Source: a virus (taxonomy: Duplodnaviria; Heunggongvirae; Uroviricota; Caudoviricetes). Taken from it: DNA of 55,177 nucleotides. Where the stretch lies: IMG/VR virus record IMGVR_UViG_2541047719_000008. One strand, written 5' to 3'. Shown here piece after piece: positions 1 to 55,177 of this stretch; positions within the stretch are counted from its first letter, which is position 1; each line of letters opens with the position of its first letter. The notes under the pieces are model-generated. The model was not told the DNA's origin. It searched no databases and saw only the letters and a list, made by a program, of their open reading frames with translations. The position numbers were made by a program, and so were the translations under genes.

Positions 1-720
1 ATGTCAAAGTTAAAAAATGAACCATTAGTAAGGGTATCAGAAGAAGACGGAATAGAAATAAGGAAGATCCAATATCCAGATAATACGATAGAAAGAGTTT
101 ATAAGCAGAAAGGTGTAATATTACCACGAATACCTTTAAAAGGCCGCTTTGTAGAACAATATGTGGCCTTACAGTTGCTGGATAAAGATCTTCGGAATGT
201 TATTGGTTGGGAGAATATAATAAAAAACATTTGTAATAACATTAATAGAGAACAACACTTTATTTATCCTGATTTAGAAAAGAATCTAATATTAAAGTCT
301 TTATTTATATCAAAAGTTGTTACTTACGGTAAGTGTTTTACAGAGGCGAAAGGGCGTCGATTCACATTGCAGAGAAAGCATGTGCCAGAAAAATACAGAG
401 ATTTACATGATTCTATTATGAATGTTAGACATAACTTTGCTGCCCATAAAGGTGAATTTGAATATGATCAATGCGGCTTGGTTTTAATATTGCCTGGGAC
501 CAAGAAAAAAAGGTGCTATCATATTTTTTCAGAACTCAATCAAATAAATTACGGTAATAATGAGGAAGATGATGAACGTTTTTTTATGTTATATGATTCA
601 CTGCGTAAAGTCATTAAAGAAAAACGAGATAAATTAATTGAAAAAATATACGCTGAAAAGATTCATACTCAAACAATGGAGTATTGGTTGAGCCGAACAG
701 GAAAAGAAACAGAGATTTAA
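1..720 (+). CDS. Hypothetical protein, AT-rich ORF at window edge (may be 5'-truncated)
   Basis: 239-aa ORF starting at base 1; lysine/asparagine-rich, visibly AT-rich compared with the neighbouring phage genes; no recognisable motif. Confidence 0.35.
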   Translation: MSKLKNEPLVRVSEEDGIEIRKIQYPDNTIERVYKQKGVILPRIPLKGRFVEQYVALQLLDKDLRNVIGWENIIKNICNNINREQHFIYPDLEKNLILKSLFISKVVTYGKCFTEAKGRRFTLQRKHVPEKYRDLHDSIMNVRHNFAAHKGEFEYDQCGLVLILPGTKKKRCYHIFSELNQINYGNNEEDDERFFMLYDSLRKVIKEKRDKLIEKIYAEKIHTQTMEYWLSRTGKETEI

Positions 721-996
721 TTTGTTCAGTATATAAAAGCTAATTTTTAAGGAGTAATTTTCAGATGATTAAAGCTGATTACATTGCGATAGGTACTCTA
801 CGACTAACTTTTCAACAAGAGTAAGGGGGTAATCAATTTTATTTGTATCAATACATTTCTTGGCGATAATGTTTTGATCTTATCGATTCATGTCATATGG
901 TCATTGGTAACGTCCGCTCTTGGTAAAGAGTGGACGCTCAGATTAGGTTTGGCATCTAATCATAGATGTGTCAGCTCACATCTAAGCTAATACATA

Positions 997-1191
997 TTAA
1001 TCAATCACTCCCGCAAATCTGTAAATCTTGTGTGATGCCCATTTATTTGGGCAGGATTTAATATCAGGATCTGGAAAGTCAGGCCTGTATTTCTGGCCAG
1101 TTCTCCTGTTTACGCTGTTCCAGCGAAGAACTGTCGATACTGAAACACCACAGAAATCGGCGACTTGTTTAGTTGTCATTAAGTTGTTCAT
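997..1191 (-). CDS. AlpA/excisionase-family helix-turn-helix DNA-binding protein
   Basis: 64 aa; TTKQVADFCGVSVSTVLRW followed by FPDP matches the AlpA/Xis-type HTH pattern; last gene of the minus-strand early-left operon. Confidence 0.55.
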   Translation of the reverse strand: MNNLMTTKQVADFCGVSVSTVLRWNSVNRRTGQKYRPDFPDPDIKSCPNKWASHKIYRFAGVID

Positions 1192-1811
1192 TACTTCACC
1201 TCCTGCGGCGGCTCCGGTAGCGGCATCCAGTGGGTTACTTTCGATGCCGGTTCTTCCCCATTGTCAGTAACTGCCCACCATTTGTTTCTCGAACAATCGT
1301 AATACCCTTCGAAGGTATCGCACTCAGTCCAGCCGTAAGACTTACCCCAACACCAAACATACTGTTTATCGTTCGGCATTCGCTCACTACAGCTTATCCA
1401 ACCATCCGGAGTTACCGGAGAGTTGCCCGACAGCTCGTTCAACTTATAAGTCTGGCTTACAGGTTCGGCACCATTAAGCATGGAGGCGCGGCAGGCGTTC
1501 CAGCCTTCATCAAAGCCGACTATGCCATTATTTAAAGACGGACGAGCATCTGGCACCATCGGCACTGGCTTGGCTATATATAGCGGCTGAACATACCAGC
1601 CCTTTGATAACCAACTGTCAGCAATGTTTTTACTCCTCGTTATTGCCGGAATACCTAAGCCATTTTCTGAATGCAGCCATGCCACCGGCTCCTCTTCTAG
1701 CGATGCCAGAGCAATTTCATAAGCACGGCGCTCAATATCGTCTCGAACCTCTAGGCTGCTGATTCGTTCTTTGATTTCTTTAATCAGTTCTTTATTGGTA
1801 AATGTGGTCAT
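1191..1811 (-). CDS. DUF551-domain phage protein
   Basis: C-terminal Trp-rich segment ending THWMPLPEPP is typical of DUF551; start overlaps the stop of the downstream gene. Confidence 0.55.
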   Translation of the reverse strand: MTTFTNKELIKEIKERISSLEVRDDIERRAYEIALASLEEEPVAWLHSENGLGIPAITRSKNIADSWLSKGWYVQPLYIAKPVPMVPDARPSLNNGIVGFDEGWNACRASMLNGAEPVSQTYKLNELSGNSPVTPDGWISCSERMPNDKQYVWCWGKSYGWTECDTFEGYYDCSRNKWWAVTDNGEEPASKVTHWMPLPEPPQEVK

Positions 1812-2173
1812 TATGCTCCAGCCTCCGGCGCTTTTGGCATTACTGCCCAGTGAGTGATATTGAAGTTTTCAAGGTCCCCGACCTGAAATGTCCACTGCCA
1901 TTCTCCGGTTTCTTTTTGTCCCCAGGTGTACCAGAGAGAACGCCAGCCAATCAGCCAGCCTTCTCCGTTAGCATCAAATAACAGAACACTTTCATTTGCT
2001 GGTGGCAGTTCAGCTGACACTGGTATTATTTTGTTTTCCAGTGCCGCACATTTAGCTTCAAGCGCGTCGAATTTACGTACCAGGTACTCAGCATTTGTTT
2101 CGTTCACTTTCAGATCTCGCGGTACACATTTCCCGCGAAGAAACCCTTCCATTTCGAAAACATTCATGCGCAT
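1811..2173 (-). CDS. DUF551-like small phage protein
   Basis: 120 aa with C-terminal W-rich motif ending ITHWAVMPKAP; translationally coupled to its neighbours. Confidence 0.45.
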   Translation of the reverse strand: MRMNVFEMEGFLRGKCVPRDLKVNETNAEYLVRKFDALEAKCAALENKIIPVSAELPPANESVLLFDANGEGWLIGWRSLWYTWGQKETGEWQWTFQVGDLENFNITHWAVMPKAPEAGA

Positions 2174-2727
2174 TTGCGTAACTCCGATAACTCGTTAAAA
2201 CGTTCCATAAACATCCCGTAGGCATGGCTAGGTGCCAGTGGAATCACGTTGAACATCTCTGTTGCCGGGATGCCTTCCAGTACAGGCCAGAAAGAGCCAT
2301 CATCAAGCCCGAGATCGCGGCGTTCGGTTGCCAGCATGATAAGATCGGCATATTTCACGGGCGTACTCATAACTGGGGGTAACCCGTATTTCTCACGGAT
2401 TACGGCGTCAATTTTTTCTTCCATCCGTTTATAGTCAGGAAGAAGGCGTTTCAGTGGAGCGGGAATATCCTGGCAATACGCTTCTGTTGCATCATGCATT
2501 AACGCTTCAAAAGCAAATTCCTGCGGCACCAGCTGGCTGCAAAGCACCGCATGTTGGGCGACACTGTAGAAGTGAGAAAGATGACCGGCAAAGCGGCAGA
2601 TATTTGAAAGGGAAACCGCGATATCGTTAATCACGATGTCGTCTTTATTTATCTTGTCATAATAAAAATGCTTCCCGGAAAAAGTTTTAATAAATGACAT
2701 TTTGTTCTCCACGTATATGCGCTGCAC
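2164..2727 (-). CDS. HD-domain phosphohydrolase (YfdR-like 5'-deoxynucleotidase)
   Basis: H..H...HD metal-binding pattern (HFYSVAQHAV ... LMHDATEAY); length and context match the CPS-53 yfdR family. Confidence 0.55.
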   Translation of the reverse strand: MQRIYVENKMSFIKTFSGKHFYYDKINKDDIVINDIAVSLSNICRFAGHLSHFYSVAQHAVLCSQLVPQEFAFEALMHDATEAYCQDIPAPLKRLLPDYKRMEEKIDAVIREKYGLPPVMSTPVKYADLIMLATERRDLGLDDGSFWPVLEGIPATEMFNVIPLAPSHAYGMFMERFNELSELRKCA

Positions 2728-2827
2728 CGCGCTGAGTTTGGGTAAAAGGAAGCCCTCACCATCCGGTGATTATTGAGTTAATTACGTTTCCATAAATGCC
2801 CCCGCAGGGGCATTTGCAGTAATGAAA

Positions 2828-3652
2828 TCAGGCGGTGAAAGTACCAATAAAGGTTTCTACTTTGCTGTCTTTGAATTTCTCAACAAGCAGATCACGAAAT
2901 TCGTTAGCCATATCTTCCTGCACCGCTTCCAGCTGAATAATGCGCAGAACCAGTACAGGACGATCGCCAGTGATAATGCTGAGGCGTAATTTAAACGGAC
3001 GTTCTTTCAGACCTTCAAACGGAACGCATTTAAATTCAAATGCCACTGGCATAATGTCTTTGGTCTTCGCTTCGACAGATTCCATCAGGGAGCGTTTGCC
3101 GCTGAAGTCATTATCTTCAAAATCAGCGGTCTGGTTTGCTTCAATCGTGATTTTACGGACTGCCGCAGCCGCTTTTGTTGCCTGAATGGTGTCACCATTA
3201 GCATCAAAGCCCACAAGGTAGTCGGCCCAGTCTTCAATCCATTCTGCCAGTGACTTCTGGGAGTTACGCTCGCCGTTAACAGACAACAGGGCAGAGAACG
3301 GTGCTGTCTTTTTCAGTTTGAGAGTGGCGGTGTTATCTGCGTGACCTGGTTCATCAATAGTACCCAGGTTAAGTACACTGACGGCACGCATATTATCAGC
3401 ATCGATAAAGCAGCGGGTGCCTTCATCTGCAAGATCTTTAGAATAACGGGTAAAGTCATCGATGCTGGCAGTGGAAAGCGCACCACGGAAACGGAAGCGA
3501 TTTAAATTAAATTTTTCCAGATCATGAATGCGGAAATTCTCAGGCAATGCCACAGCATCGGCACCAATATTACTGATAATTTCATTAACACCCTGAGCAG
3601 AAATAAGGGCATGGATTTGATTAATTGCGGTTGCGTCTAAGTTCTGAGACAT
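2828..3652 (-). CDS. DUF2303 (YfdQ-like) prophage protein
   Basis: 274-aa ORF recognised from memory as resembling the YfdQ family of CPS-53; strong RBS-like spacing upstream. Confidence 0.5.
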
Positions 3653-3717
3653 AATAAGTCCTCACTATATAAAGATATTCAGTGATGAGATAAATAATCA
3701 GTTAATTAAGAACGATA

Positions 3718-4080
3718 TTAATGACCTGCTGCGCGTAGTTTTCCGTCAGGTTCACCGGCAAGAGTCAGTAATTGTCCCTGGTCTTCCTGCAGAATAGTCA
3801 GGCGACCACCGCGATTGACATACATCGGCGTTTCGGTGGTGTCTTCTTCGGAAATTTTCCCGCGGTTAGTCGGGCGAACATATGAGAGTTTGTGTTTGAT
3901 TTTCACACGGTTCTCATCAAATGGTTCGATTTCCAGGTTGAGTGAGACCTTACCTTTGGTTTTCGTGTTCATCACACCGGAAGCGACTTCACTGAGAACT
4001 GCGCCGATTTTGGTTTCAAATACGCCGCCGTCCAGCTCCCCGATAAATGCCTGCACATCAGTACTGCGTTCGCTAGCCAT
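3718..4080 (-). CDS. Hypothetical early-left protein (start trimmed to internal Met MASERS)
   Basis: The long ORF to 4311 is GC-rich and low-complexity at its N-terminus; MASERSTDVQ with an upstream purine-rich RBS is the more plausible start. Confidence 0.4.
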   Translation of the reverse strand: MASERSTDVQAFIGELDGGVFETKIGAVLSEVASGVMNTKTKGKVSLNLEIEPFDENRVKIKHKLSYVRPTNRGKISEEDTTETPMYVNRGGRLTILQEDQGQLLTLAGEPDGKLRAAGH

Positions 4081-4710
4081 TTTGCTGCTCCTCATCATAT
4101 CGACCCTGCAAGGTCGGTTGGTTTCTCCACAAAACAGAGAAGAACACCTGCGGTGGCAGCCGCCCGGATGGATTGGGTTATGAGCCTGTCGTCCGGTGAT
4201 GCTCTTCTCTGTTTTGTAAAAAGAGCGGTACCAGCCGGAAGCAAGTGTACAAACTGGTACCGCCAAAGCAGTGGCTGTTGTGGTGGGGTTGTCACTCAGG
4301 CGTATGGTCAACCTGACAATCCGGTGTCCTCAACGGGGAAAGAGTAACCCCGCCATACTTACCGCCGCGCCATTTCGCGGATTACCACAACGCTGAGAGC
4401 ACTTAGCCAGTTACGGCACCACACTTTGTCGCGGCTCCATAAATGCCCTCATCGTTGCACCCTGGTCTCTTCCCAGGCGTCAAACCGGATCGCCACGCTG
4501 GTTAGGCGTCTTATCAGCATCATCATTGACTTGCACATTCCGGCTACCTGGTTTGTTTGCCCGAGCAAGAAGTGGATTGTCCCCTTTAACGTCCCCAGAC
4601 CGCTAACGACGCATGTGCCATACGCCGTGTTACAACCAAATTTTGTTTGAATCTTGCCTGCCTCATGTTTCTTTTGGATACATTATGTATCTCATGGGTA
4701 CATTGTCAAG

Positions 4711-4736
4711 TATAAAAAAACCTGCCGAAGCAGGTT
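4711..4736 (-). terminator. Rho-independent terminator downstream of the repressor gene
   Basis: Hairpin AACCTGC-CGAA-GCAGGTT; on the minus strand it is followed by a T-run (A-run 4714-4720 on plus), immediately 3' of the repressor stop. Confidence 0.55.
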
Positions 4737-4748
4737 CATAAATATTGA

Positions 4749-5423
4749 TTAGGCCTTTATTGTGTATCTTCTTGGTTTTCCCGAGAAAATCACTGTACCA
4801 ATTATAGAGCAATTACCGTTAATCTTAATGTAAGGCTCAGGCCAGTTTGGGTTTAATGCTTTGAGATAACGCTGTGTTCCATCTTCTATCAATCGCTTGA
4901 AGGTGGTTTCGCCTGTATCGTGCATCAATGCAATAACGTCGTCACCGTGGCAGGCAGGGACTTCGGGATCAACAAAAATCATGTCTCCAGGGCGGTACTC
5001 ATCAATCATTGAATCACCAATCACCCGCAAGATATAAGTCATTTCGCCACAGGGTACAGGGCAGGGATACGTTTCTGCTGTGCTCAAATCAACCTCAGAA
5101 TAGCCAACTTCTTTCCATGCTCCGGCCTGTACCCATGATATGACAGGGACTAACGTTATTTGTTTGTTAGTGATTGAAACATCAGGTTTTTTTGTGATGT
5201 TCGTTGTCTGGTGTTCTTGATCAAGCCATCCGACAGGCAGGTCGAAACATTTTTCGATGTGCCGTGCCATGCTGTCACCGATATTTTTAGTAGCGCCATC
5301 CCCCATAAACCTGCTGGTTTGGGTTGGCTCGCGATCAATCATGGTGGCAAAGGATGAATTTCCGCCAACACCATCTCTCAGTTTTCTGGCGTTAGACCGC
5401 CGGATGTCATGGATTGTTTTCAT
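4749..5423 (-). CDS. Prophage repressor, cI/LexA-like (HTH plus S24 peptidase domain)
   Basis: C-terminal VIGDSM ... PGD(M)IFVD matches the LexA/cI S24 self-cleaving domain; divergently arranged to a Cro-like gene. Confidence 0.75.
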   Translation of the reverse strand: MKTIHDIRRSNARKLRDGVGGNSSFATMIDREPTQTSRFMGDGATKNIGDSMARHIEKCFDLPVGWLDQEHQTTNITKKPDVSITNKQITLVPVISWVQAGAWKEVGYSEVDLSTAETYPCPVPCGEMTYILRVIGDSMIDEYRPGDMIFVDPEVPACHGDDVIALMHDTGETTFKRLIEDGTQRYLKALNPNWPEPYIKINGNCSIIGTVIFSGKPRRYTIKA

Positions 5424-5513
5424 AACGAAATTAAAACCTTTGTACCGATAAGGTACAAGTATCTTGAAGGTTCATTTCAATCATGTAATATGTATACCGG
5501 AGGTACATATTGT

Positions 5514-5714
5514 ATGAAAGCGTATTGGGACTCTTTAACCAAAGAACAGCAGGGCGAGTTGGCCGGAAAAGTTGGCTCAACACCTGGCTACTTACGGCTG
5601 GTTTTCAATGGTTATAAAAAAGCCAGTTTTGTGCTGGCGAAAAAACTTGAGCAATGCACGTCAGGTGCAATTACGAAATCTGACTTAAGACCGGATATCT
5701 ATCCGAAAGATTAA
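5514..5714 (+). CDS. Cro/YdaS-like HTH regulator
   Basis: 66 aa starting MKAYWDSL with GGAGG RBS upstream; divergent from the repressor. The tool ORF starts further upstream at 5409. Confidence 0.6.
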   Translation: MKAYWDSLTKEQQGELAGKVGSTPGYLRLVFNGYKKASFVLAKKLEQCTSGAITKSDLRPDIYPKD

Positions 5715-5745
5715 CAGAACACCTTCAATTTTTAACCACAGAACG

Positions 5746-6309
5746 ATGAGGCTAACCGTGGGTAAGTATCACTGGAAAGTAGAAAAACAGCCTGAGTGGT
5801 ACGTGAAAGCTGTCAGAAAAACTATCGCAGCGTTGCCGGGTGGTTACGCTGAAGCAGCTGACTGGCTGGATGTAACAGAGAACGCATTATTTAACCGCCT
5901 TCGTGCCGATGGCGATCAGATTTTCCCGCTGGGATGGGCAATGGTTTTACAGCGCGCGGCTGGCACTCACTACATTGCGGATGCTGTCGCACAGTCTGCT
6001 GGTGGGGTGTTCGTATCGCTTCCTGAAATTGAGGAAGTAGAGAACGCCGATATAAACCAGCGCCTGCTGGAAGTCATCGAACAGATCGGGAATTACTCAA
6101 AGCAGATTCGTTCGGCAATCGAAGATGGGGTCGTGGAGCCACACGAGCAGACAGCAATTAATGATGAGTTGTATCTGTCAATTTCGAAGCTCCAAGAGCA
6201 TGCAGCACTGGTCTACAAAATCTTTTGCGCTCCAGAAAAGAGTGACGCCCGCGAGTGTGCAGCTCCGGGCGTCGTGGCGTTTTGTGTCTGTGGAGAAACT
6301 AACGCATGA
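5746..6309 (+). CDS. Hypothetical regulator in CII/YdaT position
   Basis: 187 aa directly after cro; assignment by position only. Confidence 0.4.
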   Translation: MRLTVGKYHWKVEKQPEWYVKAVRKTIAALPGGYAEAADWLDVTENALFNRLRADGDQIFPLGWAMVLQRAAGTHYIADAVAQSAGGVFVSLPEIEEVENADINQRLLEVIEQIGNYSKQIRSAIEDGVVEPHEQTAINDELYLSISKLQEHAALVYKIFCAPEKSDARECAAPGVVAFCVCGETNA

Positions 6310-7142
6310 ACAGTTTAACGGCAAATAACCGTTTGTCGCAACAGCTGGTGGTCAGTGTCGCTGAACACCTGTTGTTACGGCATGAATGCAGATTACCAAA
6401 TTACCTGGCTGTAAGTAACCACAGAGAACTTTACCTGACTGTGGGGGGCGAGTTGTGCGGGAACTTAACCGCTGGTTTCGTGACGGAAGAGGGCTTTATG
6501 TCCATGTTATTCGTTGGGAACCAGAAACACAGCGCGTTATCTATCTTCGCAAAGACTACCCGCATGAGTGCTTTAGTCCTTTGTGGAAATTCAGGCGTGA
6601 TTTTGTTGAGTGTGAAGGACCACCAGCACATTGATTCTGCCATTCCGGGACGTTACACTGTTCAGGCACCTTATAAAGCGGGTGACGGGATTGGCGTCCT
6701 GGAAATGTTATCGGCGATATATGACGCGCCAGCGTCTTTTTTATCGTCTGCGTCTGTGCACACCCAAATTATGGTGGGCTGGACGGGGGCACCGAAAGGT
6801 GCGCCGGTTTCCGATAACGCCGGTTACGCCAACCCCGTTCAGTTCACCACCAGCGAAATTGGCGTTTCCGGTGGTGAAGGTAATTCACTGTTATCGGAGG
6901 CTGCCATCATGGCTACTGTCCCAGCCCTCACTCGTCTGAATGATGAAGACTTACATAAACTCAGTTATGTAACAACTGCACTACGTGCTCTGCGCAAGGT
7001 AACTCTTTCGGATCCGCAGGCGCATCAGGTTTTGGTAGAAACCCTTCTTAACTTGCAGGCTGAACGTATTCGTCTGGCGGATAAGGCTAATTTTCATATT
7101 CACCGTCTCCTGAATATCAGCGGAGGGCATCGTCATGCTTAA
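6306..7142 (+). CDS. Hypothetical protein of the replication region
   Basis: 278-aa ORF overlapping the stop of the upstream gene; no motif recognised. Confidence 0.35.
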   Translation: MNSLTANNRLSQQLVVSVAEHLLLRHECRLPNYLAVSNHRELYLTVGGELCGNLTAGFVTEEGFMSMLFVGNQKHSALSIFAKTTRMSALVLCGNSGVILLSVKDHQHIDSAIPGRYTVQAPYKAGDGIGVLEMLSAIYDAPASFLSSASVHTQIMVGWTGAPKGAPVSDNAGYANPVQFTTSEIGVSGGEGNSLLSEAAIMATVPALTRLNDEDLHKLSYVTTALRALRKVTLSDPQAHQVLVETLLNLQAERIRLADKANFHIHRLLNISGGHRHA

Positions 7143-7328
7143 TCCGTTGATCCTCAATATTTGCCGTTTGCTTCAGCGTAAAAAAACATCAATTCCTACA
7201 GTTGGGCAGTGGTACACCACGCCTGCAGGGCATGTTCTACGTGTTAGCCTGGTTGACCGTGAATGTCAGAAGGTGATTTGTGAACCGCTGGGCCGTAATT
7301 ACCGCATCAGTATGCCGCTTATAGCCTT

Positions 7329-8186
7329 TTGCTCCGGAAAAAACATGAAGCATCTCGGAGGTGCAGCATGAGTATGGAGCTGATGGTTAAAGCGATGAAA
7401 ATTCGAGTGGGTAATCCATTGCGAAAACTGGTTCTGATCAAGCTGGCTGATAATGCCAGCGATCAGGGTGAGTGCTGGCCCAGCTACCAGCATATTGCTG
7501 ACCAGTGCGAGATTAGCAAACGTTCTGTGATGAATCATATTGCGGCCCTTTGTGATTCCGGGCTGGTAAAAAAAGTCACCCGGAAAGGTGAAAAAGGTAA
7601 CTCAAGTAATATCTATCTCCTTCATCTTGATGGTGCAGGAGATTCACTAGGGGGTAGTGCAAATAATTCACTATCTGGTGCAGCAAATTCACCAGGTAGT
7701 GCAGGAGTTGCACCAGGGGGTGGTGCAGGAGATTCACCCAGAACCAGTCACTCTTTTGAACCAGTCAAAGAACCAGTCAATGAACCAATAGCTGTTGGTG
7801 CATCTGCTGATGAGTCTGTGCGAGTTCGTTCAAACCGACCGGAATACTCTCCGGAGTTTGAGCAGGCATGGCTGGCATACCCCAAACGTGCTGGTGGCAA
7901 TTCAAAATCTGCAGCCTTCAAAGCCTGGAAAGCCCGTTTGAATGAGGGGGTAAAACCCGAAACCATGCTGGAAGGTGTGAAACGCTACGCGGGCTGGGTA
8001 TCTGCGATGGGTAACAGCGGCACACAATTTGTGAAACAGGCTGTCACGTTCTTTGGTCCGGATCGTCATTTCGAAGAATCCTGGGAAGTTCCTGCGGTAT
8101 CTGCAGCCAGACGCGAGGACCCGTACTTCAAAGCCAGTTACGACAACGTGGACTACAGCCAGATCCCGGCAGGATTCAGGGGATAA
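7329..8186 (+). CDS. Putative replication initiation protein with N-terminal winged-helix domain
   Basis: N-terminal CWPSYQHIADQCEISKRSVMNHIAALCDSGLV is typical of phage replisome-organiser HTH domains; followed by a Gly/Ser-rich linker. Confidence 0.5.
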   Translation: MLRKKHEASRRCSMSMELMVKAMKIRVGNPLRKLVLIKLADNASDQGECWPSYQHIADQCEISKRSVMNHIAALCDSGLVKKVTRKGEKGNSSNIYLLHLDGAGDSLGGSANNSLSGAANSPGSAGVAPGGGAGDSPRTSHSFEPVKEPVNEPIAVGASADESVRVRSNRPEYSPEFEQAWLAYPKRAGGNSKSAAFKAWKARLNEGVKPETMLEGVKRYAGWVSAMGNSGTQFVKQAVTFFGPDRHFEESWEVPAVSAARREDPYFKASYDNVDYSQIPAGFRG

Positions 8187-8188
8187 TC

Positions 8189-8677
8189 ATGAGTCTTTTG
8201 AATGAAGTTCAGAAATTCATTGAAGCCCATCCGGGGTGTACTTCCGGAGACATTGCGGATGCTTTTGCAGGTTACTCACGGCAGCGCGTTCTGCAGTCTG
8301 CAAGCAAGTTACGTCAGAGTGGGCGTGTGGCTCACCGTTGTGAAGGATATACACGCAGACATTTCCCGCGCCTGACTGAGAGAGCGCAGGAGCCGGAACC
8401 ACAACCAGTTCGTGAAACCAGACCTGTGCGCAATTTCTATGTCGGCACTAACGATCCCCGGGTGATTTTGTGCCTGACCCACCAGGCTGAAGAACTGGAG
8501 TCCAGGGGCTTATACCGTCGTGCTGCAACCGTGTGGATGGCGGCATTCCGTGAAAGCCACTCCCAGCCAGAACGAAACAATTTTCTGGCACGTCGTGAGC
8601 GGTGCTTACGGAAAAGCAGCAAGCGCGCTGTATCGGGTGATGAGTGGTATCTGTCAGGGAATTACGTGGGGGCTTAA
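8189..8677 (+). CDS. PerC-like transcriptional activator domain protein
   Basis: AEELESRGLYRRAATVWMAAF matches the PerC-family signature seen in prophage nin regions. Confidence 0.45.
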   Translation: MSLLNEVQKFIEAHPGCTSGDIADAFAGYSRQRVLQSASKLRQSGRVAHRCEGYTRRHFPRLTERAQEPEPQPVRETRPVRNFYVGTNDPRVILCLTHQAEELESRGLYRRAATVWMAAFRESHSQPERNNFLARRERCLRKSSKRAVSGDEWYLSGNYVGA

Positions 8678-9330
8678 TGAGTAATAAATATTGCCAGGAG
8701 CTGGTGGAGCTGCGGAACAAACCAGCCCATGAACTGAAGGAAGTGGGCGATCAGTGGCGCACGCCGGATAACATTTTCTGGGGAATTAACACCCTGTTTG
8801 GCCCGTTTGTCCTGGATCTGTTTACTGACGGTGATAACGCCAAATGTACCGCGTATTACACGGCGGAAGACAACGCGCTGGCGCATGACTGGTCAGAACG
8901 TCTTGCGGAGCTTAAAGGTGCTGCCTTTGGTAATCCCCCATACAGCCGCGCCAGTCAGCATGAGGGGCAATACATCACCGGCATGCGTTACATCATGAAA
9001 CATGCCAGTGCCATGCGTGATAAAGGCGGGCGCTATGTTTTCCTGATCAAAGCTGCCACCAGCGAAGTGTGGTGGCCGGAAGATGCAGATCATATTGCTT
9101 TTATTCGCGGGCGTATTGGTTTTGAACTGCCTGCCTGGTTTATCCCGAAAGATGAGAAGCAGGTGCCGACAGGCGCTTTCTTCGCTGGTGCTATTGCTGT
9201 TTTCGACAAGACCTGGAAGGGACCGGCAATCAGCTACATCGGGCGCGATGAACTTGAGGCATGTGGTGAGGCGTTTCTGGCGCAGGTTCGCCAGCAGGCG
9301 GAAAAACTGGTCAGGGAGATGGCGGCATGA
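8644..9330 (+). CDS. Phage DNA N6-adenine methyltransferase (Dam family)
   Basis: GNPPYSR catalytic motif (NPPY/DPPY class). Alternative start at 8677 overlaps the upstream stop (TAATG). Confidence 0.8.
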   Translation: MVSVRELRGGLMSNKYCQELVELRNKPAHELKEVGDQWRTPDNIFWGINTLFGPFVLDLFTDGDNAKCTAYYTAEDNALAHDWSERLAELKGAAFGNPPYSRASQHEGQYITGMRYIMKHASAMRDKGGRYVFLIKAATSEVWWPEDADHIAFIRGRIGFELPAWFIPKDEKQVPTGAFFAGAIAVFDKTWKGPAISYIGRDELEACGEAFLAQVRQQAEKLVREMAA

Positions 9331-9653
9331 CGACTTTAACTCAATGCCAGCAGCAGGTGCTGGATATGCTGATTTCTTATCAGAAAGAACGTGGCTTCCC
9401 GCCAACCAATCAGGAGGTGGCAACCATGCTGGGATACCGTTCAGTGAATGCAGCGGTGGAGCATCTTCGCGCACTGGAGAAAAAAGGCGTCATCACGATA
9501 AAGCGTGGTGTGGCCCGGGGGATCACGCTTCATACCGTGGTGAAGGACGACGACAGCGAGGCGGTCGGGATTATCCGCTCACTGCTTGCCGGTGAGGAAA
9601 ACGCCAGGCTGCGTGCAGCCCACTGGTTACATGAGAGGGGCCTGAAAGTATGA
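9327..9653 (+). CDS. LexA-type winged-helix DNA-binding protein (N-domain only)
   Basis: LTQCQQQVLDMLISYQKERGFPPTNQEVATMLGYRSVNAAVEHLRALEKKG matches the LexA DNA-binding domain; no peptidase domain present. Confidence 0.6.
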   Translation: MTTLTQCQQQVLDMLISYQKERGFPPTNQEVATMLGYRSVNAAVEHLRALEKKGVITIKRGVARGITLHTVVKDDDSEAVGIIRSLLAGEENARLRAAHWLHERGLKV

Positions 9654-10045
9654 AGCTGATCCTGCCTTTTCCGCCCAGCGTGAACACGTACTGGCGACAC
9701 CCCAACAAAGGGGCGTTTGCTGGTAAGAGCCTGATAAGCGCGGCGGGGCGAAAATTCCAGAGCGCGGCGTGTGCAGCAATAGTTGAGCAGTTACGTCGTC
9801 TGCCAAAACCAACGTCGGCACCTGCTTCAGTGGAGATCGTGTTGTTTCCTCCGGATAACCGGATCCGCGATCTGGACAACTATAACAAGGCGCTGTTTGA
9901 CGCCCTGACCCACGCGGGTGTGTGGGAAGACGACAGTCAGGTGAAAAGAATGCTGGTGGAGTGGGGACCGGTTATCCCGGAGGGGAAGGTCGAGATCACT
10001 ATCAGTAAGTACGAAAAAGCGAGTTGCAAATTAGCAACTCGGTAA
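9650..10045 (+). CDS. rusA: Holliday junction resolvase RusA
   Basis: 131 aa with PPSVNTYWR ... RDLDNYNKALFDALT, closely matching RusA. Confidence 0.85.
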   Translation: MKLILPFPPSVNTYWRHPNKGAFAGKSLISAAGRKFQSAACAAIVEQLRRLPKPTSAPASVEIVLFPPDNRIRDLDNYNKALFDALTHAGVWEDDSQVKRMLVEWGPVIPEGKVEITISKYEKASCKLATR

Positions 10046-10195
10046 CGGAATTGAGCAACACCCTAAATTTGGGTATTACCTCGTTAAAGATACTGTATTT
10101 ATGAACAGTGTATCCTTGATAACTATTAAAAATCGCAGTAAGTTCATCCTGCATCAACGAAAAGGGAGTGCAGTCCCGCTCGTGGATAAAAATTT

Positions 10196-11023
10196 GTGGA
10201 GAAACCAATGAATCAGTTGCTTGTAATTGATGGCGTTTCTGTGCGCCAGTACTTCGAATCTAACTACTGTCTTAACGACCTTCAGAAAGCTGCTCTTCTT
10301 GCCGCTGGTGAGAATCGCTCCTCCCGTTCGCTGGAAGTTCACGAGTTTATGCGTCGTCCTGAAACGAAGGCTCTTGTGGAATTATTGGAAGAAGAAACTA
10401 CGGGAGATTCCCGTAGTATTCCTGTCATCACCATTCAGGGGCGCAATGGTGGGACGTATGTCTGTAAAGAGCTGGTCTATGCATATGCAATGTGGATCAG
10501 CCCGGCATTCAGCTTAAAAGTGATACGTACTTTTGATGCGCTTCATAATTCATCACCAGAAGAAACCACATCCGACAAAATTAAATCCGGGGTCATTCTG
10601 CTTGAATCAGCAGCAAAGACTCTAAATCTGTCAAACTCCTCGAAACTTGGTGCATACCAGAAATTATCAAAGGTAGCTGGTCTTCCTGAACTTATGCCGA
10701 TCTATGCCATTGATGCACCTGCTGATGCGCCAGATGGTTCAAGCCGCCCTACGCTGTCGCTGAGTGCACTGCTGAAGCAGTATGGTATCCGCCTGACGGC
10801 TAATCAGGCATATCACCAGATGGCGAAGCTGGGGATCGTTGAACAACGCGAACGATACAGTCGTACCGCGATTAACAACATCAAAAAATTCTGGTCGCTG
10901 ACCGCGAAAGGCTGCATGTTCGGCAAGAACATCACCAGTCCTGCAAATCCGCGCGAGACGCAGCCGCATTTCTTCGAATCCCGATTCCCTGAGCTGTTAA
11001 AGCTGCTCGATACCGTTCATTGA
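10196..11023 (+). CDS. KilA-N domain antirepressor-like protein
   Basis: N-terminal LVIDGVSVRQYFESNYCLNDLQKAA resembles KilA-N; typical nin-region gene. Confidence 0.45.
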   Translation: MEKPMNQLLVIDGVSVRQYFESNYCLNDLQKAALLAAGENRSSRSLEVHEFMRRPETKALVELLEEETTGDSRSIPVITIQGRNGGTYVCKELVYAYAMWISPAFSLKVIRTFDALHNSSPEETTSDKIKSGVILLESAAKTLNLSNSSKLGAYQKLSKVAGLPELMPIYAIDAPADAPDGSSRPTLSLSALLKQYGIRLTANQAYHQMAKLGIVEQRERYSRTAINNIKKFWSLTAKGCMFGKNITSPANPRETQPHFFESRFPELLKLLDTVH

Positions 11024-11024
11024 G

Positions 11025-12020
11025 GTGACCGTGAGAGCACTACTGACCCCTGAAATTGCCCCGCGTATGGGGATCGTATTGTTCAGACCAGGTTCAGAGC
11101 TGATGCCCTTGTTTATGCAGGGGCGTGTCCTGCTGGAGCCTGAGCCGGAACGTTATTCATCTTTCGCCAGTGGTGCCGTTCCGGCGGCATCACAACCGCT
11201 GGCGGATGATCCTGCCGTTCGGGCCGTGTTCCGCAATGAGGCAGTGATCCGTCGTGCTGGTGGCGTGGAATGTCTTGAAAGCTGGTTACTTCGTGAAAAA
11301 GGCTGCCAGTGGCCTCATTCCGACTGGCACAGCGAGAATATGACAACAATGCGACACGCTCCGGGCGCAATCCGTCTGTGCTGGCACTGCGATAACCAGC
11401 TGCGCGATCAGTTCACGGAACGGCTGGAATCAATGGCAACGGATAACTGTGCCCGCTGGGTGTTGTCTGTTGTGCGTCGGGATCTCGGTTTTGATGACAG
11501 TCATGTTGTGACAATGCAGGAACTGTGCTGGTGGCTGATTCGTAATGATCTGGCGGATGCCTTACCGGAAAGTGCAGCCCGTAAGGCACTGAGATTACCG
11601 AAGCCTGTTGTGCCGTCTGTTACCCGGGAAAGTGACCTTGTGCCTTCGGTTCCTGCCACCAGCATCATCCAGGATAAGGCGAAAAAGGTGCTGGCGCTGA
11701 AAGTGGATCCGGAGTCGCCGGAGTCTTTTATGTTACGCCCAAAACGTCACCGCTGGGTTAATGAAAAGTACACGCGCTGGGTTAAGACGCAGCCGTGCGC
11801 ATGTTGTGGAAAACCTGCTGATGATCCCCACCACCTGATAGGCCACGGTCAGGGGGGAATGGGTACAAAAGCGCATGACCTTTTTGTGTTGCCTTTGTGC
11901 AGAAAGCATCACGACGAGCTGCATGCGGATACCGTGGCATTTGAAGAGAAGTATGGCTCCCAGCTGGAGCTGATATTTCGTTTTATCGATCGTGCGCTGG
12001 CAATAGGCGTACTGGCGTAA
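11025..12020 (+). CDS. DUF968 (YdfU-like) protein with HNH-like Cys/His cluster
   Basis: C-terminal CACCGKP..DPHHL...H...C.KHH arrangement; sits immediately upstream of Q as in Qin-type prophages. Confidence 0.55.
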   Translation: MTVRALLTPEIAPRMGIVLFRPGSELMPLFMQGRVLLEPEPERYSSFASGAVPAASQPLADDPAVRAVFRNEAVIRRAGGVECLESWLLREKGCQWPHSDWHSENMTTMRHAPGAIRLCWHCDNQLRDQFTERLESMATDNCARWVLSVVRRDLGFDDSHVVTMQELCWWLIRNDLADALPESAARKALRLPKPVVPSVTRESDLVPSVPATSIIQDKAKKVLALKVDPESPESFMLRPKRHRWVNEKYTRWVKTQPCACCGKPADDPHHLIGHGQGGMGTKAHDLFVLPLCRKHHDELHADTVAFEEKYGSQLELIFRFIDRALAIGVLA

Positions 12021-12033
12021 GTGGAGAACGAGC

Positions 12034-12786
12034 ATGAACCTTGAAGCCTTACCAAAATATTACTCCCCAAAATCTCCAAAATTGAGTGATGACGCACCGG
12101 CGACAGGCTCTGGTGGTTTAACGATTACGGATGTGATGGCTGCGCAGGGGATGGTGCAATCGAAAGCACCGCTTGGGTTTGCCTTATTCCTGGCAAAAGT
12201 TGGTGTTCAGGATCCTCAGTTTGCGATTGAAGGTCTGCTCAATTACGCGATGGCACTGGATAACCCGACATTGAATAAATTGAGTGAAGAAACCCGGCTA
12301 CAGATTATTCCTTACCTTGTGAATTTTGCCTTTGCTGATTATTCCAGGTCTGCGGCAAGTAAGGCTCGTTGTGAGCATTGTGCTGGTACTGGATTTCATA
12401 ATGTATTGCGCGAAGTGGTGAAACACTCCAGAAGCGGGGAATCTGTTATCAAAGAAGAGTGGGTGAAGGAACTATGTCAGCATTGCCATGGTAAGGGAGA
12501 AGTCAGCACAGCGTGCAGAGGGTGTAAGGGTAAAGGTATTGTCCTGGATGAAAAAAGGACCCGGCTTCATGGCACACCTGTTTATAAGATTTGTGGGCGT
12601 TGCAATGGAAAACGGTTTAGTCGTTTACCAACCACACTGGCGCGGCATCATGTCCAGAAGCTGGTACCGGACCTGAGTGATTATCAGTGGTATAAAGGAT
12701 ATGCAAATGTCATTGATAAACTGGTTACAAAGTGCTGGCAGGAGGAATCTTACGCTGAAGCACAATTGAGAAAGGTGACGAGATAA
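12034..12786 (+). CDS. Late-gene antitermination protein Q (Qin/phage-21 type)
   Basis: 250 aa with Cys-rich zinc-binding region (CEHCAGTG ... CQHCHGKG ... CRGCKGKG ... CGRCNG); located before the lysis module. Confidence 0.75.
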   Translation: MNLEALPKYYSPKSPKLSDDAPATGSGGLTITDVMAAQGMVQSKAPLGFALFLAKVGVQDPQFAIEGLLNYAMALDNPTLNKLSEETRLQIIPYLVNFAFADYSRSAASKARCEHCAGTGFHNVLREVVKHSRSGESVIKEEWVKELCQHCHGKGEVSTACRGCKGKGIVLDEKRTRLHGTPVYKICGRCNGKRFSRLPTTLARHHVQKLVPDLSDYQWYKGYANVIDKLVTKCWQEESYAEAQLRKVTR

Positions 12787-12893
12787 GTGATTTTCGCCGA
12801 AGATGGCGACGTGATGCTTGCATTTTTCAAAAAATATGGATAAAATTTTTTCAACGATGGGCTTTGTATACCCGAAGTTAAGAAAAAGTAGAA

Positions 12894-12920
12894 AACCCGC
12901 TGATGAGCGGGTTTTTGTGC
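12894..12920 (+). terminator. Rho-independent terminator downstream of Q (tR'-like position)
   Basis: Hairpin AACCCGC-TGATGA-GCGGGTT followed by T-rich tract. Confidence 0.55.
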
Positions 12921-13208
12921 TTTAAATAGGGTAATAGAGATGTTGAATCTCATTACGGGATTCATGTTAGTTTACTTATTATTTATCGGGTGACTTTGTT
13001 TTTTGCCTGATGTTTAAAATGTTTTCTTCCAGTACAATGTCCATAGATACAATGAGTTTGCTTATTACATTATTAGCAGAGCTATTAAGGTCAAAGTACA
13101 GCATAAGCTTTTAAAGCCAATCAACCAGTCATCAAGACAGACGGGTTTATTCATGAAAACTCTCCATGTTTGATTCGATGGGGCTTGAAGTTAAAGCTTT
13201 AATATAGC

Positions 13209-13421
13209 TCATGAAAGGTAAACATTGGCAGCTGATGGTCCACGCAGGCCATTTATCCGGCAAAATTCCACGCGTAATCCGGTGGTAATTTCTTCTGCAT
13301 CGCGGAGATTGAGCGCTGAAACATGAAGCTGGACATCGATACGACCATTGGATGGGGTTATAAGACCTTTGCCGCTTTTGCCGTCAAAGGTTTTGAGAAT
13401 TCCTGTCATTTTACGGGACAA
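13209..13421 (-). CDS. cspF: Cold-shock-domain protein, CspF/CspH family
   Basis: 70 aa [36 protein letters not shown]...; CSD fold with the divergent RNP motifs typical of CspF/CspH. Confidence 0.75.
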
Positions 13422-13720
13422 AAAATTCCTTAATACTGATAACTTGGCGCACTATACACACGTTCCTGAAGAAAGCTATAGTTTTTTGATGGGGTTGAAG
13501 ATGGCTGGATGTCTAAAATAAACATTGCTTCATATGTTCAACTATGCGTTAATGATTGCGTCGGTTTGAAGAACAGACGATATACGAAGTAGTTTACTAA
13601 AGCAGTTCTCATTTCAGGTGTTATTCACTTATTCCTTCTTTGAGTCTCTCCAATTAAGTACGAAGTCGTTTCTGTTATACAAGCCATTTATGCCGAAAGG
13701 CTCAAGTTAAGGAATGTAGA

Positions 13721-13936
13721 ATGTCAAATAAAATGACTGGTTTAGTAAAATGGTTTAACGCTGATAAAGGTTTTGGCTTTATTTCTCCTGTTGATGGTAG
13801 TAAAGATGTGTTTGTGCATTTTTCTGCGATTCAGAATGATAATTATCGAACCTTATTTGAAGGTCAAAAGGTTACCTTCTCTGTAGAGAGTGGTGCTAAA
13901 GGTCCTGCAGCAGCAAATGTCATAATTACTGATTAA
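13721..13936 (+). CDS. cspB: Cold shock protein CspB-like
   Basis: 71 aa [38 protein letters not shown]...; canonical RNP1/RNP2 motifs; long AT-rich leader upstream. Confidence 0.8.
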
Positions 13937-14217
13937 AATTCATAGTTTGTCTGTATACGATAACGAAGAAGGCTGATGCCTGAGTGGAGATACAGACAGA
14001 GTGGTGAATATTGGATCTCTTTAATAAATAGTAAGGAGGTCCAATACATGAAACAATGGCCAGCATATTTGGCAATAACTTAATCAGGAAAAGTATGCTA
14101 ACCATTGTGGTGAAGTGCAGGTTTGCTGCATGAATAGTTTTACAGCAGAAGCTAACTGCTGGCATAGCAAAACAAAGTGCGTAAGTGGATGACTCCCACA
14201 AAAAGTACCACAATATT

Positions 14218-14243
14218 AAACCCGCTCAGGCGGGTTTTTTATT
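14218..14243. terminator. Hairpin terminator, possibly bidirectional
   Basis: AAACCCGC-TCAG-GCGGGTTTTTT; A-run before and T-run after the stem, so usable on either strand. Confidence 0.5.
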
Positions 14244-14299
14244 ATCTGCTTTAAATATGTTATTAAAATATAAAAAATACTTGTTACGAATAAAATCAA

Positions 14300-14521
14300 T
14301 CAAGCTACAGCTTTAAGATTTGTCTGGAATACTTTGTTGCAATGAGGGCAGATCAAAAGGGCACCTTTTTGTATTCTTGAAAAACTGTGTTCTGACTCTT
14401 GGGTGCAGTTTGGGCAGGAACATTTAACGAGATAATTACGGCGTGATTTTGAGTCTTTACGTTCTGACATAGGCTTTTCCTGTATAAATGGCCGTATACA
14501 GTACACTAAATATGAAAACAT
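14300..14521 (-). CDS. Small zinc-ribbon protein (YdfK/YnaE-like)
   Basis: Two CxxC pairs (CPNC ... CPHC); small moron between the csp genes and the holin. Confidence 0.4.
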   Translation of the reverse strand: MFSYLVYCIRPFIQEKPMSERKDSKSRRNYLVKCSCPNCTQESEHSFSRIQKGALLICPHCNKVFQTNLKAVA

Positions 14522-14688
14522 ATCTCGTATTATTATTTAACATATGATTTTCTTTTAAAATAATTACCCACATTTTTAATGTGTCTGTTTTTTAGCGCCG
14601 TTGAGAACAACGTTTGCTATAAAAACTACCCCATAGACTCCGATCTTTTCAAACATATTGCACCATCTGTGTACATCGGGGTGAGGAT

Positions 14689-14904
14689 ATGAAATCAATG
14701 GATAAGTTAACAACAGGTATCGCCTATGGCACATCGGCTGGTAATGCTGGTTTCTGGGCATTGCAGTTACTCGATAAAGTAACTCCGTCACAGTGGGCTG
14801 CAATCGGTGTGCTGGGTAGTCTGGTATTTGGCTTGCTGACGTACCTGACAAACCTTTATTTCAAGATTAAAGAAGACAAGCGTAAGGTTGCACGGGGAGA
14901 GTAA
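14689..14904 (+). CDS. Class II holin/pinholin (phage-21 S-like)
   Basis: 71 aa [26 protein letters not shown]... with two transmembrane segments and a charged C-terminus; near-identical to S21/EssQ-type holins. Confidence 0.8.
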
Positions 14905-15460
14905 TTCAATGACACAAAACTATGAACTGATTGTGAAAGGGATCCGCAATTTTGAGAATAAAGTTGCGGTAACTGTAGCATTAAGGGACAAAAAACGCTT
15001 TGACGGTGAAATTTTTGACCTGGACATCTCGCTGGACCGTGTTGAAGGTGCCGCGCTGGAGTTTTATGAGGCAGCAGCCAGAAGGAGCATCAGACAGGTC
15101 TTCCTGGAAGTTGCAGCCGGGTTATGTGAAGGGGATGAGCAGTCGCCGGAAAAGCGCCCCATAATTTTAGAGGCGCAGAATGTGTGGATAACCTACAAAG
15201 GAAAGCTACCGGGAAGAATTACTGGTTCTCTGAAGACGCCACCGACGGCATTGCGGTCAGAAAAAGATGATATTGAATCGCCCATTGAAAAACTGGAGGG
15301 CAGCGTCGCTGATCTGAATAAAAAATTGTCGGTGCTGATTCCTTCTGAAGATGAAAAAAAACGCCGCGATGAGCAGTTTGCGGCGTTTTACGATTATTGC
15401 ATTGAAGTTACTCGCAGGAATTTTGTGAAGATTTTTGAGGAGGGTAAATCTCTTCAGTAA
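14888..15460 (+). CDS. Hypothetical protein inserted between holin and endolysin
   Basis: 190-aa ORF with no recognised motif; overlaps the holin stop; occupies the position of a lysis-cassette moron. Confidence 0.4.
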
Positions 15461-15674
15461 GCTTAATGGCGGACGCTGCAATTAATTCAGGAAGGTCCGC
15501 AAGGTCATCTGTCAGTGGATATGATGAAAAATCGGCGGCAGTTCTGTTAAGAAGCGCTTTAACTAATTCCTTTTCCTTCTCCGGCAACAAGTTGATTAGG
15601 GCTACGACTGCTTGCCTGAGTGCGATTAAATCAGCAAAAGTTTGTTTTGGTAGATTTGTGTAATCCATAGTCAC
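15408..15674 (-). CDS. Hypothetical small protein (convergent, overlapping the previous ORF)
   Basis: 88-aa ORF on the opposite strand overlapping the 3' end of 14888-15460; could be spurious. Confidence 0.25.
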   Translation of the reverse strand: MTMDYTNLPKQTFADLIALRQAVVALINLLPEKEKELVKALLNRTAADFSSYPLTDDLADLPELIAASAIKLTEEIYPPQKSSQNSCE

Positions 15675-15781
15675 CTCTGTGTTTATCAGATTGACATCCT
15701 CCTCCCGCCAGTGCCCATCACTGGTGAGGTAAGATTTAACATATCCAGGGATTTGAAGCCGATAAATCCTGATAAATATCC

Positions 15782-16809
<1,028 letters not shown>

Positions 16810-17172
16810 ATTAATATTAAATCGGATTATTTTTAGCGCTGAATGTGAAATTTAAATAAAAAGGACTCTTCCATGAGTCAAAATCCTTGAAATCTTAAGG
16901 GTAAGATAAAAGGTCATTAGACAGAATGACACGTTTTATTAATAAATAAAGCTATTGTTTCATTCGTGTGTTTTTCTTTACAAAAGTAATCCTTGCTATG
17001 GTTGGTTAATCATGCGTTAATGGTGTTCTGGTTTGTTACAAAATTATCTGAAGCAGTCATTGTTATAAATTTATTATTTGTACCTCTTGAGATTTCCTTG
17101 TTGGTTTTTCTCTCTGATATTTTTTTTCGGACCATTCTGCCCAAGGGCTAACTTCTTCAAAAGGTAATAATG

Positions 17173-17385
17173 ATGTCTAACAAAATGACTGGTTTAGTGA
17201 AATGGTTTAACCCTGAAAAAGGTTTTGGTTTCATCACGCCGAAAGATGGTAGCAAAGATGTGTTTGTCCATTTCTCAGCTATTCAGAGCAACGATTTCAA
17301 AACGTTAACTGAGAATCAGGAAGTCGAATTTGGTATTGAGAACGGACCTAAAGGCCCCGCGGCTGTTCATGTAGTGGCACTTTGA
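17173..17385 (+). CDS. cspI: Cold shock protein CspI-like
   Basis: [45 protein letters not shown]...; near-identical to CspI by eye. Confidence 0.85.
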
Positions 17386-17590
17386 GGTAGAAAATATTAC
17401 AAACCATATTCACTTTAGATGCCCGTGTTGCCATGGTTCTCAGTATAGAACATCATCTTTTGATGTTTCTGACAGGAATCCTTTCGGGGCAAAATGTATC
17501 TTTTGTAAATCAATGATGATTACATTTGATAATATTTCACAATACTTAAATGTTAGCCGTCTGTCGTTAGATTTAAGAAAGTGAAAATGA

Positions 17591-17612
17591 AGGCTCCTTC
17601 GGGAGCTTTTTT
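17591..17612 (+). terminator. Rho-independent terminator
   Basis: GGCTCC-TTCG-GGAGCT followed by TTTTTTGC. Confidence 0.5.
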
Positions 17613-17617
17613 GCTTA

Positions 17618-17887
17618 GTGTCTAGTCGATGGATACTCACATATTACGGTAACATTATGAAAAAAATAATAGTTTTTTTTAACTCTGAACCAGCAATGGT
17701 AGTGCCAGTGATGACCGGAGTTAACACCATCATGCGTGAATATCCAAATGGCGAAACAACACACCTCACTGTAATGGCTGCAGGGTTTCCATCTCTGACC
17801 GGAGATCATAAAGTCATTTATGTAGCAGCGGATCGACATGTAACTTCAGAAGAAATTCTGGAAGCAGCAATGAGACTCTTGAATTGA
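17618..17887 (+). CDS. Hypothetical small protein
   Basis: ORF with likely internal start MKKIIVFF; position corresponds to small morons next to cspI in Qin-type prophages. Confidence 0.35.
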   Translation: MSSRWILTYYGNIMKKIIVFFNSEPAMVVPVMTGVNTIMREYPNGETTHLTVMAAGFPSLTGDHKVIYVAADRHVTSEEILEAAMRLLN

Positions 17888-18057
17888 TTTGATTCTAATG
17901 CATTGATAATAAATGATAATCATCTTTATCTGTTTGTGTGAAATTTAGACCGTCGTATGTTGATTATTGCGATGTTTCATCTTATCTTTTATACGTTTGC
18001 TCCATATAATTGACACTACTGTGTACCAGGAAAGTCATAACAGACTAAAAGAGGAAA

Positions 18058-18233
18058 TGATGAACATTGAAGAGTTAAAAACAAAAACAGAAGCAGATAT
18101 TTCTGAATATATAACAAAAAAAATCATTGAGCTTAAGAAAAAGACCGGGAAAGAAGTTACCAGTATCCAGTTTACTGCACGGGAAAAAATGACTGGTCTT
18201 GAAAGCTATGATATCAAGATTGATTTAATCTAG
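18058..18233 (+). CDS. gnsB: GnsA/GnsB-family protein
   Basis: MMNIEELKTKTEADISEYITKKIIELKKKTGKEVTSIQFTAREKMTGLESYDIKI matches the GnsB family. Confidence 0.7.
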
Positions 18234-18528
18234 TATGTTTATAGTATTAGCATCAATTTCTCATCAGATGCTATTCAACAATACAAATTACCCATAAACC
18301 TCGTTTTTACGGGGTTTTGTTATATTTAAACATTACCGAATAGATATAAATCTCGATTGTCGATGGTATTGGTTGTGTGACAATACCTAGTCTTTCCGGT
18401 ATGCCTGAAGAGAATACAAATGACAGATTATGTAAGGGAAACGCGCTGAAACTTTCACTCTTTCATGCTGAGTGATTTGACGTTATATTTTTAGCCGCAA
18501 GTGAAGAGCAAACGCATGGAGCGACAAA

Positions 18529-18735
18529 ATGCATAAAGATCAATACACTGATGCCCCCTCCCAGGAGCAGGTTCGTGTAAAAACTATGCTTAATAGCACC
18601 ATTTCGATGGGTTACCCGGATGTTGTAATTGCATGTATAGAACATCAAGTGTCTCTGGAAGCATTCAGGGCAATTGAGGCAGCGTTGGTGAAGCACGATA
18701 AGAATTCGAAGGATTATTCCTTGGTGGTTGACTGA
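18529..18735 (+). CDS. Hypothetical small protein
   Basis: 68-aa ORF, no motif recognised. Confidence 0.3.
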
Positions 18736-18985
18736 TCACCATAACTGCTAACCATTCAAACTATTTCACCTGTGACAGAGTCAATATCGCATTCTGTCAC
18801 TGTCAGGCTAATACAGAACTACAATTCAACTACTGCAATGCCTCGTAATTAGGTGAATTTACAATATCGTCCTGTTCGGATGCCAACTGCATTTCTGAGG
18901 ATAAGGCGTTTATGACTCACATATTTGTCCCACACGCTCGCCAGTCCTGTGCGGGGTGGGAGGGGAGGTAAAGAAACCGGGATAT

Positions 18986-19180
18986 TCATTCTTCATCACT
19001 TTTGATTGATGTATATGCTCTCTTTTCTGACGTTAGTCTCCGACGGCAGGCTTCAATGACCCAGGCTGAGAAATTCCCGGACCCTTTTTGATCAAGAGCG
19101 ATGTTAATTTGTTCAATCATTTGGTTAGGAAAGCGGATGTTGCGGGTTGTTGTTCTGCGGGTTCTGTTCTTCGTTGACAT
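18986..19180 (-). CDS. YlcI/YnfO-family (DUF3950) protein
   Basis: MSTKNRTRRTTTRNIRFPNQMIEQINIALDQKGSGNFSAWVIEACRRRL matches the YlcI/YnfO family; start trimmed to the internal Met. Confidence 0.6.
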   Translation of the reverse strand: MSTKNRTRRTTTRNIRFPNQMIEQINIALDQKGSGNFSAWVIEACRRRLTSEKRAYTSIKSDEE

Positions 19181-19349
19181 GAGGTTGTCCCGTATTCTGT
19201 GTTGCTGATTTGTATTGTCTGAAGTTGTTTTTACGTTAAGTTGATGCGGATCAATTAATACGATACCTGCGTCATAATTGATTATTTGACGTGGTTTGAT
19301 GGCGTACACGCACGTTGTGATATGTAGATGATAATTATTATCATTTTTC

Positions 19350-19416
19350 GGGTCCTTTCCGGCGATCCGACAGGTTACGGGGCGGCGACCTCGCGGTTTT
19401 TCGCTATTTATGAGAT
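19350..19416. other. Prophage cos site (cosQ-cosN-cosB), cosN = GGGCGGCGACCT
   Basis: GGGTCCTTTCCGGCGATCCGACAGGTTACG + GGGCGGCGACCT + CGCGGTTTTTCGCTATTTATGAG is the lambda cos sequence almost base for base, just upstream of Nu1. Confidence 0.85.
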
Positions 19417-19607
19417 TTTTTGAGGGGGTGGTTGTTGTTTAATTGTTTGGTATATCTAATTGATAAGTAAGGTGAAAATAAAATAAATACAACAACCTTA
19501 CGATGTGCTTTGATGTCATTAATGTGAAAAAATTAAATGATATCAAATGGTTTTGTAAAAACACATGGTTGTTGTATCGCTTTTTATCGATGACTTATGG
19601 AGAGGAG

Positions 19608-20114
19608 ATGGCCTTTTTATTGAATAAAAGTGATATGGCCTCCTCCATCGGTATCTCTGTTCAGGCATTTGATAAATGGGGCGTTCCTCCTGTCGAGCGT
19701 CGGGGGAGGGAAGTTTTTTATGACGTTAAAACTGTACTGGAGATAGATCGCGAGCGGCGACAACACAATCATAGAACACCTGATGACGGGGGCGATCTGG
19801 AGGAAAGGCTGCTTCGGGCCAGAGCTGAACTGACAGAAGAACAGGCCGTAGCTCAAAAACTTAAAAATCAGGTAACCGAAGGTAAGCTCATCGATTCAGA
19901 CTTCTGCGTTTTCGCCCTCAGCAAGCTGGCGATGGCATTGTCCAGTACGCTTGATTCTATTCCGTTATCCATGCAGCGACAGTTCCCGGATTTAACGCCA
20001 CGTCATCTTGACCATCTGAAAACCCTTATTGCGAAGGGCGCAAATCAGTGTGCGCGGGCAGGGGATAAATTACCGGATTTGCTGGATGAATATATCAGAG
20101 CAACAACTGAATAA
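19608..20114 (+). CDS. nu1: Terminase small subunit Nu1
   Basis: N-terminal winged HTH plus LSKLAMALSSTLDSIPLSMQRQFPDL; clear lambda Nu1 homolog; start chosen at MAFLLNK with GGAGAGGAG RBS. Confidence 0.85.
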   Translation: MAFLLNKSDMASSIGISVQAFDKWGVPPVERRGREVFYDVKTVLEIDRERRQHNHRTPDDGGDLEERLLRARAELTEEQAVAQKLKNQVTEGKLIDSDFCVFALSKLAMALSSTLDSIPLSMQRQFPDLTPRHLDHLKTLIAKGANQCARAGDKLPDLLDEYIRATTE

Positions 20115-22014
20115 TCTGATGGCTGCCGTTTCGGTTGCGCTGCAGCCTCTGGTCAGGGTTGTACCGATGACGGCAGTTGAATGGGCTGACCAGTATTATT
20201 ATCTGCCGAAAGAATCCTCATACGGTGACGGCGAATGGAAAACGCTGCCGTTCCAGATCGCCATCATGAACAGTATGGGGAATGATCAGGTCCGCACTGT
20301 TAATCTGATTAAATCTGCCCGTGTTGGCTATACAAAGATGTTGCTGGGGGTGGTCGGGTATTTTATTGAGCATAAATCCCGAAACAGTCTGCTTTTTCAG
20401 CCCACGGATTCTGCCGCTGAAGATTTTATGAAGTCTCACGTGGAGACGACGATTAGGGACGTGCCATGCCTGAAAGACCTTTCCCCATGGCTGGGTCGTA
20501 AACATCGTGATAATACCCTCACGCTGAAACGCTTTTCATCGGGCGTCGGTTTCTGGTGCCTGGGCGGCGCTGCCGCCAAAAACTACCGTGAAAAATCCGT
20601 GGATGTGGTCTGCTATGACGAACTTTCCTCGTTCGAACCGGATGTTGAAAAAGAGGGTTCGCCAACCCTGCTGGGGGATAAACGTATTGAGGGCTCTGTA
20701 TGGCCAAAATCCATTCGCGGCTCGACGCCTAAAATCAAAGGCTCCTGCCAGATCGAAAAAGCCGCTAACGAGTCGGCACATTTCATGCGTTTTTATGTGC
20801 CCTGCCCGCACTGTGGGGAGGCGCAGTATCTGAAATTTGGCGATGAATCCACGCCTTTTGGCCTTAAATGGGAGAAGGACAGCCCCGAAAGCGTTTTCTA
20901 CCTCTGTGAACATCATGGCTGCGTGATCCATCAGTCTGAGCTTGACCAGAGCAACGGGCGGTGGATCTGTGAAAACACGGGCATGTGGACCCGTGACGGC
21001 CTGATGTTTTTCAGCGCCCGGGGTGATGAAATTCCGCCGCCGCGCTCCATCACTTTCCATATCTGGACGGCGTACAGTCCGTTCACCACCTGGGTACAGA
21101 TAGTCTATGACTGGCTGGATGCACTGAAAGATCCCAACGGCCTGAAAACCTTTGTGAACACCACGCTGGGCGAGACCTACGAAGAGGCCGTGGGCGAAAA
21201 ACTCGATCACCAGGTACTGATTGATAAGGTCGTGCATTACACGGCGGCGGTGCCAGCCCGGGTGGTTTATCTGACGGCGGGCATTGACTCGCAGCGAAAC
21301 CGTTTTGAGATGTATGTCTGGGGATGGGCTCCGGGAGAGGAAGCCTTTCTGGTGGATAAAATCATCATTATGGGACGTCCCGATGAGGAAGAGACGCTGT
21401 TACGTGTGGATGCGGCGATCAACAAAAAATACCGCCATGCAGACGGAACCGAAATGACCATTTCCCGTGTCTGCTGGGACATCGGGGGTATCGATGGCGA
21501 AATCGTTTATCAGAGGTCAAAAAAACACGGTGTTTTCCGGGTGCTGCCGGTAAAAGGCGCATCTGTCTATGGCAAGCCGGTGATCACCATGCCAAAAACC
21601 CGCAATCAGCGGGGCGTGTATCTGTGTGAAGTGGGGACAGACACCGCAAAAGAAATTCTCTATGCCCGTATGAAAGCCGAGCCCACGCCTGCGGATGAAT
21701 CCACGTCGTATGCCATCCGTTTTCCTGATGATCCGGAGATTTTTTCGCAGACAGAGGCGCAGCAACTGGTCGCGGAAGAGCTTGTGGAGAAGTGGGAAAA
21801 AGGAAAGATGCGTCTGCTGTGGGATAACAAAAAGCGGCGTAACGAAGCGCTGGACTGCTTGGTGTATGCCTACGCGGCATTACGTGTGTCCGTGCAACGC
21901 TGGCAGCTTGATCTGGCTGTACTGGCAAAATCCCGGGAAGAAGAGACGACCCGGCCAACCCTTAAAGAACTGGCAGCGAAGCTGTCCGGAGGAGTGAATG
22001 GTTACAGTCGCTGA
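20086..22014 (+). CDS. A: Terminase large subunit A
   Basis: MNISEQQ ... TAVEWADQYYYLPKESSYGDGEWKTLPFQ ... KRIEGSVWPKSIRGSTPK; lambda gpA homolog along its whole length; overlaps the Nu1 3' end as in lambda. Confidence 0.9.
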   Translation: MNISEQQLNNLMAAVSVALQPLVRVVPMTAVEWADQYYYLPKESSYGDGEWKTLPFQIAIMNSMGNDQVRTVNLIKSARVGYTKMLLGVVGYFIEHKSRNSLLFQPTDSAAEDFMKSHVETTIRDVPCLKDLSPWLGRKHRDNTLTLKRFSSGVGFWCLGGAAAKNYREKSVDVVCYDELSSFEPDVEKEGSPTLLGDKRIEGSVWPKSIRGSTPKIKGSCQIEKAANESAHFMRFYVPCPHCGEAQYLKFGDESTPFGLKWEKDSPESVFYLCEHHGCVIHQSELDQSNGRWICENTGMWTRDGLMFFSARGDEIPPPRSITFHIWTAYSPFTTWVQIVYDWLDALKDPNGLKTFVNTTLGETYEEAVGEKLDHQVLIDKVVHYTAAVPARVVYLTAGIDSQRNRFEMYVWGWAPGEEAFLVDKIIIMGRPDEEETLLRVDAAINKKYRHADGTEMTISRVCWDIGGIDGEIVYQRSKKHGVFRVLPVKGASVYGKPVITMPKTRNQRGVYLCEVGTDTAKEILYARMKAEPTPADESTSYAIRFPDDPEIFSQTEAQQLVAEELVEKWEKGKMRLLWDNKKRRNEALDCLVYAYAALRVSVQRWQLDLAVLAKSREEETTRPTLKELAAKLSGGVNGYSR

Positions 22015-22204
22015 ACTGCAGGCGCTGCGTCAGGCGCGCCTTGATTTATTAACCGGTAAACGGGTGGTGTCTGTCCAGAAAGATGGTCGCAGAATTGAAT
22101 ATACGGCGGCTTCTCTGGATGAGCTTAACCGGGCTATCAATGATGCGGAGTCGGTACTGGGGACAACCCGACGTCGCCGTCGTCCGCTGGGAGTGAGGTT
22201 ATGA
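21998..22204 (+). CDS. W: Head-tail joining protein W
   Basis: 68 aa with LLTGKRVVSVQKDGRRIEYTAASL, matching lambda gpW. Confidence 0.8.
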   Translation: MVTVAELQALRQARLDLLTGKRVVSVQKDGRRIEYTAASLDELNRAINDAESVLGTTRRRRRPLGVRL

Positions 22205-23793
22205 AACGAACGCCTGTCCTGATTGATGTGAACGGTGTTCCGCTTCGTGAGAGTCTCAGCTACAACGGGGGCGGCGCAGGATTTGGCGGGCAAATGGCGG
22301 AGTGGTTGCCACCTGCGCAGAGTGCCGATGCGGCCCTGCTGCCCGCGTTGCGTCTGGGGAATGCCCGGGCAGATGATCTAGTGCGCAATAACGGAATAGC
22401 GGCTAATGCGGTTGCCCTGCATAAGGATCACATTGTCGGGCATATGTTTCTGATCAGCTACCGTCCGAACTGGCGCTGGCTGGGGATGCGGGAGACCGCA
22501 GCAAAAAGCTTTGTCGATGAGGTGGAGGCGGCCTGGTCGGAATACGCCGAAGGGATGTTTGGCGAGATCGACGTGGAAGGAAAACGCACGTTCACGGAAT
22601 TTATCCGTGAAGGTGTGGGCGTTCATGCGTTTAACGGCGAAATCTTTGTGCAGCCGGTCTGGGATACGGAAACCACGCAGTTATTCCGTACGCGTTTTAA
22701 AGCTGTGAGTCCGAAACGGGTGGACACGCCTGGACACGGTATGGGGAACCGTTTTCTGCGGGCCGGTGTGGAGGTCGATCGATATGGCCGTGCCGTCGCG
22801 TACCATATCTGTGAGGATGATTTTCCGTTCTCTGGTAGTGGACGATGGGAACGGATCCCGCGTGAACTTCCCACCGGGCGTCCGGCCATGCTGCATATTT
22901 TCGAGCCGGTGGAGGACGGGCAGACCCGTGGGGCTAATCAGTTTTACAGCGTCATGGAACGGCTGAAGATGCTCGATTCCCTGCAGGCAACACAGCTTCA
23001 GTCGGCCATAGTGAAGGCGATGTATGCAGCGACGATTGAAAGTGAACTTGATACCGAAAAGGCCTTTGAATATATCGCCGGCGCGCCACAGGAGCAGAAG
23101 GATAATCCGCTTATTAATATTCTGGAGAAGTTCTCCAGCTGGTATGACACGAATAACGTGACACTGGGCGGAGTCAAAATTCCGCACCTTTTCCCTGGTG
23201 ATGATCTGAAACTACAGACTGCGCAGGATTCAGACAATGGATTTTCTGCACTTGAACAGGCGCTGCTGCGGTATATCGCCGCCGGTCTTGGCGTTTCCTA
23301 CGAACAGTTGTCCCGTGATTACTCGAAGGTCAGTTACTCAAGTGCCCGCGCCTCCGCCAATGAGTCGTGGCGCTATTTTATGGGGCGGCGAAAATTTATT
23401 GCGGCCCGGCTGGCCACGCAGATGTTTTCCTGCTGGCTGGAAGAGGCACTTCTTCGGGGGATTATTCGTCCGCCACGGGCACGTTTTGATTTTTATCAGG
23501 CGCGATCAGCCTGGTCACGGGCAGAGTGGATTGGTGCCGGAAGAATGGCCATTGACGGGCTCAAGGAAGTCCAGGAATCAGTGATGCGCATTGAGGCCGG
23601 ACTGAGCACGTATGAGAAAGAGCTGGCGCTGATGGGCGAGGATTATCAGGACATTTTCCGCCAGCAGGTCAGGGAATCTGCAGAGCGGCAAAAAGCCGGA
23701 CTCTCACGTCCGGTGTGGATATCGCAGGCGTATCAGCAGCAGATAGCGGAGAGTCGCAGGCCGGAAGAGGAGACAACACCACGTGAGACGTAA
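22201..23793 (+). CDS. B: Portal protein B
   Basis: 530 aa at the lambda B position and of the right size; start overlaps the W stop. Confidence 0.85.
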   Translation: MKRTPVLIDVNGVPLRESLSYNGGGAGFGGQMAEWLPPAQSADAALLPALRLGNARADDLVRNNGIAANAVALHKDHIVGHMFLISYRPNWRWLGMRETAAKSFVDEVEAAWSEYAEGMFGEIDVEGKRTFTEFIREGVGVHAFNGEIFVQPVWDTETTQLFRTRFKAVSPKRVDTPGHGMGNRFLRAGVEVDRYGRAVAYHICEDDFPFSGSGRWERIPRELPTGRPAMLHIFEPVEDGQTRGANQFYSVMERLKMLDSLQATQLQSAIVKAMYAATIESELDTEKAFEYIAGAPQEQKDNPLINILEKFSSWYDTNNVTLGGVKIPHLFPGDDLKLQTAQDSDNGFSALEQALLRYIAAGLGVSYEQLSRDYSKVSYSSARASANESWRYFMGRRKFIAARLATQMFSCWLEEALLRGIIRPPRARFDFYQARSAWSRAEWIGAGRMAIDGLKEVQESVMRIEAGLSTYEKELALMGEDYQDIFRQQVRESAERQKAGLSRPVWISQAYQQQIAESRRPEEETTPRET

Positions 23794-25288
23794 TCTTTCA
23801 CACATTATTGCCGCAGCATTCAATGAACCGCTGCTTCTGGAGCCCGCCTATGCGCGGGTTTTCTTTTGCGCGCTCGGGCGCGAGATGGGGGCAGCAAGTC
23901 TTTCGGTACCACAACAACAGGTACAGCTTGATGCTCCCGGAATGCTGGCTGAAACGGACGAGTATATGGCCGGAGGTAAACGACCGGCCCGTGTTTACCG
24001 GGTGGTGAACGGTATTGCTGTACTGCCGGTGACCGGCACGCTGGTGCACCGGCTGGGTGGTATGCGGCCATTTTCCGGAATGACAGGCTATGACGGCATT
24101 GTCGCCTGTCTTCAGCAGGCAATGGCGGATAGCCAGGTGCGGGGCGTACTGCTGGACATTGACAGTCCGGGCGGGCAGGCCGCCGGCGCGTTTGACTGCG
24201 CTGACATGATTTACCGCCTCCGTCAGCAGAAGCCGGTCTGGGCACTGTGCAATGACACGGCCTGTTCTGCAGCCATGCTGCTGGCGTCGGCCTGCTCCCG
24301 ACGGCTGGTTACCCAGACATCCCGTATCGGCTCCATTGGCGTGATGATGAGCCATGTCAGCTATGCCGGTCATCTGGCGCAGGCCGGTGTGGATATCACG
24401 CTGATTTACTCAGGTGCGCACAAGGTGGATGGCAATCAGTTTGAAGCGTTGCCGGCAGAGGTTCGCCAGGACATGCAGCAGCGGATTGATGCGGCGCGCC
24501 GGATGTTTGCCGAAAAAGTGGCGATGTATACCGGTCTGTCTGTTGATGCCGTCACGGGAACAGAGGCTGCCGTTTTTGAAGGTCAGTCCGGCATTGAGGC
24601 CGGGCTGGCGGATGAATTAATCAATGCGTCGGATGCCATCAGTGTGATGGCCACGGCGCTGAACAGTAATGTCAGAGGAGGCACTATGCCGCAATTAACT
24701 GCAACGGAAGCCGCCGCGCAGGAGAACCAGCGAGTGATGGGGATCCTGACATGCCAGGAAGCGAAAGGACGTGAACAGCTTGCCACGATGCTGGCAGGAC
24801 AACAGGGCATGAGCGTTGAACAGGCCCGGGCGATTCTGGCCGCGGCGGCACCGCAGCAGCCGGTGGCATCCACGCAGAGTGAAGCCGATCGCATTATGGC
24901 GTGTGAAGAAGCGAACGGTCGTGAACAACTGGCGGCAACGCTGGCGGCGATGCCGGAGATGACGGTGGAAAAAGCCCGCCCGATCCTGGCTGCTTCACCG
25001 CAGGCGGATGCCGGACCATCACTCCGTGATCAGATCATGGCACTGGATGAGGCAAAAGGGGCTGAGGCGCAGGCTGAACAGCTGGCTGCCTGCCCGGGAA
25101 TGACAGTGGAGAGCGCCCGGGCTGTGCTGGCTGCGGGATCAGGTAAGGCAGAACCGGTCTCTGCATCCACAACCGCCATGTTTGAACATTTCATGGCGAA
25201 CCATTCACCGGCAGCGGTACAGGGTGGCGTGCCACAGACGTCAGCAGACGGTGATGCGGACGTGAAAATGCTCATGGCCATGCCATGA
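23783..25288 (+). CDS. C: Capsid assembly protease C with in-frame Nu3-like scaffold region
   Basis: S49/ClpP-like N-terminal domain; C-terminal part contains three tandem ~45-aa repeats, as expected for the nested scaffold. Confidence 0.85.
   Translation: MRRNLSHIIAAAFNEPLLLEPAYARVFFCALGREMGAASLSVPQQQVQLDAPGMLAETDEYMAGGKRPARVYRVVNGIAVLPVTGTLVHRLGGMRPFSGMTGYDGIVACLQQAMADSQVRGVLLDIDSPGGQAAGAFDCADMIYRLRQQKPVWALCNDTACSAAMLLASACSRRLVTQTSRIGSIGVMMSHVSYAGHLAQAGVDITLIYSGAHKVDGNQFEALPAEVRQDMQQRIDAARRMFAEKVAMYTGLSVDAVTGTEAAVFEGQSGIEAGLADELINASDAISVMATALNSNVRGGTMPQLTATEAAAQENQRVMGILTCQEAKGREQLATMLAGQQGMSVEQARAILAAAAPQQPVASTQSEADRIMACEEANGREQLAATLAAMPEMTVEKARPILAASPQADAGPSLRDQIMALDEAKGAEAQAEQLAACPGMTVESARAVLAAGSGKAEPVSASTTAMFEHFMANHSPAAVQGGVPQTSADGDADVKMLMAMP
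24720..25140. repeat. Three tandem in-frame ~135-bp repeats within C/Nu3
   Basis: Protein repeats CQEAKGREQLATMLAGQQGMSVEQARAILAAAAPQ / CEEANGREQLAATLAAMPEMTVEKARPILAASPQ / LDEAKGAEAQAEQLAACPGMTVESARAVLAAG. Confidence 0.5.
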
Positions 25289-25324
25289 AGTCAGTGCTGA
25301 CCATCAATAGGAGGTTTTTACAAT

Positions 25325-25672
25325 ATGGTGACGAAAACCATCACTGAACAGCGTGCGGAAGTACGTATTTTTGCCGGTAATGATCCGGCTCATACCGCCA
25401 CAGGCAGCAGCGGGATTTCCTCGCCAACACCGGCACTGACGCCCCTGATGCTGGATGAAGCCACCGGGAAACTGGTGGTCTGGGACGGACAGAAAGCCGG
25501 TAGTGCGGTTGGCATACTGGTACTGCCGCTTGAAGGTACAGAGACGGCGCTGACGTATTACAAGTCGGGAACCTTTGCGACGGAGGCAATCCACTGGCCT
25601 GAAAGTGTGGATGAACACAAAAAGGCCAACGCCTTTGCCGGCAGTGCCCTGAGTCACGCGGCGCTGCCGTAA
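25325..25672 (+). CDS. D: Head decoration protein D
   Basis: 115 aa with DPAHTAT ... TPLMLD ... VVWDG ... YKSGTF ... HWPESV, matching lambda gpD. Confidence 0.85.
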   Translation: MVTKTITEQRAEVRIFAGNDPAHTATGSSGISSPTPALTPLMLDEATGKLVVWDGQKAGSAVGILVLPLEGTETALTYYKSGTFATEAIHWPESVDEHKKANAFAGSALSHAALP

Positions 25673-25729
25673 CACGTTATCAGGCCACCGCGGTGGCCTG
25701 ACTGATTTCTGAATGAAAGGAACTGATTT

Positions 25730-25975
25730 ATGGGATTGTTTACGACCCGCCAGTTACTCGGTTATACCGAACAAAAAGTTAAATTTCGTGCGCTGTTTCT
25801 GGAGCTGTTTTTCCGCCGTACGGTGAATTTCCATACCGAAGAGGTGATGCTGGACAAAATTACCGGAAAAACGCCGGTGGCGGCCTATGTCTCCCCGGTT
25901 GTTGAAGGAAAAGTGCTGCGTCATCGTGGTGGTGAAACCCGCGTGTTGCGTCCGGGCTACGTCAAGCCGAAGCAC
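25730..25975 (+). pseudogene. E: Major capsid protein E, N-terminal fragment (interrupted by the inserted element)
   Basis: First ~82 codons match lambda gpE up to RPGYVKPKH, then the frame runs into unrelated sequence and stops at 26005. Confidence 0.85.
25965..25975. other. Left junction core repeat (attL-like) AGCCGAAGCAC
   Basis: 11-bp sequence at the point where E homology ends; an imperfect copy AGCCGAAACAC lies where E homology resumes (36698-36708). Confidence 0.55.
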
Positions 25976-26137
25976 TTAGCATGGCTTTCTGAGGCTTTCG
26001 TGTAGTTGCTGGTTTTTACACTTAATCTTTTGATAATAAAGAGTAAGTTTATCTGGCGCTTTCACTGGATTTTCCTCGTTATCTGTGTGTTGCAATCATC
26101 TCTGTATTGCAGCTTGTATTGCTTTTTGGGGCTAAAA

Positions 26138-27373
26138 ATGGCTGGCGAGAACAAACTGAGCGACAAAGCACTTAAAGGATATCTGGGGAAACCTAGAGAA
26201 AAGCAGATCACCATTGCTGATGGAAAGGGGCTTTCTATTCGTGTGAGTACCAAGGGGGCTGTGAGCTTTGTTTTCTTCTACAGGTTAGCAGGTGGCCGGG
26301 CTGCTCCGGTCTGGCTAACGTTGGGTAAATATCCTGATATGTCACTCAAACAGGCAAGGGAAAAGCGCGACGAGTGCCGTGGTTGGTTGGCTGACAAACG
26401 TGATCCGCGTATTCAGATTAAGATTCAGGCTGAAGAACGCTTAAAGCCGGTCACAGTGGAGGATGCACTAAATTACTGGTATGAAAATTACTGTAAGGTG
26501 CGTCGTAAAACTCATGCTGTAACGCTTGGCAGATTTCGAAAGCATATCTTTCCCTATATCGGTCATTTGCCCGTAAATGACACTCACCTATATGAATGGC
26601 TGGACTGTTTTGACCGAATTAAACGTAATGCACCAGTTATGGCGGCGTATGTTTTTTCTGACACTAAATTAGCTCTTCGTTTTTGTCGGGTACGCCAGTA
26701 CGCGACGTGTGATGCTTTAAAGGATTTGCGCATGAGTGATGTGGGGCAGATTGCAGGTAAGCGGGATCGGGTTCTGGATGAAGCCGAACTGGGCCAGCTC
26801 TGGAAGGCAATTTTTGTCGAGCCTGATTTAAAACTAATGTCTGAATACACGCGAAAAATGTTTGTGCTTTGTACAGTATTTGGATGTCGAATGAGTGAAG
26901 CCCGATTATCAGAATGGAGCGAATGGGATCTAGAAAGTTGGGTTTGGACTGTACCGAAAGATCACTCAAAAACTGGTGTTGAAATTGTCAGGCCAGTACC
27001 TGAAATTCTACGGCAGTGGGTAACGGATGTTCACGAAGAGACAAAACATACTGGTTATGTGCTGGGAAGTCTGCGAATTAGAGAAAGCGTAAGCAAGATT
27101 GGGGGGAAAATCGGTAAACGTTTGGGCCATGAAAAACAATGGTCACTACACGACCTTAGAAGAACGCTATCTACTCATCTAAGTGATCTCGGTGTTGAAT
27201 TTTATGTAGTAGAACAACTGTTAGGCCATGCGCTACCTGGCGTGGCAGGTGTTTACAACCGGAGTAAGTTTATGGCTAAAAAACTGGATGCTCTGGAACT
27301 CTGGACTACATATCTCAATAGCATCGCAGCTGCTGATTCAAAAGTGACAATCCTCAAACAAAAGGCTGGTTAG
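26138..27373 (+). CDS. int: Tyrosine integrase, P4-type
   Basis: N-terminal LSDKALKGYLGKP...GKGLSIRVS (P4-integrase N-domain) and C-terminal catalytic HDLRRT ... GH...Y motifs; start taken at MAGENK rather than the upstream ORF start at 26006. Confidence 0.85.
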   Translation: MAGENKLSDKALKGYLGKPREKQITIADGKGLSIRVSTKGAVSFVFFYRLAGGRAAPVWLTLGKYPDMSLKQAREKRDECRGWLADKRDPRIQIKIQAEERLKPVTVEDALNYWYENYCKVRRKTHAVTLGRFRKHIFPYIGHLPVNDTHLYEWLDCFDRIKRNAPVMAAYVFSDTKLALRFCRVRQYATCDALKDLRMSDVGQIAGKRDRVLDEAELGQLWKAIFVEPDLKLMSEYTRKMFVLCTVFGCRMSEARLSEWSEWDLESWVWTVPKDHSKTGVEIVRPVPEILRQWVTDVHEETKHTGYVLGSLRIRESVSKIGGKIGKRLGHEKQWSLHDLRRTLSTHLSDLGVEFYVVEQLLGHALPGVAGVYNRSKFMAKKLDALELWTTYLNSIAAADSKVTILKQKAG

Positions 27374-27374
27374 C

Positions 27375-27596
27375 ATGAAAAAAATGGCAATTGTTGATAA
27401 AAAGGGGCTGGAGTACATTCCTAACATTGACCGAATGATCCGTGAGAAAGAATGTCGGGAGCTAACCACTCTTGCGAACAGCACACGCTGGAAGCTTGAA
27501 AAGGAGGGGAAATTCCCCAAGCGAATCAAAATCGGATCTACGGCGGTGGCTTATAGACTCTCTGAGATTCAAGCTTGGATAAGAGGTGAATGGTAA
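27375..27596 (+). CDS. alpA: AlpA-family transcriptional regulator/excisionase
   Basis: 73 aa; REKECRELTTLANSTRWKLEKEGKFPKRIKIG...AYRLSEIQAWI matches the AlpA pattern; directly follows int. Confidence 0.75.
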   Translation: MKKMAIVDKKGLEYIPNIDRMIREKECRELTTLANSTRWKLEKEGKFPKRIKIGSTAVAYRLSEIQAWIRGEW

Positions 27597-27622
27597 GTTA
27601 GGGAGGTATTCCTCCCTATATC

Positions 27623-28306
27623 TTACAGGAAATTTTTTAAATCAGGGTTTTTTCCAAATGCGCTCTTATAATATACTGTTGCAATCTCGTTAAAAATAGT
27701 TTTTATATCATCGGTAACCACTATTGTTGCTACGCGCAAATCTTTTTGATATTCATTTAAATCTGGAGGGGTATAGTCCAATAGCGTTGATTTATCCAAG
27801 ATTAAATGTTCTAACATGGCATAGCGCTCAATCAATGTTTTATAAAAATGATATTGATTTTCACTGTTAGCATGTGCACAGTTTATTGCAAGTAAATACG
27901 TTATTTCATTATCTAGATGTGCACGGACAAGGCTTGTATAGGTTTTTTTACGATCTAGATCAAAGGGATGGTATCCAGCATTTTCATCAATGAACTTCAA
28001 TAGATGATATAATATTCTGAAGTAGCTTCCAAAAACAGCATCATGATTGTGCATCAGTGTATTAGTGTCTTTTAAAGAAACCAATCCATTCATCATTTTA
28101 TTAATTAACTCTGAGTAATTTGATTTTTTTCTAAGATCATTTAGAGCATTGTTATGTTGAGATAACATGAGAGAAAATGTTGATTCAAAAGATGATTGCT
28201 TTTTAGCAATTAATGCAACTAACACTGCTGTGCAAGTCCCGAGTGCCACGAAGAAATTTATAATGTTTGATGCAGTGAATACAGCATCGTCAGGAGTTGG
28301 AGTCAT
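27623..28306 (-). CDS. AT-rich cargo gene: hypothetical membrane-anchored protein, candidate abortive-infection/defence factor
   Basis: 227 aa on the opposite strand to int-alpA; one N-terminal hydrophobic helix; markedly AT-rich compared with its neighbours; no confident family assignment. Confidence 0.5.
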   Translation of the reverse strand: MTPTPDDAVFTASNIINFFVALGTCTAVLVALIAKKQSSFESTFSLMLSQHNNALNDLRKKSNYSELINKMMNGLVSLKDTNTLMHNHDAVFGSYFRILYHLLKFIDENAGYHPFDLDRKKTYTSLVRAHLDNEITYLLAINCAHANSENQYHFYKTLIERYAMLEHLILDKSTLLDYTPPDLNEYQKDLRVATIVVTDDIKTIFNEIATVYYKSAFGKNPDLKNFL

Positions 28307-28338
28307 TTGAATATCCTATTCAATAAAAATTAAAAAAA

Positions 28339-28533
28339 TTAGCCTTTAGGTTCTATACCTTTACGGCGAAGCTCAGCACGAACTAATTCTTTAATCCAAT
28401 TGGCCAAGCTCATTCCTTCCTGAGCTGCTGATTCAGCCATCTGTTCTTTGAGTTCAGGATTGATTCGGATCTGAAACGCAGGGGCTTTGCCGGCTCCTTT
28501 TGGCTGCTTATCTCTTTGAATTGTAGTTGACAT
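28339..28533 (-). CDS. Ribbon-helix-helix (CopG/Arc-type) DNA-binding protein
   Basis: 64 aa; APAFQIRINPELKEQMAESAAQEGMSLANWIKELVRAEL is a classic RHH beta-strand plus two helices. Confidence 0.65.
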   Translation of the reverse strand: MSTTIQRDKQPKGAGKAPAFQIRINPELKEQMAESAAQEGMSLANWIKELVRAELRRKGIEPKG

Positions 28534-28578
28534 GTGTGTACCTATTGCTTAGCATCAGTGTTGAATAGGTACACACAT
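28532..28578. promoter_or_regulatory. Perfect 15-bp inverted repeat (candidate operator) at the RHH gene start
   Basis: ATGTGTGTACCTATT ... 17 bp ... AATAGGTACACACAT, overlapping the RHH start codon, in the divergent intergenic region. Confidence 0.5.
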
Positions 28579-28669
28579 TAACATGATGTTATACCTATAA
28601 ACAACGCCCTAGGGTGCTCGCAACACACCTAGGGCGTCTAACCACAAACCGTTAACTGGAGTAACGACT

Positions 28670-29035
28670 ATGGCTGGAACACAGCATACCCAAACTCACC
28701 CTAAATTTATATACATCTTTCTGGCGCTACATCGCGATCGCATAGCAGATGGAGCAACTACGGTACATGTAGCCGCTGACACGCTGGTTGATGCGCGCAA
28801 GATGGTTAAGGAGATGGGCTATACTGCGGCTTTCTGGAAAGGGCGGGAAGAAAACACGCTGTTTATTCAGAAATGTGAAAACAATTTCATCTGGCGTTTT
28901 ATCGCCCTGAGTACGGCACAACCGCGCGTGATTACCATCGAGGCCACCAGCGAACAGGAAGCCCGCCAGCAATCCCCAACTGGCTGCGTGATGATATTCG
29001 CCGCCCGTATTCGTCAGGAGGTGTGCCATGAATGA
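28670..29035 (+). CDS. Hypothetical protein (first gene of the rightward operon of the element)
   Basis: 121-aa ORF; no motif recognised; true start may be internal. Confidence 0.4.
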   Translation: MAGTQHTQTHPKFIYIFLALHRDRIADGATTVHVAADTLVDARKMVKEMGYTAAFWKGREENTLFIQKCENNFIWRFIALSTAQPRVITIEATSEQEARQQSPTGCVMIFAARIRQEVCHE

Positions 29036-29252
29036 TCTTTATTTTAAAGTGCTGACACATGCTGAAAACGCGCTCGTTTGTGGCAAAAATATGCGAGAAA
29101 TCTTATCAACCTGGCTTGATGGGACAACAAATGCGGAACACGATGAACGGGATGCTAATTTAGCTGGAGCGTTAATTACGTTACTTGATCCTGTCATCAA
29201 AGAGCTGGATGAAGCTATAAAAATACACGACCAGAGCTATACCGGAGAATAA
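29028..29252 (+). CDS. Hypothetical protein
   Basis: 74-aa ORF overlapping the upstream stop. Confidence 0.4.
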   Translation: MNDLYFKVLTHAENALVCGKNMREILSTWLDGTTNAEHDERDANLAGALITLLDPVIKELDEAIKIHDQSYTGE

Positions 29253-29255
29253 AAA

Positions 29256-29543
29256 ATGAAAAATAAATTTTCTGGCTTTATTGCCAGCGGTCAAACTCAT
29301 TCAAAAATCAGCCTTGGGGATATTTTCAAAGATAGCTATGGCTATCGGGTAAAGATTATTTCGGTTGATGATCGTCGTGTCTCTTATTTGCGTGATGGTT
29401 ATGATTTTGAATGTGTTATGCCGCGTCAGCAGTTCGAAAGAGATTTCATTCTGGTAAAAAATTGCAAGACAGATAATCAGAGGCGTGCCGCAGGCTATAT
29501 CCGTAAAATTCGGGCAATGTTAGTTGCCGGAGGTAACAAATGA
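29256..29543 (+). CDS. Hypothetical protein
   Basis: 95-aa ORF immediately preceding and overlapping the primase start. Confidence 0.4.
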   Translation: MKNKFSGFIASGQTHSKISLGDIFKDSYGYRVKIISVDDRRVSYLRDGYDFECVMPRQQFERDFILVKNCKTDNQRRAAGYIRKIRAMLVAGGNK

Positions 29544-31360
29544 AACGTGCTCCGAACTTAAAATACCAACCGCGCGACAAAATGACGGAAGTCATCATTT
29601 TTGCTGGCAGTGATGCCTGGAGCCATGCAAAAGAATGGAATGAATGGGCAGGTAAGCATATTGCAGCAGATGATACACCACCAGTCATTCTGGGTACGGA
29701 ACAACTGGAAAACCTGGATGATATGCAAATTATCGATGAAGGCCGTCATTATGTGCGTGTTTATCGTGCCGGAAAGATTGCAGAGAAAAGTCTGACGAAG
29801 GTTGCGACATTACTTGCTATTGCAGGCGTAAAGGAAGCACGTTGTTACCGTAGCTTTGTTGATCGAGAGCCTGAAGACTGGACTCCGCGCCTTGTCGGCC
29901 TAAAAGCTGAAGCGGAGCATGGGGAAAGTCTGGTGATTGAACTGCCAGTGAAGAAGGCAGAGCGCAAAAATGACGAGCGTGCTTCATCTTTGGCGTTGAA
30001 TCAGATGGGGGCCAGCCAGCGCGGTGAAGTTCTCCTTGCACATTACGGCGGCGAACTGGCAATCAATGCCGACTCTGACACCGTTCATCATTACAACGGC
30101 GTTGTATGGGAGCCGGTTCAGGATAAAGAGTTACAGCGTGCTATGGCGCAGATTTTCATTGATGCGGAGATCAGCTATTCGCAGAACGCCATTAAATCGG
30201 CGGTAGATACCATGAAGTTAAGTTTGCCTGTAATGGGGAATACAGCCCGTAACCTGATTGGATTCAGTAACGGGGTATTTGATACCAGAACTGGTAATTT
30301 TCGGGAGCATAACAAAAACGACTGGTTGTTAATTGCCAGTGAATTACCTTTCAGCCCACCAGCAGAGGGGGAAACGCTGGCAACACATGCGCCGAATTTC
30401 TGGAAGTGGTTGCGCCGTTCGGTGGCTGAGAATGACCGCAAGGCAGATCGCGTACTGGCGGCATTATTCATGGTGCTGGCGAACCGGTACGACTGGCAGT
30501 TATTCATTGAGGTAACAGGGCCGGGGGGAAGTGGTAAAAGTGTGATGGCGGAGATTTGCACCATGCTGGCGGGTAAGGCGAATACAGTATCAGCAAGCAT
30601 GAAGGCGCTGGAAGATGCAAGGGAACGTGCGTTAGTGGTTGGCTTTTCGCTGATTATCATGCCGGATATGACCCGCTACGCTGGTGATGGGGCAGGGATT
30701 AAGGCCATTACAGGCGGTGACAAGGTGGCAATTGACCCGAAACACAAAGCCCCCTATTCAACGCGTATTCCGGCAGTAGTGCTGGCGGTTAACAATAACG
30801 CCATGTCATTCAGTGACCGCAGCGGGGGGATCTCACGTCGTCGGGTGATATTCAATTTTTCGGAAGTTGTACCGGAGAACGAACGCGATTCGATGCTGGC
30901 GGAAAAAATAGAAGGTGAGCTGGCGGTAGTGATTCGCCATCTGCTTACACGGTTTGCTGATCAGGACGAAGCCAGACGCCTGTTATATGAGCAGCAGAAA
31001 TCTGAAGAAGCACTGGCGATAAAGCGAGAGGGGGATTCGCTGGTGGACTTCTGCGGCTATCTCATGGCATCGGTAATGTGTGATGGCCTGTTAGTGGGTA
31101 ATGCTGAAATTGTGCCATTCAGCCCACGCAGGTATCTCTATCATGCCTATCTGGCTTATATGAGGGCACATGGGTTTGGTAAACCTGTAACACTGACGCG
31201 CTTCGGTAAAGATATGCCGGGGGCAATGGCGGAATATGGCAGGGAGTATATGAAACGGAAAACGAAGCACGGTTTGCGTTCAAACGTGACACTGACGGAG
31301 GAATCAGAAGACTGGATGCCATCATGTGTATCGGTCACTAATGACGATAGCAAAAATTAA
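29540..31360 (+). CDS. Primase/helicase replication initiator (P4-alpha / PICI Pri-Rep type)
   Basis: 606 aa with Walker A GPGGSGKS in the C-terminal half (D5/P4-primase-type NTPase); followed directly by an iteron array. Confidence 0.8.
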   Translation: MKRAPNLKYQPRDKMTEVIIFAGSDAWSHAKEWNEWAGKHIAADDTPPVILGTEQLENLDDMQIIDEGRHYVRVYRAGKIAEKSLTKVATLLAIAGVKEARCYRSFVDREPEDWTPRLVGLKAEAEHGESLVIELPVKKAERKNDERASSLALNQMGASQRGEVLLAHYGGELAINADSDTVHHYNGVVWEPVQDKELQRAMAQIFIDAEISYSQNAIKSAVDTMKLSLPVMGNTARNLIGFSNGVFDTRTGNFREHNKNDWLLIASELPFSPPAEGETLATHAPNFWKWLRRSVAENDRKADRVLAALFMVLANRYDWQLFIEVTGPGGSGKSVMAEICTMLAGKANTVSASMKALEDARERALVVGFSLIIMPDMTRYAGDGAGIKAITGGDKVAIDPKHKAPYSTRIPAVVLAVNNNAMSFSDRSGGISRRRVIFNFSEVVPENERDSMLAEKIEGELAVVIRHLLTRFADQDEARRLLYEQQKSEEALAIKREGDSLVDFCGYLMASVMCDGLLVGNAEIVPFSPRRYLYHAYLAYMRAHGFGKPVTLTRFGKDMPGAMAEYGREYMKRKTKHGLRSNVTLTEESEDWMPSCVSVTNDDSKN

Positions 31361-31373
31361 ACTTATGGAATAA

Positions 31374-31596
31374 CTGTTCACCACTGTTCACCCTGTCATA
31401 AATATCTTTTATATCAGTATATTATAGGGTGAACAGTTATTTATGAACTGTTCACCAAACTATTCACTGTTCACCTTTTTGATTGTTTATTGAGCTTCAA
31501 GGGTGAACAGTGGTGAACAGTTGGTGAATAGTTTTTGTGAAACTGTTCACCCATTAACATTATGAATTAAAAGAGAAAATATCAAAAGGTGAACAG
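31374..31596. repeat. Iteron array, candidate replication origin of the element
   Basis: At least nine copies of the 9-mer CTGTTCACC/GGTGAACAG in both orientations (e.g. 31374, 31384, 31428, 31448, 31467, 31502, 31512, 31543, 31588) in AT-rich non-coding DNA. Confidence 0.7.
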
Positions 31597-31647
31597 GTGA
31601 AGGGTTAAAACGCAAAAATTTTAATTTACTGCTGTGAGATAAAGCCT

Positions 31648-31893
31648 ATGACAGCGAAGCACACAAAAAAATCACAATCGCACGCCCTTGATTTGACGGA
31701 ACACTGGTTAAGGGTGTCGATAAAAATCATCGACCGCAACGCCGGGGAAGGATACGCGAAAGCACATCCCGAACTGATTAGCGCATTCATGACAACGGCG
31801 GCTGCAAACTTTGCCACTCTGACCGAACGGGAGATTGCTGAAGCGGAGGAAGTGGCAACAATCAATATTAAGTCCGGAGAGCAGGCAGCATGA
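31648..31893 (+). CDS. Hypothetical protein
   Basis: 81-aa ORF between the origin and ssb. Confidence 0.4.
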   Translation: MTAKHTKKSQSHALDLTEHWLRVSIKIIDRNAGEGYAKAHPELISAFMTTAAANFATLTEREIAEAEEVATINIKSGEQAA

Positions 31894-32339
31894 CGGCGCA
31901 AATATCAGTTTACGGGCGGTTGGTGGACGACCCGCAGACAAAACAGACCAGCAAGGGCACCCCCATGACGCTGGCGCGTATGGCGGTATCACTGCCCTGC
32001 AGTCAGTCGGATGACGGTCAGGCGACGATGTGGTTATCTGTCCTGGCGTTTGGCAGACAAGCCGACGCGCTGGCAAAGCATCACAAAGGCGAACTCCTGA
32101 GCGTGGCGGGTAATATGCAGGTGAGCCAGTGGACTGGACAGAACGGTGAAACGCGGCAGGGCTGGCAGGTTATCGCAGACAGCGTAATCAGTGCGCGAAC
32201 GGTGCGACCGGGCGGCAAAAAAGGTCAACAGGGTCAGGCTACTGACGCACTGAACAGAGCAAAACAACAGGCAGATCAGCAAGGAAGCCATCCACCAGTG
32301 GGAGATAATGAACAATGGGGAGATGATATTCCGTTTTAA
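31890..32339 (+). CDS. ssb: Single-stranded DNA-binding protein
   Basis: OB-fold-like N-terminus, Gly/Gln-rich linker and the canonical acidic tip DDIPF at the C-terminus. Confidence 0.75.
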   Translation: MTAQISVYGRLVDDPQTKQTSKGTPMTLARMAVSLPCSQSDDGQATMWLSVLAFGRQADALAKHHKGELLSVAGNMQVSQWTGQNGETRQGWQVIADSVISARTVRPGGKKGQQGQATDALNRAKQQADQQGSHPPVGDNEQWGDDIPF

Positions 32340-32550
32340 ATATTGCCAATAAAAAAGGCCGGAAAAAAATAAATTTTCCGGCATGCTACATAAATCCCGA
32401 CCAAAGGGAGTGAAGATATTAACACTAATTATCCGCGCTGAAGTTGTTATCCCAAAACTTTATACAACATTGCACTCGGTTGCATGTATTCGCATGACAA
32501 ATATCGGTGATAGCATATATCCACAATTATTTTTAATGAATGCAAAGAGG

Positions 32551-33597
32551 ATGCGTATGGTTGATTTATATTCGCCTACCCAGCTTGTACAGGTGGTTAA
32601 TGCTGTAGATGTACAAAAACAACTAAATGCGTTGTTTACCAGTTTGTTTTTTACTCGCTCGGTAATGTTTGAATCGCGCGATATTATTCTTGATACAATC
32701 GACGATCCAAATATCCCAATTGCAGCGTTTTGTTCTCCTATGGTGGGTAGTAAAGTTTCACGTGACGAAGGGTACGAATCAAAAACAATTCGTCCAGGCT
32801 ATATGAAGCCGAAAAGCAGCATTGATCCAAATAAGTTAGCTGTGCGCCCTGTTGGTGTATCACCTGAGCAATACAATGCTTTTGGAGCGCGTAATATTAA
32901 AGTTAAACAGGCGATTGTAAATCAGGCTAAAGCTATTCGTGCACGTATTGAATGGCTTGCCGTTCAGGCAATCACAACGGGGAAAAATATCATTGAGGGC
33001 GATGGTATTGAACGTTATGAGCTGGACTGGAATATTAAACCACAAAATATCATCACTCAGTCTGGCGGTGCTGAGTGGTCAGGTAAGGATAAAGAAACTT
33101 TTGATCCAAATGATGATATTGAGAGCTACGCAGAATTTAGTGAGGGCGTCACTAATATTATCATTATGGGCGGTAATGTATGGAAGAAATACCGTTCATT
33201 CAGAGCGATAAAAGAGGCTCTGGATACCCGTCGTGGTTCTAATTCCGAACTGGAAACGGCCCTTAAAGACCTTGGTGATTCGGTGAGTTTTAAAGGGTAT
33301 ATGGGCGATGTTGCGATTGTTGTTTACAGCGGGCGTTATACCGACGAGGACGGAACAGAAAAACATTTCCTTGATCCTGATTTGATGGTGCTTGGCAATA
33401 CGGCTCTTCAGGGGATTGTCGCCTATGGCGGTATTCAGGATCCGGAGCTAATCCGAATGGGGCTGACTAAAGCCGAACTTGCACCGAAAAACTATATTGT
33501 GCCTGGTGATCCGGCTATTGAATATGTGCAGACACATTCAGCACCACAGCCAATACCGGCCCGCATCAATCGTTTTGTTACCGTTCGCATTGGCTAA
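32551..33597 (+). CDS. Major capsid protein, lambda E-like paralog encoded by the inserted element
   Basis: Full-length homology to the split prophage E gene (RPGYMKPKS vs RPGYVKPKH; LDTRRGSNSELETALKDLG; YSGRYTDEDG; GDPAIEY). Start at MRMVDLY with AAAGAGG RBS; the tool ORF starts at 32383. Confidence 0.8.
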   Translation: MRMVDLYSPTQLVQVVNAVDVQKQLNALFTSLFFTRSVMFESRDIILDTIDDPNIPIAAFCSPMVGSKVSRDEGYESKTIRPGYMKPKSSIDPNKLAVRPVGVSPEQYNAFGARNIKVKQAIVNQAKAIRARIEWLAVQAITTGKNIIEGDGIERYELDWNIKPQNIITQSGGAEWSGKDKETFDPNDDIESYAEFSEGVTNIIIMGGNVWKKYRSFRAIKEALDTRRGSNSELETALKDLGDSVSFKGYMGDVAIVVYSGRYTDEDGTEKHFLDPDLMVLGNTALQGIVAYGGIQDPELIRMGLTKAELAPKNYIVPGDPAIEYVQTHSAPQPIPARINRFVTVRIG

Positions 33598-33606
33598 GGG
33601 GGAGCA

Positions 33607-33948
33607 ATGGCTACTCATTACACTGAACTCATGGCTGGCACTGAAGCACTGGTGACTACGCTGGGGATATTTTCAGCTAATAAAGGGGTAATTCCTGCAT
33701 TTACGCCACTGATGCAGGAAGATGCAACAGGTGCACTGGTAGTATGGGATGGTTCGAGCGTAGGTAAAGCGGTTTATGTTTCCGCTGTACAAATCGACAC
33801 CGCGAAAAAAACACAGGCTCAGGTCTATAAGACAGGTGTCTTAAATGTTGATGCTCTGAACTGGCCTGAGTCTGTTAAAGAACTGTCAGTAAAGGTTGCA
33901 GCGTTTGTTGGCTCAGGTATTTCTGTTCAGCCGCTGGCTCGTGTGTAA
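33607..33948 (+). CDS. Head decoration protein, lambda D-like paralog encoded by the inserted element
   Basis: 113 aa sharing TPLM, VVWDG, YK(T/S)G, NWPESV and AF(V/A)GS blocks with the prophage D protein. Confidence 0.75.
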   Translation: MATHYTELMAGTEALVTTLGIFSANKGVIPAFTPLMQEDATGALVVWDGSSVGKAVYVSAVQIDTAKKTQAQVYKTGVLNVDALNWPESVKELSVKVAAFVGSGISVQPLARV

Positions 33949-33959
33949 AGGGGGATACA

Positions 33960-34343
33960 ATGCAGAATGATTACAATGACCTTAAGCCAATTGCCGAAAT
34001 GATGTACCCGAATCAAGCTGTAGAGGAATTAAAAGCTATCGCTGACAAAATGTGTTTAAGCGAGCGCCTTGTTGATATGAATCAGGTGATGGAAATTACA
34101 ACCCTGAGTCGTCGTACACTGCTAAACCTTGAGGCTAGTGGAGAGTTCCCGGAGCGTGTGCAGGTTACGGAAGGGCGTAAGGCCTGGTATTTAAGTGAAG
34201 TGATCGACTGGATAAATAATATTCCTCGCGCTTCTGAATATTGCCGCGTACCTGTCCCAAAAAAGCCAGATGCGGCGCTATGCCTCAAGATTGAGCGTGT
34301 ACGCCGCAATGCACGGGATGGTCGCTATAAGCTGATTGGTTGA
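33960..34343 (+). CDS. AlpA-like HTH DNA-binding protein
   Basis: MEITTLSRRTLLNLEASGEFPERVQVTEGRKAWYLSEVIDWI matches the AlpA-type HTH; precedes the element's cos site. Confidence 0.5.
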   Translation: MQNDYNDLKPIAEMMYPNQAVEELKAIADKMCLSERLVDMNQVMEITTLSRRTLLNLEASGEFPERVQVTEGRKAWYLSEVIDWINNIPRASEYCRVPVPKKPDAALCLKIERVRRNARDGRYKLIG

Positions 34344-34369
34344 TGAAATTAGGGCCTGCTCTGGCTGGC

Positions 34370-34434
34370 GGGTCCTTTCCGGCGATCTGACAGGCTACGG
34401 GGCGTCAGGCGCGCGGGTTTTCGCTATTTATGAG
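34370..34434. other. Second, element-borne cos site with variant cosN (GGGCGTCAGGCG)
   Basis: GGGTCCTTTCCGGCGATCTGACAGGCTACG + GGGCGTCAGGCG + CGCGGGTTTTCGCTATTTATGAG aligns to the prophage cos at 19350-19416, with five substitutions in the 12-nt cohesive-end segment. Confidence 0.7.
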
Positions 34435-34535
34435 CATTTTAAGGGGACTGGTGGTGGTTTTGTTGTTCGCTATATCTGTATGAATAATAAGAGAAAAATA
34501 CAATCAATACACCAACCTGAAACAGTAATTAAGTT

Positions 34536-35087
34536 GTGGTATCAATGAAATTACACCTGATGAACAAAAAAAACATGGCAAAAAGTTGCCGTGTAAGCGC
34601 CACTGCGTTCGATAAGTGGGGAGTGATTCCCGTCGAGCGTAAGGGCCGTGAGGCGTTCTATGATGTTGCCAGTGTAATAGATAATCGGGTTAACAATGCA
34701 ATCAGCCAGATTACAAACGAAACGGGCGATATTGATGACGATGAACTTTTACGCGTCAGGATCAGATTACTGACAGCACAGGCAGAGGCGCAGGAGCTTA
34801 AAAACGAGCGCGAACGCGGCGACGTTATTGATACAGAGTTTTGTATGTATGTTCTTTCCAAACTGGCGAGTCAGATTTCATCTATCATGGACAGCCTGCC
34901 GCTTACCATGCAAAGGCGCTTCCCACAGATGACTCCGGCTATGCTGGATGGACTTAAAAAGGAAGTGGCTAAAGCCTGTAATGCCAGTGCCGGCGTTGCT
35001 GACAACCTCCCACAGATACTGGCTGATTATCTGATGGAAAGTACAGGAAACGTACCGGATAAGTTGCAGCTGAATAAGGATAAGTAA
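34536..35087 (+). CDS. Terminase small subunit, Nu1-like paralog encoded by the inserted element
   Basis: SATAFDKWGVIPVERKGREAFYDV ... YVLSKLASQISSIMDSLPLTMQRRFPQMTP parallels the prophage Nu1 (SVQAFDKWGVPPVERRGREVFYDV ... ALSKLAMALSSTLDSIPLSMQRQFPDLTP). Confidence 0.8.
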   Translation: MVSMKLHLMNKKNMAKSCRVSATAFDKWGVIPVERKGREAFYDVASVIDNRVNNAISQITNETGDIDDDELLRVRIRLLTAQAEAQELKNERERGDVIDTEFCMYVLSKLASQISSIMDSLPLTMQRRFPQMTPAMLDGLKKEVAKACNASAGVADNLPQILADYLMESTGNVPDKLQLNKDK

Positions 35088-35098
35088 CGTAGTACGCT

Positions 35099-35374
35099 AT
35101 GACTGAATCCGAACTACTGAAAGTAATCTGCCATGCTGGTGGAGTCAGCCACCAGCATGACGAACAGGCCACGCAGCCGGGCAGTGTCACCGCTGAAAAT
35201 TACGCTCGTGTGGTTGCTGAGGTTATGTGGCGTGACGGTATAGAACTGAACGGACAGGATTGCTTAGTCATCCGCACCAAAGTGCTGGCTATACTGGCAG
35301 CTAGGCGGAGGCAGGGACAACGCCAGAACGTTGCATCGTACCAGTGGAAGAAGCCTGACAGACTGCGGCGATAA
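35099..35374 (+). CDS. Hypothetical protein
   Basis: 91-aa ORF after the Nu1-like gene; no motif recognised. Confidence 0.35.
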   Translation: MTESELLKVICHAGGVSHQHDEQATQPGSVTAENYARVVAEVMWRDGIELNGQDCLVIRTKVLAILAARRRQGQRQNVASYQWKKPDRLRR

Positions 35375-35776
35375 CTCTTTGATTTTCTCGACGGCCCCAA
35401 AATGGGCCTTACCATAGCCAGCTAATAAATGAGCAAGCCTCAAAAGTGAGGTTTGTGGCCGTTTGGCCTATTCATATGCTAACTCGTTGATATTCCTGAC
35501 GACGCAAATTTACGCCTTGTGGCTGGTAGTCGAATTGCAAATTTGCAACTCGACTATGAAACTACAGGTAGTTTGGGTAGTAAAAGCAACACACTGATTT
35601 TGGGGCTTCTTCGCGATACCTAATATTATGGTATCGGTGGAAGAGATATCGTTTCTCATAGGTTAGCACCGAGGGCGGAGTTCCGCCCTCATCGAAAAAT
35701 TGCTTACGAGTCGTCAAAATAAATTAATCGACTGAGTATAATGATTAACTAATTGCTCGTGTTACTTCATTATACG

Positions 35777-36538
35777 TTATTTCCCATCTTTAAGGTTTAA
35801 CCAAGTGTTAATTAAAAAAAGAGCCATTGAGCCTGATAAATTTACTGCAAGTTCGGCATGCCTTGGGGATGGCTTAATTGATGAGCTGTTCGTTCCATGT
35901 GCATCACCGAGTTTATTACGAAGAGTACCTAACCCATTTACAACTGCAGAACAACCGCCGAGAATTTGTTTGAAGATATTTTCAGTATGTTGGTCGGCAG
36001 ATAGGTTAAGTTCTTTTGAAAGAGTTTTATAAAGCTCTGACATTTCAATATTTTTATTATTATACTGAATGCCCATATCATCAAGAATGTGTTTGCAAAC
36101 TGTTTCAAGAAGTGTTCTTGCGGAGGTTATCGCACCATCCGGATCTGTATGGCGCCGTTCAAGTGCTTTTATCCAAACGGCGTGGACTCCATCCTCGTTA
36201 AACTTTCTTAATACATCAGATATGTCTTCATCCGCTGGAGCTTTATTTTTCCCTTCTAGATAGTCCAGCATCGGCTGAAATGCCTTATAAATCAAATCTC
36301 TCCGGGGGGCATACTTTTCAGTCTTTTTTATAAATCCCCAAAATTCTTTTAGTGAGCGATTAGTTCTCACAAACTCTGGTAATAGCTGATGTAAAGGAGG
36401 ATTTTGTAAGAAATATGTTCTTAGAAGCAAATAATCATTATTAGCTTCATCCTGGGCTCCTGTAGCTCTTGCAATTAGTATGTTTTGAAGCGCTACTGCG
36501 CGCTCTAGGTCATTTTGAAGGGTATCTATAATATTCAT
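35777..36538 (-). CDS. AT-rich cargo gene: Abi_C-like (abortive infection C-terminal domain) protein
   Basis: 253 aa; C-terminal GTLRNKLGDAHG resembles the conserved R-N-x-x-G-x-A-H-G signature of Abi_C domains; opposite strand and AT-rich. Confidence 0.5.
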   Translation of the reverse strand: MNIIDTLQNDLERAVALQNILIARATGAQDEANNDYLLLRTYFLQNPPLHQLLPEFVRTNRSLKEFWGFIKKTEKYAPRRDLIYKAFQPMLDYLEGKNKAPADEDISDVLRKFNEDGVHAVWIKALERRHTDPDGAITSARTLLETVCKHILDDMGIQYNNKNIEMSELYKTLSKELNLSADQHTENIFKQILGGCSAVVNGLGTLRNKLGDAHGTNSSSIKPSPRHAELAVNLSGSMALFLINTWLNLKDGK

Positions 36539-36697
36539 AACAAATCTTTATTCACTTCATTTGTGGGTTGATAATTGAATGGTTTGTACATTGATTTCTG
36601 TGTATTGCAGTGTGTATTGCAACATAGCCATTCAGGTAGAGATTATGCTCTATTTTTCCTCTTATATCATTCACATACTTACACCATTGACTCATGT

Positions 36698-36708
36698 AGC
36701 CGAAACAC
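36698..36708. other. Right junction core repeat (attR-like) AGCCGAAACAC
   Basis: Imperfect copy of the left junction 11-mer, at the exact point where the E reading frame resumes. Confidence 0.55.
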
Positions 36709-37491
36709 GAATTTAATTACCAGCAGGCGGTTGAGCGCCTTCCTGGTGAAGATCCATCTCAACTGAACGATCCGGCTTACCGCCGTCTGCGTATCATTAC
36801 CGATAACCTCAAACAGGAAGAGCACGCGATTGTCCAGGTGGAAGAAATGCAGGCGGTAAATGCTGTGTTGTATGGCAAATACACCATGGAAGGAGACCAG
36901 TTCGAGAAAATTGAGGTCGATTTTGGCAGGTCGACGAAGAATAACATCACACAGGGTAGCGGTAAGGAATGGTCAAAACAGGATCGTGACACGTTCGATC
37001 CTACACATGATATTGACCTTTACTGCGACCAGGCCAGCGGTCTTGTGAATATTGCCATCATGGACGGTACCGTCTGGCGTCTGCTGAATGGTTTTAAGCT
37101 GTTTCGCGAAAAACTGGATACCCGTCGCGGTTCAAATTCACAACTCGAAACGGCAGTGAAAGATCTGGGCGCAGTGGTGTCCTTCAAGGGGTATTACGGC
37201 GATCTGGCTATTGTTGTGGCGAAAACGTCTTATATAGCAGAAGACGGTATCGAAAAACGTTATCTTCCAGATGGCATGCTGGTCCTGGGGAATACTGCTG
37301 CAGATGGGATCCGTTGTTACGGAGCCATTCAGGATGCGCAGGCGTTTTCCGAAGGTGTGGTGGCTTCTTCCCGTTATCCGAAACACTGGCTGACGGTGGG
37401 GGATCCTGCCCGTGAATTTACCATGACGCAGTCCGCACCGCTGATGGTGTTGCCGGACCCGGATGAGTTTGTGGTGGTACAGGTGAAATAA
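36700..37491 (+). pseudogene. E: Major capsid protein E, C-terminal fragment
   Basis: Frame opens after a TAG at 36697-36699 and reads PKHEFNYQQAVERLPGEDP ... DPAREFTMTQSAPLMVLPDPDEFVVVQVK, matching lambda gpE from about residue 80 to the end. Confidence 0.85.
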
Positions 37492-37542
37492 TCCGTGAGC
37501 GGGGGCGAAATGCCCCCGTGTCTTTTTTCACAGGGGGCTGAT

Positions 37543-37917
37543 ATGGCAACGAAAGAGCAAAATCTGAAACGGCTTGATGAACTGGCCCTGATTCTGGGGC
37601 GTGAGCCGGATATATCCGGGAGTGCCGCAGAGATAGCGCAGCGGGTGGCGGAATGGGAAGAGGAAATGCAGTCATCCGGCGATGATGTACAGGTTATGAA
37701 TATGGATATCCGGGAGCAGGAAACCGCGGCTCATGATGTTCGTGAGGAAACATCCGGCGCGTTAACGCGCATCAGAGTTCTGACCTGCCTCCATCTCTGT
37801 GGCATTGATGGTGAAACGGGGGAATCCGTTGAGCTTGCGGATGTTGGTCGGGTGATTCTGATTATGTCCTCAGATGCAAAAACACACGTTGATGGCGGAA
37901 TGGCTGTTTATGCGTGA
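37543..37917 (+). CDS. DNA packaging protein FI-like
   Basis: Acidic ~125-aa protein between E and FII; assigned mainly by position. Confidence 0.5.
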   Translation: MATKEQNLKRLDELALILGREPDISGSAAEIAQRVAEWEEEMQSSGDDVQVMNMDIREQETAAHDVREETSGALTRIRVLTCLHLCGIDGETGESVELADVGRVILIMSSDAKTHVDGGMAVYA

Positions 37918-38263
37918 TTTTCAGAATGCCTTTGATGCCGCCCTTGCCGGGGTGGACAGTACGATTGTTGAAGTGATGGGCATCAGTGCGCAGTTCACCT
38001 CCGGTGCACAGCGTGGCGGCGAGGTTCATGGCGTTTTTGACGATCCGGAGTCGCTGGGTTTTGCCAGTAGTGGGATCCGTATTGAAGGAAGCAACCCGTC
38101 ATTATTTGTGCTTACGGATACGGTTTGTGCTGTACGGCGTGGTGACACGCTGACCATTAACGGCGAGATATTCTGGGTGGATCGTGTTTCTCCGGATGAC
38201 GGAGGGAGTTGTTATCTCTGGCTCAACCGGGGGCAACCACCTGCCGTTAACCGTCGCCGCTGA
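37910..38263 (+). CDS. Head-tail joining protein FII
   Basis: GVFDDPES ... RGDTLTI ... FWVDRVSPDDGGSCYLWL ... PPAVNRRR, near-identical to lambda FII over the C-terminal half. Confidence 0.8.
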   Translation: MRDFQNAFDAALAGVDSTIVEVMGISAQFTSGAQRGGEVHGVFDDPESLGFASSGIRIEGSNPSLFVLTDTVCAVRRGDTLTINGEIFWVDRVSPDDGGSCYLWLNRGQPPAVNRRR

Positions 38264-38273
38264 AAGGGGATGT

Positions 38274-38852
38274 ATGGCCATAAAAGGTCTTGAGCAGGCC
38301 GTTGAAAACCTCAGTCGTATCAGCAAAACGGCGGTGCCGGGTGCCGCCGCAATGGCCATTAACCGCGTTGCTTCATCCGCGATATCGCAGTCGGCGTCAC
38401 AGGTTGCCCGTGAGACAAAGGTACGCCGGAAACTGGTAAAGGAAAGGGCCAGGCTGAAAAGGGCCACGGTCAAAAATCCGCAGGCCAGAATCAAAGTTAA
38501 CCGGGGGGATTTGCCCGTAATCAAGCTGGGTAATGCGCGGGTTGTCCTGTCCCGACGCAGGCGTCGTAAAAAGGGGCAGCGTTCAGCCCTGAAAGGTGGC
38601 GGCAGTGTGCTTGTGGTGGGAAACCGTCGTATTCCCGGCGCGTTTATTCAGCAACTGAAAAATGGCCGCTGGCATGTCATGCAGCGTGTGGCGGGGAAAA
38701 ACCGTTACCCCATTGATGTGGTGAAAATCCCGATGGCGGTGCCGCTTACCACGGCGTTTAAACAGAATATTGAGCGGATACGGCGTGAGCGTCTTCCGAA
38801 AGAGCTGGGCTATGCGCTGCAGCATCAACTGAGGATGGTAATAAAGCGATGA
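38274..38852 (+). CDS. Z: Tail completion protein Z
   Basis: MAIKGLEQAVENLSRISKTAVPGAAAMAINRVASS..., essentially lambda gpZ. Confidence 0.9.
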   Translation: MAIKGLEQAVENLSRISKTAVPGAAAMAINRVASSAISQSASQVARETKVRRKLVKERARLKRATVKNPQARIKVNRGDLPVIKLGNARVVLSRRRRRKKGQRSALKGGGSVLVVGNRRIPGAFIQQLKNGRWHVMQRVAGKNRYPIDVVKIPMAVPLTTAFKQNIERIRRERLPKELGYALQHQLRMVIKR

Positions 38853-39244
38853 AACATACTGAACTCCGAGCAGCCGTACTGGATGCACTGGAGAAGCATG
38901 ACACCGGGGCGACGCTTTTTGATGGTCGCCCCGCTGTTTTTGATGAGGAAGATTTTCCGGCAATTGCCGTTTATCTCACCAGCGCTGAATACACGGGCGA
39001 AGAGCTGGACAGCGATACCTGGCAGGCGGAGCTGCATATTGAAGTTTCCCTGCCTGCTCAGGTGCCGGATTCAGAGCTGGATTCGTGGATGGAGTCCCGG
39101 ATTTATCCGGTGATGAGCGATATCCCGGCACTGTCAGATTTGATCACCAGTATGGTGGCCAGTGGCTATGACTACCGACGCGACGATGATGCGGGCCTGT
39201 GGAGTTCAGCCGATCTGACTTATGTCATTACCTATGAAATGTGA
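38849..39244 (+). CDS. U: Tail terminator protein U
   Basis: 131 aa [17 protein letters not shown]..., matching lambda gpU. Confidence 0.85.
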
Positions 39245-39251
39245 GGACGAT

Positions 39252-39992
39252 ATGCCTGTACCAAATCCTACAATGCCGGTGAAAGGTGCCGGGACCACAC
39301 TGTGGGTTTATAAGGGGAACGGTGACCCTTATGCGAACCCGCTTTCAGACGTTGACTGGTCGCGTCTGGCAAAAGTTAAAGACCTGACACCCGGCGAACT
39401 GACCGCTGAGTCCTATGACGACAGCTATCTCGATGATGAAGATGCGGACTGGACTGCGACCGGGCAGGGGCAGAAATCAGCCGGAGATACCAGCTTCACG
39501 CTGGCGTGGATGCCCGGAGAGCAGGGGCAGCAGGCGCTGCTGGCGTGGTTTAATGAAGGTGATACCCGTGCCTATAAAATCCGCTTCCCGAACGGCACGG
39601 TCGATGTGTTCCGTGGCTGGGTCAGCAGTATCGGTAAAGCGGTGACGGCGAAGGAAGTGATCACCCGCACGGTGAAGGTCACCAATGTTGGACGCCCGTC
39701 GATGGCTGAAGATCGCAGTACGGTGACGGCAGCAACCGGCATGACGGTAACGCCAGCCAGTGCTTCCGTAGTGAAAGGGCAGAGCACCACGCTGACCGTG
39801 GCATTCCAGCCGGAAGGTGTAACCGACAAGAGCTTCCGTGCGGTGTCTGCGGATAAAACAAAAGCCACCGTGTCGGTCAGTGGTATGACCATCACCGTGA
39901 ACGGCGTTGCTGCAGGCAAGGTCAACATTCCGGTTGTATCCGGTAATGGTGAGTTTGCTGCGGTTGCAGAAATCACCGTCACCGCCAGTTAA
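39252..39992 (+). CDS. V: Major tail protein V
   Basis: [22 protein letters not shown]..., matching lambda gpV including the C-terminal Ig-like domain. Confidence 0.9.
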
Positions 39993-40007
39993 TCCGGAGA
40001 GTCAGCG

Positions 40008-40421
40008 ATGTTCCTGAAAACCGAATCATTTGAATATAACGGCGTGACCGTCACGCTTTCTGAACTGTCAGCCCTGCAGCGTATTGAGCATCTCGCCCTG
40101 ATGAAACAGCAGGCAGAATCCGACAGTAACCGGAAGTTTACTGTGGAAGACGTCATCAGAACCGGCGCTTTTGTGGTGGCGATGTCTCTGTGGCATAACC
40201 ATCCGAAGAAGACGCAGATGCCGTCCATGAATGAAGCCGTTAAACAGATTGAGCAGGAAGTGCTTACCACCTGGCCCACAGAGGCAATTTCTCATGCTGA
40301 AAACGTGGTGTACCGGCTGTCCGGTATGTATGAGTTTGTGGTGAATAATGCCCCTGAACAGGCAGAGGACGCCGGGCCTGCAGAGCCTGTTTCTGCGGGA
40401 AAGTGTTCGACGGTGAGCTGA
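40008..40421 (+). CDS. G: Tail assembly chaperone G
   Basis: Lambda gpG homolog ending just after the slippery heptamer. Confidence 0.85.
   Translation: MFLKTESFEYNGVTVTLSELSALQRIEHLALMKQQAESDSNRKFTVEDVIRTGAFVVAMSLWHNHPKKTQMPSMNEAVKQIEQEVLTTWPTEAISHAENVVYRLSGMYEFVVNNAPEQAEDAGPAEPVSAGKCSTVS
40397..40403 (+). promoter_or_regulatory. Programmed -1 ribosomal frameshift site (G GGA AAG) for the G-T fusion
   Basis: Heptamer GGGAAAG located at the G/T overlap exactly as in lambda. Confidence 0.7.
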
Positions 40422-40837
40422 GTTTTGCCCTGAAACTGGCGCGTGAGATGGGGCGACCCGACTGGCGCGCCATGCTTGCCGGGATGTCATCCACGGAGTA
40501 TGCCGACTGGCACCGTTTTTACAGTACCCATTATTTTCATGATGTTCTGCTGGATATGCACTTTTCCGGGCTGACGTACACCGTGCTCAGCCTGTTTTTC
40601 AGCGATCCGGATATGCATCCGCTGGATTTCAGTCTGCTGAACCGGCGCGAGGCTGACGAAGAGCCTGAAGATGATGTGCTGATGCAGAAAGCGGCAGGGC
40701 TTGCCGGAGGTGTCCGCTTTGGCCCGGACGGGAATGAAGTTATCCCTACTTCCCCGGATGTGGCGGACATGACGGAGGATGACGTAATGCTGATGACAGT
40801 ATCAGAAGGGATCGCAGGAGGAGTCCGGTATGGCTGA
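40403..40837 (+). CDS. T: Tail assembly protein T (expressed as G-T fusion by -1 frameshift)
   Basis: -1 frame ORF continuing from G; lambda gpT homolog. Confidence 0.8.
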   Translation: MFDGELSFALKLAREMGRPDWRAMLAGMSSTEYADWHRFYSTHYFHDVLLDMHFSGLTYTVLSLFFSDPDMHPLDFSLLNRREADEEPEDDVLMQKAAGLAGGVRFGPDGNEVIPTSPDVADMTEDDVMLMTVSEGIAGGVRYG

Positions 40838-43391
40838 ACCGGTAGGCGATCTGGTCGTTGATTTGAGTCTGGATGCGGCCAGATTTGACGAGCAGATGGC
40901 CAGAGTCAGGCGTCATTTTTCCGGTACGGAAAGTGATGCGAAAAAAACAGCGGCAGTCGTTGAACAGTCGCTGAGCCGACAGGCGCTGGCTGCACAGAAA
41001 GCGGGGATTTCCGTCGGGCAGTATAAAGCTGCCATGCGTATGCTGCCTGCGCAGTTCACTGACGTGGCCACGCAGCTTGCAGGCGGGCAAAGTCCGTGGC
41101 TGATCCTGCTGCAACAGGGTGGTCAGGTGAAGGACTCCTTCGGCGGGATGATCCCCATGTTCAGGGGGCTTGCCGGTGCGCTCACCCTGCCGATGGTCGG
41201 GGCCACCTCGCTGGCGGTGGCGACCGGTGCGCTGGCGTATGCCTGGTATCAGGGCAACTCAACCCTGTCCGATTTCAACAAAACGCTGGTCCTTTCCGGC
41301 AATCAGTCGGGGCTGACGGCAGATCGCATGCTGGTCCTGTCCAGAGCCGGGCAGGCGGCAGGGCTGACGTTTGACCAGACCAGCGAGTCACTCAGCGCAC
41401 TGGTTAAGGCGGGGGTAAGCGGTGAGGCTCAGATTGCGTCCATCAGCCAGAGTGTGGCGCGTTTCTCCTCTGCATCCAGCGTGGAGGTGGACAAGGTCGC
41501 TGAAGCCTTCGGGAAGCTGACCACAGACCCGACGTCGGGGCTGACGGCGATGGCACGCCAGTTCCATAACGTGACGGCGGAGCAGATTGCGTATGTTGCT
41601 CAGTTGCAGCGTTCCGGCGATGAAGCCGGGGCATTGCAGGCGGCGAACGAGGCCGCAACGAAAGGGTTTGATGACCAGACCCGCCGCCTGAAAGAGAACA
41701 TGGGCACGCTGGAGACCTGGGCAGACAGGACTGCGCGGGCCTTCAAATCCATGTGGGATGCGGTGCTGGATATTGGTCGTCCTGATACCGCGCAGGAGAT
41801 GCTGATTAAGGCAGAGGCTGCGTTTAAGAAAGCAGACGACATCTGGAATCTGCGCAAGGATGATTATTTTGTTAACGATGAAGCGCGGGCGCGTTACTGG
41901 GATGATCGTGAAAAGGCCCGTCTTGCGCTTGAAGCCGCCCGAAAGAAGGCTGAGCAGCAGACTCAACAGGACAAAAATGCGCAGCAGCAGAGCGATACCG
42001 AAGCGTCACGGCTGAAATATACCGAAGAGGCGCAGAAGGCTTACAAACGGCTGCAGACGCCGCTGGAGAAATATACCGCCCGTCAGGAAGAACTGAACAA
42101 GGCACTGAAAGACGGGAAAATCCTGCAGGCAGATTACAACACGCTGATGGCGGCGGCGAAAAAGGATTATGAAGCGACGCTGAAAAAGCCGAAACAGTCC
42201 GGCGTGAAGGTGTCTGTGGGCGATCGTCAGGAAGACAGTGCTCATGCTGCTCTGCTGACGCTTCAGGCAGAACTCCGGACGCTGGAGAAGCATGCCGGAG
42301 CAAATGAGAAAATCAGCCAGCAGCGCCGGGATTTGTGGAAGGCAGAAAGTCAGTTCGCGGTACTGGAGGAGGCGGCACAACGTCGCCAGCTGTCCGCACA
42401 GGAGAAATCCCTGCTGGCGCATAAAGATGAGACGCTGGAGTACAAACGCCAGCTGGCTGCACTTGGCGACAAGGTTACGTATCAGGAGCGCCTGAACGCG
42501 CTGGCGCAGCAGGCGGATAAATTCGCACAGCAGCAACGGGCAAAACGGGCCGCCATTGATGCGAAAAGCCGGGGGCTGACTGACCGGCAGGCAGAACGGG
42601 AAGCCACGGAACAGCGCCTGAAGGAACAGTATGGCGATAATCCGCTGGCGCTGAATAACGTCATGTCAGAGCAGAAAAAGACCTGGGCGGCTGAAGACCA
42701 GCTTCGCGGGAGCTGGATGGCAGGCCTGAAGTCCGGCTGGAGTGAGTGGGAAGAGAGCGCCACGGACAGTATGTCGCAGGTAAAAAGTGCAGCCACGCAG
42801 ACCTTTGATGGTATTGCACAGAATATGGCAGCGATGCTGACCGGCAGTGAGCAGAACTGGCGCAGCTTCACCCGTTCCGTGCTGTCCATGATGACAGAAA
42901 TTCTGCTTAAGCAGGCAATGGTGGGGATTGTCGGGAGTATCGGCAGCGCCATTGGCGGGGCTGTTGGTGGCGGCGCATCCGCGTCAGGCGGTACAGCCAT
43001 TCAGGCCGCTGCGGCGAAATTCCATTTTGCAACCGGAGGATTCACAGGAACCGGCGGCAAATATGAGCCAGCGGGGATTGTTCACCGTGGTGAATTTGTC
43101 TTCACGAAGGAGGCAACCAGCCGGATTGGCGTGGGGAATCTCTACCGGCTGATGCGCGGCTATGCCACCGGTGGTTATGTCGGTACACCGGGCAGTCTGG
43201 CTGACAGCCGGTCGCAGGCGTCCGGGACGTTTGAGCAGAATAACCATGTGGTGATTAACAACGACGGCACGAACGGGCAGATAGGTCCGGCTGCTCTGAA
43301 GGCGGTGTATGACATGGCCCGCAAGGGTGCCCGTGATGAAATTCAGACACAGATGCGTGATGGTGGCCTGTTCTCCGGAGGTGGACGATGA
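40830..43391 (+). CDS. H: Tail tape measure protein H
   Basis: 853 aa, lambda gpH-like throughout, including the C-terminal Gly-rich segment. Confidence 0.9.
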   Translation: MAEPVGDLVVDLSLDAARFDEQMARVRRHFSGTESDAKKTAAVVEQSLSRQALAAQKAGISVGQYKAAMRMLPAQFTDVATQLAGGQSPWLILLQQGGQVKDSFGGMIPMFRGLAGALTLPMVGATSLAVATGALAYAWYQGNSTLSDFNKTLVLSGNQSGLTADRMLVLSRAGQAAGLTFDQTSESLSALVKAGVSGEAQIASISQSVARFSSASSVEVDKVAEAFGKLTTDPTSGLTAMARQFHNVTAEQIAYVAQLQRSGDEAGALQAANEAATKGFDDQTRRLKENMGTLETWADRTARAFKSMWDAVLDIGRPDTAQEMLIKAEAAFKKADDIWNLRKDDYFVNDEARARYWDDREKARLALEAARKKAEQQTQQDKNAQQQSDTEASRLKYTEEAQKAYKRLQTPLEKYTARQEELNKALKDGKILQADYNTLMAAAKKDYEATLKKPKQSGVKVSVGDRQEDSAHAALLTLQAELRTLEKHAGANEKISQQRRDLWKAESQFAVLEEAAQRRQLSAQEKSLLAHKDETLEYKRQLAALGDKVTYQERLNALAQQADKFAQQQRAKRAAIDAKSRGLTDRQAEREATEQRLKEQYGDNPLALNNVMSEQKKTWAAEDQLRGSWMAGLKSGWSEWEESATDSMSQVKSAATQTFDGIAQNMAAMLTGSEQNWRSFTRSVLSMMTEILLKQAMVGIVGSIGSAIGGAVGGGASASGGTAIQAAAAKFHFATGGFTGTGGKYEPAGIVHRGEFVFTKEATSRIGVGNLYRLMRGYATGGYVGTPGSLADSRSQASGTFEQNNHVVINNDGTNGQIGPAALKAVYDMARKGARDEIQTQMRDGGLFSGGGR

Positions 43392-43717
43392 AGACCTTCC
43401 GCTGGAAAGTGAAACCCGGTATGGATGTGACATCGGCTCCTTCCGTCAGGGAGGTGCGCTTTGGTGATGGCTATTCCCAGCGTGCGCCTGCCGGGCTGAA
43501 CGCTGACCTGAAAACGTACAGCGTGACGCTGTCTGTCTCCCGTGAGGAGGCCACGGCGCTGGAGTCGTTTCTGGCTGAGCACGGGGGCTGGAAGGCCTTT
43601 CTGTGGACGCCGCCTTATGGTTACAGGCAGATAAAGGTGACCTGCGCAAAATGGTCGTCGCAGGTCAGTATGTTGCGTGTTGAGTTCAGCGCAGAGTTTA
43701 AACAGGTGGTGAACTGA
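43388..43717 (+). CDS. M: Tail tip protein M
   Basis: 109 aa matching lambda gpM. Confidence 0.9.
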   Translation: MKTFRWKVKPGMDVTSAPSVREVRFGDGYSQRAPAGLNADLKTYSVTLSVSREEATALESFLAEHGGWKAFLWTPPYGYRQIKVTCAKWSSQVSMLRVEFSAEFKQVVN

Positions 43718-44415
43718 TGCAGGATATCCGGCAGGAAACACTGAATGAATGCACCCGTGCGGAGCAGTCGGCCAGCGTGGTGCTCTGGGAAATCGACCTG
43801 ACCGAGGTAGGCGGGGATCGCTACTTTTTCTGCAATGAGCAGAACGAGAAAGGAGAGTCTGTCACCTGGCAGAGTCGGCAGTATCAGGCCTATCCCATTC
43901 AGGGGAGTGGATTTGAGATGAACGGCAAGGGCAGTGCTGCCCGTCCGACACTGACGGTTTCTAACCTGCACGGCATGGTCACGGGGATGGCGGAAGACCT
44001 GCAGAGTCTGGTCGGCGGAACGGTGGTCAGGCGTAAGGTTTACGCCCGTTTTCTGGATGCGGTGAACTTCGTCAACGGAAACAGCGACGCCGATCCGGAG
44101 CAGGAGGTGATCAGCCGCTGGCGCATCGAGCAGTGCAGCGAACTGAGTGCGGTCAGTGCCTCCTTTGTGTTGTCCACACCGACGGAAACGGACGGCGCTG
44201 TTTTTCCGGGACGTATCATGCTGGCCAACACCTGCACCTGGACCTATCGCGGCGATGAGTGCGGTTATCACGGTCCGGCGGTCGCGGATGAATATGACCA
44301 GCCAACGTCCGATATCACGAAGGATAAATGCAGCAAATGCCTGAGCGGTTGTAAGTTCCGCAATAACGTCGGCAACTTTGGCGGCTTCCTTTCCATTAAC
44401 AAACTTTCGCAGTAA
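43717..44415 (+). CDS. L: Tail tip protein L
   Basis: 232 aa matching lambda gpL, including the C-terminal Cys cluster. Confidence 0.9.
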   Translation: MQDIRQETLNECTRAEQSASVVLWEIDLTEVGGDRYFFCNEQNEKGESVTWQSRQYQAYPIQGSGFEMNGKGSAARPTLTVSNLHGMVTGMAEDLQSLVGGTVVRRKVYARFLDAVNFVNGNSDADPEQEVISRWRIEQCSELSAVSASFVLSTPTETDGAVFPGRIMLANTCTWTYRGDECGYHGPAVADEYDQPTSDITKDKCSKCLSGCKFRNNVGNFGGFLSINKLSQ

Positions 44416-44419
44416 TCCC

Positions 44420-45163
44420 ATGACAGAGACAGAATCAGCGATTCTGGCGCACGCCCGGCGATGTGCGCCAGCGGAGTCGTGCGGCTTCGTGGTAAGCACG
44501 CCGGAGGGGGAAAGATATTTCCCCTGCGTGAATATCTCCGGTGAGCCGGAGGAGTATTTCCGGATGGCTCCGGAGGACTGGCTGCAGGCAGAAATGCAGG
44601 GTGAGATTGTGGCGCTGGTCCACAGCCACCCCGGTGGTCTGCCCTGGCTGAGTGAGGCTGACCGGCGGCTGCAGGTGCAGAGTGATTTGCCGTGGTGGCT
44701 GGTTTGCCGGGGGGCGATTCATAAGTTCCGCTGTGTGCCGCATCTCACCGGGCGGCGCTTTGAGCACGGGGTGACGGACTGTTACACGCTGTTCCGGGAT
44801 GCTTATCATCTGGCGGGGATTGAGATGCCGGATTTTCATCGCGGGGATGACTGGTGGCGTCACGGTCAGAATCTCTATCTGGATAATCTGGAGGCCACAG
44901 GGCTGTATCAGGTGCCGTTGTCAGCGGCGCAGCCGGGCGATGTGCTGCTGTGCTGTTTTGGTTCATCGGTGCCGAATCATGCCGCCATTTACTGTGGTGA
45001 CGGCGAGCTGCTGCACCATATTCCTGAACAACTGAGCAAACGAGAGAGGTATACCGACAAATGGCAGCGACGCACACACTCCCTCTGGCGTCACCGGGCA
45101 TGGCACGCATCTGCCTTTACGGGGATTTACAACGATTTGGCCGCCGCATCGACCTTCGTGTGA
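44420..45163 (+). CDS. K: Tail tip assembly protein K (NlpC/P60-like)
   Basis: MTETESAILAHARRCAPAESCGFV ... HSHP matches lambda gpK; start trimmed to the internal Met. Confidence 0.85.
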   Translation: MTETESAILAHARRCAPAESCGFVVSTPEGERYFPCVNISGEPEEYFRMAPEDWLQAEMQGEIVALVHSHPGGLPWLSEADRRLQVQSDLPWWLVCRGAIHKFRCVPHLTGRRFEHGVTDCYTLFRDAYHLAGIEMPDFHRGDDWWRHGQNLYLDNLEATGLYQVPLSAAQPGDVLLCCFGSSVPNHAAIYCGDGELLHHIPEQLSKRERYTDKWQRRTHSLWRHRAWHASAFTGIYNDLAAASTFV

Positions 45164-45702
45164 AAACGGGGGCTGAAGCCATCCGGGCGCTGGCCACACA
45201 GCTCCCGGCGTTTCGTCAGAAACTGAATGAGGGCTGGTATCAGATACGGATTGCCGGGCGTGATGCAGGTGAAACCGAATTATCAGCTCGTCTTAATGAA
45301 CCGCTGGCGAATGGAGCAGTGATCCACATCGTGCCGCGTCTGGCAGGAGCCAAAAGTGGCGGTGTGTTTCAGGTAGTGCTGGGAGCTGCTGTTATGGCGG
45401 TTGCTATATGGATGCCGGGGGTAGGAATAATGGCGAGTAATCTGCTGTTTTCTCTCGGTGCCAGTATGACACTGGGTGGTGTTGCACAGATGCTGGCACC
45501 GAAAGCCAGAACTCCCCGTACGCAGGCAACGGATAACGGTAAGCAGAACACGTATTTCTCCTCACTGGATAACATGGTTGCCCAGGGCAATGTCCTGCCC
45601 GTTCTGTACGGTGAAATGCGCGTGGGGTCGCGGGTGATTTCGCAGGAAATCAGCACGGCAGATGAGGGGGATGGTGGTCAGGTTGTGGTGATTGGCCGCT
45701 GA
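45061..45702 (+). CDS. I: Tail tip assembly protein I
   Basis: MAATHTLPLASPGMARICLYGDLQRFGRRIDL..., lambda gpI homolog overlapping the K 3' end. Confidence 0.85.
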   Translation: MAATHTLPLASPGMARICLYGDLQRFGRRIDLRVKTGAEAIRALATQLPAFRQKLNEGWYQIRIAGRDAGETELSARLNEPLANGAVIHIVPRLAGAKSGGVFQVVLGAAVMAVAIWMPGVGIMASNLLFSLGASMTLGGVAQMLAPKARTPRTQATDNGKQNTYFSSLDNMVAQGNVLPVLYGEMRVGSRVISQEISTADEGDGGQVVVIGR

Positions 45703-45759
45703 TGCAAAATGTTTTATGTGAAACCGCCTGCGGGCGGTTTTGTCGTTTATGGAGTGTGA

Positions 45760-49161
<3,402 letters not shown>

Positions 49162-49179
49162 ATTTTATAACCCAGAACG

Positions 49180-49206
49180 GGCGTCAGAAATGACGCCTTT
49201 TTTATT
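49180..49206 (+). terminator. Rho-independent terminator after J
   Basis: GGCGTCA-GAAA-TGACGCC followed by TTTTTTATT. Confidence 0.6.
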
Positions 49207-49227
49207 GCAGAAAAGCGAGAGGTAATT

Positions 49228-49827
49228 ATGCGTAAATTATGTGCTGTTATTCTGTCTGCAGTAGTCTGGCTGGTCGCCGCTGGTACGCCAGCGAGTGCAG
49301 CAGAGCATCAGTCCACACTAAGCGGCGGGTATCTTCAGTCCCATACTGATATGCCCGGCAACGATGACCTGAAGGGCATTAACGTGAAATACCGTTATGA
49401 ATTTACGGACACGCTGGGGCTGGTGACGTCATTCAGCTATGCAGGAGACAAGAATCGCCAGATTACCCGTTACAGCGATACCCGCTGGCATGAAGATTCA
49501 GTGCGTAACCGCTGGTTCAGCGTGATGGCGGGGCCGTCTGTACGCGTGAATGAATGGTTCAGTGCTTATGCGATGACGGGTGTGGCTTACAGCCGTGTTT
49601 CGACGTTCTCCGGGGATTATCTCCGCGTAACTGACAACAAGGGGAAAACGCACGATGTGCTGACCGGAAGTGATGGCGGTCGCCACAGCAACACGTCTCT
49701 GGCGTGGGGGGCTGGCGTGCAGTTTAACCCGACCGAATCCGTGGCCATTGACCTTGCTTATGAAGGTTCCGGCAGTGGCGACTGGCGCACTGACGGTTTC
49801 ATCGTGGGTGTCGGTTATAAATTCTGA
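49228..49827 (+). CDS. lom: Outer membrane protein Lom (Ail/Lom family)
   Basis: Signal peptide then beta-barrel ending in YKF; matches lambda Lom. Confidence 0.85.
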
Positions 49828-49853
49828 TTAGCCAGGTAACACAGTGTTATGAC

Positions 49854-49882
49854 AGCCCGTCGGTTCAGGCGGGCTTTTTTGT
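49854..49882 (+). terminator. Rho-independent terminator after lom
   Basis: AGCCCG-TCGGTTCAGG-CGGGCT followed by TTTTTTG. Confidence 0.55.
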
Positions 49883-49885
49883 GGA

Positions 49886-52078
49886 GTGGATATGGCAGCA
49901 GTAAAAATCTCAGGTGTGCTGAAAGATGGTGCGGGAAAACCAATACAGAACTGCACTATTCAACTGAAGGCAAAGCGTAACAGCACCACGGTACTGGTGA
50001 ACACGGTGGCCTCTGAAAATCCGGATGAAGCCGGGCGTTACAGCATGGACGTTGAGTATGGCCAGTACAGCGTTATCCTGCTGGTTGAAGGTTTTCCGCC
50101 TTCACATGCCGGAACCATTACCGTCTATGAAGGTTCCAGACCAGGTACGCTGAATGATTTTCTCGGTGCCATGACGGAAGATGATGTCATGCCGGAGGCA
50201 TTGCGTCGTTTTGAGGAAATGGTGGAAGAAGCGGCACGCAACGCTGAAGCCGCCTCTCAGAGCGCAGCGGCGGCAAAGAAATCCGAAACTGCAGCGGCAT
50301 CATCGAAGAACGCGGCGAAAACCTCAGAAACGAATGCAGCTAACAGCGCACAGGCGGCAGCGGCCTCGCAGACTGCATCGGCAAACTCCGCAACAGCAGC
50401 TAAAAAATCAGAAACCAACGCGAAAAATAGCGAGACAGCCGCAAAGACGAGCGAAACCAACGCAAAGTCCAGCCAGACGGCAGCGAAGACCAGCGAAACG
50501 AATGCCAAAGCCAGTGAAACTGCGGCGAAAAGCAGTCAGGATGCAGCGGCCCAAAGCGAGAGTGCCGCAGCCAGTTCTGCAAGCGCGGCGGCTGCTTCTG
50601 CTACTGCATCAGCTAACAGTCAAAAAGCAGCAAAAACCAGTGAAACCAACGCAAAGGTGAGCGAAACAGCGGCTGCGAGCTCAGCGAAAGCATCGGCAGC
50701 AAGCCAGACGGCAGCTAAAGCAAGCGAAGATGCAGCCAGAGAGTACGCAAGCCAGGCTGCGGAGCCGTATAAATATGTCTTACAGCCGCTGCCTGATGTG
50801 TGGATACCATTTAACGATTCGCTGGATATGATTACGGGCTTTTCGCCATCATATAAAAAAATTGTTATTGGTGACGATGAAATAACGATGCCTGGCGACA
50901 AGATTGTTAAGTTTAAACGTGCATCGAAAGCAACCTATATTAACAAATCTGGTGTGCTGACAGAGGCTGCCATTGACGAGCCACGATTTGAACGTGATGG
51001 CCTGCTTATTGAGGGGCAAAGAACAAACTACATGCTCAATTCGGAAAGCCCTGCCAGTTGGGGGCGATCGTCAAATATGGATGTGCCCGAAACAGGGACG
51101 GATAATTTTGGTTTTACCTATGGAAAGTTTGTCTGCAACGATTCTCTGATTGGGCAAACCTCAGCCATTAATATGGCATCAATTGCTGCAACAAAGTCAG
51201 TTGATGTCTCAGGCGATAATAAACACGTGACAACCTCATGTCGTTTTAAAACAGAACTGCAGGTAAGGTTGCGTATCCGGTTTGATAAATATGACGGTAG
51301 CGCAACAACTTTTCTTGGTGATGCGTATATTGATACACAAACGCTTGAAATTAATATGACAGGCGGTGCTGCCTCAAGAATTACAGCGAGAGTCAGAAAG
51401 GACGAAGCTACCGGATGGATTTTTGCAGAGGCAACAATTCAGGCAATTGATGGGGAGTTAAAAATAGGCTCTCAGATACAGTATTCTCCTAAGCAGAGCG
51501 GGGCAACCGTATCTGGTGACTATATTTATCTGGCCACCCCACAAGTAGAAGATGGGCCTTGTGTATCATCTTTTATTATATCAGGAGCGACGGCGGCGAC
51601 CCGCGCAAGCGATATAGTTACAGTTCCAATTAAGAATAATCTTTATAATCTTCCTTTTACGGTTCTTTGTGAGGTACATAAGAACTGGTATAAAACGCCA
51701 AATGCAGCGCCACGTGTTTTTGATACCGGCGGTCATCAAACCGGAGCGGCTATTATTCTTGGCTTCGGTCGTTCAACAGATTACGACGGATTTCCTTATT
51801 GCGATATTGGAGGAGCTAACAGACGGGTAAACGAAAACGCATTGCTTGAAAAAATGGTTATGGGGATGCGTGTAAAGTCAGATCAGTCTACGTGCTCAGT
51901 AAGTAACGGGCGTATATCCAGCCAAACAAAAACCACATGGTCCTATATTCAGAACACCGCAATTATCCGTATTGGAGGCCAAACTACAGCCGGGTTACGT
52001 CATTTATTTGGTCATGTCAGGAATTTCAGAATATGGCACAAGGCATTGACTGATGCTCAGGTGGGGGAGTCAATCTAA
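49886..52078 (+). CDS. stf: Side tail fibre protein with divergent C-terminal receptor-binding region
   Basis: N-terminus MAAVKISGVLKDGAGKPIQNCTIQLKAKRNSTT... matches lambda Stf; central Ala/Ser/Thr-rich repeats; C-terminus is more AT-rich and ends ...RNFRIWHKALTDAQV, reminiscent of LamG-like lectin domains. Confidence 0.8.
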   Translation: MDMAAVKISGVLKDGAGKPIQNCTIQLKAKRNSTTVLVNTVASENPDEAGRYSMDVEYGQYSVILLVEGFPPSHAGTITVYEGSRPGTLNDFLGAMTEDDVMPEALRRFEEMVEEAARNAEAASQSAAAAKKSETAAASSKNAAKTSETNAANSAQAAAASQTASANSATAAKKSETNAKNSETAAKTSETNAKSSQTAAKTSETNAKASETAAKSSQDAAAQSESAAASSASAAAASATASANSQKAAKTSETNAKVSETAAASSAKASAASQTAAKASEDAAREYASQAAEPYKYVLQPLPDVWIPFNDSLDMITGFSPSYKKIVIGDDEITMPGDKIVKFKRASKATYINKSGVLTEAAIDEPRFERDGLLIEGQRTNYMLNSESPASWGRSSNMDVPETGTDNFGFTYGKFVCNDSLIGQTSAINMASIAATKSVDVSGDNKHVTTSCRFKTELQVRLRIRFDKYDGSATTFLGDAYIDTQTLEINMTGGAASRITARVRKDEATGWIFAEATIQAIDGELKIGSQIQYSPKQSGATVSGDYIYLATPQVEDGPCVSSFIISGATAATRASDIVTVPIKNNLYNLPFTVLCEVHKNWYKTPNAAPRVFDTGGHQTGAAIILGFGRSTDYDGFPYCDIGGANRRVNENALLEKMVMGMRVKSDQSTCSVSNGRISSQTKTTWSYIQNTAIIRIGGQTTAGLRHLFGHVRNFRIWHKALTDAQVGESI
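50250..50750. repeat. Low-complexity repeat region within stf (AAKTSETNAK-type repeats)
   Basis: Repeated KTSETNAK / KSSQTAAK / KASETAAK units in the protein; the ORFs called on other frames and on the opposite strand here are artefacts. Confidence 0.5.
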
Positions 52079-52359
52079 TGAAAGATTTAACACTCAAATT
52101 TCCCGACAGGGCCGACTTTTCGGCCTTTATGGAGAGCATTGGCTATTATGATGACGAGTTGATGCAGGATGATATTCTTATTGACGTGATAGGTAACGTG
52201 TACAAAGAAACCGGAGAACTGACTGAAGATGGCGAACCGGTATGTGTTAAGGAAGACGGATATTTTGTAAACGTGCGCATCATTAATGATTCGCAAATAT
52301 CGTCATTATTCGATGAATACGTGGTTGCTGTTGAGCATCAACTTCGTGGCTGGATGTGA
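52078..52359 (+). CDS. Hypothetical protein, possible tail fibre assembly factor
   Basis: 93-aa ORF translationally coupled to stf (start overlaps the stf stop); function inferred from position only. Confidence 0.35.
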   Translation: MKDLTLKFPDRADFSAFMESIGYYDDELMQDDILIDVIGNVYKETGELTEDGEPVCVKEDGYFVNVRIINDSQISSLFDEYVVAVEHQLRGWM

Positions 52360-52368
52360 GGAAGAAAA

Positions 52369-53409
52369 ATGGCTACATCGACAGTAATTCCTGATGACAT
52401 CAAAACGCTAAAATCCGACGTTAGCAAATTAAAAAACGATCAAGGAAGCTACGCAACAAAATTATATGTAGACAGCAAAGATGAAATCGTTGGTGACTGG
52501 TCTGCTTCATGGTATCAGCAGGTATTGCCAACTAGCGGAGCTATATTTGGGAGAAAACTCCGCTCAACTCACAGGACGGCAGGTGTTGAGGATGCGTATT
52601 GCGAACTATACCTCAAAAAATGGATAGACAGTCCAGGTAACGCAATGGCGCGCCTTAACCTGAACGATAACGGGACAAACATTTGCTGGGACTTTACCAA
52701 CCTTTATGGCGGTACGATGATTTTTCCCGGTGACAGCGGATACCTCAAAATGGGTAACTGCCTTATGTCATACAGCAAGCGTGGAAGTAACGCGCTTATT
52801 AAATTTGATTACACCGACACATTACAGATCAAATATGCCAATCATGGGTCAACCATGACATTAAACACACAGGGAACCGCTTATGCTGGTGTTACTGCTC
52901 AATTGTGGGGCAACTCCAGCCGTCCTGTTGTTTATGAAGTCGGTGTTGATGGTGGCGCTTATATGTTCTATGCGCAAAAAAATACCGATAACACCTATAT
53001 GTTAAGCGTTAATGGTGCATGTCATGCCACCGCATTTAACCAGCATTCCGACCGGGATCTGAAAGACAACATTCAGGTGATCGATAATGCAACCGACCGC
53101 ATCCGTAAAATGAACGGCTATACATACACGCTTAAAGAAAACGGTATGCCCTATGCTGGTGTCATTGCACAGGAAGCTCTGGAAGCAATCCCAGAAGTTG
53201 TAGGTTCCGCAATGAAATATCAGGACGGTGCAAGCGGATCGGAAGGTGAAGAAGGTGAACGTTATTACACAGTAGATTATTCTGGTGTTACTGGCTTGCT
53301 TGTTCAGGTAGCCAGAGAGTCAGACGACAGAATAACAGCACTGGAAGAAGAAAACGCAGAATTAAGACAAAGATTATTTGCAATTGAGGCGGCGCTTGCG
53401 TCTAAATAA
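52369..53409 (+). CDS. Second tail fibre/spike protein with C-terminal S74-type intramolecular chaperone domain
   Basis: C-terminal SDRDLKDNIQVIDNATDRIRKMNGYTYTL ... YAGVIAQE followed by a coiled-coil tail, characteristic of self-cleaving chaperone domains of phage fibres. Confidence 0.6.
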   Translation: MATSTVIPDDIKTLKSDVSKLKNDQGSYATKLYVDSKDEIVGDWSASWYQQVLPTSGAIFGRKLRSTHRTAGVEDAYCELYLKKWIDSPGNAMARLNLNDNGTNICWDFTNLYGGTMIFPGDSGYLKMGNCLMSYSKRGSNALIKFDYTDTLQIKYANHGSTMTLNTQGTAYAGVTAQLWGNSSRPVVYEVGVDGGAYMFYAQKNTDNTYMLSVNGACHATAFNQHSDRDLKDNIQVIDNATDRIRKMNGYTYTLKENGMPYAGVIAQEALEAIPEVVGSAMKYQDGASGSEGEEGERYYTVDYSGVTGLLVQVARESDDRITALEEENAELRQRLFAIEAALASK

Positions 53410-53415
53410 TATCAA

Positions 53416-53438
53416 GGGGCCGAGCGCCCCGTTTTATT
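53416..53438 (+). terminator. Hairpin terminator after the second fibre gene
   Basis: GGGGC-CGAGC-GCCCC followed by GTTTTATT. Confidence 0.45.
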
Positions 53439-53745
53439 GGGTAGGATGAAAATGGATATAACACCTTTCCTTCATGCGCTTTGTGCTGTGGCTGCGCAGC
53501 TACTGGTTGGTCTTTTTACCGGGAACTGGGCTTACGGGGCGATAGCCGGTTGTACGTTCTTCATTGCGCGTGAACACACCCAGGCGGAATATCGCTGGAT
53601 TGAAATGTTTGGGCATGGCAAGAGGATTAACATGCCGTGGTGGGGCGGTTTTGATCCGCGCGTGTGGGATGTGGCAAGCCTGATGGATTTTGCTGTGCCG
53701 GTGGTGGCGTGTCTGCTGGTCTGGCTGTTGGTTAATCGTGGGTGA
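53437..53745 (+). CDS. Hypothetical small membrane protein
   Basis: 102 aa with two hydrophobic helices; function unknown. Confidence 0.4.
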   Translation: MGRMKMDITPFLHALCAVAAQLLVGLFTGNWAYGAIAGCTFFIAREHTQAEYRWIEMFGHGKRINMPWWGGFDPRVWDVASLMDFAVPVVACLLVWLLVNRG

Positions 53746-53972
53746 AAAAAGGTGAGCTGTATATGCAACGGAGGAAGAAACCCCGTTGCTGGAAGCCTGG
53801 AAAAAGTATCGGGTGTTGCTGAACCGTGTTGATACGTCAACTGCACAGGATATTGAATGGCCAGCACTGCCGTAGGGTAAAACATATAAATTCTATAATT
53901 AGATGTATCTTTCCATTTACGGCAAGGAAGGGGGCTTGGAAGACGTAAAGCATCTCACACCGAGATTATTTT

Positions 53973-54563
53973 TTATATGTCAGGTGTCTGAAGTTTTGCT
54001 TTGGCTCTTAAAATGGTTTGCCGCGAGGTTTTGAATTCCCGGGCAATGGCACTTATACTTACACCTGACTTAATTCGTTCGAATACCACCTGTTTCTGTT
54101 CTTCATTTAACACAGGTGGTCGACCAAAACGTTTCCCTGCGCCCCGGGCTCTTACTATCCCGGAATGAGTGCGTTCAAGTAAAAGGTCTCGTTCAAATTC
54201 AGCGACTGCTGAAATTACTTGCATCATCATTTTTCCTGTTGGACTGGTCAGGTCAATGCCCCCCAATGCTAAGCAATGCACTCTGATACCTGTTTCGGTC
54301 AGTTGTTCCACTGTTTTCCTGATATCCATTGCATTACAACCAAGGCGATCCAGTTTTGTCACAATCAATTGATCACCACATTTCAGGCGAGCAAGCAACC
54401 GGTTAAAACCAGGACGCTCACTGGTTGCTGCTGAGCCGCTAATGTGTTCTTCGATTATTTGCTGAGGTTTGATTTTAAAGCCTGCACTTTCGATTTCCCG
54501 GCGTTGATTTTCGGTGGTCTGATCCAGAGTTGATATCCGACAGTAAGCAAAAATTCGAGACAT
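53973..54563 (-). CDS. pin: Serine recombinase, DNA invertase (Pin/Hin/Gin family)
   Basis: 196 aa starting [20 protein letters not shown] with catalytic Ser near the N-terminus and a C-terminal HTH; matches the Pin-type invertases of E. coli cryptic prophages. Confidence 0.85.
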
Positions 54564-54943
54564 AGTGAGACTCTATACGAAATTGGTGTACATATCATAA
54601 TGCATATCCAAAAATTATTTCGCTTATTATTGCACATATTTGTATGTATACGTTCGAAAATAAACAAATTCGGATGCAGTCCCGTAATTTTGGTGTAACC
54701 TAAAATCGATTTTTTGAAAAATGGCTTTAACTCGGTTTGTTTTTCGAACTCCGGGCGGACTCGAGAAAGACGAATAATAGTGTTGTATGTTGTTTTAGCC
54801 AGATTTCAATTTGTTTGGTCTTGGAAAAGTGGAGCAAAAAGTTGTTAAAGTGGAAAAATGGTAAAAAAAGTAGGTTGTTGCGGAATAACGTAGTTGTTGA
54901 TATTTTTTAATGCATTGAAAAATTATTTTTCAGGGGGTGTTTA

Positions 54944-55177
54944 TTACACTTTACCATTTAAATTTTGGTTGTCTTTAAGAACTGATATCGCTGTTTGTAA
55001 TAATTCTTTGTTATCCAGCCATGACTTTTTCTTTATGTTTCCTTCAATGTAATCAAGCAATGTTCTGGTATTGATAGGTCTTCCCTGTTTTGCCACTTCC
55101 ACGACAGCATCTCCCAGGATAATTCTGACTTCAGGAAGCTGCGCGGGGAACCACTTTAGGGTGTCATTTGATTTCAT
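54944..55177 (-). CDS. Hypothetical protein (start codon at the last three bases of the window)
   Basis: 77-aa ORF; AT-rich; no motif recognised. Confidence 0.3.
   Translation of the reverse strand: MKSNDTLKWFPAQLPEVRIILGDAVVEVAKQGRPINTRTLLDYIEGNIKKKSWLDNKELLQTAISVLKDNQNLNGKV

What the first reader, a model, noticed from the sequence alone, without database searches (positions are those of the whole stretch)
14888..15674. Extra genes inside the lysis cassette between holin and SAR endolysin
Between the S21-type holin and the SAR endolysin there is a 190-aa ORF with no recognisable motif and a convergent, partly overlapping 88-aa ORF on the other strand. Lysis cassettes are normally compact, so an insertion here is a moron or a lysis-timing modulator; the convergent overlap is unusual and one ORF may be spurious.
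Basis: inference. Interest (0 to 1): 0.4.

Follow-up and report, generated by a model that had tools for sequence, protein, structure and literature searches.

The report
YdfR fusion plus convergent small moron
The two "extra" reading frames between the holin and endolysin genes of this E. coli prophage are both real genes: a long YdfR-family protein and a small gene on the opposite strand, both already catalogued but of unknown function, so the finding is mostly ordinary.

Summary
The ORFs exist as described, but the interpretation needs correcting. The 190-aa ORF most likely starts at ATG 14909 (183 aa). It is not motif-less: residues 1-112 are a YdfR/DUF1327 domain (Pfam E 7e-42) and the whole protein matches phrog_2091.

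Residues 113-183 are homologous to a stand-alone 73-aa gene in Salmonella phages, so the protein is an in-frame fusion, not a frameshift.

The 88-aa ORF most likely starts at ATG 15668 (86 aa, phrog_2572). It is a real gene:
- Only its frame is stop-free in five family members with dS >1, and dN/dS is 0.3-0.4.
- It has a Shine-Dalgarno site.
- A conserved 25-nt element lies about 95-115 nt upstream of its start.
- A hairpin plus U8 terminator (15354-15389) sits inside the ydfR coding sequence.

The convergent 53-59-nt 3' overlap with a partner carrying the same C-terminal motif recurs in five architectures in E. coli and Salmonella phages. The 655-bp cassette (15117-15771) replaces 90 bp of K-12 Qin and occurs in about 300 of 5,426 complete E. 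coli genomes and in active phages.

Function is unknown. I read it as a late-operon accessory protein, whose YdfR N-domain binds RNase E in K-12, paired with a reverse-oriented moron. Interest is modest.

The parts
14689..14904 (+). essQ-type class II (phage 21 S) holin, first gene of the lysis cassette
   Evidence: Pfam PF04971, E 1.1e-33. PGAP annotates it as essQ in 100%-identical genomes.
14909..15460 (+). Long-form ydfR (183 aa plus stop).
   Evidence: Full-length match to phrog_2091 (1-183/183, E 3.6e-111). The exact protein is on 822 contigs and named 'YdfR family protein'. GGAG lies at 14896-14899.
14909..15115 (+). YdfR N-terminal beta-beta-beta-alpha domain (aa 1-69), shared with K-12 Qin YdfR
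   Evidence: 82% identical to K-12 YdfR over aa 1-74; DNA homology to K-12 ends at 15116. AF2 pLDDT is 64-85. The synonymous excess among unique variants gives p = 2e-6.
15116..15244 (+). YdfR middle segment (aa 70-112), shared with the 114/116-aa YdfR forms; predicted disordered
   Evidence: The Pfam DUF1327 match extends to aa 112. phrog_406 matches 1-113. pLDDT is below 50 for aa 71-127.
15245..15457 (+). C-terminal extension of YdfR (aa 113-183), homologous to a stand-alone 73-aa gene elsewhere; predicted helical hairpin
   Evidence: BLASTP to the L183 73-aa ORF gives E 9e-6 and is colinear. The sense frame is stop-free in all five diverged members tested (one antisense frame has no stop in one member). 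Indels of 21 and 84 nt are in frame.
15408..15668 (-). orf86 (86 aa plus stop). Three-helix protein, phrog_2572 / WP_001306174.1.
   Evidence: phrog_2572 matches 1-86/86, E 1.2e-53. Only the sense frame is stop-free in 5 members, and dN/dS is 0.3-0.4 at dS >1. AF2 gives three helices, pLDDT 72.7.
15408..15460 (.). 53-nt convergent 3' overlap of ydfR and orf86
   Evidence: The same 53-nt overlap occurs in PhiR5_1 and Salmonella L181, and 59 nt in L183, L186, L188, L190 and L191.
15354..15389 (-). Predicted intrinsic terminator of orf86: 10-bp stem (core CGCCGC/GCGGCG), 12-nt loop, U8. It starts 18 nt after the orf86 stop and lies inside ydfR codons for [11 protein letters not shown].
   Evidence: The fold gives -20.8 kcal/mol, z -2.3. 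It is present in 43 of 49 haplotypes. It sits at the same relative position in distant family members, with one compensatory G:C to A:U change.
15759..15783 (-). Conserved element ATGGATATTTATCAGGATTTATCGG upstream of orf86. It contains a candidate -35 TTTATC at 15766-15761. On the + strand it abuts and includes the first two bases of the endolysin start codon.
   Evidence: It is nearly invariant in 8 upstream regions, including loci with no adjacent lysozyme gene.
15738..15743 (-). Candidate -10 hexamer TATGTT, 17 nt after the TTTATC
   Evidence: TAT.GT is conserved in all 8 aligned upstream regions. The consensus match is weak and the promoter scan did not report it.
15117..15771 (.). 655-bp mosaic cassette absent from K-12 Qin, where 90 bp stand in its place
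   Evidence: BLASTN breakpoints are at 15116 and 15772. Unique-variant density is 0.07-0.27 per site, lowest over orf86 (0.07-0.11), against 0.29-0.73 in the flanks.
15782..16315 (+). rrrQ-type endolysin with an N-terminal hydrophobic (SAR-like) segment
   Evidence: Pfam Phage_lysozyme, E 2.6e-24. PGAP annotates it as rrrQ.
16312..16809 (+). rzpQ (DUF2514 spanin-like) with an embedded rzoQ-like lipoprotein ORF at 16505-16759
   Evidence: Pfam DUF2514, E 1.9e-38. K-12 annotates rzoQ inside rzpQ.

Best explanation
The interval holds two real genes that travel together as one mobile cassette in the lysis region of a Qin-like (phage-21-type) lambdoid prophage.

(1) ydfR, long form. It is transcribed with holin and endolysin from the late operon. 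Its N-terminal beta3-alpha domain is the YdfR/DUF1327 domain. In K-12, residues 1-72 of that domain bind the catalytic half of RNase E (and RNase G) and co-purify with RNA. Here it is fused in frame, through a disordered linker, to a roughly 70-aa helical module that is a separate gene in other phages.

(2) orf86. This is a three-helix cytoplasmic protein encoded on the opposite strand as its own transcription unit: a conserved upstream element with a weak -35/-10, a Shine-Dalgarno site, the ORF, and a hairpin-U8 terminator buried in the ydfR coding sequence.

My inference is as follows. orf86 is a moron expressed when the late operon is silent, that is, in the lysogen. It faces away from the endolysin because a forward promoter there would drive the endolysin. 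Late transcription through it then shuts it off by interference and by pairing across the 53-nt 3' overlap. The strict pairing of orf86 with the C-terminal module suggests the two products, or their RNAs, act on each other.

Shown: gene reality, fusion, mosaic boundaries and conservation of the architecture. Inferred: expression timing, orientation logic and any RNase E link for this long form.
For: Identity of the + strand ORF:
- DUF1327 and phrog_2091 matches.
- 82% identity to K-12 YdfR over aa 1-74, and cassette breakpoints at 15116/15772.
- K-12 YdfR 1-72 binds the RNase E N-terminal half and co-purifies RNA (PMC13232886).

Reality of both genes:
- orf86: only the sense frame is open in 5 members at dS 1.1-1.4, with dN/dS 0.3-0.4. 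It matches phrog_2572.
- C-extension: homologous to a stand-alone 73-aa gene that overlaps (8 nt) the 3' end of the DUF2514 gene upstream. Its frame is open in 5 members.

Conserved architecture:
- The convergent 53-59-nt overlap recurs in five architectures.
- The terminator hairpin is present, with a compensatory change in distant members.
- The upstream element is conserved.

Distribution:
- The same pair is found in inducible or isolated phages PhiR63_1, 2H10 and PhiR5_1.
- About 300 of 5,426 complete E. coli genomes carry it.
Against: - There are no expression data for either strand.
- The candidate promoter is weak by consensus and the scan did not call it.
- The terminator loop is 12 nt, and the U-tract degrades in distant homologues.
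- The C-extension is only weakly constrained (pN/pS 0.4-0.9) and modelled at low confidence.
- RNase E binding was shown only for the 103-aa K-12 protein. Its overexpression barely changed the transcriptome.
- A sublineage has lost the orf86 ATG, so orf86 is dispensable.
- No family, fold or defence-system match gives a function for orf86.
Confidence: 0.6

Rival explanations
1. The pair is a two-component functional system. The lysogen-expressed orf86 protein neutralises the late-expressed protein carrying the C-terminal module. This could be an immunity/toxin-like pair, a lysis-safety switch or a lysis-timing switch. The DUF1327 domain would tether the system to RNase E.
For: orf86-family genes were found only opposite a partner ending in the same roughly 40-aa motif, whether that partner is stand-alone (73 aa), fused to DUF1327 (168-243 aa) or fused to another protein (144 aa). 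The 3' overlap is always 53-59 nt.
Against: There is no similarity to known toxin-antitoxin or defence families. Neither protein has a membrane segment. The C-extension also occurs without orf86 (Stx1_699 and the 296-aa form). orf86 start loss is tolerated. Co-occurrence could simply reflect physical overlap of the two genes.
Confidence: 0.2
2. ydfR here is a pseudogene truncated at codon 112 by the cassette insertion, as PGAP annotates it. The downstream 71 codons would be untranslated or functionless read-through, and orf86 the only working cargo.
For: PGAP flags the gene 'incomplete; missing C-terminus' at 14909-15244 in identical genomes. Constraint is weak and the C-extension model has low confidence.
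Against: The frame stays open in 46 of 49 haplotypes. Indels are multiples of 3. The sense frame is stop-free in all five diverged homologues tested, and a stand-alone 73-aa homologue shows dN/dS 0.34 between L183 and L188. NCBI names the same 183-aa protein 'YdfR family protein' elsewhere.
Confidence: 0.1
3. The minus-strand unit works mainly as a cis-antisense RNA. It would pair with the 3' part of the ydfR message and block leaky read-through into the endolysin gene in lysogens. Its protein would be secondary.
For: The 3' overlap and hairpin are conserved on both strands. The reverse orientation is shared by four unrelated cargo genes in this slot.
Against: The protein sequence is conserved at 41-57% identity with an open frame and dN/dS 0.3-0.4. 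The transcript would not cover the endolysin coding region. No Rfam family matches.
Confidence: 0.07
4. The 88-aa ORF is a chance antisense ORF and only the + strand is coding.
For: Within closely related haplotypes the synonymous excess is weak (p about 0.05). The wobble-sharing + strand frame (65-aa ORF, 15466-15663) scores similarly.
Against: At deep divergence only the orf86 frame is stop-free. The 65-aa ORF loses its ATG in 17 of 49 haplotypes and has no Shine-Dalgarno site. orf86 has a Shine-Dalgarno site, a PHROG family and a confident helical model.
Confidence: 0.03

Closest known systems
YdfR of E. coli K-12 cryptic prophage Qin (P76160; Pfam DUF1327)
   Same: It sits in the same position, directly after the essQ holin and before the rrrQ endolysin. 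The N-terminal 74 residues are 82% identical. This is the region reported to bind the RNase E catalytic half.
   Different: The K-12 protein is 103 aa and its stop overlaps the endolysin start. Here the protein is 183 aa, with a different segment from aa 70 and an added helical module. The endolysin start is 321 nt downstream, with a gene on the other strand in between.
Lambda bor-type moron: a reverse-oriented, lysogen-expressed gene next to the lysis genes. This rests on my own knowledge of lambda, not on a test here.
   Same: It is a small autonomous gene facing against the late operon beside the lysis genes, and it is present or absent among related phages. In Salmonella phages the orf86 homologue sits after the spanin gene, the position bor holds in lambda.
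   Different: orf86 has no signal peptide or lipobox and is predicted to be a soluble three-helix protein. It overlaps its convergent neighbour by 53 nt. It has no sequence similarity to Bor.
PHROG families phrog_2091 (183 aa) and phrog_2572 (86 aa)
   Same: Both proteins match full length with E 3.6e-111 and 1.2e-53.
   Different: Nothing differs. Both families are listed as 'unknown function', so membership names the proteins without explaining them.
Convergent type I toxin-antitoxin loci of prophages with 3'-overlapping transcripts (for example txpA/ratA and bsrG/SR4 in B. subtilis; from my own knowledge)
   Same: These are convergent units on a prophage with a conserved 3' overlap, so the two transcripts can pair.
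   Different: Both partners here encode conserved soluble proteins. There is no small hydrophobic toxin, and the antisense partner is not a non-coding RNA.

Membership tests
YdfR family / Pfam DUF1327 (PF07041) | Match to the family HMM above the gathering score | tested here: met
   141.9 bits against a cutoff of 25, E 7.4e-42, residues 1-112 on profile 1-92/93.
YdfR family / Pfam DUF1327 (PF07041) | Location between the holin and endolysin genes of a lambdoid lysis cassette | tested here: met
   The order essQ, ydfR, rrrQ is the same as in K-12 Qin.
YdfR family / Pfam DUF1327 (PF07041) | Binding of the N-terminal 72 residues to the RNase E catalytic half (reported for K-12 YdfR) | not testable with these tools
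   Only the sequence was compared: 82% identity over aa 1-74. The binding data are from PMC13232886.
PHROG phrog_2572 (orf86 family) | Full-length match to the family profile | tested here: met
   1-86/86, E 1.2e-53. Distant members P0140 and P0143 also match.
Moron (autonomous promoter-gene-terminator unit inserted in a phage operon) | Present in some and absent from other closely related phages at the same site | tested here: met
   It is absent from K-12 Qin and from the 104/116-aa types. It is present in 8 of 80 related IMG/VR loci and in about 300 of 5,426 E. coli genomes.
Moron (autonomous promoter-gene-terminator unit inserted in a phage operon) | Own terminator | tested here: met
   A hairpin plus U8 starts 18 nt after the stop. 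It is conserved, with one compensatory change. This is a prediction only.
Moron (autonomous promoter-gene-terminator unit inserted in a phage operon) | Own promoter | tested here: inconclusive
   An invariant upstream element and a conserved TAT.GT hexamer are present. The hexamers match consensus poorly and the scan did not report them.
Moron (autonomous promoter-gene-terminator unit inserted in a phage operon) | Expression from the repressed prophage | not testable with these tools
   This needs strand-specific RNA-seq of a lysogen.
Holin/antiholin or other membrane lysis regulators | At least one transmembrane segment | tested here: not met
   Neither orf86 nor YdfR aa 113-183 has a hydrophobic stretch. 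The models show amphipathic helices. No holin Pfam hit was found.
Known anti-phage defence or toxin-antitoxin proteins | Match to a PADLOC or Pfam toxin/antitoxin model | tested here: not met
   There were no PADLOC hits for either protein. The only Pfam hit for orf86 was sub-threshold: ABATE, E 0.074.
Double-stranded RNA-binding domain fold (for the YdfR N-domain) | Significant structural match to dsRBD structures | tested here: inconclusive

The most novel reading that the evidence does not exclude
The convergent pair (C-terminal module and orf86) could be an undescribed two-protein switch carried by enterobacterial temperate phages. One partner would be made in the lysogen and the other only at lysis time. 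They would be coupled by their overlapping 3' ends and a shared hairpin. In this fusion the YdfR domain would recruit the switch to RNase E to control RNA decay or the safety and timing of lysis.
Probability: 0.15. Interest if true: 0.6.

Novelty: new member of a known kind. Interest (0 to 1): 0.3.

Why it matters
It corrects the reading of a very common E. coli prophage locus in three ways:
- The "motif-less" ORF is ydfR.
- RefSeq's pseudogene label for it is probably wrong.
- The small antisense ORF is a genuine, conserved gene.

It also shows that the ydfR-to-endolysin interval is a slot for reverse-oriented cargo genes, and that one cargo always comes as a convergent, overlapping gene pair with a built-in terminator. 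If the pair turns out to interact, it would give a handle on what YdfR proteins do in lysis cassettes, which is still open. As it stands this is a tidy annotation result, not a new kind of system.

Tried and rejected
Searches that gave no function:
- Pfam, NCBIfam, PADLOC and PDB sequence searches for orf86 found nothing usable.
- Foldseek of the orf86 model against PDB found nothing; the best hit was AcrIIC4 at E 2.3.
- Rfam found nothing in 14400-16000.
- Literature on DUF1327 amounts to one passing mention. A search for reverse-oriented morons in lysis cassettes found nothing relevant.

Selection tests with low power:
- Syn/nonsyn tests on 49 close haplotypes had little power because the cassette is nearly invariant. 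They could not separate orf86 from the wobble-sharing + strand frame.
- This was resolved only with distant homologues from the exhaustive HMMER search.

Hypotheses rejected:
- The + strand 65-aa ORF (15466-15663) is not a gene.
- The different reverse cargo genes (86, 90 and 104 aa) are not homologous to one another; BLASTP found no alignment.
- The 975-aa TPR/CHAT protein hit (P0139) was judged to be repeat-driven similarity.

Weak signal:
- The sigma-70 scan gave no promoter for orf86.

Full report
**What is there**

The window region is the lysis cassette of a Qin-like lambdoid prophage of E. coli. The stretch 14600-16400 is 100% identical to nine complete E. coli chromosomes and 98.6% identical to CFT073, APEC O1 and S88.

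The gene order is cspF, cspB, ynfU, essQ (holin), ydfR, a reverse-strand hypothetical gene, rrrQ (lysozyme), rzpQ, cspI.

The likely starts are different. For the + ORF it is ATG 14909, with GGAG 9 nt upstream and 4 nt after the holin stop. For the - ORF it is ATG 15668, with GAGGT 4 nt upstream. These give 183 and 86 aa. Public records of exactly these proteins use the same starts (822 and at least 1000 contigs).

**The plus-strand ORF is ydfR**

Residues 1-112 match Pfam DUF1327 at 141.9 bits (cutoff 25), and the full 183 aa match phrog_2091 end to end.

Against K-12 Qin, DNA homology runs to 15116 (ydfR codon 69) and resumes at 15772, 10 nt before the endolysin ATG. So 655 bp stand here where K-12 has 90 bp. 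In K-12 the 103-aa ydfR overlaps the endolysin start.

The AF2 model has three parts:
- a beta-beta-beta-alpha domain (aa 1-73, pLDDT 64-85);
- a disordered stretch (aa 74-122);
- two long helices (aa 123-181, low confidence).

**The C-terminal 71 residues are a separate gene elsewhere**

An exhaustive HMMER search with orf86 found distant relatives. Their loci were informative.

In Salmonella phages with quite different holins and a glycoside-hydrolase-19 endolysin, a 73-aa ORF that overlaps (8 nt) the 3' end of the DUF2514 gene upstream is convergent with a 93-aa orf86 homologue and overlaps it by 59 nt. That 73-aa protein is colinear with aa 113-183 of the window protein (BLASTP E 9e-6 over the last 35 residues; alignment).

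The same C-terminal motif, E-[KQ]-[KQ]-R-[RH]-x-E...K-x-[FL]-x(3)-K-x(2)-Q, ends four other kinds of protein:
- a 243-aa DUF1327 protein and a 144-aa non-DUF1327 protein, each opposite an orf86 homologue;
- the 168-aa Salmonella DUF1327 protein and the 211-aa PhiR5_1 protein, each with the same 53-nt overlap.

The window's ORF is therefore an in-frame fusion of two units.

The extension is coding. The frame is open in 46 of 49 haplotypes. The only common indels are 21 and 84 nt. The sense frame is stop-free in all five diverged members tested; one antisense frame also has no stop in one of them. The two 73-aa genes give dN/dS 0.34. Constraint is otherwise weak, with pN/pS 0.4-0.9.

RefSeq's label for this gene in identical genomes is 'incomplete, missing C-terminus', covering codons 1-112 only. 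I consider that an annotation artefact.

**The minus-strand ORF is a real gene**

Close haplotypes were not decisive. The cassette is almost invariant, at 0.07-0.27 unique variants per site, lowest over orf86 (0.07-0.11), against 0.29-0.73 in the flanks. The synonymous excess was marginal (p about 0.05). The + strand frame that shares wobble positions, a 65-aa ORF at 15466-15663, scored the same.

Three things settle it:
- In five family members with dS 1.1-1.4, the orf86 frame has no stop while every other frame has 2-11. dN/dS is 0.3-0.4.
- The 65-aa ORF loses its ATG in 17 of 49 haplotypes and has no Shine-Dalgarno site.
- The protein matches phrog_2572 full length, as do the distant members. 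It models as a three-helix bundle at pLDDT 72.7 from a shallow alignment.

**orf86 has its own signals**

Eighteen nt after its stop, the minus strand reads AAAACGCCGC, a 12-nt loop, GCGGCGUUUU, then UUUU (15354-15389). The fold gives -20.8 kcal/mol and z -2.3.

This hairpin lies inside the ydfR codons [11 protein letters not shown]. It is present in 43 of 49 haplotypes, with a G-U-compatible change in three more. It also occurs in the Salmonella copy.

In the distant members a hairpin sits at the same distance from the stop. In one group the stem has changed by a paired G:C to A:U substitution. That changes both encoded residues of the partner protein (R to H, A to V). The U-tract is weaker there.

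Upstream, the 25-nt element ATGGATATTTATCAGGATTTATCGG (15759-15783) is nearly invariant about 95-115 nt before the start codon in all eight aligned loci. These include loci where no lysozyme gene is nearby. A conserved TAT.GT follows 17 nt after the second TTTATC. By consensus this is a weak promoter and the scan did not call it, so I score the promoter as inconclusive.

**Distribution**

The cassette is in 294-300 of 5,426 complete E. coli genomes. It is also in isolated or induced phages PhiR63_1, 2H10, PhiR5_1 and PhiR12, in STEC prophages with Stx-phage-type late regions, and in Salmonella.

In every locus examined, orf86 lies opposite a partner with the C-terminal motif. The motif also occurs without orf86 (Stx1_699 and the 296-aa form). 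A sublineage with a 176-aa YdfR has orf86 ATG changed to ACG, so orf86 can be lost.

**The slot is not normally compact**

Among 80 IMG/VR loci with a near-identical YdfR N-domain, the interval comes in discrete types:
- 114 aa / 688 bp, with a convergent 90-aa ORF (phrog_2411) overlapping ydfR by 35 nt: 32 loci;
- 116 aa / 414 bp: 19 loci;
- 104 aa / 370 bp: 12 loci;
- 183 aa plus orf86: 8 loci;
- 268 aa / 1259 bp, with a convergent 104-aa gene (phrog_1853, Stx2-86 gp06): 5 loci.

Stx1_699 has a 233-aa reverse ORF. These cargo genes are not homologous to one another, yet all face away from the endolysin.

**How it most likely works (inference)**

orf86 looks like a moron made when the late operon is off. 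A forward-facing promoter in this slot would transcribe the endolysin in the lysogen, which would explain why all cargo here is reversed. Once Q-modified polymerase reads through, collision and pairing across the overlap should silence orf86.

Whether the orf86 protein acts on the C-terminal module is the open and more interesting question.

**Verdict**

Both genes belong to catalogued families of unknown function, and the window copy is identical to hundreds of sequenced ones. The conserved convergent pair with an embedded terminator, and the fusion to ydfR, are not described in the literature I could search. But they fit known kinds: lambdoid mosaicism and morons. Interest is 0.3.

Noticed in passing
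window 15117-15771; loci L099, L088, L089: The ydfR-to-endolysin interval is a slot for reverse-strand cargo. Unrelated ORFs of 90 aa (phrog_2411), 104 aa (phrog_1853) and 233 aa occupy it in other phages, all facing away from the endolysin.
   Followed up: partly
window 14909-15244: RefSeq/PGAP annotates ydfR in identical genomes as a pseudogene 'missing C-terminus', although the frame runs open to 15460. The same 183-aa protein is named an intact YdfR family protein in other records.
   Followed up: yes
window 15666-15668; loci L047, L060, L067, L072: In the sublineage whose YdfR is 176 aa (21-nt in-frame deletion at 15299), the orf86 start codon is ACG instead of ATG. PGAP then annotates no gene there.
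   Followed up: partly
L008 (site equivalent to window 15131-15139): One IMG/VR copy has an insertion of about 770 bp inside ydfR, with 9 bp (window 15131-15139) present in both flanking alignments. This is probably an IS element.
   Followed up: no
window 15772-15784: In K-12 the ydfR stop overlaps the endolysin start. Here the endolysin ATG is preceded by the conserved orf86 upstream element and no evident Shine-Dalgarno site. Endolysin translation may therefore be initiated differently in cassette-bearing phages.
   Followed up: no
window 13560-13999 and 17026-17431: Two full-length matches to the Rfam cspA thermoregulator (156.7 and 113.3 bits) flank the lysis cassette, at the cspB-like and cspI-like genes.
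   Followed up: no
window 6666-6742 and 6767-6854: Rfam matches to isrK (55.4 bits) and C4 antisense RNA (82.8 bits) lie side by side on the + strand, elsewhere in the prophage.
   Followed up: no
window 16505-16759: An 84-aa ORF with lipobox LTSC is embedded in another frame of rzpQ. It looks like an rzoQ-type outer-membrane spanin. It is not annotated in the RefSeq records viewed.
   Followed up: no
P0139 (975-aa protein from the exhaustive search): A TPR/CHAT-type repeat protein matched orf86 in eight stretches (E 1.6e-10). The helix-turn motif of orf86 ('ADLIALRQAVVALINLLPE') resembles its repeat unit. This is probably repeat-driven similarity, not homology.
   Followed up: no

What the first reader, a model, noticed from the sequence alone, without database searches (positions are those of the whole stretch)
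25730..37491. Satellite-like element integrated inside the helper prophage major capsid gene E, with a restorable reading frame
The E gene reads as lambda gpE up to ...RPGYVKPKH (ending at 25975), then diverges and stops. Homology to gpE resumes in frame at 36700 (PKHEFNYQQAVERLPGEDP...) and continues to the normal C-terminus. The ~10.7 kb in between starts with a P4-type integrase and AlpA and is flanked by the 11-bp imperfect direct repeat AGCCGAAGCAC (25965-25975) / AGCCGAAACAC (36698-36708). Precise excision across the repeat would recreate an intact E. This looks like a reversible insertion, comparable to the skin element in sigK or phi10403S in comK, but here the interrupted gene is the capsid gene of the phage the element presumably exploits. 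I do not recognise this configuration as a described satellite integration target.
Basis: partly seen in the sequence, partly recalled or inferred. Interest (0 to 1): 0.92.

Follow-up and report, generated by a model that had tools for sequence, protein, structure and literature searches.

The report
Known satellite embedded in prophage capsid gene
A 10.7 kb phage satellite really does sit inside the major capsid gene of a lambda-like E. coli prophage and could restore the gene by excising, but this arrangement, a "helper-embedded PICI", was published in 2023 and this very composite is in that paper's catalogue.

Summary
Lambda-type capsid gene E is split at 25975/36700. Removing the 10,733-bp unit gives an intact 342-aa E that is 99.9% identical to an uninterrupted E in a near-isogenic prophage of strain 2013C-4282.

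The insert is a Gram-negative PICI-type satellite. It carries int, alpA, primase with an iteron ori, SSB, its own gpE and gpD homologues, a cos site, a Nu1-type TerS and Abi-like defence cargo.

The novelty claim is not. [quoted passage not shown] They showed precise excision of the model element 11capE after mitomycin C.

- The window's integrase is 99.5% identical to that of 11capE.
- The family's doubled TGTATTGC motifs lie where the paper places them.
- attL, attR, the 7-bp core AGCCGAA and the 10,733-bp length match the catalogued Eco7031.11.E_Phage_cap_E_80 in helper Eco7031.58.prfC.
- Of 5,426 complete E. coli genomes, 175 carry this int; 174 hold an E-int junction.

Verdict: real, well read, already known.

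The parts
25730..25975 (+). 5' fragment of helper major capsid gene E (82 codons). It then reads 10 element-derived codons to a stop at 26003-26005.
   Evidence: Pfam Phage_cap_E profile positions 1-78, E=5e-14. PGAP annotates a partial 'major capsid protein' pseudogene in the near-identical K56-43-un record.
25965..25971 (+). attL core AGCCGAA. The extended imperfect repeat runs to 25975; G at 25972 comes from the attP side.
   Evidence: Sequence. The paper's identity block for this genotype is 'agccgaa'.
26101..26123 (+). P' arm doubled motif (TGTATTGC at 26103-26110 and 26115-26122), about 133-135 bp downstream of the core centre.
   Evidence: The paper reports a doubled motif 132 +/- 2 bp downstream of the attP centre, unique to HE-PICIs.
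26138..27373 (+). Satellite tyrosine integrase of the HE-PICI capE clade.
   Evidence: Pfam Arm-DNA-bind_3, Phage_int_SAM_3, Phage_integrase. 99.5% aa identity to the Int of the experimentally excising 11capE.
27375..27596 (+). AlpA (excisionase / transcriptional activator).
   Evidence: Pfam Phage_AlpA, E=1e-15.
27623..28306 (-). Variable cargo: putative abortive-infection protein (putAbiC; weak AbiC/AbiP hits).
   Evidence: Pfam putAbiC, E=3e-16. PADLOC AbiC/AbiP, E about 3e-4. A different gene occupies this slot in relatives, for example a TIR protein in L002.
28339..28533 (-). Ribbon-helix-helix / YlcI-YnfO-family small regulator.
   Evidence: Pfam HicB/RHH_1. PHROG Arc-like repressor.
28670..29543 (+). 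Icd-like protein, a hypothetical protein and a DUF4222 protein (start of the rightward operon).
   Evidence: PGAP names. Pfam DUF4222. PHROG repressor-like families.
29540..31360 (+). Primase/helicase (D5_N, DUF5906, Pox_D5).
31369..31606 (.). Putative ori: about 12 copies of the iteron GGTGAACAG/CTGTTCACC in both orientations, AT-rich, just downstream of pri.
   Evidence: The position matches the PICI ori described in PMC10111431.
31890..32339 (+). Single-strand DNA-binding protein.
   Evidence: Pfam SSB.
32557..33597 (+). Satellite's own gpE-family major capsid homologue, 42% identical to the restored helper E.
   Evidence: Pfam Phage_cap_E, E=1e-40. BLASTP 42%. Best PDB match 3bqw, 'putative capsid protein of prophage', E=1e-120; lambda gpE 7vi9, E=3e-76.
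33607..33948 (+). Satellite's gpD-family head-decoration homologue, 45% identical to the helper D.
   Evidence: Pfam HDPD. BLASTP.
33960..34343 (+). Second AlpA-family HTH protein.
   Evidence: Pfam Phage_AlpA. PDB 8c3t AlpA, E=2e-9.
34369..34518 (+). Satellite cos region. Its cosN-like 12-mer GGGCGTCAGGCG lies at 34400-34411; the helper's canonical GGGCGGCGACCT lies at 19380-19391.
   Evidence: 78% identity to helper 19349-19498. Alignments. Coordinates.
34545..35087 (+). Full-length Nu1-type small terminase, 48% identical to the helper Nu1.
   Evidence: Pfam Phage_Nu1, E=1e-24. PHROG terminase small subunit. BLASTP.
35777..36538 (-). Variable cargo: AbiJ-like / Abi_C abortive-infection protein.
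   Evidence: Pfam Abi_C, E=1e-23. PADLOC AbiJ, E=2e-21. HEPN plus DUF262 genes occupy this slot in 11capE.
36599..36621 (+). P arm doubled motif (TGTATTGC at 36601-36608 and 36613-36620). It ends 81 bp upstream of the core centre at 36701.
   Evidence: The paper reports 81 +/- 2 bp.
36698..36704 (+). attR core AGCCGAA. A at 36705 matches the empty-site allele.
36700..37491 (+). 3' fragment of helper major capsid gene E (263 codons plus stop).
   Evidence: Pfam Phage_cap_E profile positions 77-329, E=7e-44.
19380..25672 (+). Helper head module upstream of E: cosN, Nu1, A, W, portal B, protease C and D. It is co-oriented with the satellite.
   Evidence: ORFs. PGAP annotation of the 99.96%-identical K56-43-un locus.

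Best explanation
The 10,733-bp unit is a helper-embedded phage-inducible chromosomal island (HE-PICI) of the E:Phage_cap_E:80 group. It lies in the major capsid gene of a roughly 47-kb lambdoid prophage inserted at prfC.

Its P4/PICI-clade tyrosine integrase recombined the attP core AGCCGAA with the same 7 bp inside codons 79-81 of E (VKPKH). The attP carries no replacement 3' end, so E is truncated while the satellite is resident.

Proposed cycle:
1. SOS induction derepresses the helper.
2. The whole composite excises from prfC and replicates, carrying the satellite passively.
3. Q-antiterminated late transcription through Nu1-A-W-B-C-D-E' reads into the co-oriented int-alpA.
4. Int plus AlpA excise the satellite precisely. 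This recreates an intact E (attB GTCAAGCCGAAACACGAATTT) and a circular satellite.
5. The satellite replicates from its own pri/iteron ori and is packaged through its own cos by helper TerL together with its own Nu1-type TerS.
6. It uses helper portal, protease and tails, and possibly its own gpE and gpD homologues.

The helper's capsid production is therefore delayed and made dependent on satellite excision.

Shown here: the anatomy, the att sites, restorability of the frame, the empty site, recurrence, recent mobility between helpers, and family membership. Shown in the literature for the 99.5%-identical integrase of 11capE: precise, late excision after mitomycin C. Inferred: late read-through as the trigger, the packaging route and the role of the capsid homologues.
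For: - Split E and restorable frame.
- Near-isogenic empty site: restored E is 99.9% identical to an intact E. The alignment with that prophage breaks exactly at the core, with 99.9% identity over 3.9 kb upstream and 97.6% over 8.6 kb downstream.
- Satellite gene set, ori and cos.
- Integrase 99.5% aa identical to 11capE Int, and 99.4% nt identity over 5.6 kb of the replication and late zones.
- Doubled TGTATTGC motifs at -81 and about +133, as the family definition states.
- Recurrence: 175 of 5,426 complete E. coli genomes carry this int plus P' arm. Of these, 172 hold the junction with the 50icd-type E allele and 2 the junction with the window's lambda-type allele.
- Recent mobility: a 100%-identical element sits in a different helper at a different locus with a divergent E allele.
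- No intrinsic terminator is predicted between E' and int, and every long satellite gene except the cargo is co-oriented with the late operon.
- Published experiments and catalogue: PMC10111431. Its supplement lists Eco7031.11.E_Phage_cap_E_80, 10,733 bp, core 'agccgaa', helper Eco7031.58.prfC, with attL and attR sequences that match the window on inspection.
Against: - No induction or excision data exist for this strain or this E allele.
- Tommasini et al. could not recover virions of 11capE or its helper, so helper-dependent transfer of any HE-PICI is still unproven.
- The window's E allele is rarely occupied, in 2 genomes against about 1,598 with an intact copy, so it may be a secondary, less efficient target.
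- attL and attR differ at one base next to the core (G at 25972, A at 36705). This is compatible with site-specific recombination but shows that the last donor's attP was not identical to this attB.
- The terminator and promoter scans are consensus matches only.
Confidence: 0.9

Rival explanations
1. Dead insertion. The element once integrated site-specifically but is now a fixed remnant that permanently inactivates a decaying prophage, kept for its Abi-type defence cargo.
For: Tommasini et al. note that many HE-PICI helpers look truncated, and they recovered no virions. The element carries two abortive-infection-like genes. Most of the 40 genomes holding at least 80% of the element are near-identical hits of one variant, which could reflect clonal inheritance.
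Against: - All satellite ORFs are intact.
- Int is 99.5% identical to one shown to excise.
- Both arm motifs and the core are intact.
- A 100%-identical copy lies in a different helper with a different E allele, which requires recent excision and reintegration.
- The helper's late genes from Nu1 to the tail fibres are open in the window.
Confidence: 0.07
2. Assembly chimera, or homologous recombination between the helper E and the satellite's own gpE-like gene, rather than integrase-mediated insertion.
For: The element carries a gpE homologue that retains the AGCCGAA heptamer at 32807-32813. Only 7-11 bp of repeat flank the insert.
Against: The junctions are not in the satellite's capsid gene, which lies 6.6 kb inside the element. 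The same junction is found in 174 independently finished genomes. The two capsid genes share only 42% aa identity and about 75% nt identity over a 104-bp patch. The integrase lies next to attL with arm-type motifs at fixed distances.
Confidence: 0.01
3. The interruption mainly benefits the host cell. It would be a domesticated switch that keeps the prophage from making capsids, a form of anti-prophage control, rather than a satellite strategy.
For: It works like the skin/sigK and phi10403S/comK type of regulated gene integrity. The defence cargo is carried at two variable slots.
Against: The element has a full satellite tool-kit (ori, primase, cos, TerS, capsid and decoration homologues) and moves between helpers. 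Only about 3% of genomes carry it, which does not fit a fixed host function. [quoted passage not shown]
Confidence: 0.02

Closest known systems
HE-PICI Eco567.11capE in prophage 50icd of E. coli NRG857c (Tommasini, Mageeney and Williams 2023, PMC10111431)
   Same: - Same target codon in E (E:Phage_cap_E:80).
- Int 99.5% aa identical.
- Same P and P' arms and doubled motifs.
- 99.4% nt identity from the Icd-like gene to the second alpA.
- Same variant cosN.
- Same co-orientation with the late operon.
   Different: - The helper is at prfC, not icd.
- The E allele is lambda-type (HEFNYQQ, about 65% nt identity to the 50icd allele in the 3' part).
- The core is AGCCGAA rather than AACCCAAGCA.
- The window's element has a full Nu1-type terS and its own cosB-like region, where 11capE has lambda-like cosB and a truncated Nu1.
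- The cargo is AbiC/AbiP-like and AbiJ-like, instead of a hypothetical protein and HEPN plus DUF262.
Eco7031.11.E_Phage_cap_E_80 in Eco7031.58.prfC (supplement of PMC10111431; NOFA01000004.1/290018-279286)
   Same: The attL and attR sequences match the window on inspection, the core is 'agccgaa', the length is 10,733 bp, and the helper integration site is prfC.
   Different: I could compare only the att flanks printed in the supplement, not the whole element. Among complete genomes, K56-43-un is 99.96% identical to the window over 40.6 kb.
EcCICFT073 and other Gram-negative PICIs (Fillol-Salom et al. 2018; 2019, PMC6739421)
   Same: Same int-alpA ... pri-ori ... capsid homologue ... cos layout and about 10 kb size, with lambdoid cos helpers. 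The satellite MCP's best solved relative is PDB 3bqw, deposited as 'putative capsid protein of prophage'.
   Different: Classical PICIs sit in chromosomal genes and interact with helpers only in trans. EcCICFT073 lacks terS and uses the short Rpp protein to retarget helper TerS. This element has a full-length TerS with no detectable match to the solved Rpp structures.
Regulated-gene-integrity elements: skin in sigK, phi10403S in comK
   Same: A site-specific element interrupts a gene without supplying a replacement end, and timed excision restores it.
   Different: Here the interrupted gene belongs to another mobile element, the helper phage, and the switch presumably serves the satellite. There is no sequence relationship. 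This comparison rests on established knowledge and on the paper's own discussion.

Membership tests
HE-PICI, site group E:Phage_cap_E:80 (PMC10111431) | [quoted passage not shown] | tested here: met
   E is split at 25975/36700. int, alpA and pri are on the + strand like Nu1-A-W-B-C-D-E and the tail genes.
HE-PICI, site group E:Phage_cap_E:80 (PMC10111431) | Insertion at about codon 80 of the Pfam Phage_cap_E profile. | tested here: met
   The N fragment ends at profile position 78 and the C fragment resumes at 77. The overlap is the core.
HE-PICI, site group E:Phage_cap_E:80 (PMC10111431) | Primary integrase belongs to the 11capE subclade. | tested here: met
   99.5% aa identity over 411 residues to the NRG857c 11capE Int. 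No tree was built, and none is needed at this identity.
HE-PICI, site group E:Phage_cap_E:80 (PMC10111431) | Doubled motif tgTGTATTGCantgTGTATTGCa 81 +/- 2 bp upstream and 132 +/- 2 bp downstream of the attP centre. | tested here: met
   Cores at 36601-36620, ending 81 bp before the core centre 36701, and at 26103-26122, with the motif starting about 133 bp after centre 25968. Seven occurrences in the window against 2.3 expected; four of them are these two pairs.
HE-PICI, site group E:Phage_cap_E:80 (PMC10111431) | attP carries no replacement for the target gene, so the late gene is disrupted until excision. | tested here: met
   E' reads 10 unrelated codons and stops at 26005. PGAP calls both halves pseudogenes.
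HE-PICI, site group E:Phage_cap_E:80 (PMC10111431) | Precise excision after induction, giving attP and a restored attB. | not testable with these tools
   Shown by qPCR and read counts for 11capE. Here the support is comparative only: an empty-site allele at 99.9% identity and an identical element in a second helper.
Gram-negative PICI (Fillol-Salom 2018) | 10-20 kb island with int, alpA, pri and a downstream ori, mostly unidirectional, with a cos site and often a capsid homologue. | tested here: met
   The unit is 10,733 bp.
Gram-negative PICI (Fillol-Salom 2018) | Induction, packaging and high-frequency transfer by a helper phage. | not testable with these tools
   Needs lysate and transduction experiments. 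Not achieved even for 11capE.
Capsid-forming PICI (cf-PICI) | Encodes a complete head module (MCP, portal, protease, connectors, TerS and TerL) and takes only tails from the helper. | tested here: not met
   Only a gpE homologue, a gpD homologue and TerS are present. No ORF of the insert matches portal, protease or TerL in Pfam.
P4-like satellite | psu, delta, sid and epsilon genes with an alpha primase and a P4 integrase; CI/seqA immunity RNA. | tested here: not met
   The Pfam scans of the 18 long ORFs of the insert returned no Psu, Sid or Delta family. No C4 or isrK Rfam hit at E<=0.1. Only the integrase and D5-type primase resemble P4.

The most novel reading that the evidence does not exclude
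This terS-positive genotype may go beyond the published model. It combines a variant cosN (5 of 12 bases changed), its own full-length Nu1-type TerS, and its own gpE and gpD homologues, while it silences the helper's E. The first procapsids after induction could therefore be built from satellite capsid protein on helper portal and protease, and filled only with satellite DNA. That would make it an intermediate between classical PICIs and capsid-forming PICIs. Excision would then hand E back to the helper only after the satellite has had a head start.
Probability: 0.1. Interest if true: 0.55.

Novelty: already known. Interest (0 to 1): 0.2.

Why it matters
The biology is striking. A parasite of a phage parks inside the phage's capsid gene, so the helper cannot build heads until the satellite leaves. 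The satellite is also replicated, and probably transcribed, in cis by its victim.

All of this was reported in 2022-2023, including this site, this integrase, the att motifs and this exact composite type. The window therefore adds no new kind of system. What it offers is a clean, fully assembled example of the rarer case, with a lambda-type E allele, a prfC helper and a terS-positive satellite.

Such an example could be useful for the questions the field still has open: whether HE-PICIs are actually packaged and transferred, and what the satellite's capsid, decoration and TerS copies do.

Tried and rejected
- Exact scan of GTDB species representatives for the P' arm (27 nt): 0 hits. The arm is strain-level sequence and the E. 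coli representative lacks it.
- Scan of the same collection for the doubled motif TGTATTGCANNNTGTATTGC: 120+ hits, almost all unrelated (Bacteroidota, Veillonella and others). Only 5 of the 120 loci had an adjacent integrase about 52% identical, and the two I inspected did not have an obvious phage late gene upstream. This was not specific enough to map the family.
- Rfam scan of 25000-38000 at E<=0.1: nothing. No P4-type CI/C4/isrK immunity RNA.
- PDB sequence search with the satellite TerS: no match, so I could not link it to lambda Nu1 or the Rpp structures.
- Phage-genome collection: no deposited phage genome carries the element. The only hit is a 78%-identical primase segment in a 16.5-kb induced element, vB_KppS-Ant.
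- Accession search of the paper's supplement for K56-43-un, SCU-101 and C 237-04: absent. The match was found through the attR sequence instead.
- Homologous recombination through the satellite's own capsid gene, and assembly chimera: rejected.

Full report
**Observation.**
- The ORF starting at 25730 matches Pfam Phage_cap_E profile positions 1-78. It keeps the gpE sequence to His-82, ending at 25975, then reads ten unrelated codons to a stop at 26005.
- From 36700 the frame PKHEFNYQQ... matches profile positions 77-329 and ends at 37491.
- The flanking repeat is AGCCGAAGCAC / AGCCGAAACAC, that is, a 7-bp identity block AGCCGAA, one mismatch, then CAC.
- Joining 25730-25975 to 36709-37491 gives an open 342-aa protein.

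**What lies between.** The 10.7-kb insert (44.6% G+C against 49.9% for the rest of the window) encodes, mostly on the + strand:
- a tyrosine integrase with an arm-binding domain, and AlpA;
- a leftward putAbiC-type gene and an RHH regulator;
- Icd-like and DUF4222 proteins;
- a D5-type primase/helicase, followed by about 12 GGTGAACAG/CTGTTCACC iterons (a likely ori);
- SSB;
- a gpE-family capsid homologue (42% identical to the restored E; best PDB match 3bqw, 'putative capsid protein of prophage');
- a gpD-family decoration homologue (45%);
- a second AlpA-family protein;
- a cos-like region 78% identical to the helper's cos, but with cosN GGGCGTCAGGCG instead of GGGCGGCGACCT;
- a full-length Nu1-type TerS (48% identical to the helper's);
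- a leftward AbiJ-like gene.

This is the Gram-negative PICI layout, not a P4 or capsid-forming-PICI gene set.

**Comparative evidence.**
- The restored E is 99.9% identical over its full length to an uninterrupted E in E. coli 2013C-4282, and 1,598 complete genomes hold an intact E of this type.
- That strain's prophage, also next to prfC, aligns with the window at 99.9% identity up to 25975 and resumes at 36698. The two segments overlap by exactly the 11 core bases of the empty site. Its attB reads GTCAAGCCGAAACACGAATTT.
- The listed E matches to an attL probe stop at base 25975.
- 175 of 5,426 complete E. coli genomes carry this integrase plus P' arm at 95% identity or more.
- Of these, 172 hold the junction with a 50icd-type E allele and 2 hold the window's lambda-type allele. 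Essentially every copy therefore sits at this point in an E gene.
- Variants with different cargo (TIR protein, HEPN plus DUF262) occupy the same site.
- A 100%-identical copy lies in strain AST216 inside a different prophage. That prophage has DLP12-like neighbours and an E allele only about 65% identical in its 3' part. The element has therefore moved recently between helpers.
- The closest complete genome to the window is K56-43-un, at 99.96% over 40.6 kb.

- They describe 11capE, an 11-kb PICI in the E gene of prophage 50icd of E. coli NRG857c.
- They name the configuration HE-PICI and the site E:Phage_cap_E:80, and map 201 instances there and 290 at 13 other late-gene sites.
- By qPCR and read counting after mitomycin C, they show that the composite excises and replicates first, and that the satellite then excises precisely and restores E.
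- Their discussion already makes the 'regulated gene integrity' analogy, raises the packaging-size limit for the composite, and identifies the shared cos segment.

**Membership tests.**
- The window's Int is 99.5% identical in protein sequence to 11capE Int, and the two elements share 99.4% nt identity over 5.6 kb.
- The doubled TGTATTGC motif that the paper reports as unique to HE-PICIs, 81 +/- 2 bp upstream and 132 +/- 2 bp downstream of the attP centre, is present at 36601-36620 and 26103-26122.
- The supplement lists Eco7031.11.E_Phage_cap_E_80 (NOFA01000004.1/290018-279286, 10,733 bp, identity block 'agccgaa', helper Eco7031.58.prfC). Its printed attL and attR match the window on inspection, and its length equals the window's unit.
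- This composite type is therefore already catalogued.

**Mechanism.**
- Shown here: the anatomy, the att core and arms, the restorable frame, the empty site, recurrence and mobility.
- Shown in the literature for a 99.5%-identical integrase: precise, late excision.
- Inferred: Q-antiterminated late transcription reads from E' into int-alpA. No terminator is predicted between them, though this is a consensus scan only.
- Inferred: the excised circle replicates from its iteron ori and is packaged from its own cos using its TerS with helper TerL.
- Inferred: the satellite's capsid and decoration homologues modulate or substitute for helper head proteins.
- The composite is 58 kb by the catalogue name, so the helper alone is about 47 kb. 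The composite would exceed lambda's packaging tolerance, so helper packaging also depends on excision. This is an inference, and the paper raises the same point.

**Rivals.**
- A dead remnant is unlikely. The ORFs and arm motifs are intact, and an identical copy sits in a second helper.
- An assembly chimera, or recombination through the satellite's own capsid gene, is excluded by 174 independent finished genomes with the same junction and by the position of the junctions.
- A host-domesticated switch does not fit the complete satellite tool-kit or the 3% prevalence.

**Differences from the published model.** These are small but real.
- The window's E allele is the rarely occupied lambda type.
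- attL and attR differ at the base after the core (G/A), matching attP-side and attB-side origins.
- This genotype carries a full terS and its own cosB-like region, whereas 11capE has lambda-like cosB and a truncated Nu1.
- These points fall within the 'dynamic late zone' variation that the paper describes.

**Dead ends.**
- The GTDB arm scan found nothing.
- The motif scan was non-specific.
- Rfam gave no hit.
- The PDB search with TerS gave no match.
- No deposited phage genome carries the element.

**Verdict.** The novelty claim is refuted, because this is an already described HE-PICI at its most common site. Interest is low for discovery purposes. The remaining value is as a clean terS-positive example for the still-open questions of packaging and transfer.

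Noticed in passing
L003 (E. coli AST216, NZ_AP043625.1) 19255-31013, versus window 25730-37491: A 100%-identical copy of the 10.7-kb element sits in a different lambdoid prophage. That prophage has DLP12-like neighbours (emrE, ybcK, rusA, nohD), and its head genes and E allele do not align with the window's at megablast level. This implies recent transfer between helpers.
   Followed up: partly
window 25965-25975 / 36698-36708; L002 attL 3986-4000 and attR 15035-15044: Core heterologies. The window has G (attL) against A (attR) at the base after AGCCGAA. Strain WP8-S17 has AACCCAAGCA at attL but AGCCGAAGCA at attR. These look like footprints of integration into E alleles that differ from the previous helper's, and they could delimit the strand-exchange positions.
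   Followed up: partly
window E allele (25730-25975 + 36700-37491): There is a strong occupancy skew. The 50icd-type E allele carries the element in 172 complete genomes. The window's lambda-type allele carries it in only 2, although about 1,598 genomes hold an intact copy of that type.
   Followed up: partly
window 34400-34411 versus 19380-19391; L006 about 12090-12300: The satellite's cosN-like 12-mer differs from the helper's canonical lambda cosN at 5 of 12 positions, while the flanking cosQ-side and I1-like sequences are conserved. 11capE shares this variant cosN but is followed by lambda-like cosB and a truncated Nu1, whereas the window's element has its own cosB-like region and a full terS.
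   Followed up: partly
window 32807-32813: The satellite's own gpE homologue keeps the AGCCGAA heptamer at the position equivalent to the att core (RPGYMKPKS), but both flanking arms differ from attB.
   Followed up: no
window 27623-28306 (-) and 35777-36538 (-); L002 5664-6539; L006 12537-14253: Two leftward-transcribed cargo slots vary between otherwise near-identical elements: putAbiC/AbiP-like and AbiJ-like here, a TIR-domain protein in L002, and HEPN plus DUF262 in 11capE. They behave as defence-gene hotspots.
   Followed up: partly
L045 (Kluyvera ascorbata) 1-1460; L031 (Xenorhabdus bakwenae) 5940-7833; L080, L101, L117: The doubled TGTATTGC motif also lies next to integrases about 52% identical in other Enterobacterales. 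In the two loci inspected, the upstream flank looks chromosomal (by eye a DinB-like ORF and a membrane-transporter-like ORF; neither was tested), not an obvious phage late gene. The motif may therefore not be strictly confined to helper-embedded elements.
   Followed up: partly
L004 (E. coli 2013C-4282) 15008-16475: The near-isogenic empty-site prophage has an IS3-family insertion splitting gpW, so that satellite-free prophage is itself probably defective.
   Followed up: no
window 26006-27373 and 32383-33597, and 34336-34548: The mechanical ORF starts at TTG 26006 (int) and ATG 32383 (capsid homologue) are upstream over-extensions. PGAP-consistent starts are 26138 and 32557. The 70-aa ORF at 34336-34548 overlaps the cos site and is probably not a gene.
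   Followed up: yes
window 5500-46135 versus L005 (K56-43-un): The window is 99.96% identical to K56-43-un, not 100% (about 15 differences in 40.6 kb). Its source may therefore be another strain of the same composite type, for example the catalogued Eco7031.
   Followed up: no

What the first reader, a model, noticed from the sequence alone, without database searches (positions are those of the whole stretch)
26085..26121. TGTATTGCA-type repeats just inside both ends of the element (candidate integrase arm sites)
GTGTTGCAATC...TGTATTGCAGCTTGTATTGC lies ~110-145 bp inside the left junction (26085-26121), and TGTGTATTGCAGTGTGTATTGCAAC lies ~80-105 bp inside the right junction (36595-36622). Paired short repeats near both ends of an integrative element are typical of tyrosine-integrase arm-binding sites and support the proposed boundaries.
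Basis: seen in the sequence. Interest (0 to 1): 0.4.

Follow-up and report, generated by a model that had tools for sequence, protein, structure and literature searches.

The report
Integrase arm sites of a helper-embedded satellite
The TGTATTGCA repeats are real and mark both arms of the attachment site of a phage satellite inserted in its helper prophage's capsid gene; this exact motif was published in 2023, and comparison here indicates that the integrase's N-terminal arm domain binds it.

Summary
The tandem doublet TGTATTGCA-n3-TGTATTGC(A/T), period 12 nt, occurs on the + strand at 26103-26123 and 36601-36621. About 0.03 such doublets are expected per window. A weaker copy lies at 26086-26094.

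The doublets lie inside a 10.7-kb island. It is cut into the major capsid gene of a phage-21-like prophage (attL core 25965-25975, attR core 36698-36708).

This is an '11capE' helper-embedded PICI. The doubled motif tgTGTATTGCantgTGTATTGCa, 81 and 132 bp either side of the attP centre, was already reported by Tommasini, Mageeney and Williams 2023 (PMC10111431). They left the binder open: Int arm domain, AlpA or an unknown protein.

What I add:
- Nearly all of 80 relatives of this integrase carry a 12-nt-period doublet at the same place. Its sequence differs by clade, with at least six classes.
- Five classes share the same fis core and the same geometry.
- Motif class tracks the Int arm domain (AUC 0.99), not AlpA (0.79). 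AlpAs that are 94-97% identical sit with different motifs.
- The experimentally mapped IntS arm-type sites of KplE1 have the same layout.

Verdict: the repeats are Int arm-type sites. This is inferred, with no binding data. The finding is already known and of low-to-moderate interest.

The parts
25730..25975 (+). 5' fragment of the helper prophage major capsid gene (lambda E / phage 21 gene 7 type), cut at about codon 80
   Evidence: It is 98.9% identical to the phage 21 capsid gene, and RefSeq annotates it as a partial major capsid protein. The core covers codons 79-81.
25965..25975 (+). attL identity block AGCCGAAGCAC; the likely 7-nt crossover region is AGCCGAA (25965-25971)
   Evidence: attB in phage 21 reads AAGCCGAAACACGAA. 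The G/A difference at position 8 between attL and attR places strand exchange in the first 7 nt (inference).
26023..26035 (-). IHF-consensus match TATCAAAAGATTA (WATCARNNNNTTR), between the core and the P' doublet; a candidate bending site
   Evidence: this is the only match in the two arms, against a window density of 0.24 per kb; an AAnnnnTTGAt block is partly conserved at this position in class A elements with other cores. It is a candidate only.
26086..26094 (+). Degenerate fifth copy TGTGTTGCA, 17 nt upstream of the P' doublet; a possible weak third P' arm site
   Evidence: In one search a block TTCTGGnnGTTnCA is conserved here in most class A elements, but the half-site itself is only partly conserved (GTTGCA, GTTTCA or GTTACA). 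Inconclusive.
26101..26124 (+). P' arm doublet ctCTGTATTGCAgctTGTATTGCT (half-sites 26103-26111 and 26115-26123). It ends 14 nt before the int ATG and starts 134.5 nt from the centre of the crossover.
   Evidence: The same doublet lies 33-63 nt upstream of int in 14 other class A loci and in E. coli 042.
26138..27373 (+). int: P4-type tyrosine integrase, 411 aa, with an arm-binding N domain (residues 7-93)
   Evidence: The predicted strands are 24-27, 32-36, 42-48 and 58-65, and the helix is 70-85.
27375..27596 (+). alpA (Phage_AlpA, 73 aa); the presumed excision or regulatory factor and the rival candidate binder
   Evidence: PF05930, E 1.4e-15.
36599..36622 (+). P arm doublet tgTGTATTGCAgtgTGTATTGCAa (half-sites 36601-36609 and 36613-36621). 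It ends 80.5 nt before the centre of the crossover.
36698..36708 (+). attR identity block AGCCGAAACAC
36698..37491 (+). 3' fragment of the helper major capsid gene

Best explanation
**What the repeats are.** The two TGTATTGCA doublets are the arm-type binding sites of the island's own integrase.

**The element.** The island is a helper-embedded PICI of the 11capE type. It sits in codon ~80 of its helper prophage's major capsid gene.

**The attP layout.** When the element is excised and circular, its attP reads in this order:
- P doublet
- about 80 nt of spacer
- the 7-nt crossover AGCCGAA
- about 134 nt of spacer, containing an IHF-like site
- P' doublet
- 14 nt of spacer
- int

**Proposed mechanism.** Each Int monomer is bivalent. 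Its C-terminal domains hold and cut the core. Its N-terminal four-stranded-sheet domain binds one TGTATTGCA half-site. The four half-sites can therefore engage the four arm domains of the Int tetramer and fold the arms back on the core to build the intasome, as in lambda and KplE1.

**Possible second role.** The P' doublet lies directly in front of int, so occupancy by Int probably also damps int expression or transcription entering from the helper late operon. KplE1 IntS behaves this way.

**Shown versus inferred.** Shown here: the sequence, its position, conservation, covariation with the arm domain, and the presence of the arm domain. Inferred: physical binding, stoichiometry, bending and autoregulation.
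For: 1. Two 12-nt-spaced doublets occur, against 0.027 expected. Both are on the + strand, one in each arm.

2. Int carries PF13356, and its N domain matches the solved arm-binding domains 3JU0 and 3JTZ.

3. The geometry is fixed across different cores. The P doublet ends 76.5-80.5 nt from the core centre. The P' doublet starts 134.5-136.5 nt from it. The doublets are 233-235 nt apart start to start. This holds for cores AGCCGAA, AGCCAAA, AACCAAA, ATGATGATCCA and TTACCAA, and it agrees with the published 81+/-2 and 132+/-2.

4. The layout is family-wide. Of the 80 relatives, 75 have a doublet upstream of int, almost always with a 12-nt period. The sequence depends on the clade: TGTATTGC, TGTATAAA, GTGGGGTA, GTGTATCA, GTGTAGTC or GGGTACAT. 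Five classes lie 137-140 nt from the same fis core. Where the far end of the element is in the locus, a second co-oriented doublet lies 75-78 nt on the other side of the core.

5. Covariation. Arm-domain identity predicts a shared motif class with AUC 0.987. The rest of Int gives 0.782 and AlpA 0.787. AlpA pairs that are 94-97% identical carry different motifs (L030 vs L060, L022 vs L043), and their arm domains are only 55-61% identical. Int catalytic parts that are 86-89% identical (L027 vs L041 or L033) also carry different motifs.

6. The most class-diagnostic Int residues are 23-25, 47 and 56-59. They lie on strands 1, 3 and 4 and on the 3-4 loop of the predicted arm domain.

7. Within class A the arm domain stays 64-72% identical while the rest of Int falls to 43-48%.

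8. In KplE1 the mapped IntS P' arm-type sites share TAAA, and P'1 overlaps the -10 box. The TorI sites are different, GTTCG-like. In the sequence these arm sites are GGGTAAAAagtGGATAAAA, 45 nt before intS, and GGGTAAAAtagcGGGTAAAA near attR. This is the same layout.

9. Single genomes carry elements of different motif classes: X. kozodoii has A and B, X. innexi A and C, and E. endophytica A and E. The binder is therefore encoded by the element, not the host.
Against: - No binding, footprint or mutational data exist for this motif. The only paper on it leaves the binder open.
- The covariation pairs are not phylogenetically independent. int and alpA are linked, so the AUC values are descriptive. 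The argument rests mainly on the discordant pairs.
- The AlpA homologue I took in each locus (best hit within 1.5 kb downstream of int) may not always be the excision factor.
- IntS is only a distant relative: 34% identity in the arm domain and 20% in the rest.
- No sigma-70 consensus promoter was found upstream of int, so the autoregulation step has no defined promoter to act on.
Confidence: 0.85

Rival explanations
1. The doublets are binding sites of AlpA, the island's excisionase or transcription activator. AlpA would set recombination direction or activate int.
For: The authors of PMC10111431 offered this as an alternative. alpA lies directly downstream of int (27375-27596). AlpA-family proteins bind direct repeats in att arms, as TorI does in KplE1.
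Against: - AlpAs that are 94-97% identical are paired with different doublet sequences.
- AlpA identity predicts motif class no better than the catalytic part of Int does (AUC 0.787 vs 0.782, against 0.987 for the arm domain).
- In KplE1 the TorI sites (GTTCG) are distinct from the doublets and lie between the core and the P' sites on one arm. Here the same motif is on both arms.
- The P' doublet ends 14 nt before the int ATG, which leaves no room for a promoter downstream of an activator site.
Confidence: 0.07
2. The doublets are operators for a host factor or an unidentified island repressor that controls the divergent genes flanking attP (int on one side, abi on the other). They would have no direct role in recombination.
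For: The P' doublet lies just upstream of int. The P doublet lies between a weak promoter-like site (36670-36642, - strand) and the abi gene start at 36538.
Against: - The promoter-like match is at chance level: 1 found, 1.0 expected.
- In E. coli 042 the P doublet lies downstream of the island's terL, not upstream of any gene.
- Spacing is fixed relative to the crossover, not to the neighbouring genes.
- Different motif classes coexist in one genome, which excludes a host factor.
- The motif is not IHF-like.
Confidence: 0.05
3. The repeats near the two ends are a chance similarity or a relic of shared ancestry, with no function.
For: Single copies with one mismatch are at chance density in the window: 16 found, 17.3 expected.
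Against: - 0.027 doublets are expected per window and 2 are observed.
- The doublets are near-invariant in 16 class A elements whose flanking arm sequence and Int catalytic domain have diverged to 43-48% identity.
- The same result comes from 491 HE-PICIs in PMC10111431.
Confidence: 0.01

Closest known systems
The doubled attP motif of helper-embedded PICIs (Tommasini, Mageeney and Williams 2023, NAR Genom Bioinform lqad036; model element Eco567.11capE of E. coli NRG857c)
   Same: It is the same element type, with the same target (E:Phage_cap_E:80). The motif tgTGTATTGCantgTGTATTGCa is the same, with two co-oriented copies about 81 nt upstream and about 132 nt downstream of the attP centre. 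The window is an instance of what that paper describes.
   Different: Nothing differs in the feature itself. The paper calls the doubled motif unique to HE-PICIs and leaves its binder open. Here only its sequence is unique: fis-targeting relatives carry other doublets at the same positions, and the binder is assigned to the Int arm domain by covariation.
IntS arm-type (P') sites of the KplE1 / CPS-53 prophage of E. coli K-12 (Panis et al. 2010, PMC2951348)
   Same: - The integrase belongs to the same Pfam architecture (Arm-DNA-bind_3 plus Phage_integrase).
- Tandem half-sites with an 11-12-nt period lie directly upstream of the int gene, and a second co-oriented doublet lies near the other end.
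- The arm sites overlap the int expression signals and mediate autorepression.
- The excision factor binds different sites.
   Different: - The site sequence is GGGTAAAA rather than TGTATTGCA.
- The distances are 67 and 123 nt (210 in total) instead of about 80 and 134 (234 in total).
- There are further inverted P' copies.
- The target is tRNA argW.
- Int is only 34% (arm) and 20% (rest) identical.
- Binding was shown there and not here.
Lambda attP arm-type sites P1, P2, P'1-P'3 (established knowledge; Ross and Landy 1982, cited in PMC2951348)
   Same: The principle is the same. A bivalent tyrosine integrase bridges core sites and distant arm sites. There are two sites in one arm and two or three in the other, with bending-protein sites in between.
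   Different: - The arm-binding domain family is unrelated (lambda Int N domain versus PF13356).
- The consensus, spacing and orientation pattern differ.
- Lambda int is not preceded by its arm sites in this way.
Arm-binding domains of the P4-like integrases of HPI (Yersinia) and HAI7 (Pectobacterium), PDB 3JTZ / 3RMP and 3JU0
   Same: The N domain of the window Int aligns to them (E 2e-5 and 1.6e-4). The predicted fold is a sheet plus a helix.
   Different: Sequence similarity is low. Their arm-site sequences were not compared here.

Membership tests
HE-PICI doubled attP motif (PMC10111431) | Sequence tgTGTATTGCantgTGTATTGCa (a tandem TGTATTGC core) | tested here: met
   26101-26124 is ctCTGTATTGCAgctTGTATTGCT and 36599-36622 is tgTGTATTGCAgtgTGTATTGCAa.
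HE-PICI doubled attP motif (PMC10111431) | Two co-oriented copies per attP, about 81+/-2 nt upstream and 132+/-2 nt downstream of the attP centre | tested here: met
   The P doublet core ends 80.5 nt before the centre of AGCCGAA. The P' core starts 134.5 nt after it, or 132.5 nt counted from the 2-nt lower-case prefix.
HE-PICI doubled attP motif (PMC10111431) | [quoted passage not shown] | tested here: met
   The capsid gene is split at codon ~80. int, alpA and the primase are all on the + strand, like the capsid gene. 174 E. coli genomes carry the same left end at >=98% identity.
Arm-type sites of heterobivalent tyrosine integrases | The integrase has a separate N-terminal arm-binding domain | tested here: met
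   PF13356 at residues 7-93, 69 bits against a cutoff of 27; 3JU0 and 3JTZ.
Arm-type sites of heterobivalent tyrosine integrases | Repeated sites, unlike the core sequence, in both arms of attP at fixed distance from the crossover | tested here: met
Arm-type sites of heterobivalent tyrosine integrases | Site sequence co-varies with the arm domain independently of core specificity | tested here: met
Arm-type sites of heterobivalent tyrosine integrases | Direct binding by the Int N domain, and a requirement of the sites for recombination | not testable with these tools
   This needs a gel shift or footprint and att-site mutants. No published data were found.
Arm-type sites of heterobivalent tyrosine integrases | A DNA-bending protein site between the core and the arm sites | tested here: inconclusive
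   There is one perfect IHF consensus at 26023-26035 (- strand). It is partly conserved in class A. None was found in the P arm.
Excision-factor (AlpA / Xis / TorI) binding sites | Site sequence follows the excision factor | tested here: not met
   AlpAs that are 94-97% identical occur with different doublets.
Excision-factor (AlpA / Xis / TorI) binding sites | Sites lie on one arm, between the core and the arm-type sites (as in lambda and KplE1) | tested here: not met
   The same motif is on both arms, distal to the core.

The most novel reading that the evidence does not exclude
The HE-PICI doublet is not a peculiarity of helper-embedded satellites. It is one allele of a family-wide arm-site code. 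All PICI-type integrases of this clade keep a rigid attP frame: two co-oriented 12-nt-period doublets about 233 nt apart, with the crossover about 78 nt from one and about 136 nt from the other. The doublet sequence and a few arm-domain residues (23-25, 47, 56-59) change together, independently of core specificity. Five different doublets serve the same fis core, and one doublet serves many prophage late-gene cores. This contradicts the published statement that the doubled motif is unique to HE-PICIs. It also suggests that distinct arm codes keep co-resident satellites from cross-reacting, and that arm domain and doublet could be swapped as a module.
Probability: 0.75. Interest if true: 0.4.

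Novelty: already known. Interest (0 to 1): 0.25.

Why it matters
For the window itself, the result fixes the ends and the attP anatomy of a satellite that interrupts its helper's capsid gene. It also confirms a published motif.

The wider point is modest but useful. The binder of that motif was left open in the literature, and natural variation now points clearly to the integrase arm domain. The rigid frame with interchangeable arm codes gives three things:
- a simple rule for finding the far end of such islands;
- a way to sort co-resident satellites;
- a basis for designing orthogonal integrase and attP pairs.

Tried and rejected
- **Single-copy enrichment at one mismatch.** This is at chance level, so only exact copies and doublets carry weight.
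- **Promoter scans.** No sigma-70 consensus lies between attL and int. There is one chance-level match in the P arm. I therefore could not place the doublets relative to a promoter. My attempts to read TATTGC as a -10 box were unconvincing and I dropped them.
- **Phage collection.** The island itself is absent. Only the flanking capsid gene matches, plus a distant primase hit.
- **Literature.** A search for P4-like or HPI arm-site papers returned nothing usable. Only one paper uses the term HE-PICI.
- **Second doublet in classes B and C.** No convincing second doublet appeared within 11 kb: none in class C, and in class B only two imperfect matches with no plausible core nearby (L055, L056). 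These elements are probably longer than the fetched flank, so the two-arm layout is unverified for those two classes.
- **Third half-site at 26086.** It is only partly conserved, so I do not count it as a site.
- **Core-type inverted repeats around AGCCGAA.** I looked by eye and found nothing convincing.
- **Ruled out.** A host-factor binder, an AlpA binder and chance were each considered and rejected, as set out under the rival explanations.

Full report
**1. The observation**

The quoted strings are in the window, within a few bases of the stated coordinates.
- On the left, all on the + strand, are TGTGTTGCA (26086-26094), TGTATTGCA (26103-26111) and TGTATTGCT (26115-26123).
- On the right, also on the + strand, TGTATTGCA occurs at 36601-36609 and 36613-36621.

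How far this exceeds chance depends on what is counted:
- Exact TGTATTGCA occurs three times in 55 kb, only at these two places, against 0.70 expected.
- With one mismatch the 9-mer is at chance level, 16 hits against 17.3 expected. Isolated degenerate copies elsewhere in the element therefore mean nothing.
- Two copies 12 nt apart occur twice in the window. A Markov simulation expects 0.027, and none of 300 runs gave two.
- The repeat finder pairs the two clusters as a 24-nt direct repeat that is 88% identical (D11).

**2. Where the repeats sit**

The flanks are the two halves of a major capsid gene that is 98.9% identical to that of phage 21. Aligning the intact phage 21 gene with the two junctions gives the following:

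| Site | Sequence | Coordinates |
|---|---|---|
| attB | ...GTCAAGCCGAAACACGAATT... | phage 21 |
| attL block | AGCCGAAGCAC | 25965-25975 |
| attR block | AGCCGAAACAC | 36698-36708 |

The G/A difference at the eighth position suggests that exchange occurs within the first seven bases, AGCCGAA. This is an inference.

The inserted 10.7 kb encodes the following genes:

| Gene | Coordinates / strand |
|---|---|
| P4-type integrase | 26138-27373 |
| AlpA | 27375-27596 |
| Two abortive-infection genes | - strand |
| D5-type primase | 29540-31360 |
| SSB | not recorded here |
| Its own E-type capsid gene and D-type decoration gene | not recorded here |
| A second AlpA-like protein | not recorded here |
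| A Nu1-type small terminase | not recorded here |

About 40 complete E. coli genomes carry the whole island, and 174 carry its left end at 98% identity or more. In the records listed, the annotation under the match shows the split capsid gene.

**3. It is already described**

Tommasini, Mageeney and Williams (2023, PMC10111431) describe helper-embedded PICIs. Their model, Eco567.11capE, is an 11-kb island in the capsid gene of an icd prophage of E. coli NRG857c. They found 201 such elements at site E:Phage_cap_E:80 and 290 at 13 other late-gene sites.

Their section on attachment sites reports the motif tgTGTATTGCantgTGTATTGCa. They find two co-oriented copies per attP, 81+/-2 bp upstream and 132+/-2 bp downstream of the centre. 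They say it is absent from other PICIs, including the fis PICIs. [quoted passage not shown]

In the window the P doublet ends 80.5 nt before the centre of AGCCGAA. The P' doublet begins 134.5 nt after it, or 132.5 nt counted from the two lower-case bases. The finding is therefore an independent re-sighting of a published feature in a member of the published family. No later paper in the library uses the term HE-PICI.

**4. Relatives**

In E. coli 042 a related island is inserted in a prophage terL gene. Its int 5' region is 67% identical in DNA to the window's, and its crossover is TTACCAA. It has TGTGTATTGCACTGTGTATTGCAA 41 nt before int and ACGTGTATTGCGCTGTGTATTGCTCG near its other end.

A scan of one genome per species with an alignment of Int homologues returned 80 loci. 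Fourteen have the same doublet 33-63 nt upstream of int, and four of these contain the far end with the second copy. Across five cores at three targets:
- the P doublet ends 76.5-80.5 nt from the crossover centre;
- the P' doublet starts 134.5-136.5 nt from it;
- the two doublets are 233-235 nt apart.

**5. The doublet layout is family-wide**

Printing the 100 nt upstream of int for all 80 loci showed that nearly every relative has a tandem doublet there, almost always with a 12-nt period. The sequence depends on the clade. The six classes are:

| Class | Doublet core |
|---|---|
| A | TGTATTGC |
| B | TGTATAAA |
| C | GTGGGGTA |
| D | GTGTATCA |
| E | GTGTAGTC |
| F | GGGTACAT |

In classes B to F the reverse complement of the fis 3' end (AGTTCATGCC) lies 137-140 nt upstream of the doublet in 34 loci. 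These are therefore the fis PICIs.

Where the far end lies within the fetched flank (L029, L062, L069, L081), a second co-oriented copy of that class's own doublet lies 75-78 nt on the other side of the core. The total span is 232-234 nt.

So the frame is shared, five different doublets serve one core, and one doublet serves many cores. The published statement that the doubled motif is unique to HE-PICIs holds for its sequence but not for its architecture.

**6. Which protein reads the doublet**

For 61 loci I compared pairwise identity of three protein segments with whether the pair shares a motif class.

| Segment | AUC for predicting a shared class |
|---|---|
| Int residues 1-95 (arm domain) | 0.987 |
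| Int residues 96-411 | 0.782 |
| Neighbouring AlpA | 0.787 |

The pairs are not independent, so the discordant cases matter most:
- AlpAs that are 94-97% identical accompany different doublets (L030 class C vs L060 class B; L022 class B vs L043 class D). Their arm domains are only 55-61% identical.
- Catalytic parts that are 86-89% identical accompany different doublets (L027 class D vs L041 and L033, class E).

Within class A the arm domain stays 64-72% identical to the window's, while the rest of Int drops to 43-48%.

The Int columns most informative about class are 23-25, 47 and 56-59. In the AlphaFold model (mean pLDDT 83) they lie on strands 24-27, 42-48 and 58-65 and on the loop before the last strand. 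The domain matches the solved arm-binding domains 3JU0 and 3JTZ.

Several genomes hold elements of different classes: Xenorhabdus kozodoii has A and B, X. innexi A and C, and Erwinia endophytica A and E. This rules out a host factor as the specific binder.

**7. An experimentally mapped analogue**

For KplE1 (CPS-53), Panis et al. 2010 (PMC2951348) report the following:
- IntS arm-type P' sites share TAAA.
- P'1 overlaps the -10 box of the intS promoter.
- IntS and TorI repress intS.
- TorI binds GTTCG-like sites between the core and the promoter.

In the K-12 sequence these arm sites read GGGTAAAAagtGGATAAAA, 45 nt before intS. A second co-oriented doublet, GGGTAAAAtagcGGGTAAAA, lies 67 nt from the attR core. 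The layout is the same with different words and somewhat shorter arms. IntS is a distant relative, so this is support by analogy at the family level and not proof.

**8. Mechanism proposed**

In the circular form the attP reads: P doublet, about 80 nt, crossover, about 134 nt, P' doublet, 14 nt, int. Four half-sites can take the four arm domains of an Int tetramer whose catalytic domains hold the core sites. This requires the arms to fold back.

A perfect IHF consensus lies at 26023-26035 on the - strand. It is the only one in the arms, and it is partly conserved at that position in class A. It is a candidate bend site.

The P' doublet ends 14 nt before the int start, and no sigma-70 consensus lies between attL and int. 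Int bound there cannot be acting as a classical activator target. It could instead damp int translation or transcription entering from the helper late operon. The 2023 paper proposes that late transcription propagates passively into the integrated satellite. These last steps are inference.

**9. Verdict**

| Question | Answer |
|---|---|
| Observation | Confirmed |
| Novelty | Already known |
| Increment from this work | The binder is assigned to the arm domain, and the architecture is shown to be general |
| Interest | 0.25 |

Noticed in passing
L005-L084 (the ~100 nt upstream of int in each locus); window 26101-26124: Nearly every relative of this integrase has a 12-nt-period tandem doublet just upstream of int. 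There are at least six clade-specific sequences: TGTATTGC, TGTATAAA, GTGGGGTA, GTGTATCA, GTGTAGTC and GGGTACAT. The 2023 paper calls the doubled motif unique to HE-PICIs.
   Followed up: yes
L012-L084, classes B-F; for example L029, L062, L069, L081: Five doublet classes sit 137-140 nt from the same fis 3'-end core (AGTTCATGCC). Core specificity and arm specificity are therefore uncoupled in nature, like a natural domain-swap series.
   Followed up: yes
L079 and L084 (Shewanella), about 300 nt upstream of int: The P doublet, the fis-type core and the P' doublet are contiguous, 233 nt apart, as in an intact attP. This could be the junction of a tandem pair of islands or an unintegrated form.
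   Followed up: no
window 25983-25999: GGCTTTC is repeated twice, 10 nt apart, immediately inside the attL core. It is conserved in the capE-group relatives L005 and L006 but not in other core groups. The position matches where TorI sites lie in KplE1, so these are candidate AlpA or excision-factor sites.
   Followed up: partly
window 26023-26035 (- strand): A perfect IHF consensus, TATCAAAAGATTA, lies between the core and the P' doublet. An AAnnnnTTGAt block is partly conserved at the same offset in class A elements with other cores.
   Followed up: partly
window 26060-26094 and the class A loci: A block TTCTGGnnGTTnCA is conserved 10-28 nt upstream of the P' doublet across core groups. In the window it contains the degenerate fifth copy TGTGTTGCA. 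Its function is unknown; it could be a weak third arm site or a promoter element.
   Followed up: partly
window 31359-31596: A dense array of about nine CTGTTCACC / GGTGAACAG iterons in both orientations lies downstream of the primase gene. It is the likely replication origin of the island.
   Followed up: no
window 32791-32818: The island's own capsid gene has the homologous stretch CGTCCAGGCTATATGAAGCCGAAAAGC. It shares AGCCGAA with the core but differs on both sides. The island thus carries a near-copy of its own target, which the 2023 paper suggests is too different for self-integration.
   Followed up: partly
window 27623-28306 (-) and 35777-36538 (-): There are two abortive-infection-type cargo genes (putAbiC and Abi_C). 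In most other E. coli copies part of this cargo is replaced by a TIR-domain gene. These are variable defence cargo next to the att arms.
   Followed up: no
L003 13948-15285 (E. coli 042, EC042_RS31140): RefSeq starts this int CDS 114 nt upstream of the ATG that aligns with the arm domain. The annotated reading frame therefore runs through the P' doublet, so the start is probably mis-called.
   Followed up: no
L019, L025, L029, L033, L036, L040, L061, L062 and others, between the doublet and int: A conserved ATGAACTGA (or TGAACTGA) lies 10-25 nt before the int start in classes C, D and E. It is absent in classes A and B. It could be a two-codon mini-ORF or a binding site and remains unexplained.
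   Followed up: no
L010, L011, L013, L014, L015 (Xenorhabdus / Arsenophonus class A loci): Two AlpA homologues lie in tandem directly downstream of int, instead of one.
   Followed up: no

What the first reader, a model, noticed from the sequence alone, without database searches (positions are those of the whole stretch)
27623..28306. AT-rich, opposite-strand cargo gene next to int-alpA: candidate anti-phage/abortive-infection factor
This 227-aa ORF is visibly more AT-rich than its neighbours, is on the opposite strand to the surrounding operons, and has one N-terminal hydrophobic helix. Its position between the integrase module and the regulatory switch matches where satellites are known to carry variable defence cargo. 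I cannot assign it to a family by eye, so it may be an uncharacterised effector.
Basis: inference. Interest (0 to 1): 0.6.

Follow-up and report, generated by a model that had tools for sequence, protein, structure and literature searches.

The report
Abortive-infection cargo gene in embedded satellite
The AT-rich reverse-strand gene encodes a membrane-anchored protein of the known "putative abortive infection" family (Pfam putAbiC, related to lactococcal AbiC/AbiP), and it sits in a swap-in/swap-out defence slot of a phage satellite that lives inside its helper prophage's capsid gene; this is a sound but fairly ordinary example of defence cargo.

Summary
Window 27623-28306 (-) is a 227-aa ORF with GC 0.32, which puts it in the lowest 0.7% of equal-sized windows. 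It is antisense to the surrounding operon and has one N-terminal transmembrane helix.

It matches Pfam PF16872 putAbiC at 60 bits against a cutoff of 22, and RefSeq already calls the identical protein "putative phage abortive infection protein". It is only remotely related to the lactococcal prototypes AbiC and AbiP (PADLOC about 18.5 bits, partial). No solved fold resembles it.

The host element is a published kind: a helper-embedded PICI ("11capE" type) integrated in a lambdoid prophage's major capsid gene.

In 69 sibling elements with 91-100% identical integrases, the stretch between the alpA stop and the small RHH gene holds about 17 unrelated AT-rich cargos. These include validated PD-T7-1, a TIR protein and an HNH effector. 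Only 11 of 5426 complete E. coli genomes carry this gene.

So the defence-cargo interpretation is supported by family membership and by location. No phenotype has been tested.

The most likely mechanism is a constitutively expressed, membrane-anchored AbiP-like sentinel that aborts infection by competing phages. This is inferred.

Novelty: new member of a known kind. Interest is modest.

The parts
27623..28306 (-). Cargo gene. It encodes a 227-aa single-pass membrane protein with a putAbiC (PF16872) domain at aa 88-171 and a TM helix at about aa 14-34.
28339..28533 (-). 64-aa ribbon-helix-helix gene (HicB/CopG-like; RefSeq 'YlcI/YnfO family'). It lies 32 nt upstream on the same strand as the cargo gene. 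It is a backbone gene of the satellite and is probably the repressor whose transcript also carries the cargo gene.
28532..28578 (.). Perfect 15-nt inverted repeat (ATGTGTGTACCTATT / AATAGGTACACACAT) with a 17-nt spacer. It overlaps the RHH start codon and the rightward promoter-like site at 28527-28555. Candidate operator of the divergent switch.
27599..27618 (.). 8-bp-stem hairpin (TAGGGAGG/CCTCCCTA) in the 26-nt gap between the convergent alpA and cargo genes. Possible bidirectional terminator; there is no canonical T-run.
27375..27596 (+). alpA (Phage_AlpA). Left conserved flank of the variable slot. Homology to sibling elements ends at 27593-27606.
26138..27373 (+). Tyrosine integrase of the satellite.
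28670..29035 (+). icd-like gene, the first gene of the rightward (replication) operon. Right conserved flank of the slot. Homology to siblings resumes at 28310-28340 or at 28597-28633.
25965..25975 (.). attL core AGCCGAAGCAC, inside the helper prophage's major capsid gene (codons ...KPKH).
36698..36708 (.). attR core AGCCGAAACAC. The capsid reading frame (KPKHEFNYQQ...) and the homology to uninterrupted prophage capsid genes both resume here.
35777..36538 (-). Second reverse-strand, AT-rich (GC 0.38) cargo gene at the other end of the island. It has an Abi_C domain and is AbiJ-like, with the HEPN-type motif RNKLGDAH.

Best explanation
The gene is exchangeable anti-phage cargo of a helper-embedded phage satellite (HE-PICI).

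Shown:
- It encodes a single-pass inner-membrane protein with a short acidic N-terminus and a KK pair straight after the helix.
- The roughly 190-residue all-helical domain carries the putAbiC signature (YFRxLYHLLKFI ... R128 ... EH167 ... AFG).
- It fills a sharply bounded cassette between the alpA stop codon and the satellite's small RHH gene, and sibling satellites hold unrelated genes at that spot, some of them known defence genes.

Inferred (topology): the charge distribution around the helix predicts N-out/C-in, so the helical domain is cytoplasmic.

Inferred (expression):
- The gene is co-transcribed with the RHH repressor gene. The gap is 32 nt, no terminator-like site lies between the two genes, and they share a strand.
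- It would therefore be made continuously while the satellite and prophage are quiescent.
- Because it lies antisense to helper late transcription, expression may fall when the helper is induced.

Inferred (mechanism, by homology to the AbiC/AbiP group and to PdpSau):
- The protein sits inert in the membrane.
- A product of an infecting, competing phage triggers the cytoplasmic domain. Candidates are a structural protein (as for AbiP) or a nucleic acid.
- The phage programme is then arrested, possibly with membrane depolarisation. The infected cell yields no progeny, and the composite element's host population is protected.
For: Family: PF16872 scores 60.2 bits against a cutoff of 22 and covers profile positions 2-78 of 80. 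PADLOC AbiC and AbiP give weak hits. A profile of the subfamily reaches 2676 representative clusters, of which 630 have E<=1e-10. Of 95 relatives, 42 hit the AbiP model and 9 the AbiC model. RefSeq names the identical protein WP_001560451.1 'putative phage abortive infection protein'.

Architecture: one TM helix with the charge distribution expected for N-out/C-in. The AF2 model has pLDDT 86.9 and is all-alpha. The topology matches AbiP, which has one TM; AbiC has two (review PMC13064643).

Hotspot: 21 slot types, about 17 distinct cargo sets, occur in 69 elements. Eight different sets occur among elements whose integrase is at least 99% identical. All cargos have GC 0.29-0.37. Cassette boundaries are at 27593-27606 and 28310-28340. 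Sibling cargos include PD-T7-1 at 510 bits, validated in PMC9519451, TIR/PDC-S35 at 224 bits, and an HNH effector-like protein at 93 bits.

Rarity: 11 of 5426 complete E. coli genomes carry it, all at 99.9-100% identity.

Recurrence: homologues at 83%, 58% and 55% identity occupy the same alpA|x|RHH position in satellites of Enterobacter, Pectobacterium and Klebsiella.

Family function: AbiP needs its TM anchor, binds RNA and ssDNA, and is triggered by a major tail protein. AbiC lowers major capsid protein production. PdpSau is a prophage-encoded AbiP-like membrane protein that gives abortive infection with changes in membrane permeability and potential (PMC10127798).
Against: No phenotype was tested here, and I found no paper testing a PF16872 protein in E. 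coli.

Similarity to the only characterised members is remote: 18.5 and 18.9 bits, partial coverage, and E no better than 3.5e-9 across 95 relatives. Even AbiC and AbiP appear to differ from each other in mechanism.

The cytoplasmic part is near-neutral (pI 6.5). PdpSau's C-terminal domain is described as positively charged, and AbiP binds nucleic acids.

Co-transcription with the RHH gene is inferred from spacing only. The consensus scan found no leftward promoter upstream of the RHH gene.

Location in a hotspot is circumstantial. About half of the sibling cargos have no known function.
Confidence: 0.62

Rival explanations
1. Superinfection exclusion. The membrane-anchored protein, made constitutively from the repressor transcript, blocks DNA entry or an early envelope step of incoming phages, as P22 SieA or T4 Imm do. 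It would not abort infection after entry.
For: It is a single-pass membrane protein. It sits just downstream of a repressor-like gene, which is the classic place for prophage exclusion genes (general knowledge). No enzymatic fold is recognisable.
Against: Its only recognisable family is one whose characterised members act after DNA entry: AbiP blocks replication and the transcription switch, AbiC lowers capsid protein production, and PdpSau does not affect adsorption. Only about 13 residues are predicted to lie outside the membrane, which leaves little for an envelope-side activity.
Confidence: 0.12
2. Helper-directed interference. The protein acts on the helper lambdoid phage rather than on foreign phages, for example by lowering helper major-capsid production as AbiC does. 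This would favour the satellite, which carries its own capsid and decoration genes.
For: The satellite interrupts the helper capsid gene and encodes its own Phage_cap_E and gpD homologues. AbiC partially inhibits major capsid protein production.
Against: A function core to the satellite life cycle should be conserved. Only about 10% of sibling elements carry the gene, and the others hold generic defence genes in the same slot (PD-T7-1, TIR, HNH). The gene is antisense to the late transcription that would accompany helper induction. A homologue also occurs in a Morganella chromosomal islet with no satellite.
Confidence: 0.07
3. Toxin-antitoxin or addiction pair. The RHH (HicB/CopG-like) protein would be the antitoxin of a membrane toxin, stabilising the island.
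For: The small RHH gene matches Pfam HicB at 27 bits. It lies directly upstream on the same strand with a 32-nt gap. The pairing recurs in Klebsiella, Enterobacter and Pectobacterium.
Against: The same RHH protein, at 80-89% identity, sits next to unrelated cargos: PD-T7-1, a 241-aa protein and a 207+180-aa pair. Between E. coli and Klebsiella the RHH is 89% identical while the putAbiC protein is only 55% identical. In L053 and L073 a putAbiC homologue occurs without this RHH. In Morganella the gene has no RHH neighbour. The RHH therefore belongs to the satellite backbone.
Confidence: 0.06
4. A non-defence moron or decaying passenger. The gene would be a horizontally acquired AT-rich membrane protein with some other role, or none.
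For: The evidence for function is circumstantial. Low GC marks foreign origin, not function.
Against: Full-length conservation runs from 50% to 83% identity across genera, with 27 invariant residues and no truncations in the subfamily. The 11 E. coli copies are 99.9-100% identical and intact. Family membership is confident.
Confidence: 0.1

Closest known systems
AbiP of Lactococcus lactis (AbiC/P group)
   Same: One N-terminal TM anchor followed by a helical cytoplasmic domain of the putAbiC type. It is a single-gene system of about 220 aa. The PADLOC AbiP model is the one most often hit by relatives of this protein (42 of 95).
   Different: The match is only 18.9 bits. The soluble domain here is near-neutral (pI 6.5), whereas AbiP binds RNA and ssDNA. 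The host is Gram-negative and the carrier is a satellite, not a plasmid or chromosome. Nucleic-acid binding and the trigger are untested.
AbiC (Prf) of Lactococcus lactis pTN20, the namesake of Pfam PF16872
   Same: It shares the core motif region that defines PF16872. It is a membrane-anchored single-gene Abi.
   Different: AbiC has two TM helices and is longer. Most relatives found by profile search are of that two-TM, roughly 300-aa type (69 of 95). This protein belongs to a compact one-TM subfamily seen only in Enterobacterales (28 of 30). The PADLOC AbiC hit is partial (profile positions 171-226 of 306, 18.5 bits).
PdpSau of Staphylococcus aureus prophages (PMC10127798)
   Same: It is encoded on a mobile element and expressed in the lysogenic state. 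It is an N-terminally anchored, AbiP-like protein that protects the lysogen population from unrelated lytic phages.
   Different: No sequence relationship was shown here. PdpSau has a basic C-terminal domain with a proposed OB-like region.
Defence hotspots of P2 phages, P4 satellites and PICIs (PMC9122126, PMC13586616)
   Same: Conserved flanks, sharply bounded AT-rich cassettes, many alternative defence systems, and rapid swapping between near-identical elements.
   Different: This hotspot lies between alpA and the RHH switch of capsid-gene-embedded HE-PICIs. The paper that described these elements called it the 'Bro/dynamic zone' and did not analyse it for defence content: the find terms returned 0 hits for 'abortive' and 1 for 'defense', which was never displayed.
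HE-PICI '11capE' of E. coli NRG857c (PMC10111431)
   Same: [quoted passage not shown]
   Different: This copy carries putAbiC in the variable slot. Most copies carry something else.

Membership tests
Pfam PF16872 (putAbiC, putative phage abortive infection protein) | Match to the family HMM above the curated gathering score, over most of the model | tested here: met
   60.2 bits against a cutoff of 22, E 2.8e-16, residues 88-171 on profile positions 2-78 of 80.
Pfam PF16872 (putAbiC, putative phage abortive infection protein) | N-terminal transmembrane helix or helices preceding the domain | tested here: met
   One hydrophobic segment at aa 12-36 and an AF2 helix at 12-60. Among relatives, 69 of 95 have two TM segments and 19 of 95 have one.
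Lactococcal AbiC/AbiP group sensu stricto | Confident match to the AbiC- or AbiP-specific profiles (PADLOC PDLC02343 / PDLC02351) | tested here: inconclusive
   18.5 and 18.9 bits, E about 3e-4, with partial model coverage. The best E among 95 relatives is 3.5e-9 for AbiP and 3.5e-7 for AbiC. This is remote homology, not membership of either prototype family.
Lactococcal AbiC/AbiP group sensu stricto | Nucleic-acid-binding cytoplasmic domain (AbiP; the domain is basic in PdpSau) | tested here: inconclusive
   The soluble part at aa 36-227 has pI 6.5, with 21 K+R against 23 D+E, so it is not basic. Binding itself cannot be tested with these tools.
Lactococcal AbiC/AbiP group sensu stricto | Abortive-infection phenotype: protection at low MOI, and death or arrest of infected cells | not testable with these tools
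   This needs cloning and phage challenge.
Defence-hotspot cargo of a phage satellite | Conserved flanking genes with unrelated alternative contents in closely related elements | tested here: met
   21 slot types occur in 69 loci, and 8 different cargo sets occur among elements with at least 99% identical integrase. Breakpoints are at 27593-27606 and at 28310-28340 or 28597-28633.
Defence-hotspot cargo of a phage satellite | Alternative contents include experimentally validated defence systems | tested here: met
   PD-T7-1 at 510 bits over the full length, validated in PMC9519451. Also TIR/PDC-S35 at 224 bits, Pfam CAP12-PCTIR_TIR at 116 bits, and an HNH effector-like protein at 93 bits.
Helper-embedded PICI (HE-PICI, 11capE type), as host element | [quoted passage not shown] | tested here: met
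   The Phage_cap_E fragments cover profile positions 1-78 upstream and 119-329 downstream. The cores AGCCGAA[G/A]CAC lie at 25965-25975 and 36698-36708, and the capsid reading frame is restored across them.
Helper-embedded PICI (HE-PICI, 11capE type), as host element | Int-AlpA module, primase/replication module, and a late zone with captured capsid genes | tested here: met
Type II toxin-antitoxin pair (RHH/HicB-like antitoxin plus toxin) | The antitoxin is specifically and consistently paired with its toxin | tested here: not met
   The same RHH, at 80-89% identity, flanks unrelated cargos. putAbiC homologues also occur without it.
HEPN RNase | Conserved Rx4-6H motif in an all-alpha domain | tested here: not met

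The most novel reading that the evidence does not exclude
The compact one-TM, near-neutral putAbiC subfamily of Enterobacterales may be a mechanistically distinct sentinel rather than a nucleic-acid binder like AbiP. Satellites living inside helper capsid genes would deploy it from their repressor transcript, and it would sense structural proteins of competing phages and collapse the membrane. More broadly, the alpA|RHH slot of HE-PICIs would be an unrecognised defence hotspot. About half of its cargos have no known family: a 178-aa three-TM protein in 21 loci, and 241-aa, 207+180-aa, 275+180-aa, 467-aa, 280-aa and 305+165-aa sets. These would then be new single- or two-gene defence systems.
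Probability: 0.2. Interest if true: 0.55.

Novelty: new member of a known kind. Interest (0 to 1): 0.3.

Why it matters
If the protein does protect against phages, it would be the first tested Gram-negative representative of a large family that is almost entirely uncharacterised: 2676 representative clusters whose fold matches nothing solved. It would also show that helper-embedded satellites arm the prophage-satellite composite against competitors.

The more useful by-product is the slot itself. It has sharply defined conserved flanks, which makes it an easy handle for mining new small defence genes from E. coli and its relatives. The gene on its own is already annotated as a putative Abi protein, so it adds little that a specialist would find surprising.

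Tried and rejected
- NCBIfam gave no family.
- tblastn against 50,697 GenBank phage records found no match. The gene is therefore not seen in sequenced phages, although it matches PHROG 38218, a family of unknown function, over its full length.
- Rfam found no RNA family anywhere in the island at E<=0.1. The immunity RNAs reported for some PICI 'Bro zones' are therefore not detected here.
- The HEPN idea (R161x5H167) was rejected because R161 is not conserved.
- The toxin-antitoxin pairing with the RHH gene was rejected.
- The consensus promoter scan found no convincing leftward promoter for the RHH-cargo unit. Co-transcription therefore remains an inference.
- Literature searches for 'putAbiC'/'PF16872' returned 0 papers, and AbiC+PICI returned one review. 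No experimental work on this subfamily was found.

Full report
OBSERVATION. It runs 27623..28306 on the - strand, starts with ATG and encodes 227 aa. A GGA-containing ribosome-binding-like sequence lies about 8 nt upstream. Its GC is 0.323 and its GC3 is 0.263. The flanking genes are richer: int 0.453, alpA 0.446, the small RHH gene 0.446 and the icd-like gene 0.514. The island as a whole is 0.446 and the window 0.489. Only 0.74% of all 684-nt windows in the 55-kb sequence are as AT-rich. The only hydrophobic segment covers residues 12-36.

WHAT THE ELEMENT IS. The surroundings are a lambdoid prophage. A terminase, a portal, an S49/ClpP-type protease and a gpD-like decoration gene run rightwards up to 25672. 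A lambda-E-type major capsid gene then breaks off after ...GYVKPKH. Its reading frame resumes at 36698 with KPKHEFNYQQ..., and homology to uninterrupted prophage capsid genes in about 1600 E. coli genomes resumes at the same base. Between the imperfect 11-bp cores AGCCGAA[G/A]CAC (25965-25975 and 36698-36708) lies a 10.7-kb island. It encodes, in order:
- a tyrosine integrase and AlpA;
- the target gene (- strand) and a 64-aa RHH protein (- strand);
- an icd-like protein, a DUF4222 protein, a D5-type primase/helicase and an SSB;
- its own Phage_cap_E capsid protein and gpD-like decoration protein;
- a second AlpA-like protein and a Nu1-like small terminase;
- a reverse-strand Abi_C-domain gene.

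[quoted passage not shown] That paper calls the region after int-alpA a 'dynamic/Bro zone'. It does not appear to discuss defence cargo: the find terms gave no hit for 'abortive' and one for 'defense', which was not displayed.

WHAT THE GENE IS. The protein is a confident member of Pfam PF16872, 'putative phage abortive infection protein' (putAbiC). It scores 60.2 bits against a gathering score of 22, with residues 88-171 covering profile positions 2-78 of 80. PADLOC's AbiC and AbiP models give only weak, partial hits of 18.5 and 18.9 bits. PHROG 38218, a family of unknown function, matches over the full length, and NCBIfam has nothing. RefSeq already annotates the identical protein, WP_001560451.1 in E. 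coli SCU-101, as 'putative phage abortive infection protein'.

Thirty-three close homologues were found. The named ones are all Enterobacterales, most are 222-240 aa, and they share 27 invariant residues, including Y95-F-R-x-L-Y-H101, K104, R128, N142-C143, E166-H167 and A216-F-G218. A profile of this subfamily finds 2676 representative clusters at E<=1e-3 and 630 at E<=1e-10. Most of those relatives are about 300 aa with two TM segments, like AbiC. The one-TM form seen here is the minority architecture (19 of 95). Among 95 relatives, 42 touch the AbiP model and 9 the AbiC model, none better than E = 3.5e-9. The protein therefore belongs to the putAbiC superfamily but is not a close relative of either lactococcal prototype.

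STRUCTURE. AlphaFold2 run on the 30-sequence alignment gives a confident model (pLDDT 86.9, pTM 0.76). It shows a long N-terminal helix over residues 12-60, which comprises the TM segment plus a stalk, followed by a compact all-helical domain. The N-flank is acidic (PDD) and KK follows the TM helix, so the positive-inside rule predicts a short periplasmic N-terminus and a cytoplasmic domain (inference).

THE SLOT IS A DEFENCE HOTSPOT. A scan of IMG/VR with the integrase returned 68 loci. I added three RefSeq loci and the window and located the anchor genes in each. I then clustered the DNA between alpA and the icd-like gene.
- There are 21 slot types, corresponding to about 17 distinct cargo sets.
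- Among elements whose integrase is at least 99% identical there are eight different cargo sets.
- Every cargo is AT-rich, with GC 0.29-0.37.

Pairwise comparison shows that homology to siblings stops at 27593-27606; the alpA stop codon is at 27594-27596. It resumes at 28310-28340, the RHH stop, or at 28597-28633 where the RHH gene is also replaced. The target gene is therefore a sharply bounded cassette.

The alternative cargos include:
- PD-T7-1, 510 bits over its full length, experimentally validated in PMC9519451;
- a TIR protein, Pfam CAP12-PCTIR_TIR at 116 bits and PADLOC PDC-S35 at 224 bits;
- an HNH-endonuclease effector-like protein, 93 bits;
- DUF2971 plus a SWIM protein;
- a DUF5677 protein;
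- several proteins with no family at all.

The putAbiC cassette is in 7 of the 69 loci, and a 59%-identical allele is in two more. Among 5426 complete E. coli genomes, 11 carry it, all at 99.9-100% identity and in this same context.

Homologues at 83%, 58% and 55% identity occupy the same alpA|x|RHH position in satellites of Enterobacter, Pectobacterium and Klebsiella. Those satellites have different replication and capsid modules, and some are inserted in a prophage ClpP-capsid gene. The Pectobacterium element also carries GmrSD elsewhere. One Morganella homologue lies in a chromosomal islet with no satellite.

RELATION TO THE RHH GENE. The 64-aa RHH gene lies 32 nt upstream on the same strand, and no terminator-like site lies in the gap between the two genes. 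A toxin-antitoxin pairing can be excluded as the main reading. The same RHH protein, at 80-89% identity, sits beside PD-T7-1, a 241-aa protein and a 207+180-aa pair. It is 89% identical between E. coli and Klebsiella, where the putAbiC proteins are only 55% identical. The RHH gene is therefore part of the satellite backbone.

A perfect 15-nt inverted repeat at 28532-28578 overlaps the RHH start codon and brackets the -10 of the only good rightward promoter-like site (28527-28555). This fits the RHH protein being the repressor of the rightward replication operon. I infer that the cargo gene rides on the repressor transcript and is expressed in the quiescent state. I also infer that convergent late transcription from the helper would oppose its expression after induction. 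None of this has been shown.

MECHANISM. The following parts are shown: family membership, the single TM anchor, the all-helical C-terminal domain, and the hotspot position alongside validated defence genes. The remainder is inferred from the family.
- AbiP needs its TM anchor, binds RNA and ssDNA, blocks phage DNA replication and the early-to-late transcription switch, and is triggered by a phage major tail protein.
- AbiC lowers major capsid protein production without affecting replication.
- PdpSau is a prophage-encoded, AbiP-like membrane protein of S. aureus. It gives population-level protection with changes in membrane permeability and potential.

My best account is a constitutively made, membrane-anchored sentinel whose cytoplasmic domain is activated by a product of a competing phage and aborts that infection. 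One caution: the soluble domain here is near-neutral (pI 6.5). That sits poorly with simple non-specific nucleic-acid binding.

The rivals, weighed in their own sections, are:
- superinfection exclusion;
- interference directed at the helper, tempting because AbiC affects capsid production and this satellite sits in a capsid gene, but contradicted by the gene's absence from about 90% of sibling elements;
- a toxin-antitoxin pair;
- a passenger with no function.

COMPARISON AND NOVELTY. The gene is a new, compact Gram-negative member of a known but mechanistically unresolved family, and public annotation already labels it as such. The host element is a published kind. Satellite defence hotspots are well established for P4 and PICIs (PMC9122126, PMC13586616). 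The addition here is modest: the alpA|RHH slot of capsid-embedded HE-PICIs behaves as such a hotspot, and about half of its cargos are unknown. I found no experimental study of a PF16872 protein in E. coli.

VERDICT. Novelty: new member of a known kind. Interest is about 0.3.

Noticed in passing
window 25965-36708: The whole 10.7-kb int-alpA-primase island is inserted inside the helper prophage's lambda-E-type major capsid gene. Its att cores are AGCCGAA[G/A]CAC, and it carries its own capsid, decoration and Nu1-like terS genes. This matches the published HE-PICI '11capE' type (PMC10111431).
   Followed up: yes
window 35777-36538 (-): A second AT-rich (GC 0.38), reverse-strand cargo gene sits at the opposite end of the island. 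It matches Pfam Abi_C at 83 bits and PADLOC AbiJ at 75 bits. Its motif RNKLGDAH fits the HEPN-type R-polar-X5-H RNase motif shown to be essential in SadR (PMC13590631). It is present in 41 of 5426 E. coli genomes, against 11 for the putAbiC gene, so it is probably a second variable slot.
   Followed up: partly
L002 6373-6909 (-); also L023 and 19 other loci: The commonest cargo in the same slot (21 of 69 loci) is a 178-aa protein with about three hydrophobic segments and GC 0.31. It has no Pfam or PADLOC family. Other family-less cargos are a 241-aa protein (L035), a 207+180-aa pair (L057), a 275+180-aa pair (L062), a 467-aa protein (L048), a 280-aa protein (L058) and a 305+165-aa pair (L060). 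All are candidates for new small defence genes.
   Followed up: partly
window 28527-28578: A perfect 15-nt inverted repeat (ATGTGTGTACCTATT ... AATAGGTACACACAT) overlaps the RHH start codon and a TTGACA-17-TAGCAT rightward promoter-like site. It is a likely operator of the satellite's divergent switch. A second inverted repeat, ACGCCCTAGG/CCTAGGGCGT, lies at 28604-28637.
   Followed up: partly
window 26099-26122 and 36597-36620: A doubled motif (TGTATTGC-AGnn-TGTATTGC) occurs just inside both ends of the island. It probably corresponds to the 'doubled DNA motif' of HE-PICI attP regions mentioned in PMC10111431, and may be integrase arm sites.
   Followed up: no
window 31363-31551: Repeated units containing (A)ACTGTTCACC, including palindromic GGTGAACAGTT...AACTGTTCACC, lie in the AT-rich gap downstream of the primase gene. 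They look like iterons of the satellite's replication origin.
   Followed up: no
window 32557-33597 vs 36838-37491: The satellite's own capsid gene is 70-75% identical in DNA to the C-terminal part of the interrupted helper capsid gene (repeats D1 and D2, spacing 3894). The two differ at the att position (KPKSSIDPNKL against KPKHEFNYQQ), which would prevent self-integration, as the 11capE paper notes.
   Followed up: partly
L004 and L010 (Klebsiella, Pectobacterium): A different satellite backbone (AAA_25 helicase, ClpP-capsid fusion, DUF1441 terS) is inserted in a prophage ClpP/capsid gene. It has the same alpA|putAbiC|RHH arrangement. L010 also carries GmrSD at 2239-4002, and L004 carries DUF2971 at 186-1202. 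Defence cargo therefore appears to sit at more than one site in these elements.
   Followed up: partly
window 1-720 (+): This is the most AT-rich stretch of the whole window (GC 0.297). It holds a 239-aa ORF with no Pfam family at the left edge, near the prophage early region; the S24-type repressor is at 4749-5423. It may be another moron.
   Followed up: no
window 53973-54563 (-): A serine recombinase/invertase (Resolvase plus HTH_7) lies next to the tail-fibre and tail-fibre-chaperone genes (49886-53409). This suggests an invertible host-range segment in the helper prophage.
   Followed up: no

What the first reader, a model, noticed from the sequence alone, without database searches (positions are those of the whole stretch)
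28339..28669. Regulatory switch of the element: RHH protein with a perfect 15-bp inverted repeat at its start, plus CCTAGGG direct repeats in the divergent intergenic region
A ribbon-helix-helix gene on the minus strand is overlapped at its start codon by ATGTGTGTACCTATT-17 bp-AATAGGTACACACAT. Further along the intergenic region, CCTAGGGTG and CCTAGGGCG occur as direct repeats ~21 bp apart, just upstream of the first rightward gene. This looks like an autoregulated repressor/operator controlling the divergent promoters, i.e. the point where helper induction would be sensed.
Basis: seen in the sequence. Interest (0 to 1): 0.45.

Follow-up and report, generated by a model that had tools for sequence, protein, structure and literature searches.

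The report
Satellite on/off switch: repressor plus antisense RNA

Summary
The sequence features are real. The 15-bp perfect inverted repeat lies at 28532-46 / 28564-78. CCTAGGG occurs twice, at 28608 and 28628.

**The inverted repeat.** In about 80 related loci across Enterobacterales it resolves into two 8-bp boxes.
- The boxes bracket the -10 of a conserved rightward promoter (TTGACA-17/18-TAnnnT).
- The two boxes change together from locus to locus.
- Box type sorts exactly with the residues of the 64-aa ribbon-helix-helix (RHH) protein that correspond to the base-contacting residues of P22 Arc.
- This supports a repressor/operator controlling the Icd-like-to-primase operon, and probably the RHH gene's own leftward promoter.

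**The "direct repeats".** They are the two arms of a hairpin.
- Covariation, 107 G·U pairs on the minus strand against 3 on the plus strand, a U-rich tail, and a position-fixed TAnnnT inside the first codons of the Icd-like gene (67 of 69 loci) all point the same way.
- Together they indicate a leftward ~80-nt cis-antisense RNA covering the Shine-Dalgarno sequence and start codon of the Icd-like gene.
- No Rfam family matches it.
- The same leftward transcript probably also feeds the RHH gene and its defence cargo.

"Helper sensing happens here" is not supported. All of this is comparative inference; nothing is shown experimentally.

The parts
28339..28533 (-). Ribbon-helix-helix (RHH) repressor gene, 64 aa, Arc-like. 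RefSeq annotates it as YlcI/YnfO family or 'HicB family antitoxin'.
   Evidence: Profile matches: Pfam HicB 27.4 bits (cut-off 21), RHH_1 16.8 bits (below cut-off 20.5); NCBIfam YlcI_YnfO_N 37 bits (cut-off 30); PHROG Arc-like repressor. Best match among solved structures by sequence is P22 Arc, E=0.02. The AlphaFold2 model has strand 20-22, helix 26-38 and helix 43-57, with pLDDT above 90 in the core. The top Foldseek hits are Arc.
28527..28555 (+). P_R, the rightward sigma-70 promoter of the Icd-like-to-primase operon: TTGACA (28527-32), 17 nt, TAGCAT (28550-55). Predicted transcription start about 28562-64. The -35 hexamer overlaps the RHH start codon.
   Evidence: 10 of 12 consensus match; it is the only promoter-like site called in the intergenic region. 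TTGACA is present in 74 of 77 distinct homologous loci, and a 17/18-nt spacer followed by TAnnnT in 68 of 77.
28532..28546 (.). Left operator (left arm of the inverted repeat). The core box is GTGTGTAC, 28534-28541. It lies in the P_R spacer. Its CCTAT flank is the complement of the RHH Shine-Dalgarno sequence (AGG).
28564..28578 (.). Right operator (right arm of the inverted repeat). The core box is GTACACAC, 28569-28576. It covers about +1 to +15 of P_R and the -10/start region of P_L.
   Evidence: The two boxes match each other 8/8 in most loci yet differ between groups of loci. Some groups have the boxes in direct rather than inverted orientation.
28575..28583 (-). P_L, the candidate RHH promoter: extended -10 TGtTAATGT on the minus strand. 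Predicted start about 28568.
   Evidence: TGnTAnnnT on the minus strand occurs at a fixed offset (42-44 nt from the RHH start) in 56 of 77 distinct loci. The consensus scan did not call it. The -35 is weak.
28596..28677 (-). Predicted ~80-nt cis-antisense RNA, which may also be the 5' leader of the leftward operon. It has SL1 (28675 to 28640; loop CUCCAGU is complementary to the Icd-like Shine-Dalgarno sequence), SL2 (28638 to 28603) and a U-rich tail UGUUUAU.
   Evidence: Folding: minus strand -36.3 kcal/mol, z -4.9; plus strand -27.3 kcal/mol. The minus strand is the more stable in all 68 homologues. RNAalifold finds compensatory changes in 14 of 21 pairs. 96.6% of cells are paired, with 0 of 500 shuffles reaching that value. 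G·U pairs: 107 on the minus strand, 3 on the plus strand. The covariance model gives one hit in the window, 28591-28677 on the minus strand, 78.9 bits.
28604..28637 (-). It is a probable intrinsic terminator or attenuator on the minus strand.
   Evidence: T content of the 9 nt 3' of the stem: mean 4.3 on the minus strand, 1.3 on the plus strand. The simple terminator scan missed it; I attribute this to the bulge and 14-nt apparent loop, which I did not check.
28683..28688 (-). P_as -10 hexamer, TATGCT on the minus strand, lying inside codons 5-7 of the Icd-like ORF. Predicted start about 28676.
   Evidence: TAnnnT on the minus strand sits at exactly +19 to +14 of the ORF in 67 of 69 distinct loci, although the encoded residues differ. 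No other offset within +/-60 nt exceeds 26%. The segment is retained in cassettes where the Icd-like ORF itself is destroyed.
28670..29035 (+). Icd-like gene, the first cistron of the rightward replication operon. Its Shine-Dalgarno sequence GGAG is at 28658-61. The downstream ORFs overlap or abut one another through to the primase (29540-31360).
   Evidence: NCBIfam phage_ICD_like 81.7 bits. ORF coordinates show overlapping stop and start codons at 29028/29035 and 29540/29543.
27623..28306 (-). putAbiC-like defence cargo, 32 nt downstream of the RHH gene on the same strand. It is probably co-transcribed with the RHH gene.
   Evidence: Pfam putAbiC, E=2.8e-16. Weak PADLOC matches to AbiC and AbiP. 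In other loci this position holds TIR, SIR2 with ParA-like, DUF3644/PDC-S19 or HEPN genes, or nothing.

Best explanation
The region is the early-control switch of a Gram-negative phage satellite (a helper-embedded PICI). It works through two superimposed locks.

**Lock 1, protein.** The 64-aa Arc-like RHH protein binds two 8-bp boxes, GTGTGTAC and GTACACAC, whose starts are 35 bp apart.
- One box lies in the spacer of the rightward promoter P_R. The other covers its start site.
- Binding shuts off the Icd-like -> orf74 -> DUF4222 -> primase operon.
- Because the right box also overlaps the leftward extended -10 promoter P_L, the RHH gene would limit its own transcription as well.

**Lock 2, RNA.** A promoter inside the first codons of the Icd-like gene fires leftward.
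- It makes an ~80-nt RNA with two stem-loops.
- SL1 carries the anti-Shine-Dalgarno sequence in its loop.
- SL2, the 'CCTAGGG' hairpin, plus a U-rich tail acts as a terminator or attenuator.
- The RNA is perfectly complementary to the Shine-Dalgarno sequence and AUG of the Icd-like mRNA. It would block translation of the first cistron, and through translational coupling or polarity keep the primase off.
- Read-through past SL2, together with P_L, supplies the RHH protein and the defence cargo (AbiC-like here).

P_R and P_as are convergent, with start sites about 114 bp apart. Strong rightward transcription would therefore interfere with the antisense promoter and flip the switch.

**Shown by computation:** the sequence features, their conservation and co-variation, the RHH fold, and the strand asymmetry of the RNA structure.

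**Inferred:** binding, repression, the transcription start sites, termination, the antisense action, and how induction overrides the switch.
For: **Promoter.** P_R scores 10/12 in the window. TTGACA is present in 74 of 77 loci, and a TAnnnT -10 at a 17/18-nt spacer in 68 of 77.

**Operator.**
- Two boxes per locus change in concert. Box type partitions without exception by the residues at the Arc Gln9/Asn11-equivalent positions:
  - xFQ(I/V)R -> GT(G/A)(T/C)GTAC
  - F(N/S)VR -> GTAT(A/G)GAC
  - PFHMR -> GTGTACAC
  - QFKMR -> GnGGCCAC
  - HFKMR -> GGGGCCCC
  - QFRMR -> GTGGTCAC
- L026 and L063 proteins are 59/63 identical. They differ at the Gln9-equivalent position (H/Q) and have different boxes at both sites.
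- In several groups the boxes are direct repeats. This excludes a hairpin role and fits protein binding.

**Arc-like fold.**

**RHH is a core gene, not cargo-linked.** It is present with many different cargos and with none.

**RNA.**
- Compensatory changes are already visible in four sequences.
- 14 of 21 pairs co-vary. 96.6% of cells are paired against 80% in shuffles. Slid registers drop to 34-49%.
- G·U pairs: 107 on the minus strand, 3 on the plus strand; cells paired 96.6% against 82.1%.
- The minus strand folds better in all 68 loci.
- U-rich tail on the minus strand.
- P_as -10 at a fixed position in 67 of 69 loci.
- Sequences not used in the seed alignment hit the covariance model at 55-85 bits, on the RHH strand in every hit at E below 0.01.
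- In phage mEp460 and a P2-like Yersinia phage, a leftward cassette holds: the first ~45 nt of the Icd-like gene (which ends in an early stop codon), the RNA, a truncated RHH gene, and PD-T7-1. This is as expected if P_as is a working leftward promoter.
Against: - No transcript, binding or reporter data exist for any part.
- The -35 elements of P_as and P_L are poor (my reading of the sequence), and the consensus scan did not call either promoter.
- The U tract after SL2 is modest in the window (5 of 8). In 7 of the 34 aligned sequences it has only 1-2 T in the 9 nt after SL2; from the sequences these appear to be mainly the Pectobacterium loci. SL2 may therefore be a leaky terminator or only a structural element.
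- 21 of 77 loci (the GAGGCCAC group) lack the P_L extended -10.
- Box and beta-strand are only about 60 bp apart, so part of their association is co-inheritance.
- The box spacing (34-35 bp) is much wider than in the Arc operator, so the binding geometry is unknown.
Confidence: 0.6

Rival explanations
1. The minus-strand element is only the promoter and structured 5' leader (attenuator) of the leftward RHH/defence-cargo operon. Its complementarity to the Icd-like ribosome-binding site is a by-product and has no regulatory role.
For: In the mEp460, Yersinia-phage and Qin-like cassettes the Icd-like ORF ends in an early stop codon. The element is nevertheless kept directly upstream of PD-T7-1 on the same strand. 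The U tract is weak in several aligned sequences.
Against: - SL1 places the anti-Shine-Dalgarno sequence in its loop.
- The stem that holds the Shine-Dalgarno sequence in a loop is maintained by compensatory changes (helix 2: 4 of 5 pairs).
- The predicted 5' end is fixed at codons 2-3 of the target in every lineage.
- This geometry is typical of translation-blocking antisense RNAs. A plain leader would not need it.
Confidence: 0.17
2. The RHH protein is a HicB-type antitoxin or local autoregulator of the adjacent defence gene (AbiC-like). It only controls its own operon and is not part of satellite control.
For: Pfam HicB match. RefSeq names it 'HicB family antitoxin'. It sits at the head of a variable defence slot. 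A satellite survey lists HicB among toxin-antitoxin modules and accessory genes (PMC13612085).
Against: - The protein has only 64 aa. The HicB match covers residues 20-50, which coincide with the RHH core. No HicA gene is annotated next to it.
- It is conserved with unrelated cargos and with no cargo at all.
- Its left box lies between the -35 and -10 of the promoter that faces the other way. The TTGACA of that promoter overlaps the RHH start codon in 74 of 77 loci.
Confidence: 0.1
3. One reading: the CCTAGGG copies are direct-repeat binding sites for a protein (for example AlpA or a helper factor), and this is where helper induction is sensed.
For: The repeats exist and lie in the 5' region of the first rightward gene. 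AlpA-type proteins are DNA-binding regulators (PMC6092414).
Against: - The repeated heptamer is not conserved: the homologous positions read CCTAGG, CCTATA, CCCCGG, CCCGCA, CTCCGG, CTCTGG and others.
- The complementarity of the two arms is conserved.
- The G·U asymmetry shows selection on an RNA from the minus strand.
Confidence: 0.05
4. The 15-bp inverted repeat acts as an RNA hairpin in the RHH mRNA, sequestering its Shine-Dalgarno sequence and AUG, rather than as a protein operator.
For: The left arm contains the RHH Shine-Dalgarno complement and 2 nt of the start codon. A transcript starting upstream of 28578 would contain both arms.
Against: In about half of the loci the boxes are direct repeats or imperfect as inverted repeats ('no IR>=8'), yet the two-box layout is kept. 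The predicted P_L start (~28568) leaves only about 5 nt of the right arm in the mRNA.
Confidence: 0.03

Closest known systems
Phage P22 immI region (Mnt and Arc RHH repressors, Pant/Pmnt divergent promoters, sar antisense RNA). The P22 details are from my own knowledge.
   Same: A small RHH repressor has its operator inside a sigma-70 promoter. The repressor gene is divergent from the regulated operon, as mnt is. A short cis-antisense RNA from a convergent promoter covers the ribosome-binding site of a gene in that operon. P22 Arc is the closest solved structure by both sequence and fold.
   Different: - No antirepressor (Ant) gene. The regulated operon starts with an Icd-like gene and leads to a satellite primase.
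- One RHH gene instead of two.
- The boxes are about 35 bp apart instead of adjacent half-sites.
- The RNA shows no sequence relation to any Rfam family.
- The host element is a satellite, not a phage.
P1/P7 immI (c4 RNA-icd-ant), P4 CI RNA and N15 CA RNA immunity systems. System details are from my own knowledge and from PMC10111431.
   Same: An Icd-like first cistron is placed under RNA-based control, with downstream genes depending on its translation. The setting is temperate elements and satellites of enterobacteria.
   Different: Those RNAs are processed from the same strand as their target transcript and match the Rfam families C4 or isrK. Here neither strand matches either family at E<=1, and the structure is selected on the opposite strand. 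This is a true cis-antisense RNA with its own promoter.
SymR/SymE and plasmid R1162 antisense RNAs
   Same: A two-hairpin RNA of about 77 nt lies antisense to the Shine-Dalgarno sequence and start codon of its target. The only sub-threshold Rfam hits are to these families.
   Different: The scores are far below the gathering thresholds (27.1 against 61, and 26 against 55). There is resemblance of shape only, no homology, and the target is unrelated.
Gram-negative PICI regulation through AlpA (EcCICFT073 model, PMC6092414) and helper-embedded PICIs (11capE type, PMC10111431)
   Same: The element has int, alpA, a P4-type primase, its own capsid, decoration and terS genes, is about 10.7 kb, and is inserted in the lambdoid capsid gene E.
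   Different: [quoted passage not shown] Here a divergent RHH gene, its operator and an antisense RNA lie between alpA and the replication genes.

Membership tests
Ribbon-helix-helix (Arc/MetJ/CopG superfamily) DNA-binding repressor | Beta-alpha-alpha fold | tested here: met
   AlphaFold2 model: strand 20-22, helix 26-38, helix 43-57, core pLDDT above 90. The top Foldseek PDB hits are all RHH proteins, with Arc first (probability 1.00, TM-score 0.84 normalised to the target).
Ribbon-helix-helix (Arc/MetJ/CopG superfamily) DNA-binding repressor | Profile match at a curated threshold | tested here: inconclusive
   Pfam RHH_1 scores 16.8, below its cut-off of 20.5. Pfam HicB (RHH portion) scores 27.4, above 21. 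NCBIfam YlcI_YnfO_N scores 37, above 30. phmmer against P22 Arc gives E=0.02.
Ribbon-helix-helix (Arc/MetJ/CopG superfamily) DNA-binding repressor | Repeated operator sub-sites at the regulated promoter that track the beta-strand residues | tested here: met
   There are two 8-bp boxes per locus, and box type partitions by the Arc-9/11-equivalent residues.
Ribbon-helix-helix (Arc/MetJ/CopG superfamily) DNA-binding repressor | Dimer formation and sequence-specific DNA binding | not testable with these tools
   Needs EMSA or footprinting.
HicB antitoxin of a HicAB type II toxin-antitoxin pair | N-terminal HicB toxin-neutralising domain and an adjacent hicA toxin gene | tested here: not met
   The protein has only 64 aa, and the Pfam match covers residues 20-50, the RHH core. 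The neighbouring genes are a putAbiC-like gene and an Icd-like gene; no HicA gene is annotated.
C4/CI-type immunity RNA (Rfam C4, isrK) | Match to the covariance model; encoded on the same strand as, and upstream of, icd | tested here: not met
   No C4 or isrK hit at E<=1 on either strand of 25500-33000. The structure is selected on the opposite strand.
SymR antitoxin RNA (RF01809) | Score at or above the gathering threshold | tested here: not met
   27.1 bits against a gathering score of 61.
Cis-encoded antisense RNA that blocks translation initiation | Own promoter on the opposite strand at a conserved position | tested here: met
   TAnnnT at +19 to +14 of the target ORF in 67 of 69 loci. 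This is a sequence prediction only.
Cis-encoded antisense RNA that blocks translation initiation | Conserved secondary structure specific to the antisense strand, overlapping the target's Shine-Dalgarno sequence and AUG | tested here: met
Cis-encoded antisense RNA that blocks translation initiation | A detectable transcript and an effect on target expression | not testable with these tools
   Needs Northern blot or dRNA-seq, and reporter fusions.
Intrinsic (Rho-independent) terminator | G+C-rich stem followed by a U tract | tested here: inconclusive
   The stem is strong. The tail UGUUUAUA has 5 U in 8 nt. Across loci the mean is 4.3 T in 9 nt, range 1-8. The simple scan did not call it.
Gram-negative PICI (helper-embedded type) | int + alpA + P4-type primase; size about 10-20 kb; inserted in and co-oriented with a prophage late gene | tested here: met
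   The description of the 11capE type is in PMC10111431.

The most novel reading that the evidence does not exclude
The RHH/operator pair and the antisense RNA together are the so-far missing repressor or 'immunity' system of many Gram-negative PICIs. The RHH-box variants would define satellite immunity groups. The RNA would be a new, widespread sRNA family; sequence similar to it and the adjoining Icd-like 5' end is found in about 10% of complete E. coli genomes. The leftward promoter-RNA unit would also be a portable expression cassette that carries anti-phage defence genes such as PD-T7-1 into lambdoid and P2-like phages and plasmids.
Probability: 0.35. Interest if true: 0.7.

Novelty: new variant of a known kind. 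Interest (0 to 1): 0.55.

Why it matters
- **An open question becomes testable.** For Gram-negative PICIs the literature names only an activator (AlpA) and says a global repressor is unclear (PMC6092414). A conserved repressor/operator plus antisense-RNA lock on the replication operon would explain how these satellites stay silent. It offers concrete handles: boxes, -10 elements and stems to mutate.
- **A natural specificity series.** The set of box/beta-strand variants could serve for studying RHH-DNA recognition and for building orthogonal repressors.
- **An annotation error.** The RNA is absent from Rfam, and the RHH gene is routinely mis-annotated as a HicB antitoxin.
- **Relevance to defence islands.** The same leftward unit sits at the head of a variable anti-phage defence slot. 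It may therefore bear on how satellite-borne defence genes are expressed and spread.

Tried and rejected
- **Rfam.** An E-value search of 25500-33000 on both strands gave only sub-threshold symR and R1162 hits, no C4 or isrK hit, and two spurious miRNA hits on the origin iterons. A gathering-threshold search of three homologous loci gave only sok.
- **Simple scans.** The promoter scan found only P_R. The terminator scan missed SL2.
- **More operator copies.** None found in the element. The only other near-match, at 46864, lies outside the satellite, and the number of matches is at chance level.
- **E. coli K-12.** The Qin prophage has no copy of the RNA. Other K-12 cryptic prophages were not checked.
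- **Literature.** Four full-text searches and five papers opened gave no description of this RHH/operator or RNA. An unnamed entry in an EHEC or UPEC transcriptome catalogue cannot be excluded.
- **Ideas considered and rejected:**
  - The hairpin as a lambda-like nut/boxB site: no terminator context on the plus strand, and the wrong strand asymmetry.
  - The hairpin as a plus-strand attenuator: no U tract on the plus strand.
  - The inverted repeat as a DNA cruciform or RNA hairpin: direct-repeat variants exist.
Full report
**Context**

The window is an E. coli lambdoid prophage whose major capsid gene is interrupted.
- The N-terminal 84 codons end at about 25975. The rest of the gene resumes at about 36700.
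- An AGCCGAA(G/A)CAC core is present at both junctions.
- The ~10.7-kb insert carries, in order: int, alpA, a leftward putAbiC-like gene, a leftward 64-aa gene, then rightward an Icd-like gene, a 74-aa ORF, DUF4222, a P4-type primase and SSB. It also carries its own capsid, decoration, second AlpA-like and terS genes.
- This is the helper-embedded PICI of the '11capE' type that Williams and colleagues described (PMC10111431). An identical copy is in E. coli K56-43-un.
- That paper does not discuss the region examined here.

**Observation**

- The 15-nt perfect inverted repeat with a 17-nt gap lies at 28532-46 / 28564-78 and overlaps the start codon of the minus-strand ORF by 2 nt.
- It is one of only two perfect inverted repeats of at least 14 nt (arms within 60 nt) in the 55-kb window.
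- CCTAGGGTG (28608) and CCTAGGGCG (28628) exist. They are the inner parts of a second inverted repeat, ACGCCCTAGG / CCTAGGGCGT.

**The protein**

It is a ribbon-helix-helix (RHH) protein.
- Profile matches: Pfam HicB (its RHH portion) above cut-off; RHH_1 just below cut-off; NCBIfam YlcI/YnfO above cut-off; PHROG 'Arc-like repressor'.
- The best match among solved structures, by both sequence and fold, is P22 Arc.
- The AlphaFold2 model is a clean beta-alpha-alpha.
- It is not a HicB antitoxin. It has only the 64-aa RHH core, and no HicA gene is annotated next to it.

**Comparative set**

A protein search found 57 clusters of 64-aa relatives in Enterobacterales. A genome scan returned 80 loci from Kluyvera, Citrobacter, Erwinia, Xenorhabdus, Yersinia, Pectobacterium, Morganella, Klebsiella, Enterobacter and others. 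I oriented every upstream region like the window.

**Promoter and operator**

- In the window the only promoter-like site in the intergenic region is rightward: TTGACA (28527-32), 17 nt, TAGCAT (28550-55).
- TTGACA is present in 74 of 77 distinct loci. Its last base and the next two form the RHH start codon on the other strand.
- A TAnnnT hexamer follows at 17 or 18 nt in 68 of 77 loci.
- The inverted-repeat arms bracket this -10. The left arm fills the promoter spacer and the right arm covers the start site.

Across loci the conserved unit is not the 15-mer but an 8-bp box present twice, 34-35 bp apart.
- The two boxes of a locus match each other (8/8 in most loci) while differing between groups.
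- In some groups they are direct rather than inverted repeats (GAGGCCAC twice, GTGGTCAC twice). This rules out a hairpin function.
- Box type sorts without exception by the residues aligned with Arc Gln9 and Asn11:

| Beta-strand residues | Box |
|---|---|
| xFQ(I/V)R | GT(G/A)(T/C)GTAC |
| F(N/S)VR | GTAT(A/G)GAC |
| PFHMR | GTGTACAC |
| QFKMR | GnGGCCAC |
| HFKMR | GGGGCCCC |
| QFRMR | GTGGTCAC |

- Two proteins that are 59/63 identical differ at the Gln9-equivalent position (H/Q) and have different boxes at both sites.
- Linkage explains part of this association. The concerted change of two separate boxes is what one expects of an operator.

A leftward extended -10 (TGnTAnnnT; in the window TGtTAATGT, 28583 to 28575) sits at a fixed offset in 56 of 77 loci and overlaps the outer edge of the right box. 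The same bound protein would therefore affect both divergent promoters.

No further copies of the box occur in the element.

**The 'direct repeats' are an RNA hairpin on the minus strand**

- Already in four sequences the middle of the stem changes with compensation (CCTAGG, CCTATA, CCCCGG, CCCGCA) while the flanks stay fixed.
- On 34 diverse sequences RNAalifold predicts two stem-loops, with compensatory changes in 14 of 21 pairs.
- 96.6% of cells are paired, against 80% in shuffles and 34-49% in slid registers; 0 of 500 shuffles reach the observed value.
- The pairing is strand-specific. There are 107 G·U pairs when read on the minus strand, against 3 on the plus strand. Pairing is 96.6% on the minus strand and 82.1% on the plus strand.
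- The minus strand folds better in all 68 loci, often by 10-20 kcal/mol. In the window it is -36.3 (z -4.9) against -27.3 kcal/mol.
- The stem built from the CCTAGGG arms (SL2) is followed on the minus strand by a U-rich stretch (UGUUUAU in the window; long U runs in Yersinia, Trabulsiella and others). On the plus strand it is followed by CUAACCAC.
- The 5' stem-loop (SL1) carries CUCCAGU in its loop, the complement of the Icd-like Shine-Dalgarno sequence. Its stem is kept by compensatory changes: CGTTA/TAACG, CATTA/TAATG, CAACT/AGTTG, GTAA/TTAC.
- Six to seven nt upstream of the 5' end of SL1, inside codons 5-7 of the Icd-like ORF, the minus strand reads TAnnnT in 67 of 69 distinct loci (TATGCT, TAGACT, TAGAAT, TACTAT, TACACT). 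The encoded residues differ, and no other offset within +/-60 nt exceeds 26%.

Together these define a leftward transcript of about 80 nt (about 28676 to 28597). It is antisense to the Shine-Dalgarno sequence and AUG of the first gene of the replication operon.

- A covariance model built from the alignment finds exactly one copy in the window (28591-28677, minus strand, 78.9 bits).
- It also finds strong hits in sequences not used to build it, on the RHH strand in every hit at E below 0.01.
- No Rfam family reaches threshold. The only faint hits are to SymR and the R1162 antisense RNA, which share the shape. C4 and isrK do not hit.

**The leftward unit also looks like an expression cassette**

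- Downstream of the RHH gene the loci carry a variable slot: AbiC-like here; TIR, SIR2 with ParA-like, DUF3644/PDC-S19, HEPN or DUF5677 elsewhere; or nothing, with alpA directly adjacent.
- A cassette of the same composition is found in four places: phage mEp460, a P2-like Yersinia phage, a Qin-like prophage, and a plasmid upstream of BREX.
- In the cassette read base by base (mEp460), and by context in the Yersinia-phage and Qin-like copies, it consists of the first ~45 nt of the Icd-like gene (ending in an early stop codon), the RNA, a truncated RHH C-terminus, and PD-T7-1, all leftward.
- Keeping a dead 5' fragment of the Icd-like gene makes sense if it contains the promoter.
- SL2 is therefore probably leaky. 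The leftward transcript probably serves both as antisense RNA and as the leader of the RHH/cargo operon.

**Mechanism proposed** (inferred, not shown)

- *At rest:* the RHH protein sits on both boxes and blocks P_R. The antisense RNA pairs with any escaping Icd-like mRNA and blocks its translation. The next ORFs overlap or abut (29028/29035 and 29540/29543), so the primase stays off through coupling or polarity.
- *At induction:* rightward transcription would collide with the convergent antisense promoter about 114 bp away and out-titrate the RNA. That transcription could come from AlpA action, or from helper late transcription reading in through the interrupted capsid gene. The latter is my inference from the co-oriented, cis-regulatory arrangement described in PMC10111431. 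Nothing here shows that the helper signal is sensed at the operator itself.

**Comparison with known systems**

- The logic is closest to P22 immI: RHH repressors on Pant, a divergent mnt gene, and a convergent sar antisense RNA.
- It also resembles the Icd-first immunity operons of P1, P4 and N15.
- It differs in four ways: there is no antirepressor gene; the RNA is a true opposite-strand antisense RNA unrelated to C4/CI; the boxes are three helical turns apart; and the host element is a satellite for which no repressor had been assigned (PMC6092414).
- A recent satellite survey lists Icd and HicB/YlcI as accessory genes or toxin-antitoxin modules (PMC13612085).

**Verdict**

- The region is a new variant of a known kind of switch, with a probably undescribed sRNA family.
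- Everything rests on comparative sequence evidence.

Noticed in passing
window 25730-26005 and ~36698-37470: The lambdoid major capsid gene E is split by the ~10.7-kb satellite. An AGCCGAA(G/A)CAC core lies at both junctions (25965-75 and 36698-708). The satellite carries its own full-length capsid gene (about 32557-33597), decoration gene (33607-33948) and terS (34536-35087). This matches the published helper-embedded PICI '11capE' type (PMC10111431).
   Followed up: partly
window 31369-31557: There is a dense cluster of inverted and direct copies of ACTGTTCACC / GGTGAACAGT just downstream of the primase gene. It is probably the satellite's replication-origin iterons. It also produced spurious plant/animal miRNA hits in Rfam.
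   Followed up: no
window 33960-34343 (+): A second, longer AlpA/excisionase-like gene (127 aa; PHROG 2790, E=3e-49) lies between the satellite's decoration gene and terS, in addition to alpA at 27375-27596.
   Followed up: no
window 28670-29035 (+): The Icd-like protein here is 121 aa against 65 aa in a related PICI (L004). It appears to contain a degenerate N-terminal duplicate of the Icd-like domain: PKFIYIFLAL...VHVAADTLVDARK compared with NNFIWRFIAL...ITIEATSEQEARQ.
   Followed up: no
L086 1039-2620 (phage mEp460), L087 (Yersinia phage vB_YpM_46), L002 (E. coli Qin-like prophage): The same leftward cassette sits in a lambdoid phage, a P2-like phage and a cryptic prophage. In mEp460, the copy I read, it consists of the Icd-like 5' stub, the antisense RNA, a truncated RHH C-terminus, and the 449-aa defence gene PD-T7-1. 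The defence gene seems to have been carried out of a satellite together with its promoter-leader.
   Followed up: partly
L003 3990-4073 (E. coli plasmid p65_MLI106-3): A copy of the RNA (83 bits) lies upstream of a small ORF, a WYL-domain gene and a BREX operon on a plasmid. A different 59-aa gene sits where the RHH gene would be.
   Followed up: no
L014 (Xenorhabdus vietnamensis) about 3231-3500: About 100 nt of unrelated sequence is inserted between the operator/P_L region and the RNA. The RNA itself is intact (77 bits).
   Followed up: no
window 27623-28306 (-): The AbiC-like cargo has a hydrophobic N-terminal segment (FFVALGTCTAVLVALIA). In otherwise ~98% identical satellites in other E. 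coli strains it is replaced by a TIR-domain gene or by three hypothetical genes. This marks a defence-gene exchange hotspot between alpA and the RHH gene.
   Followed up: partly
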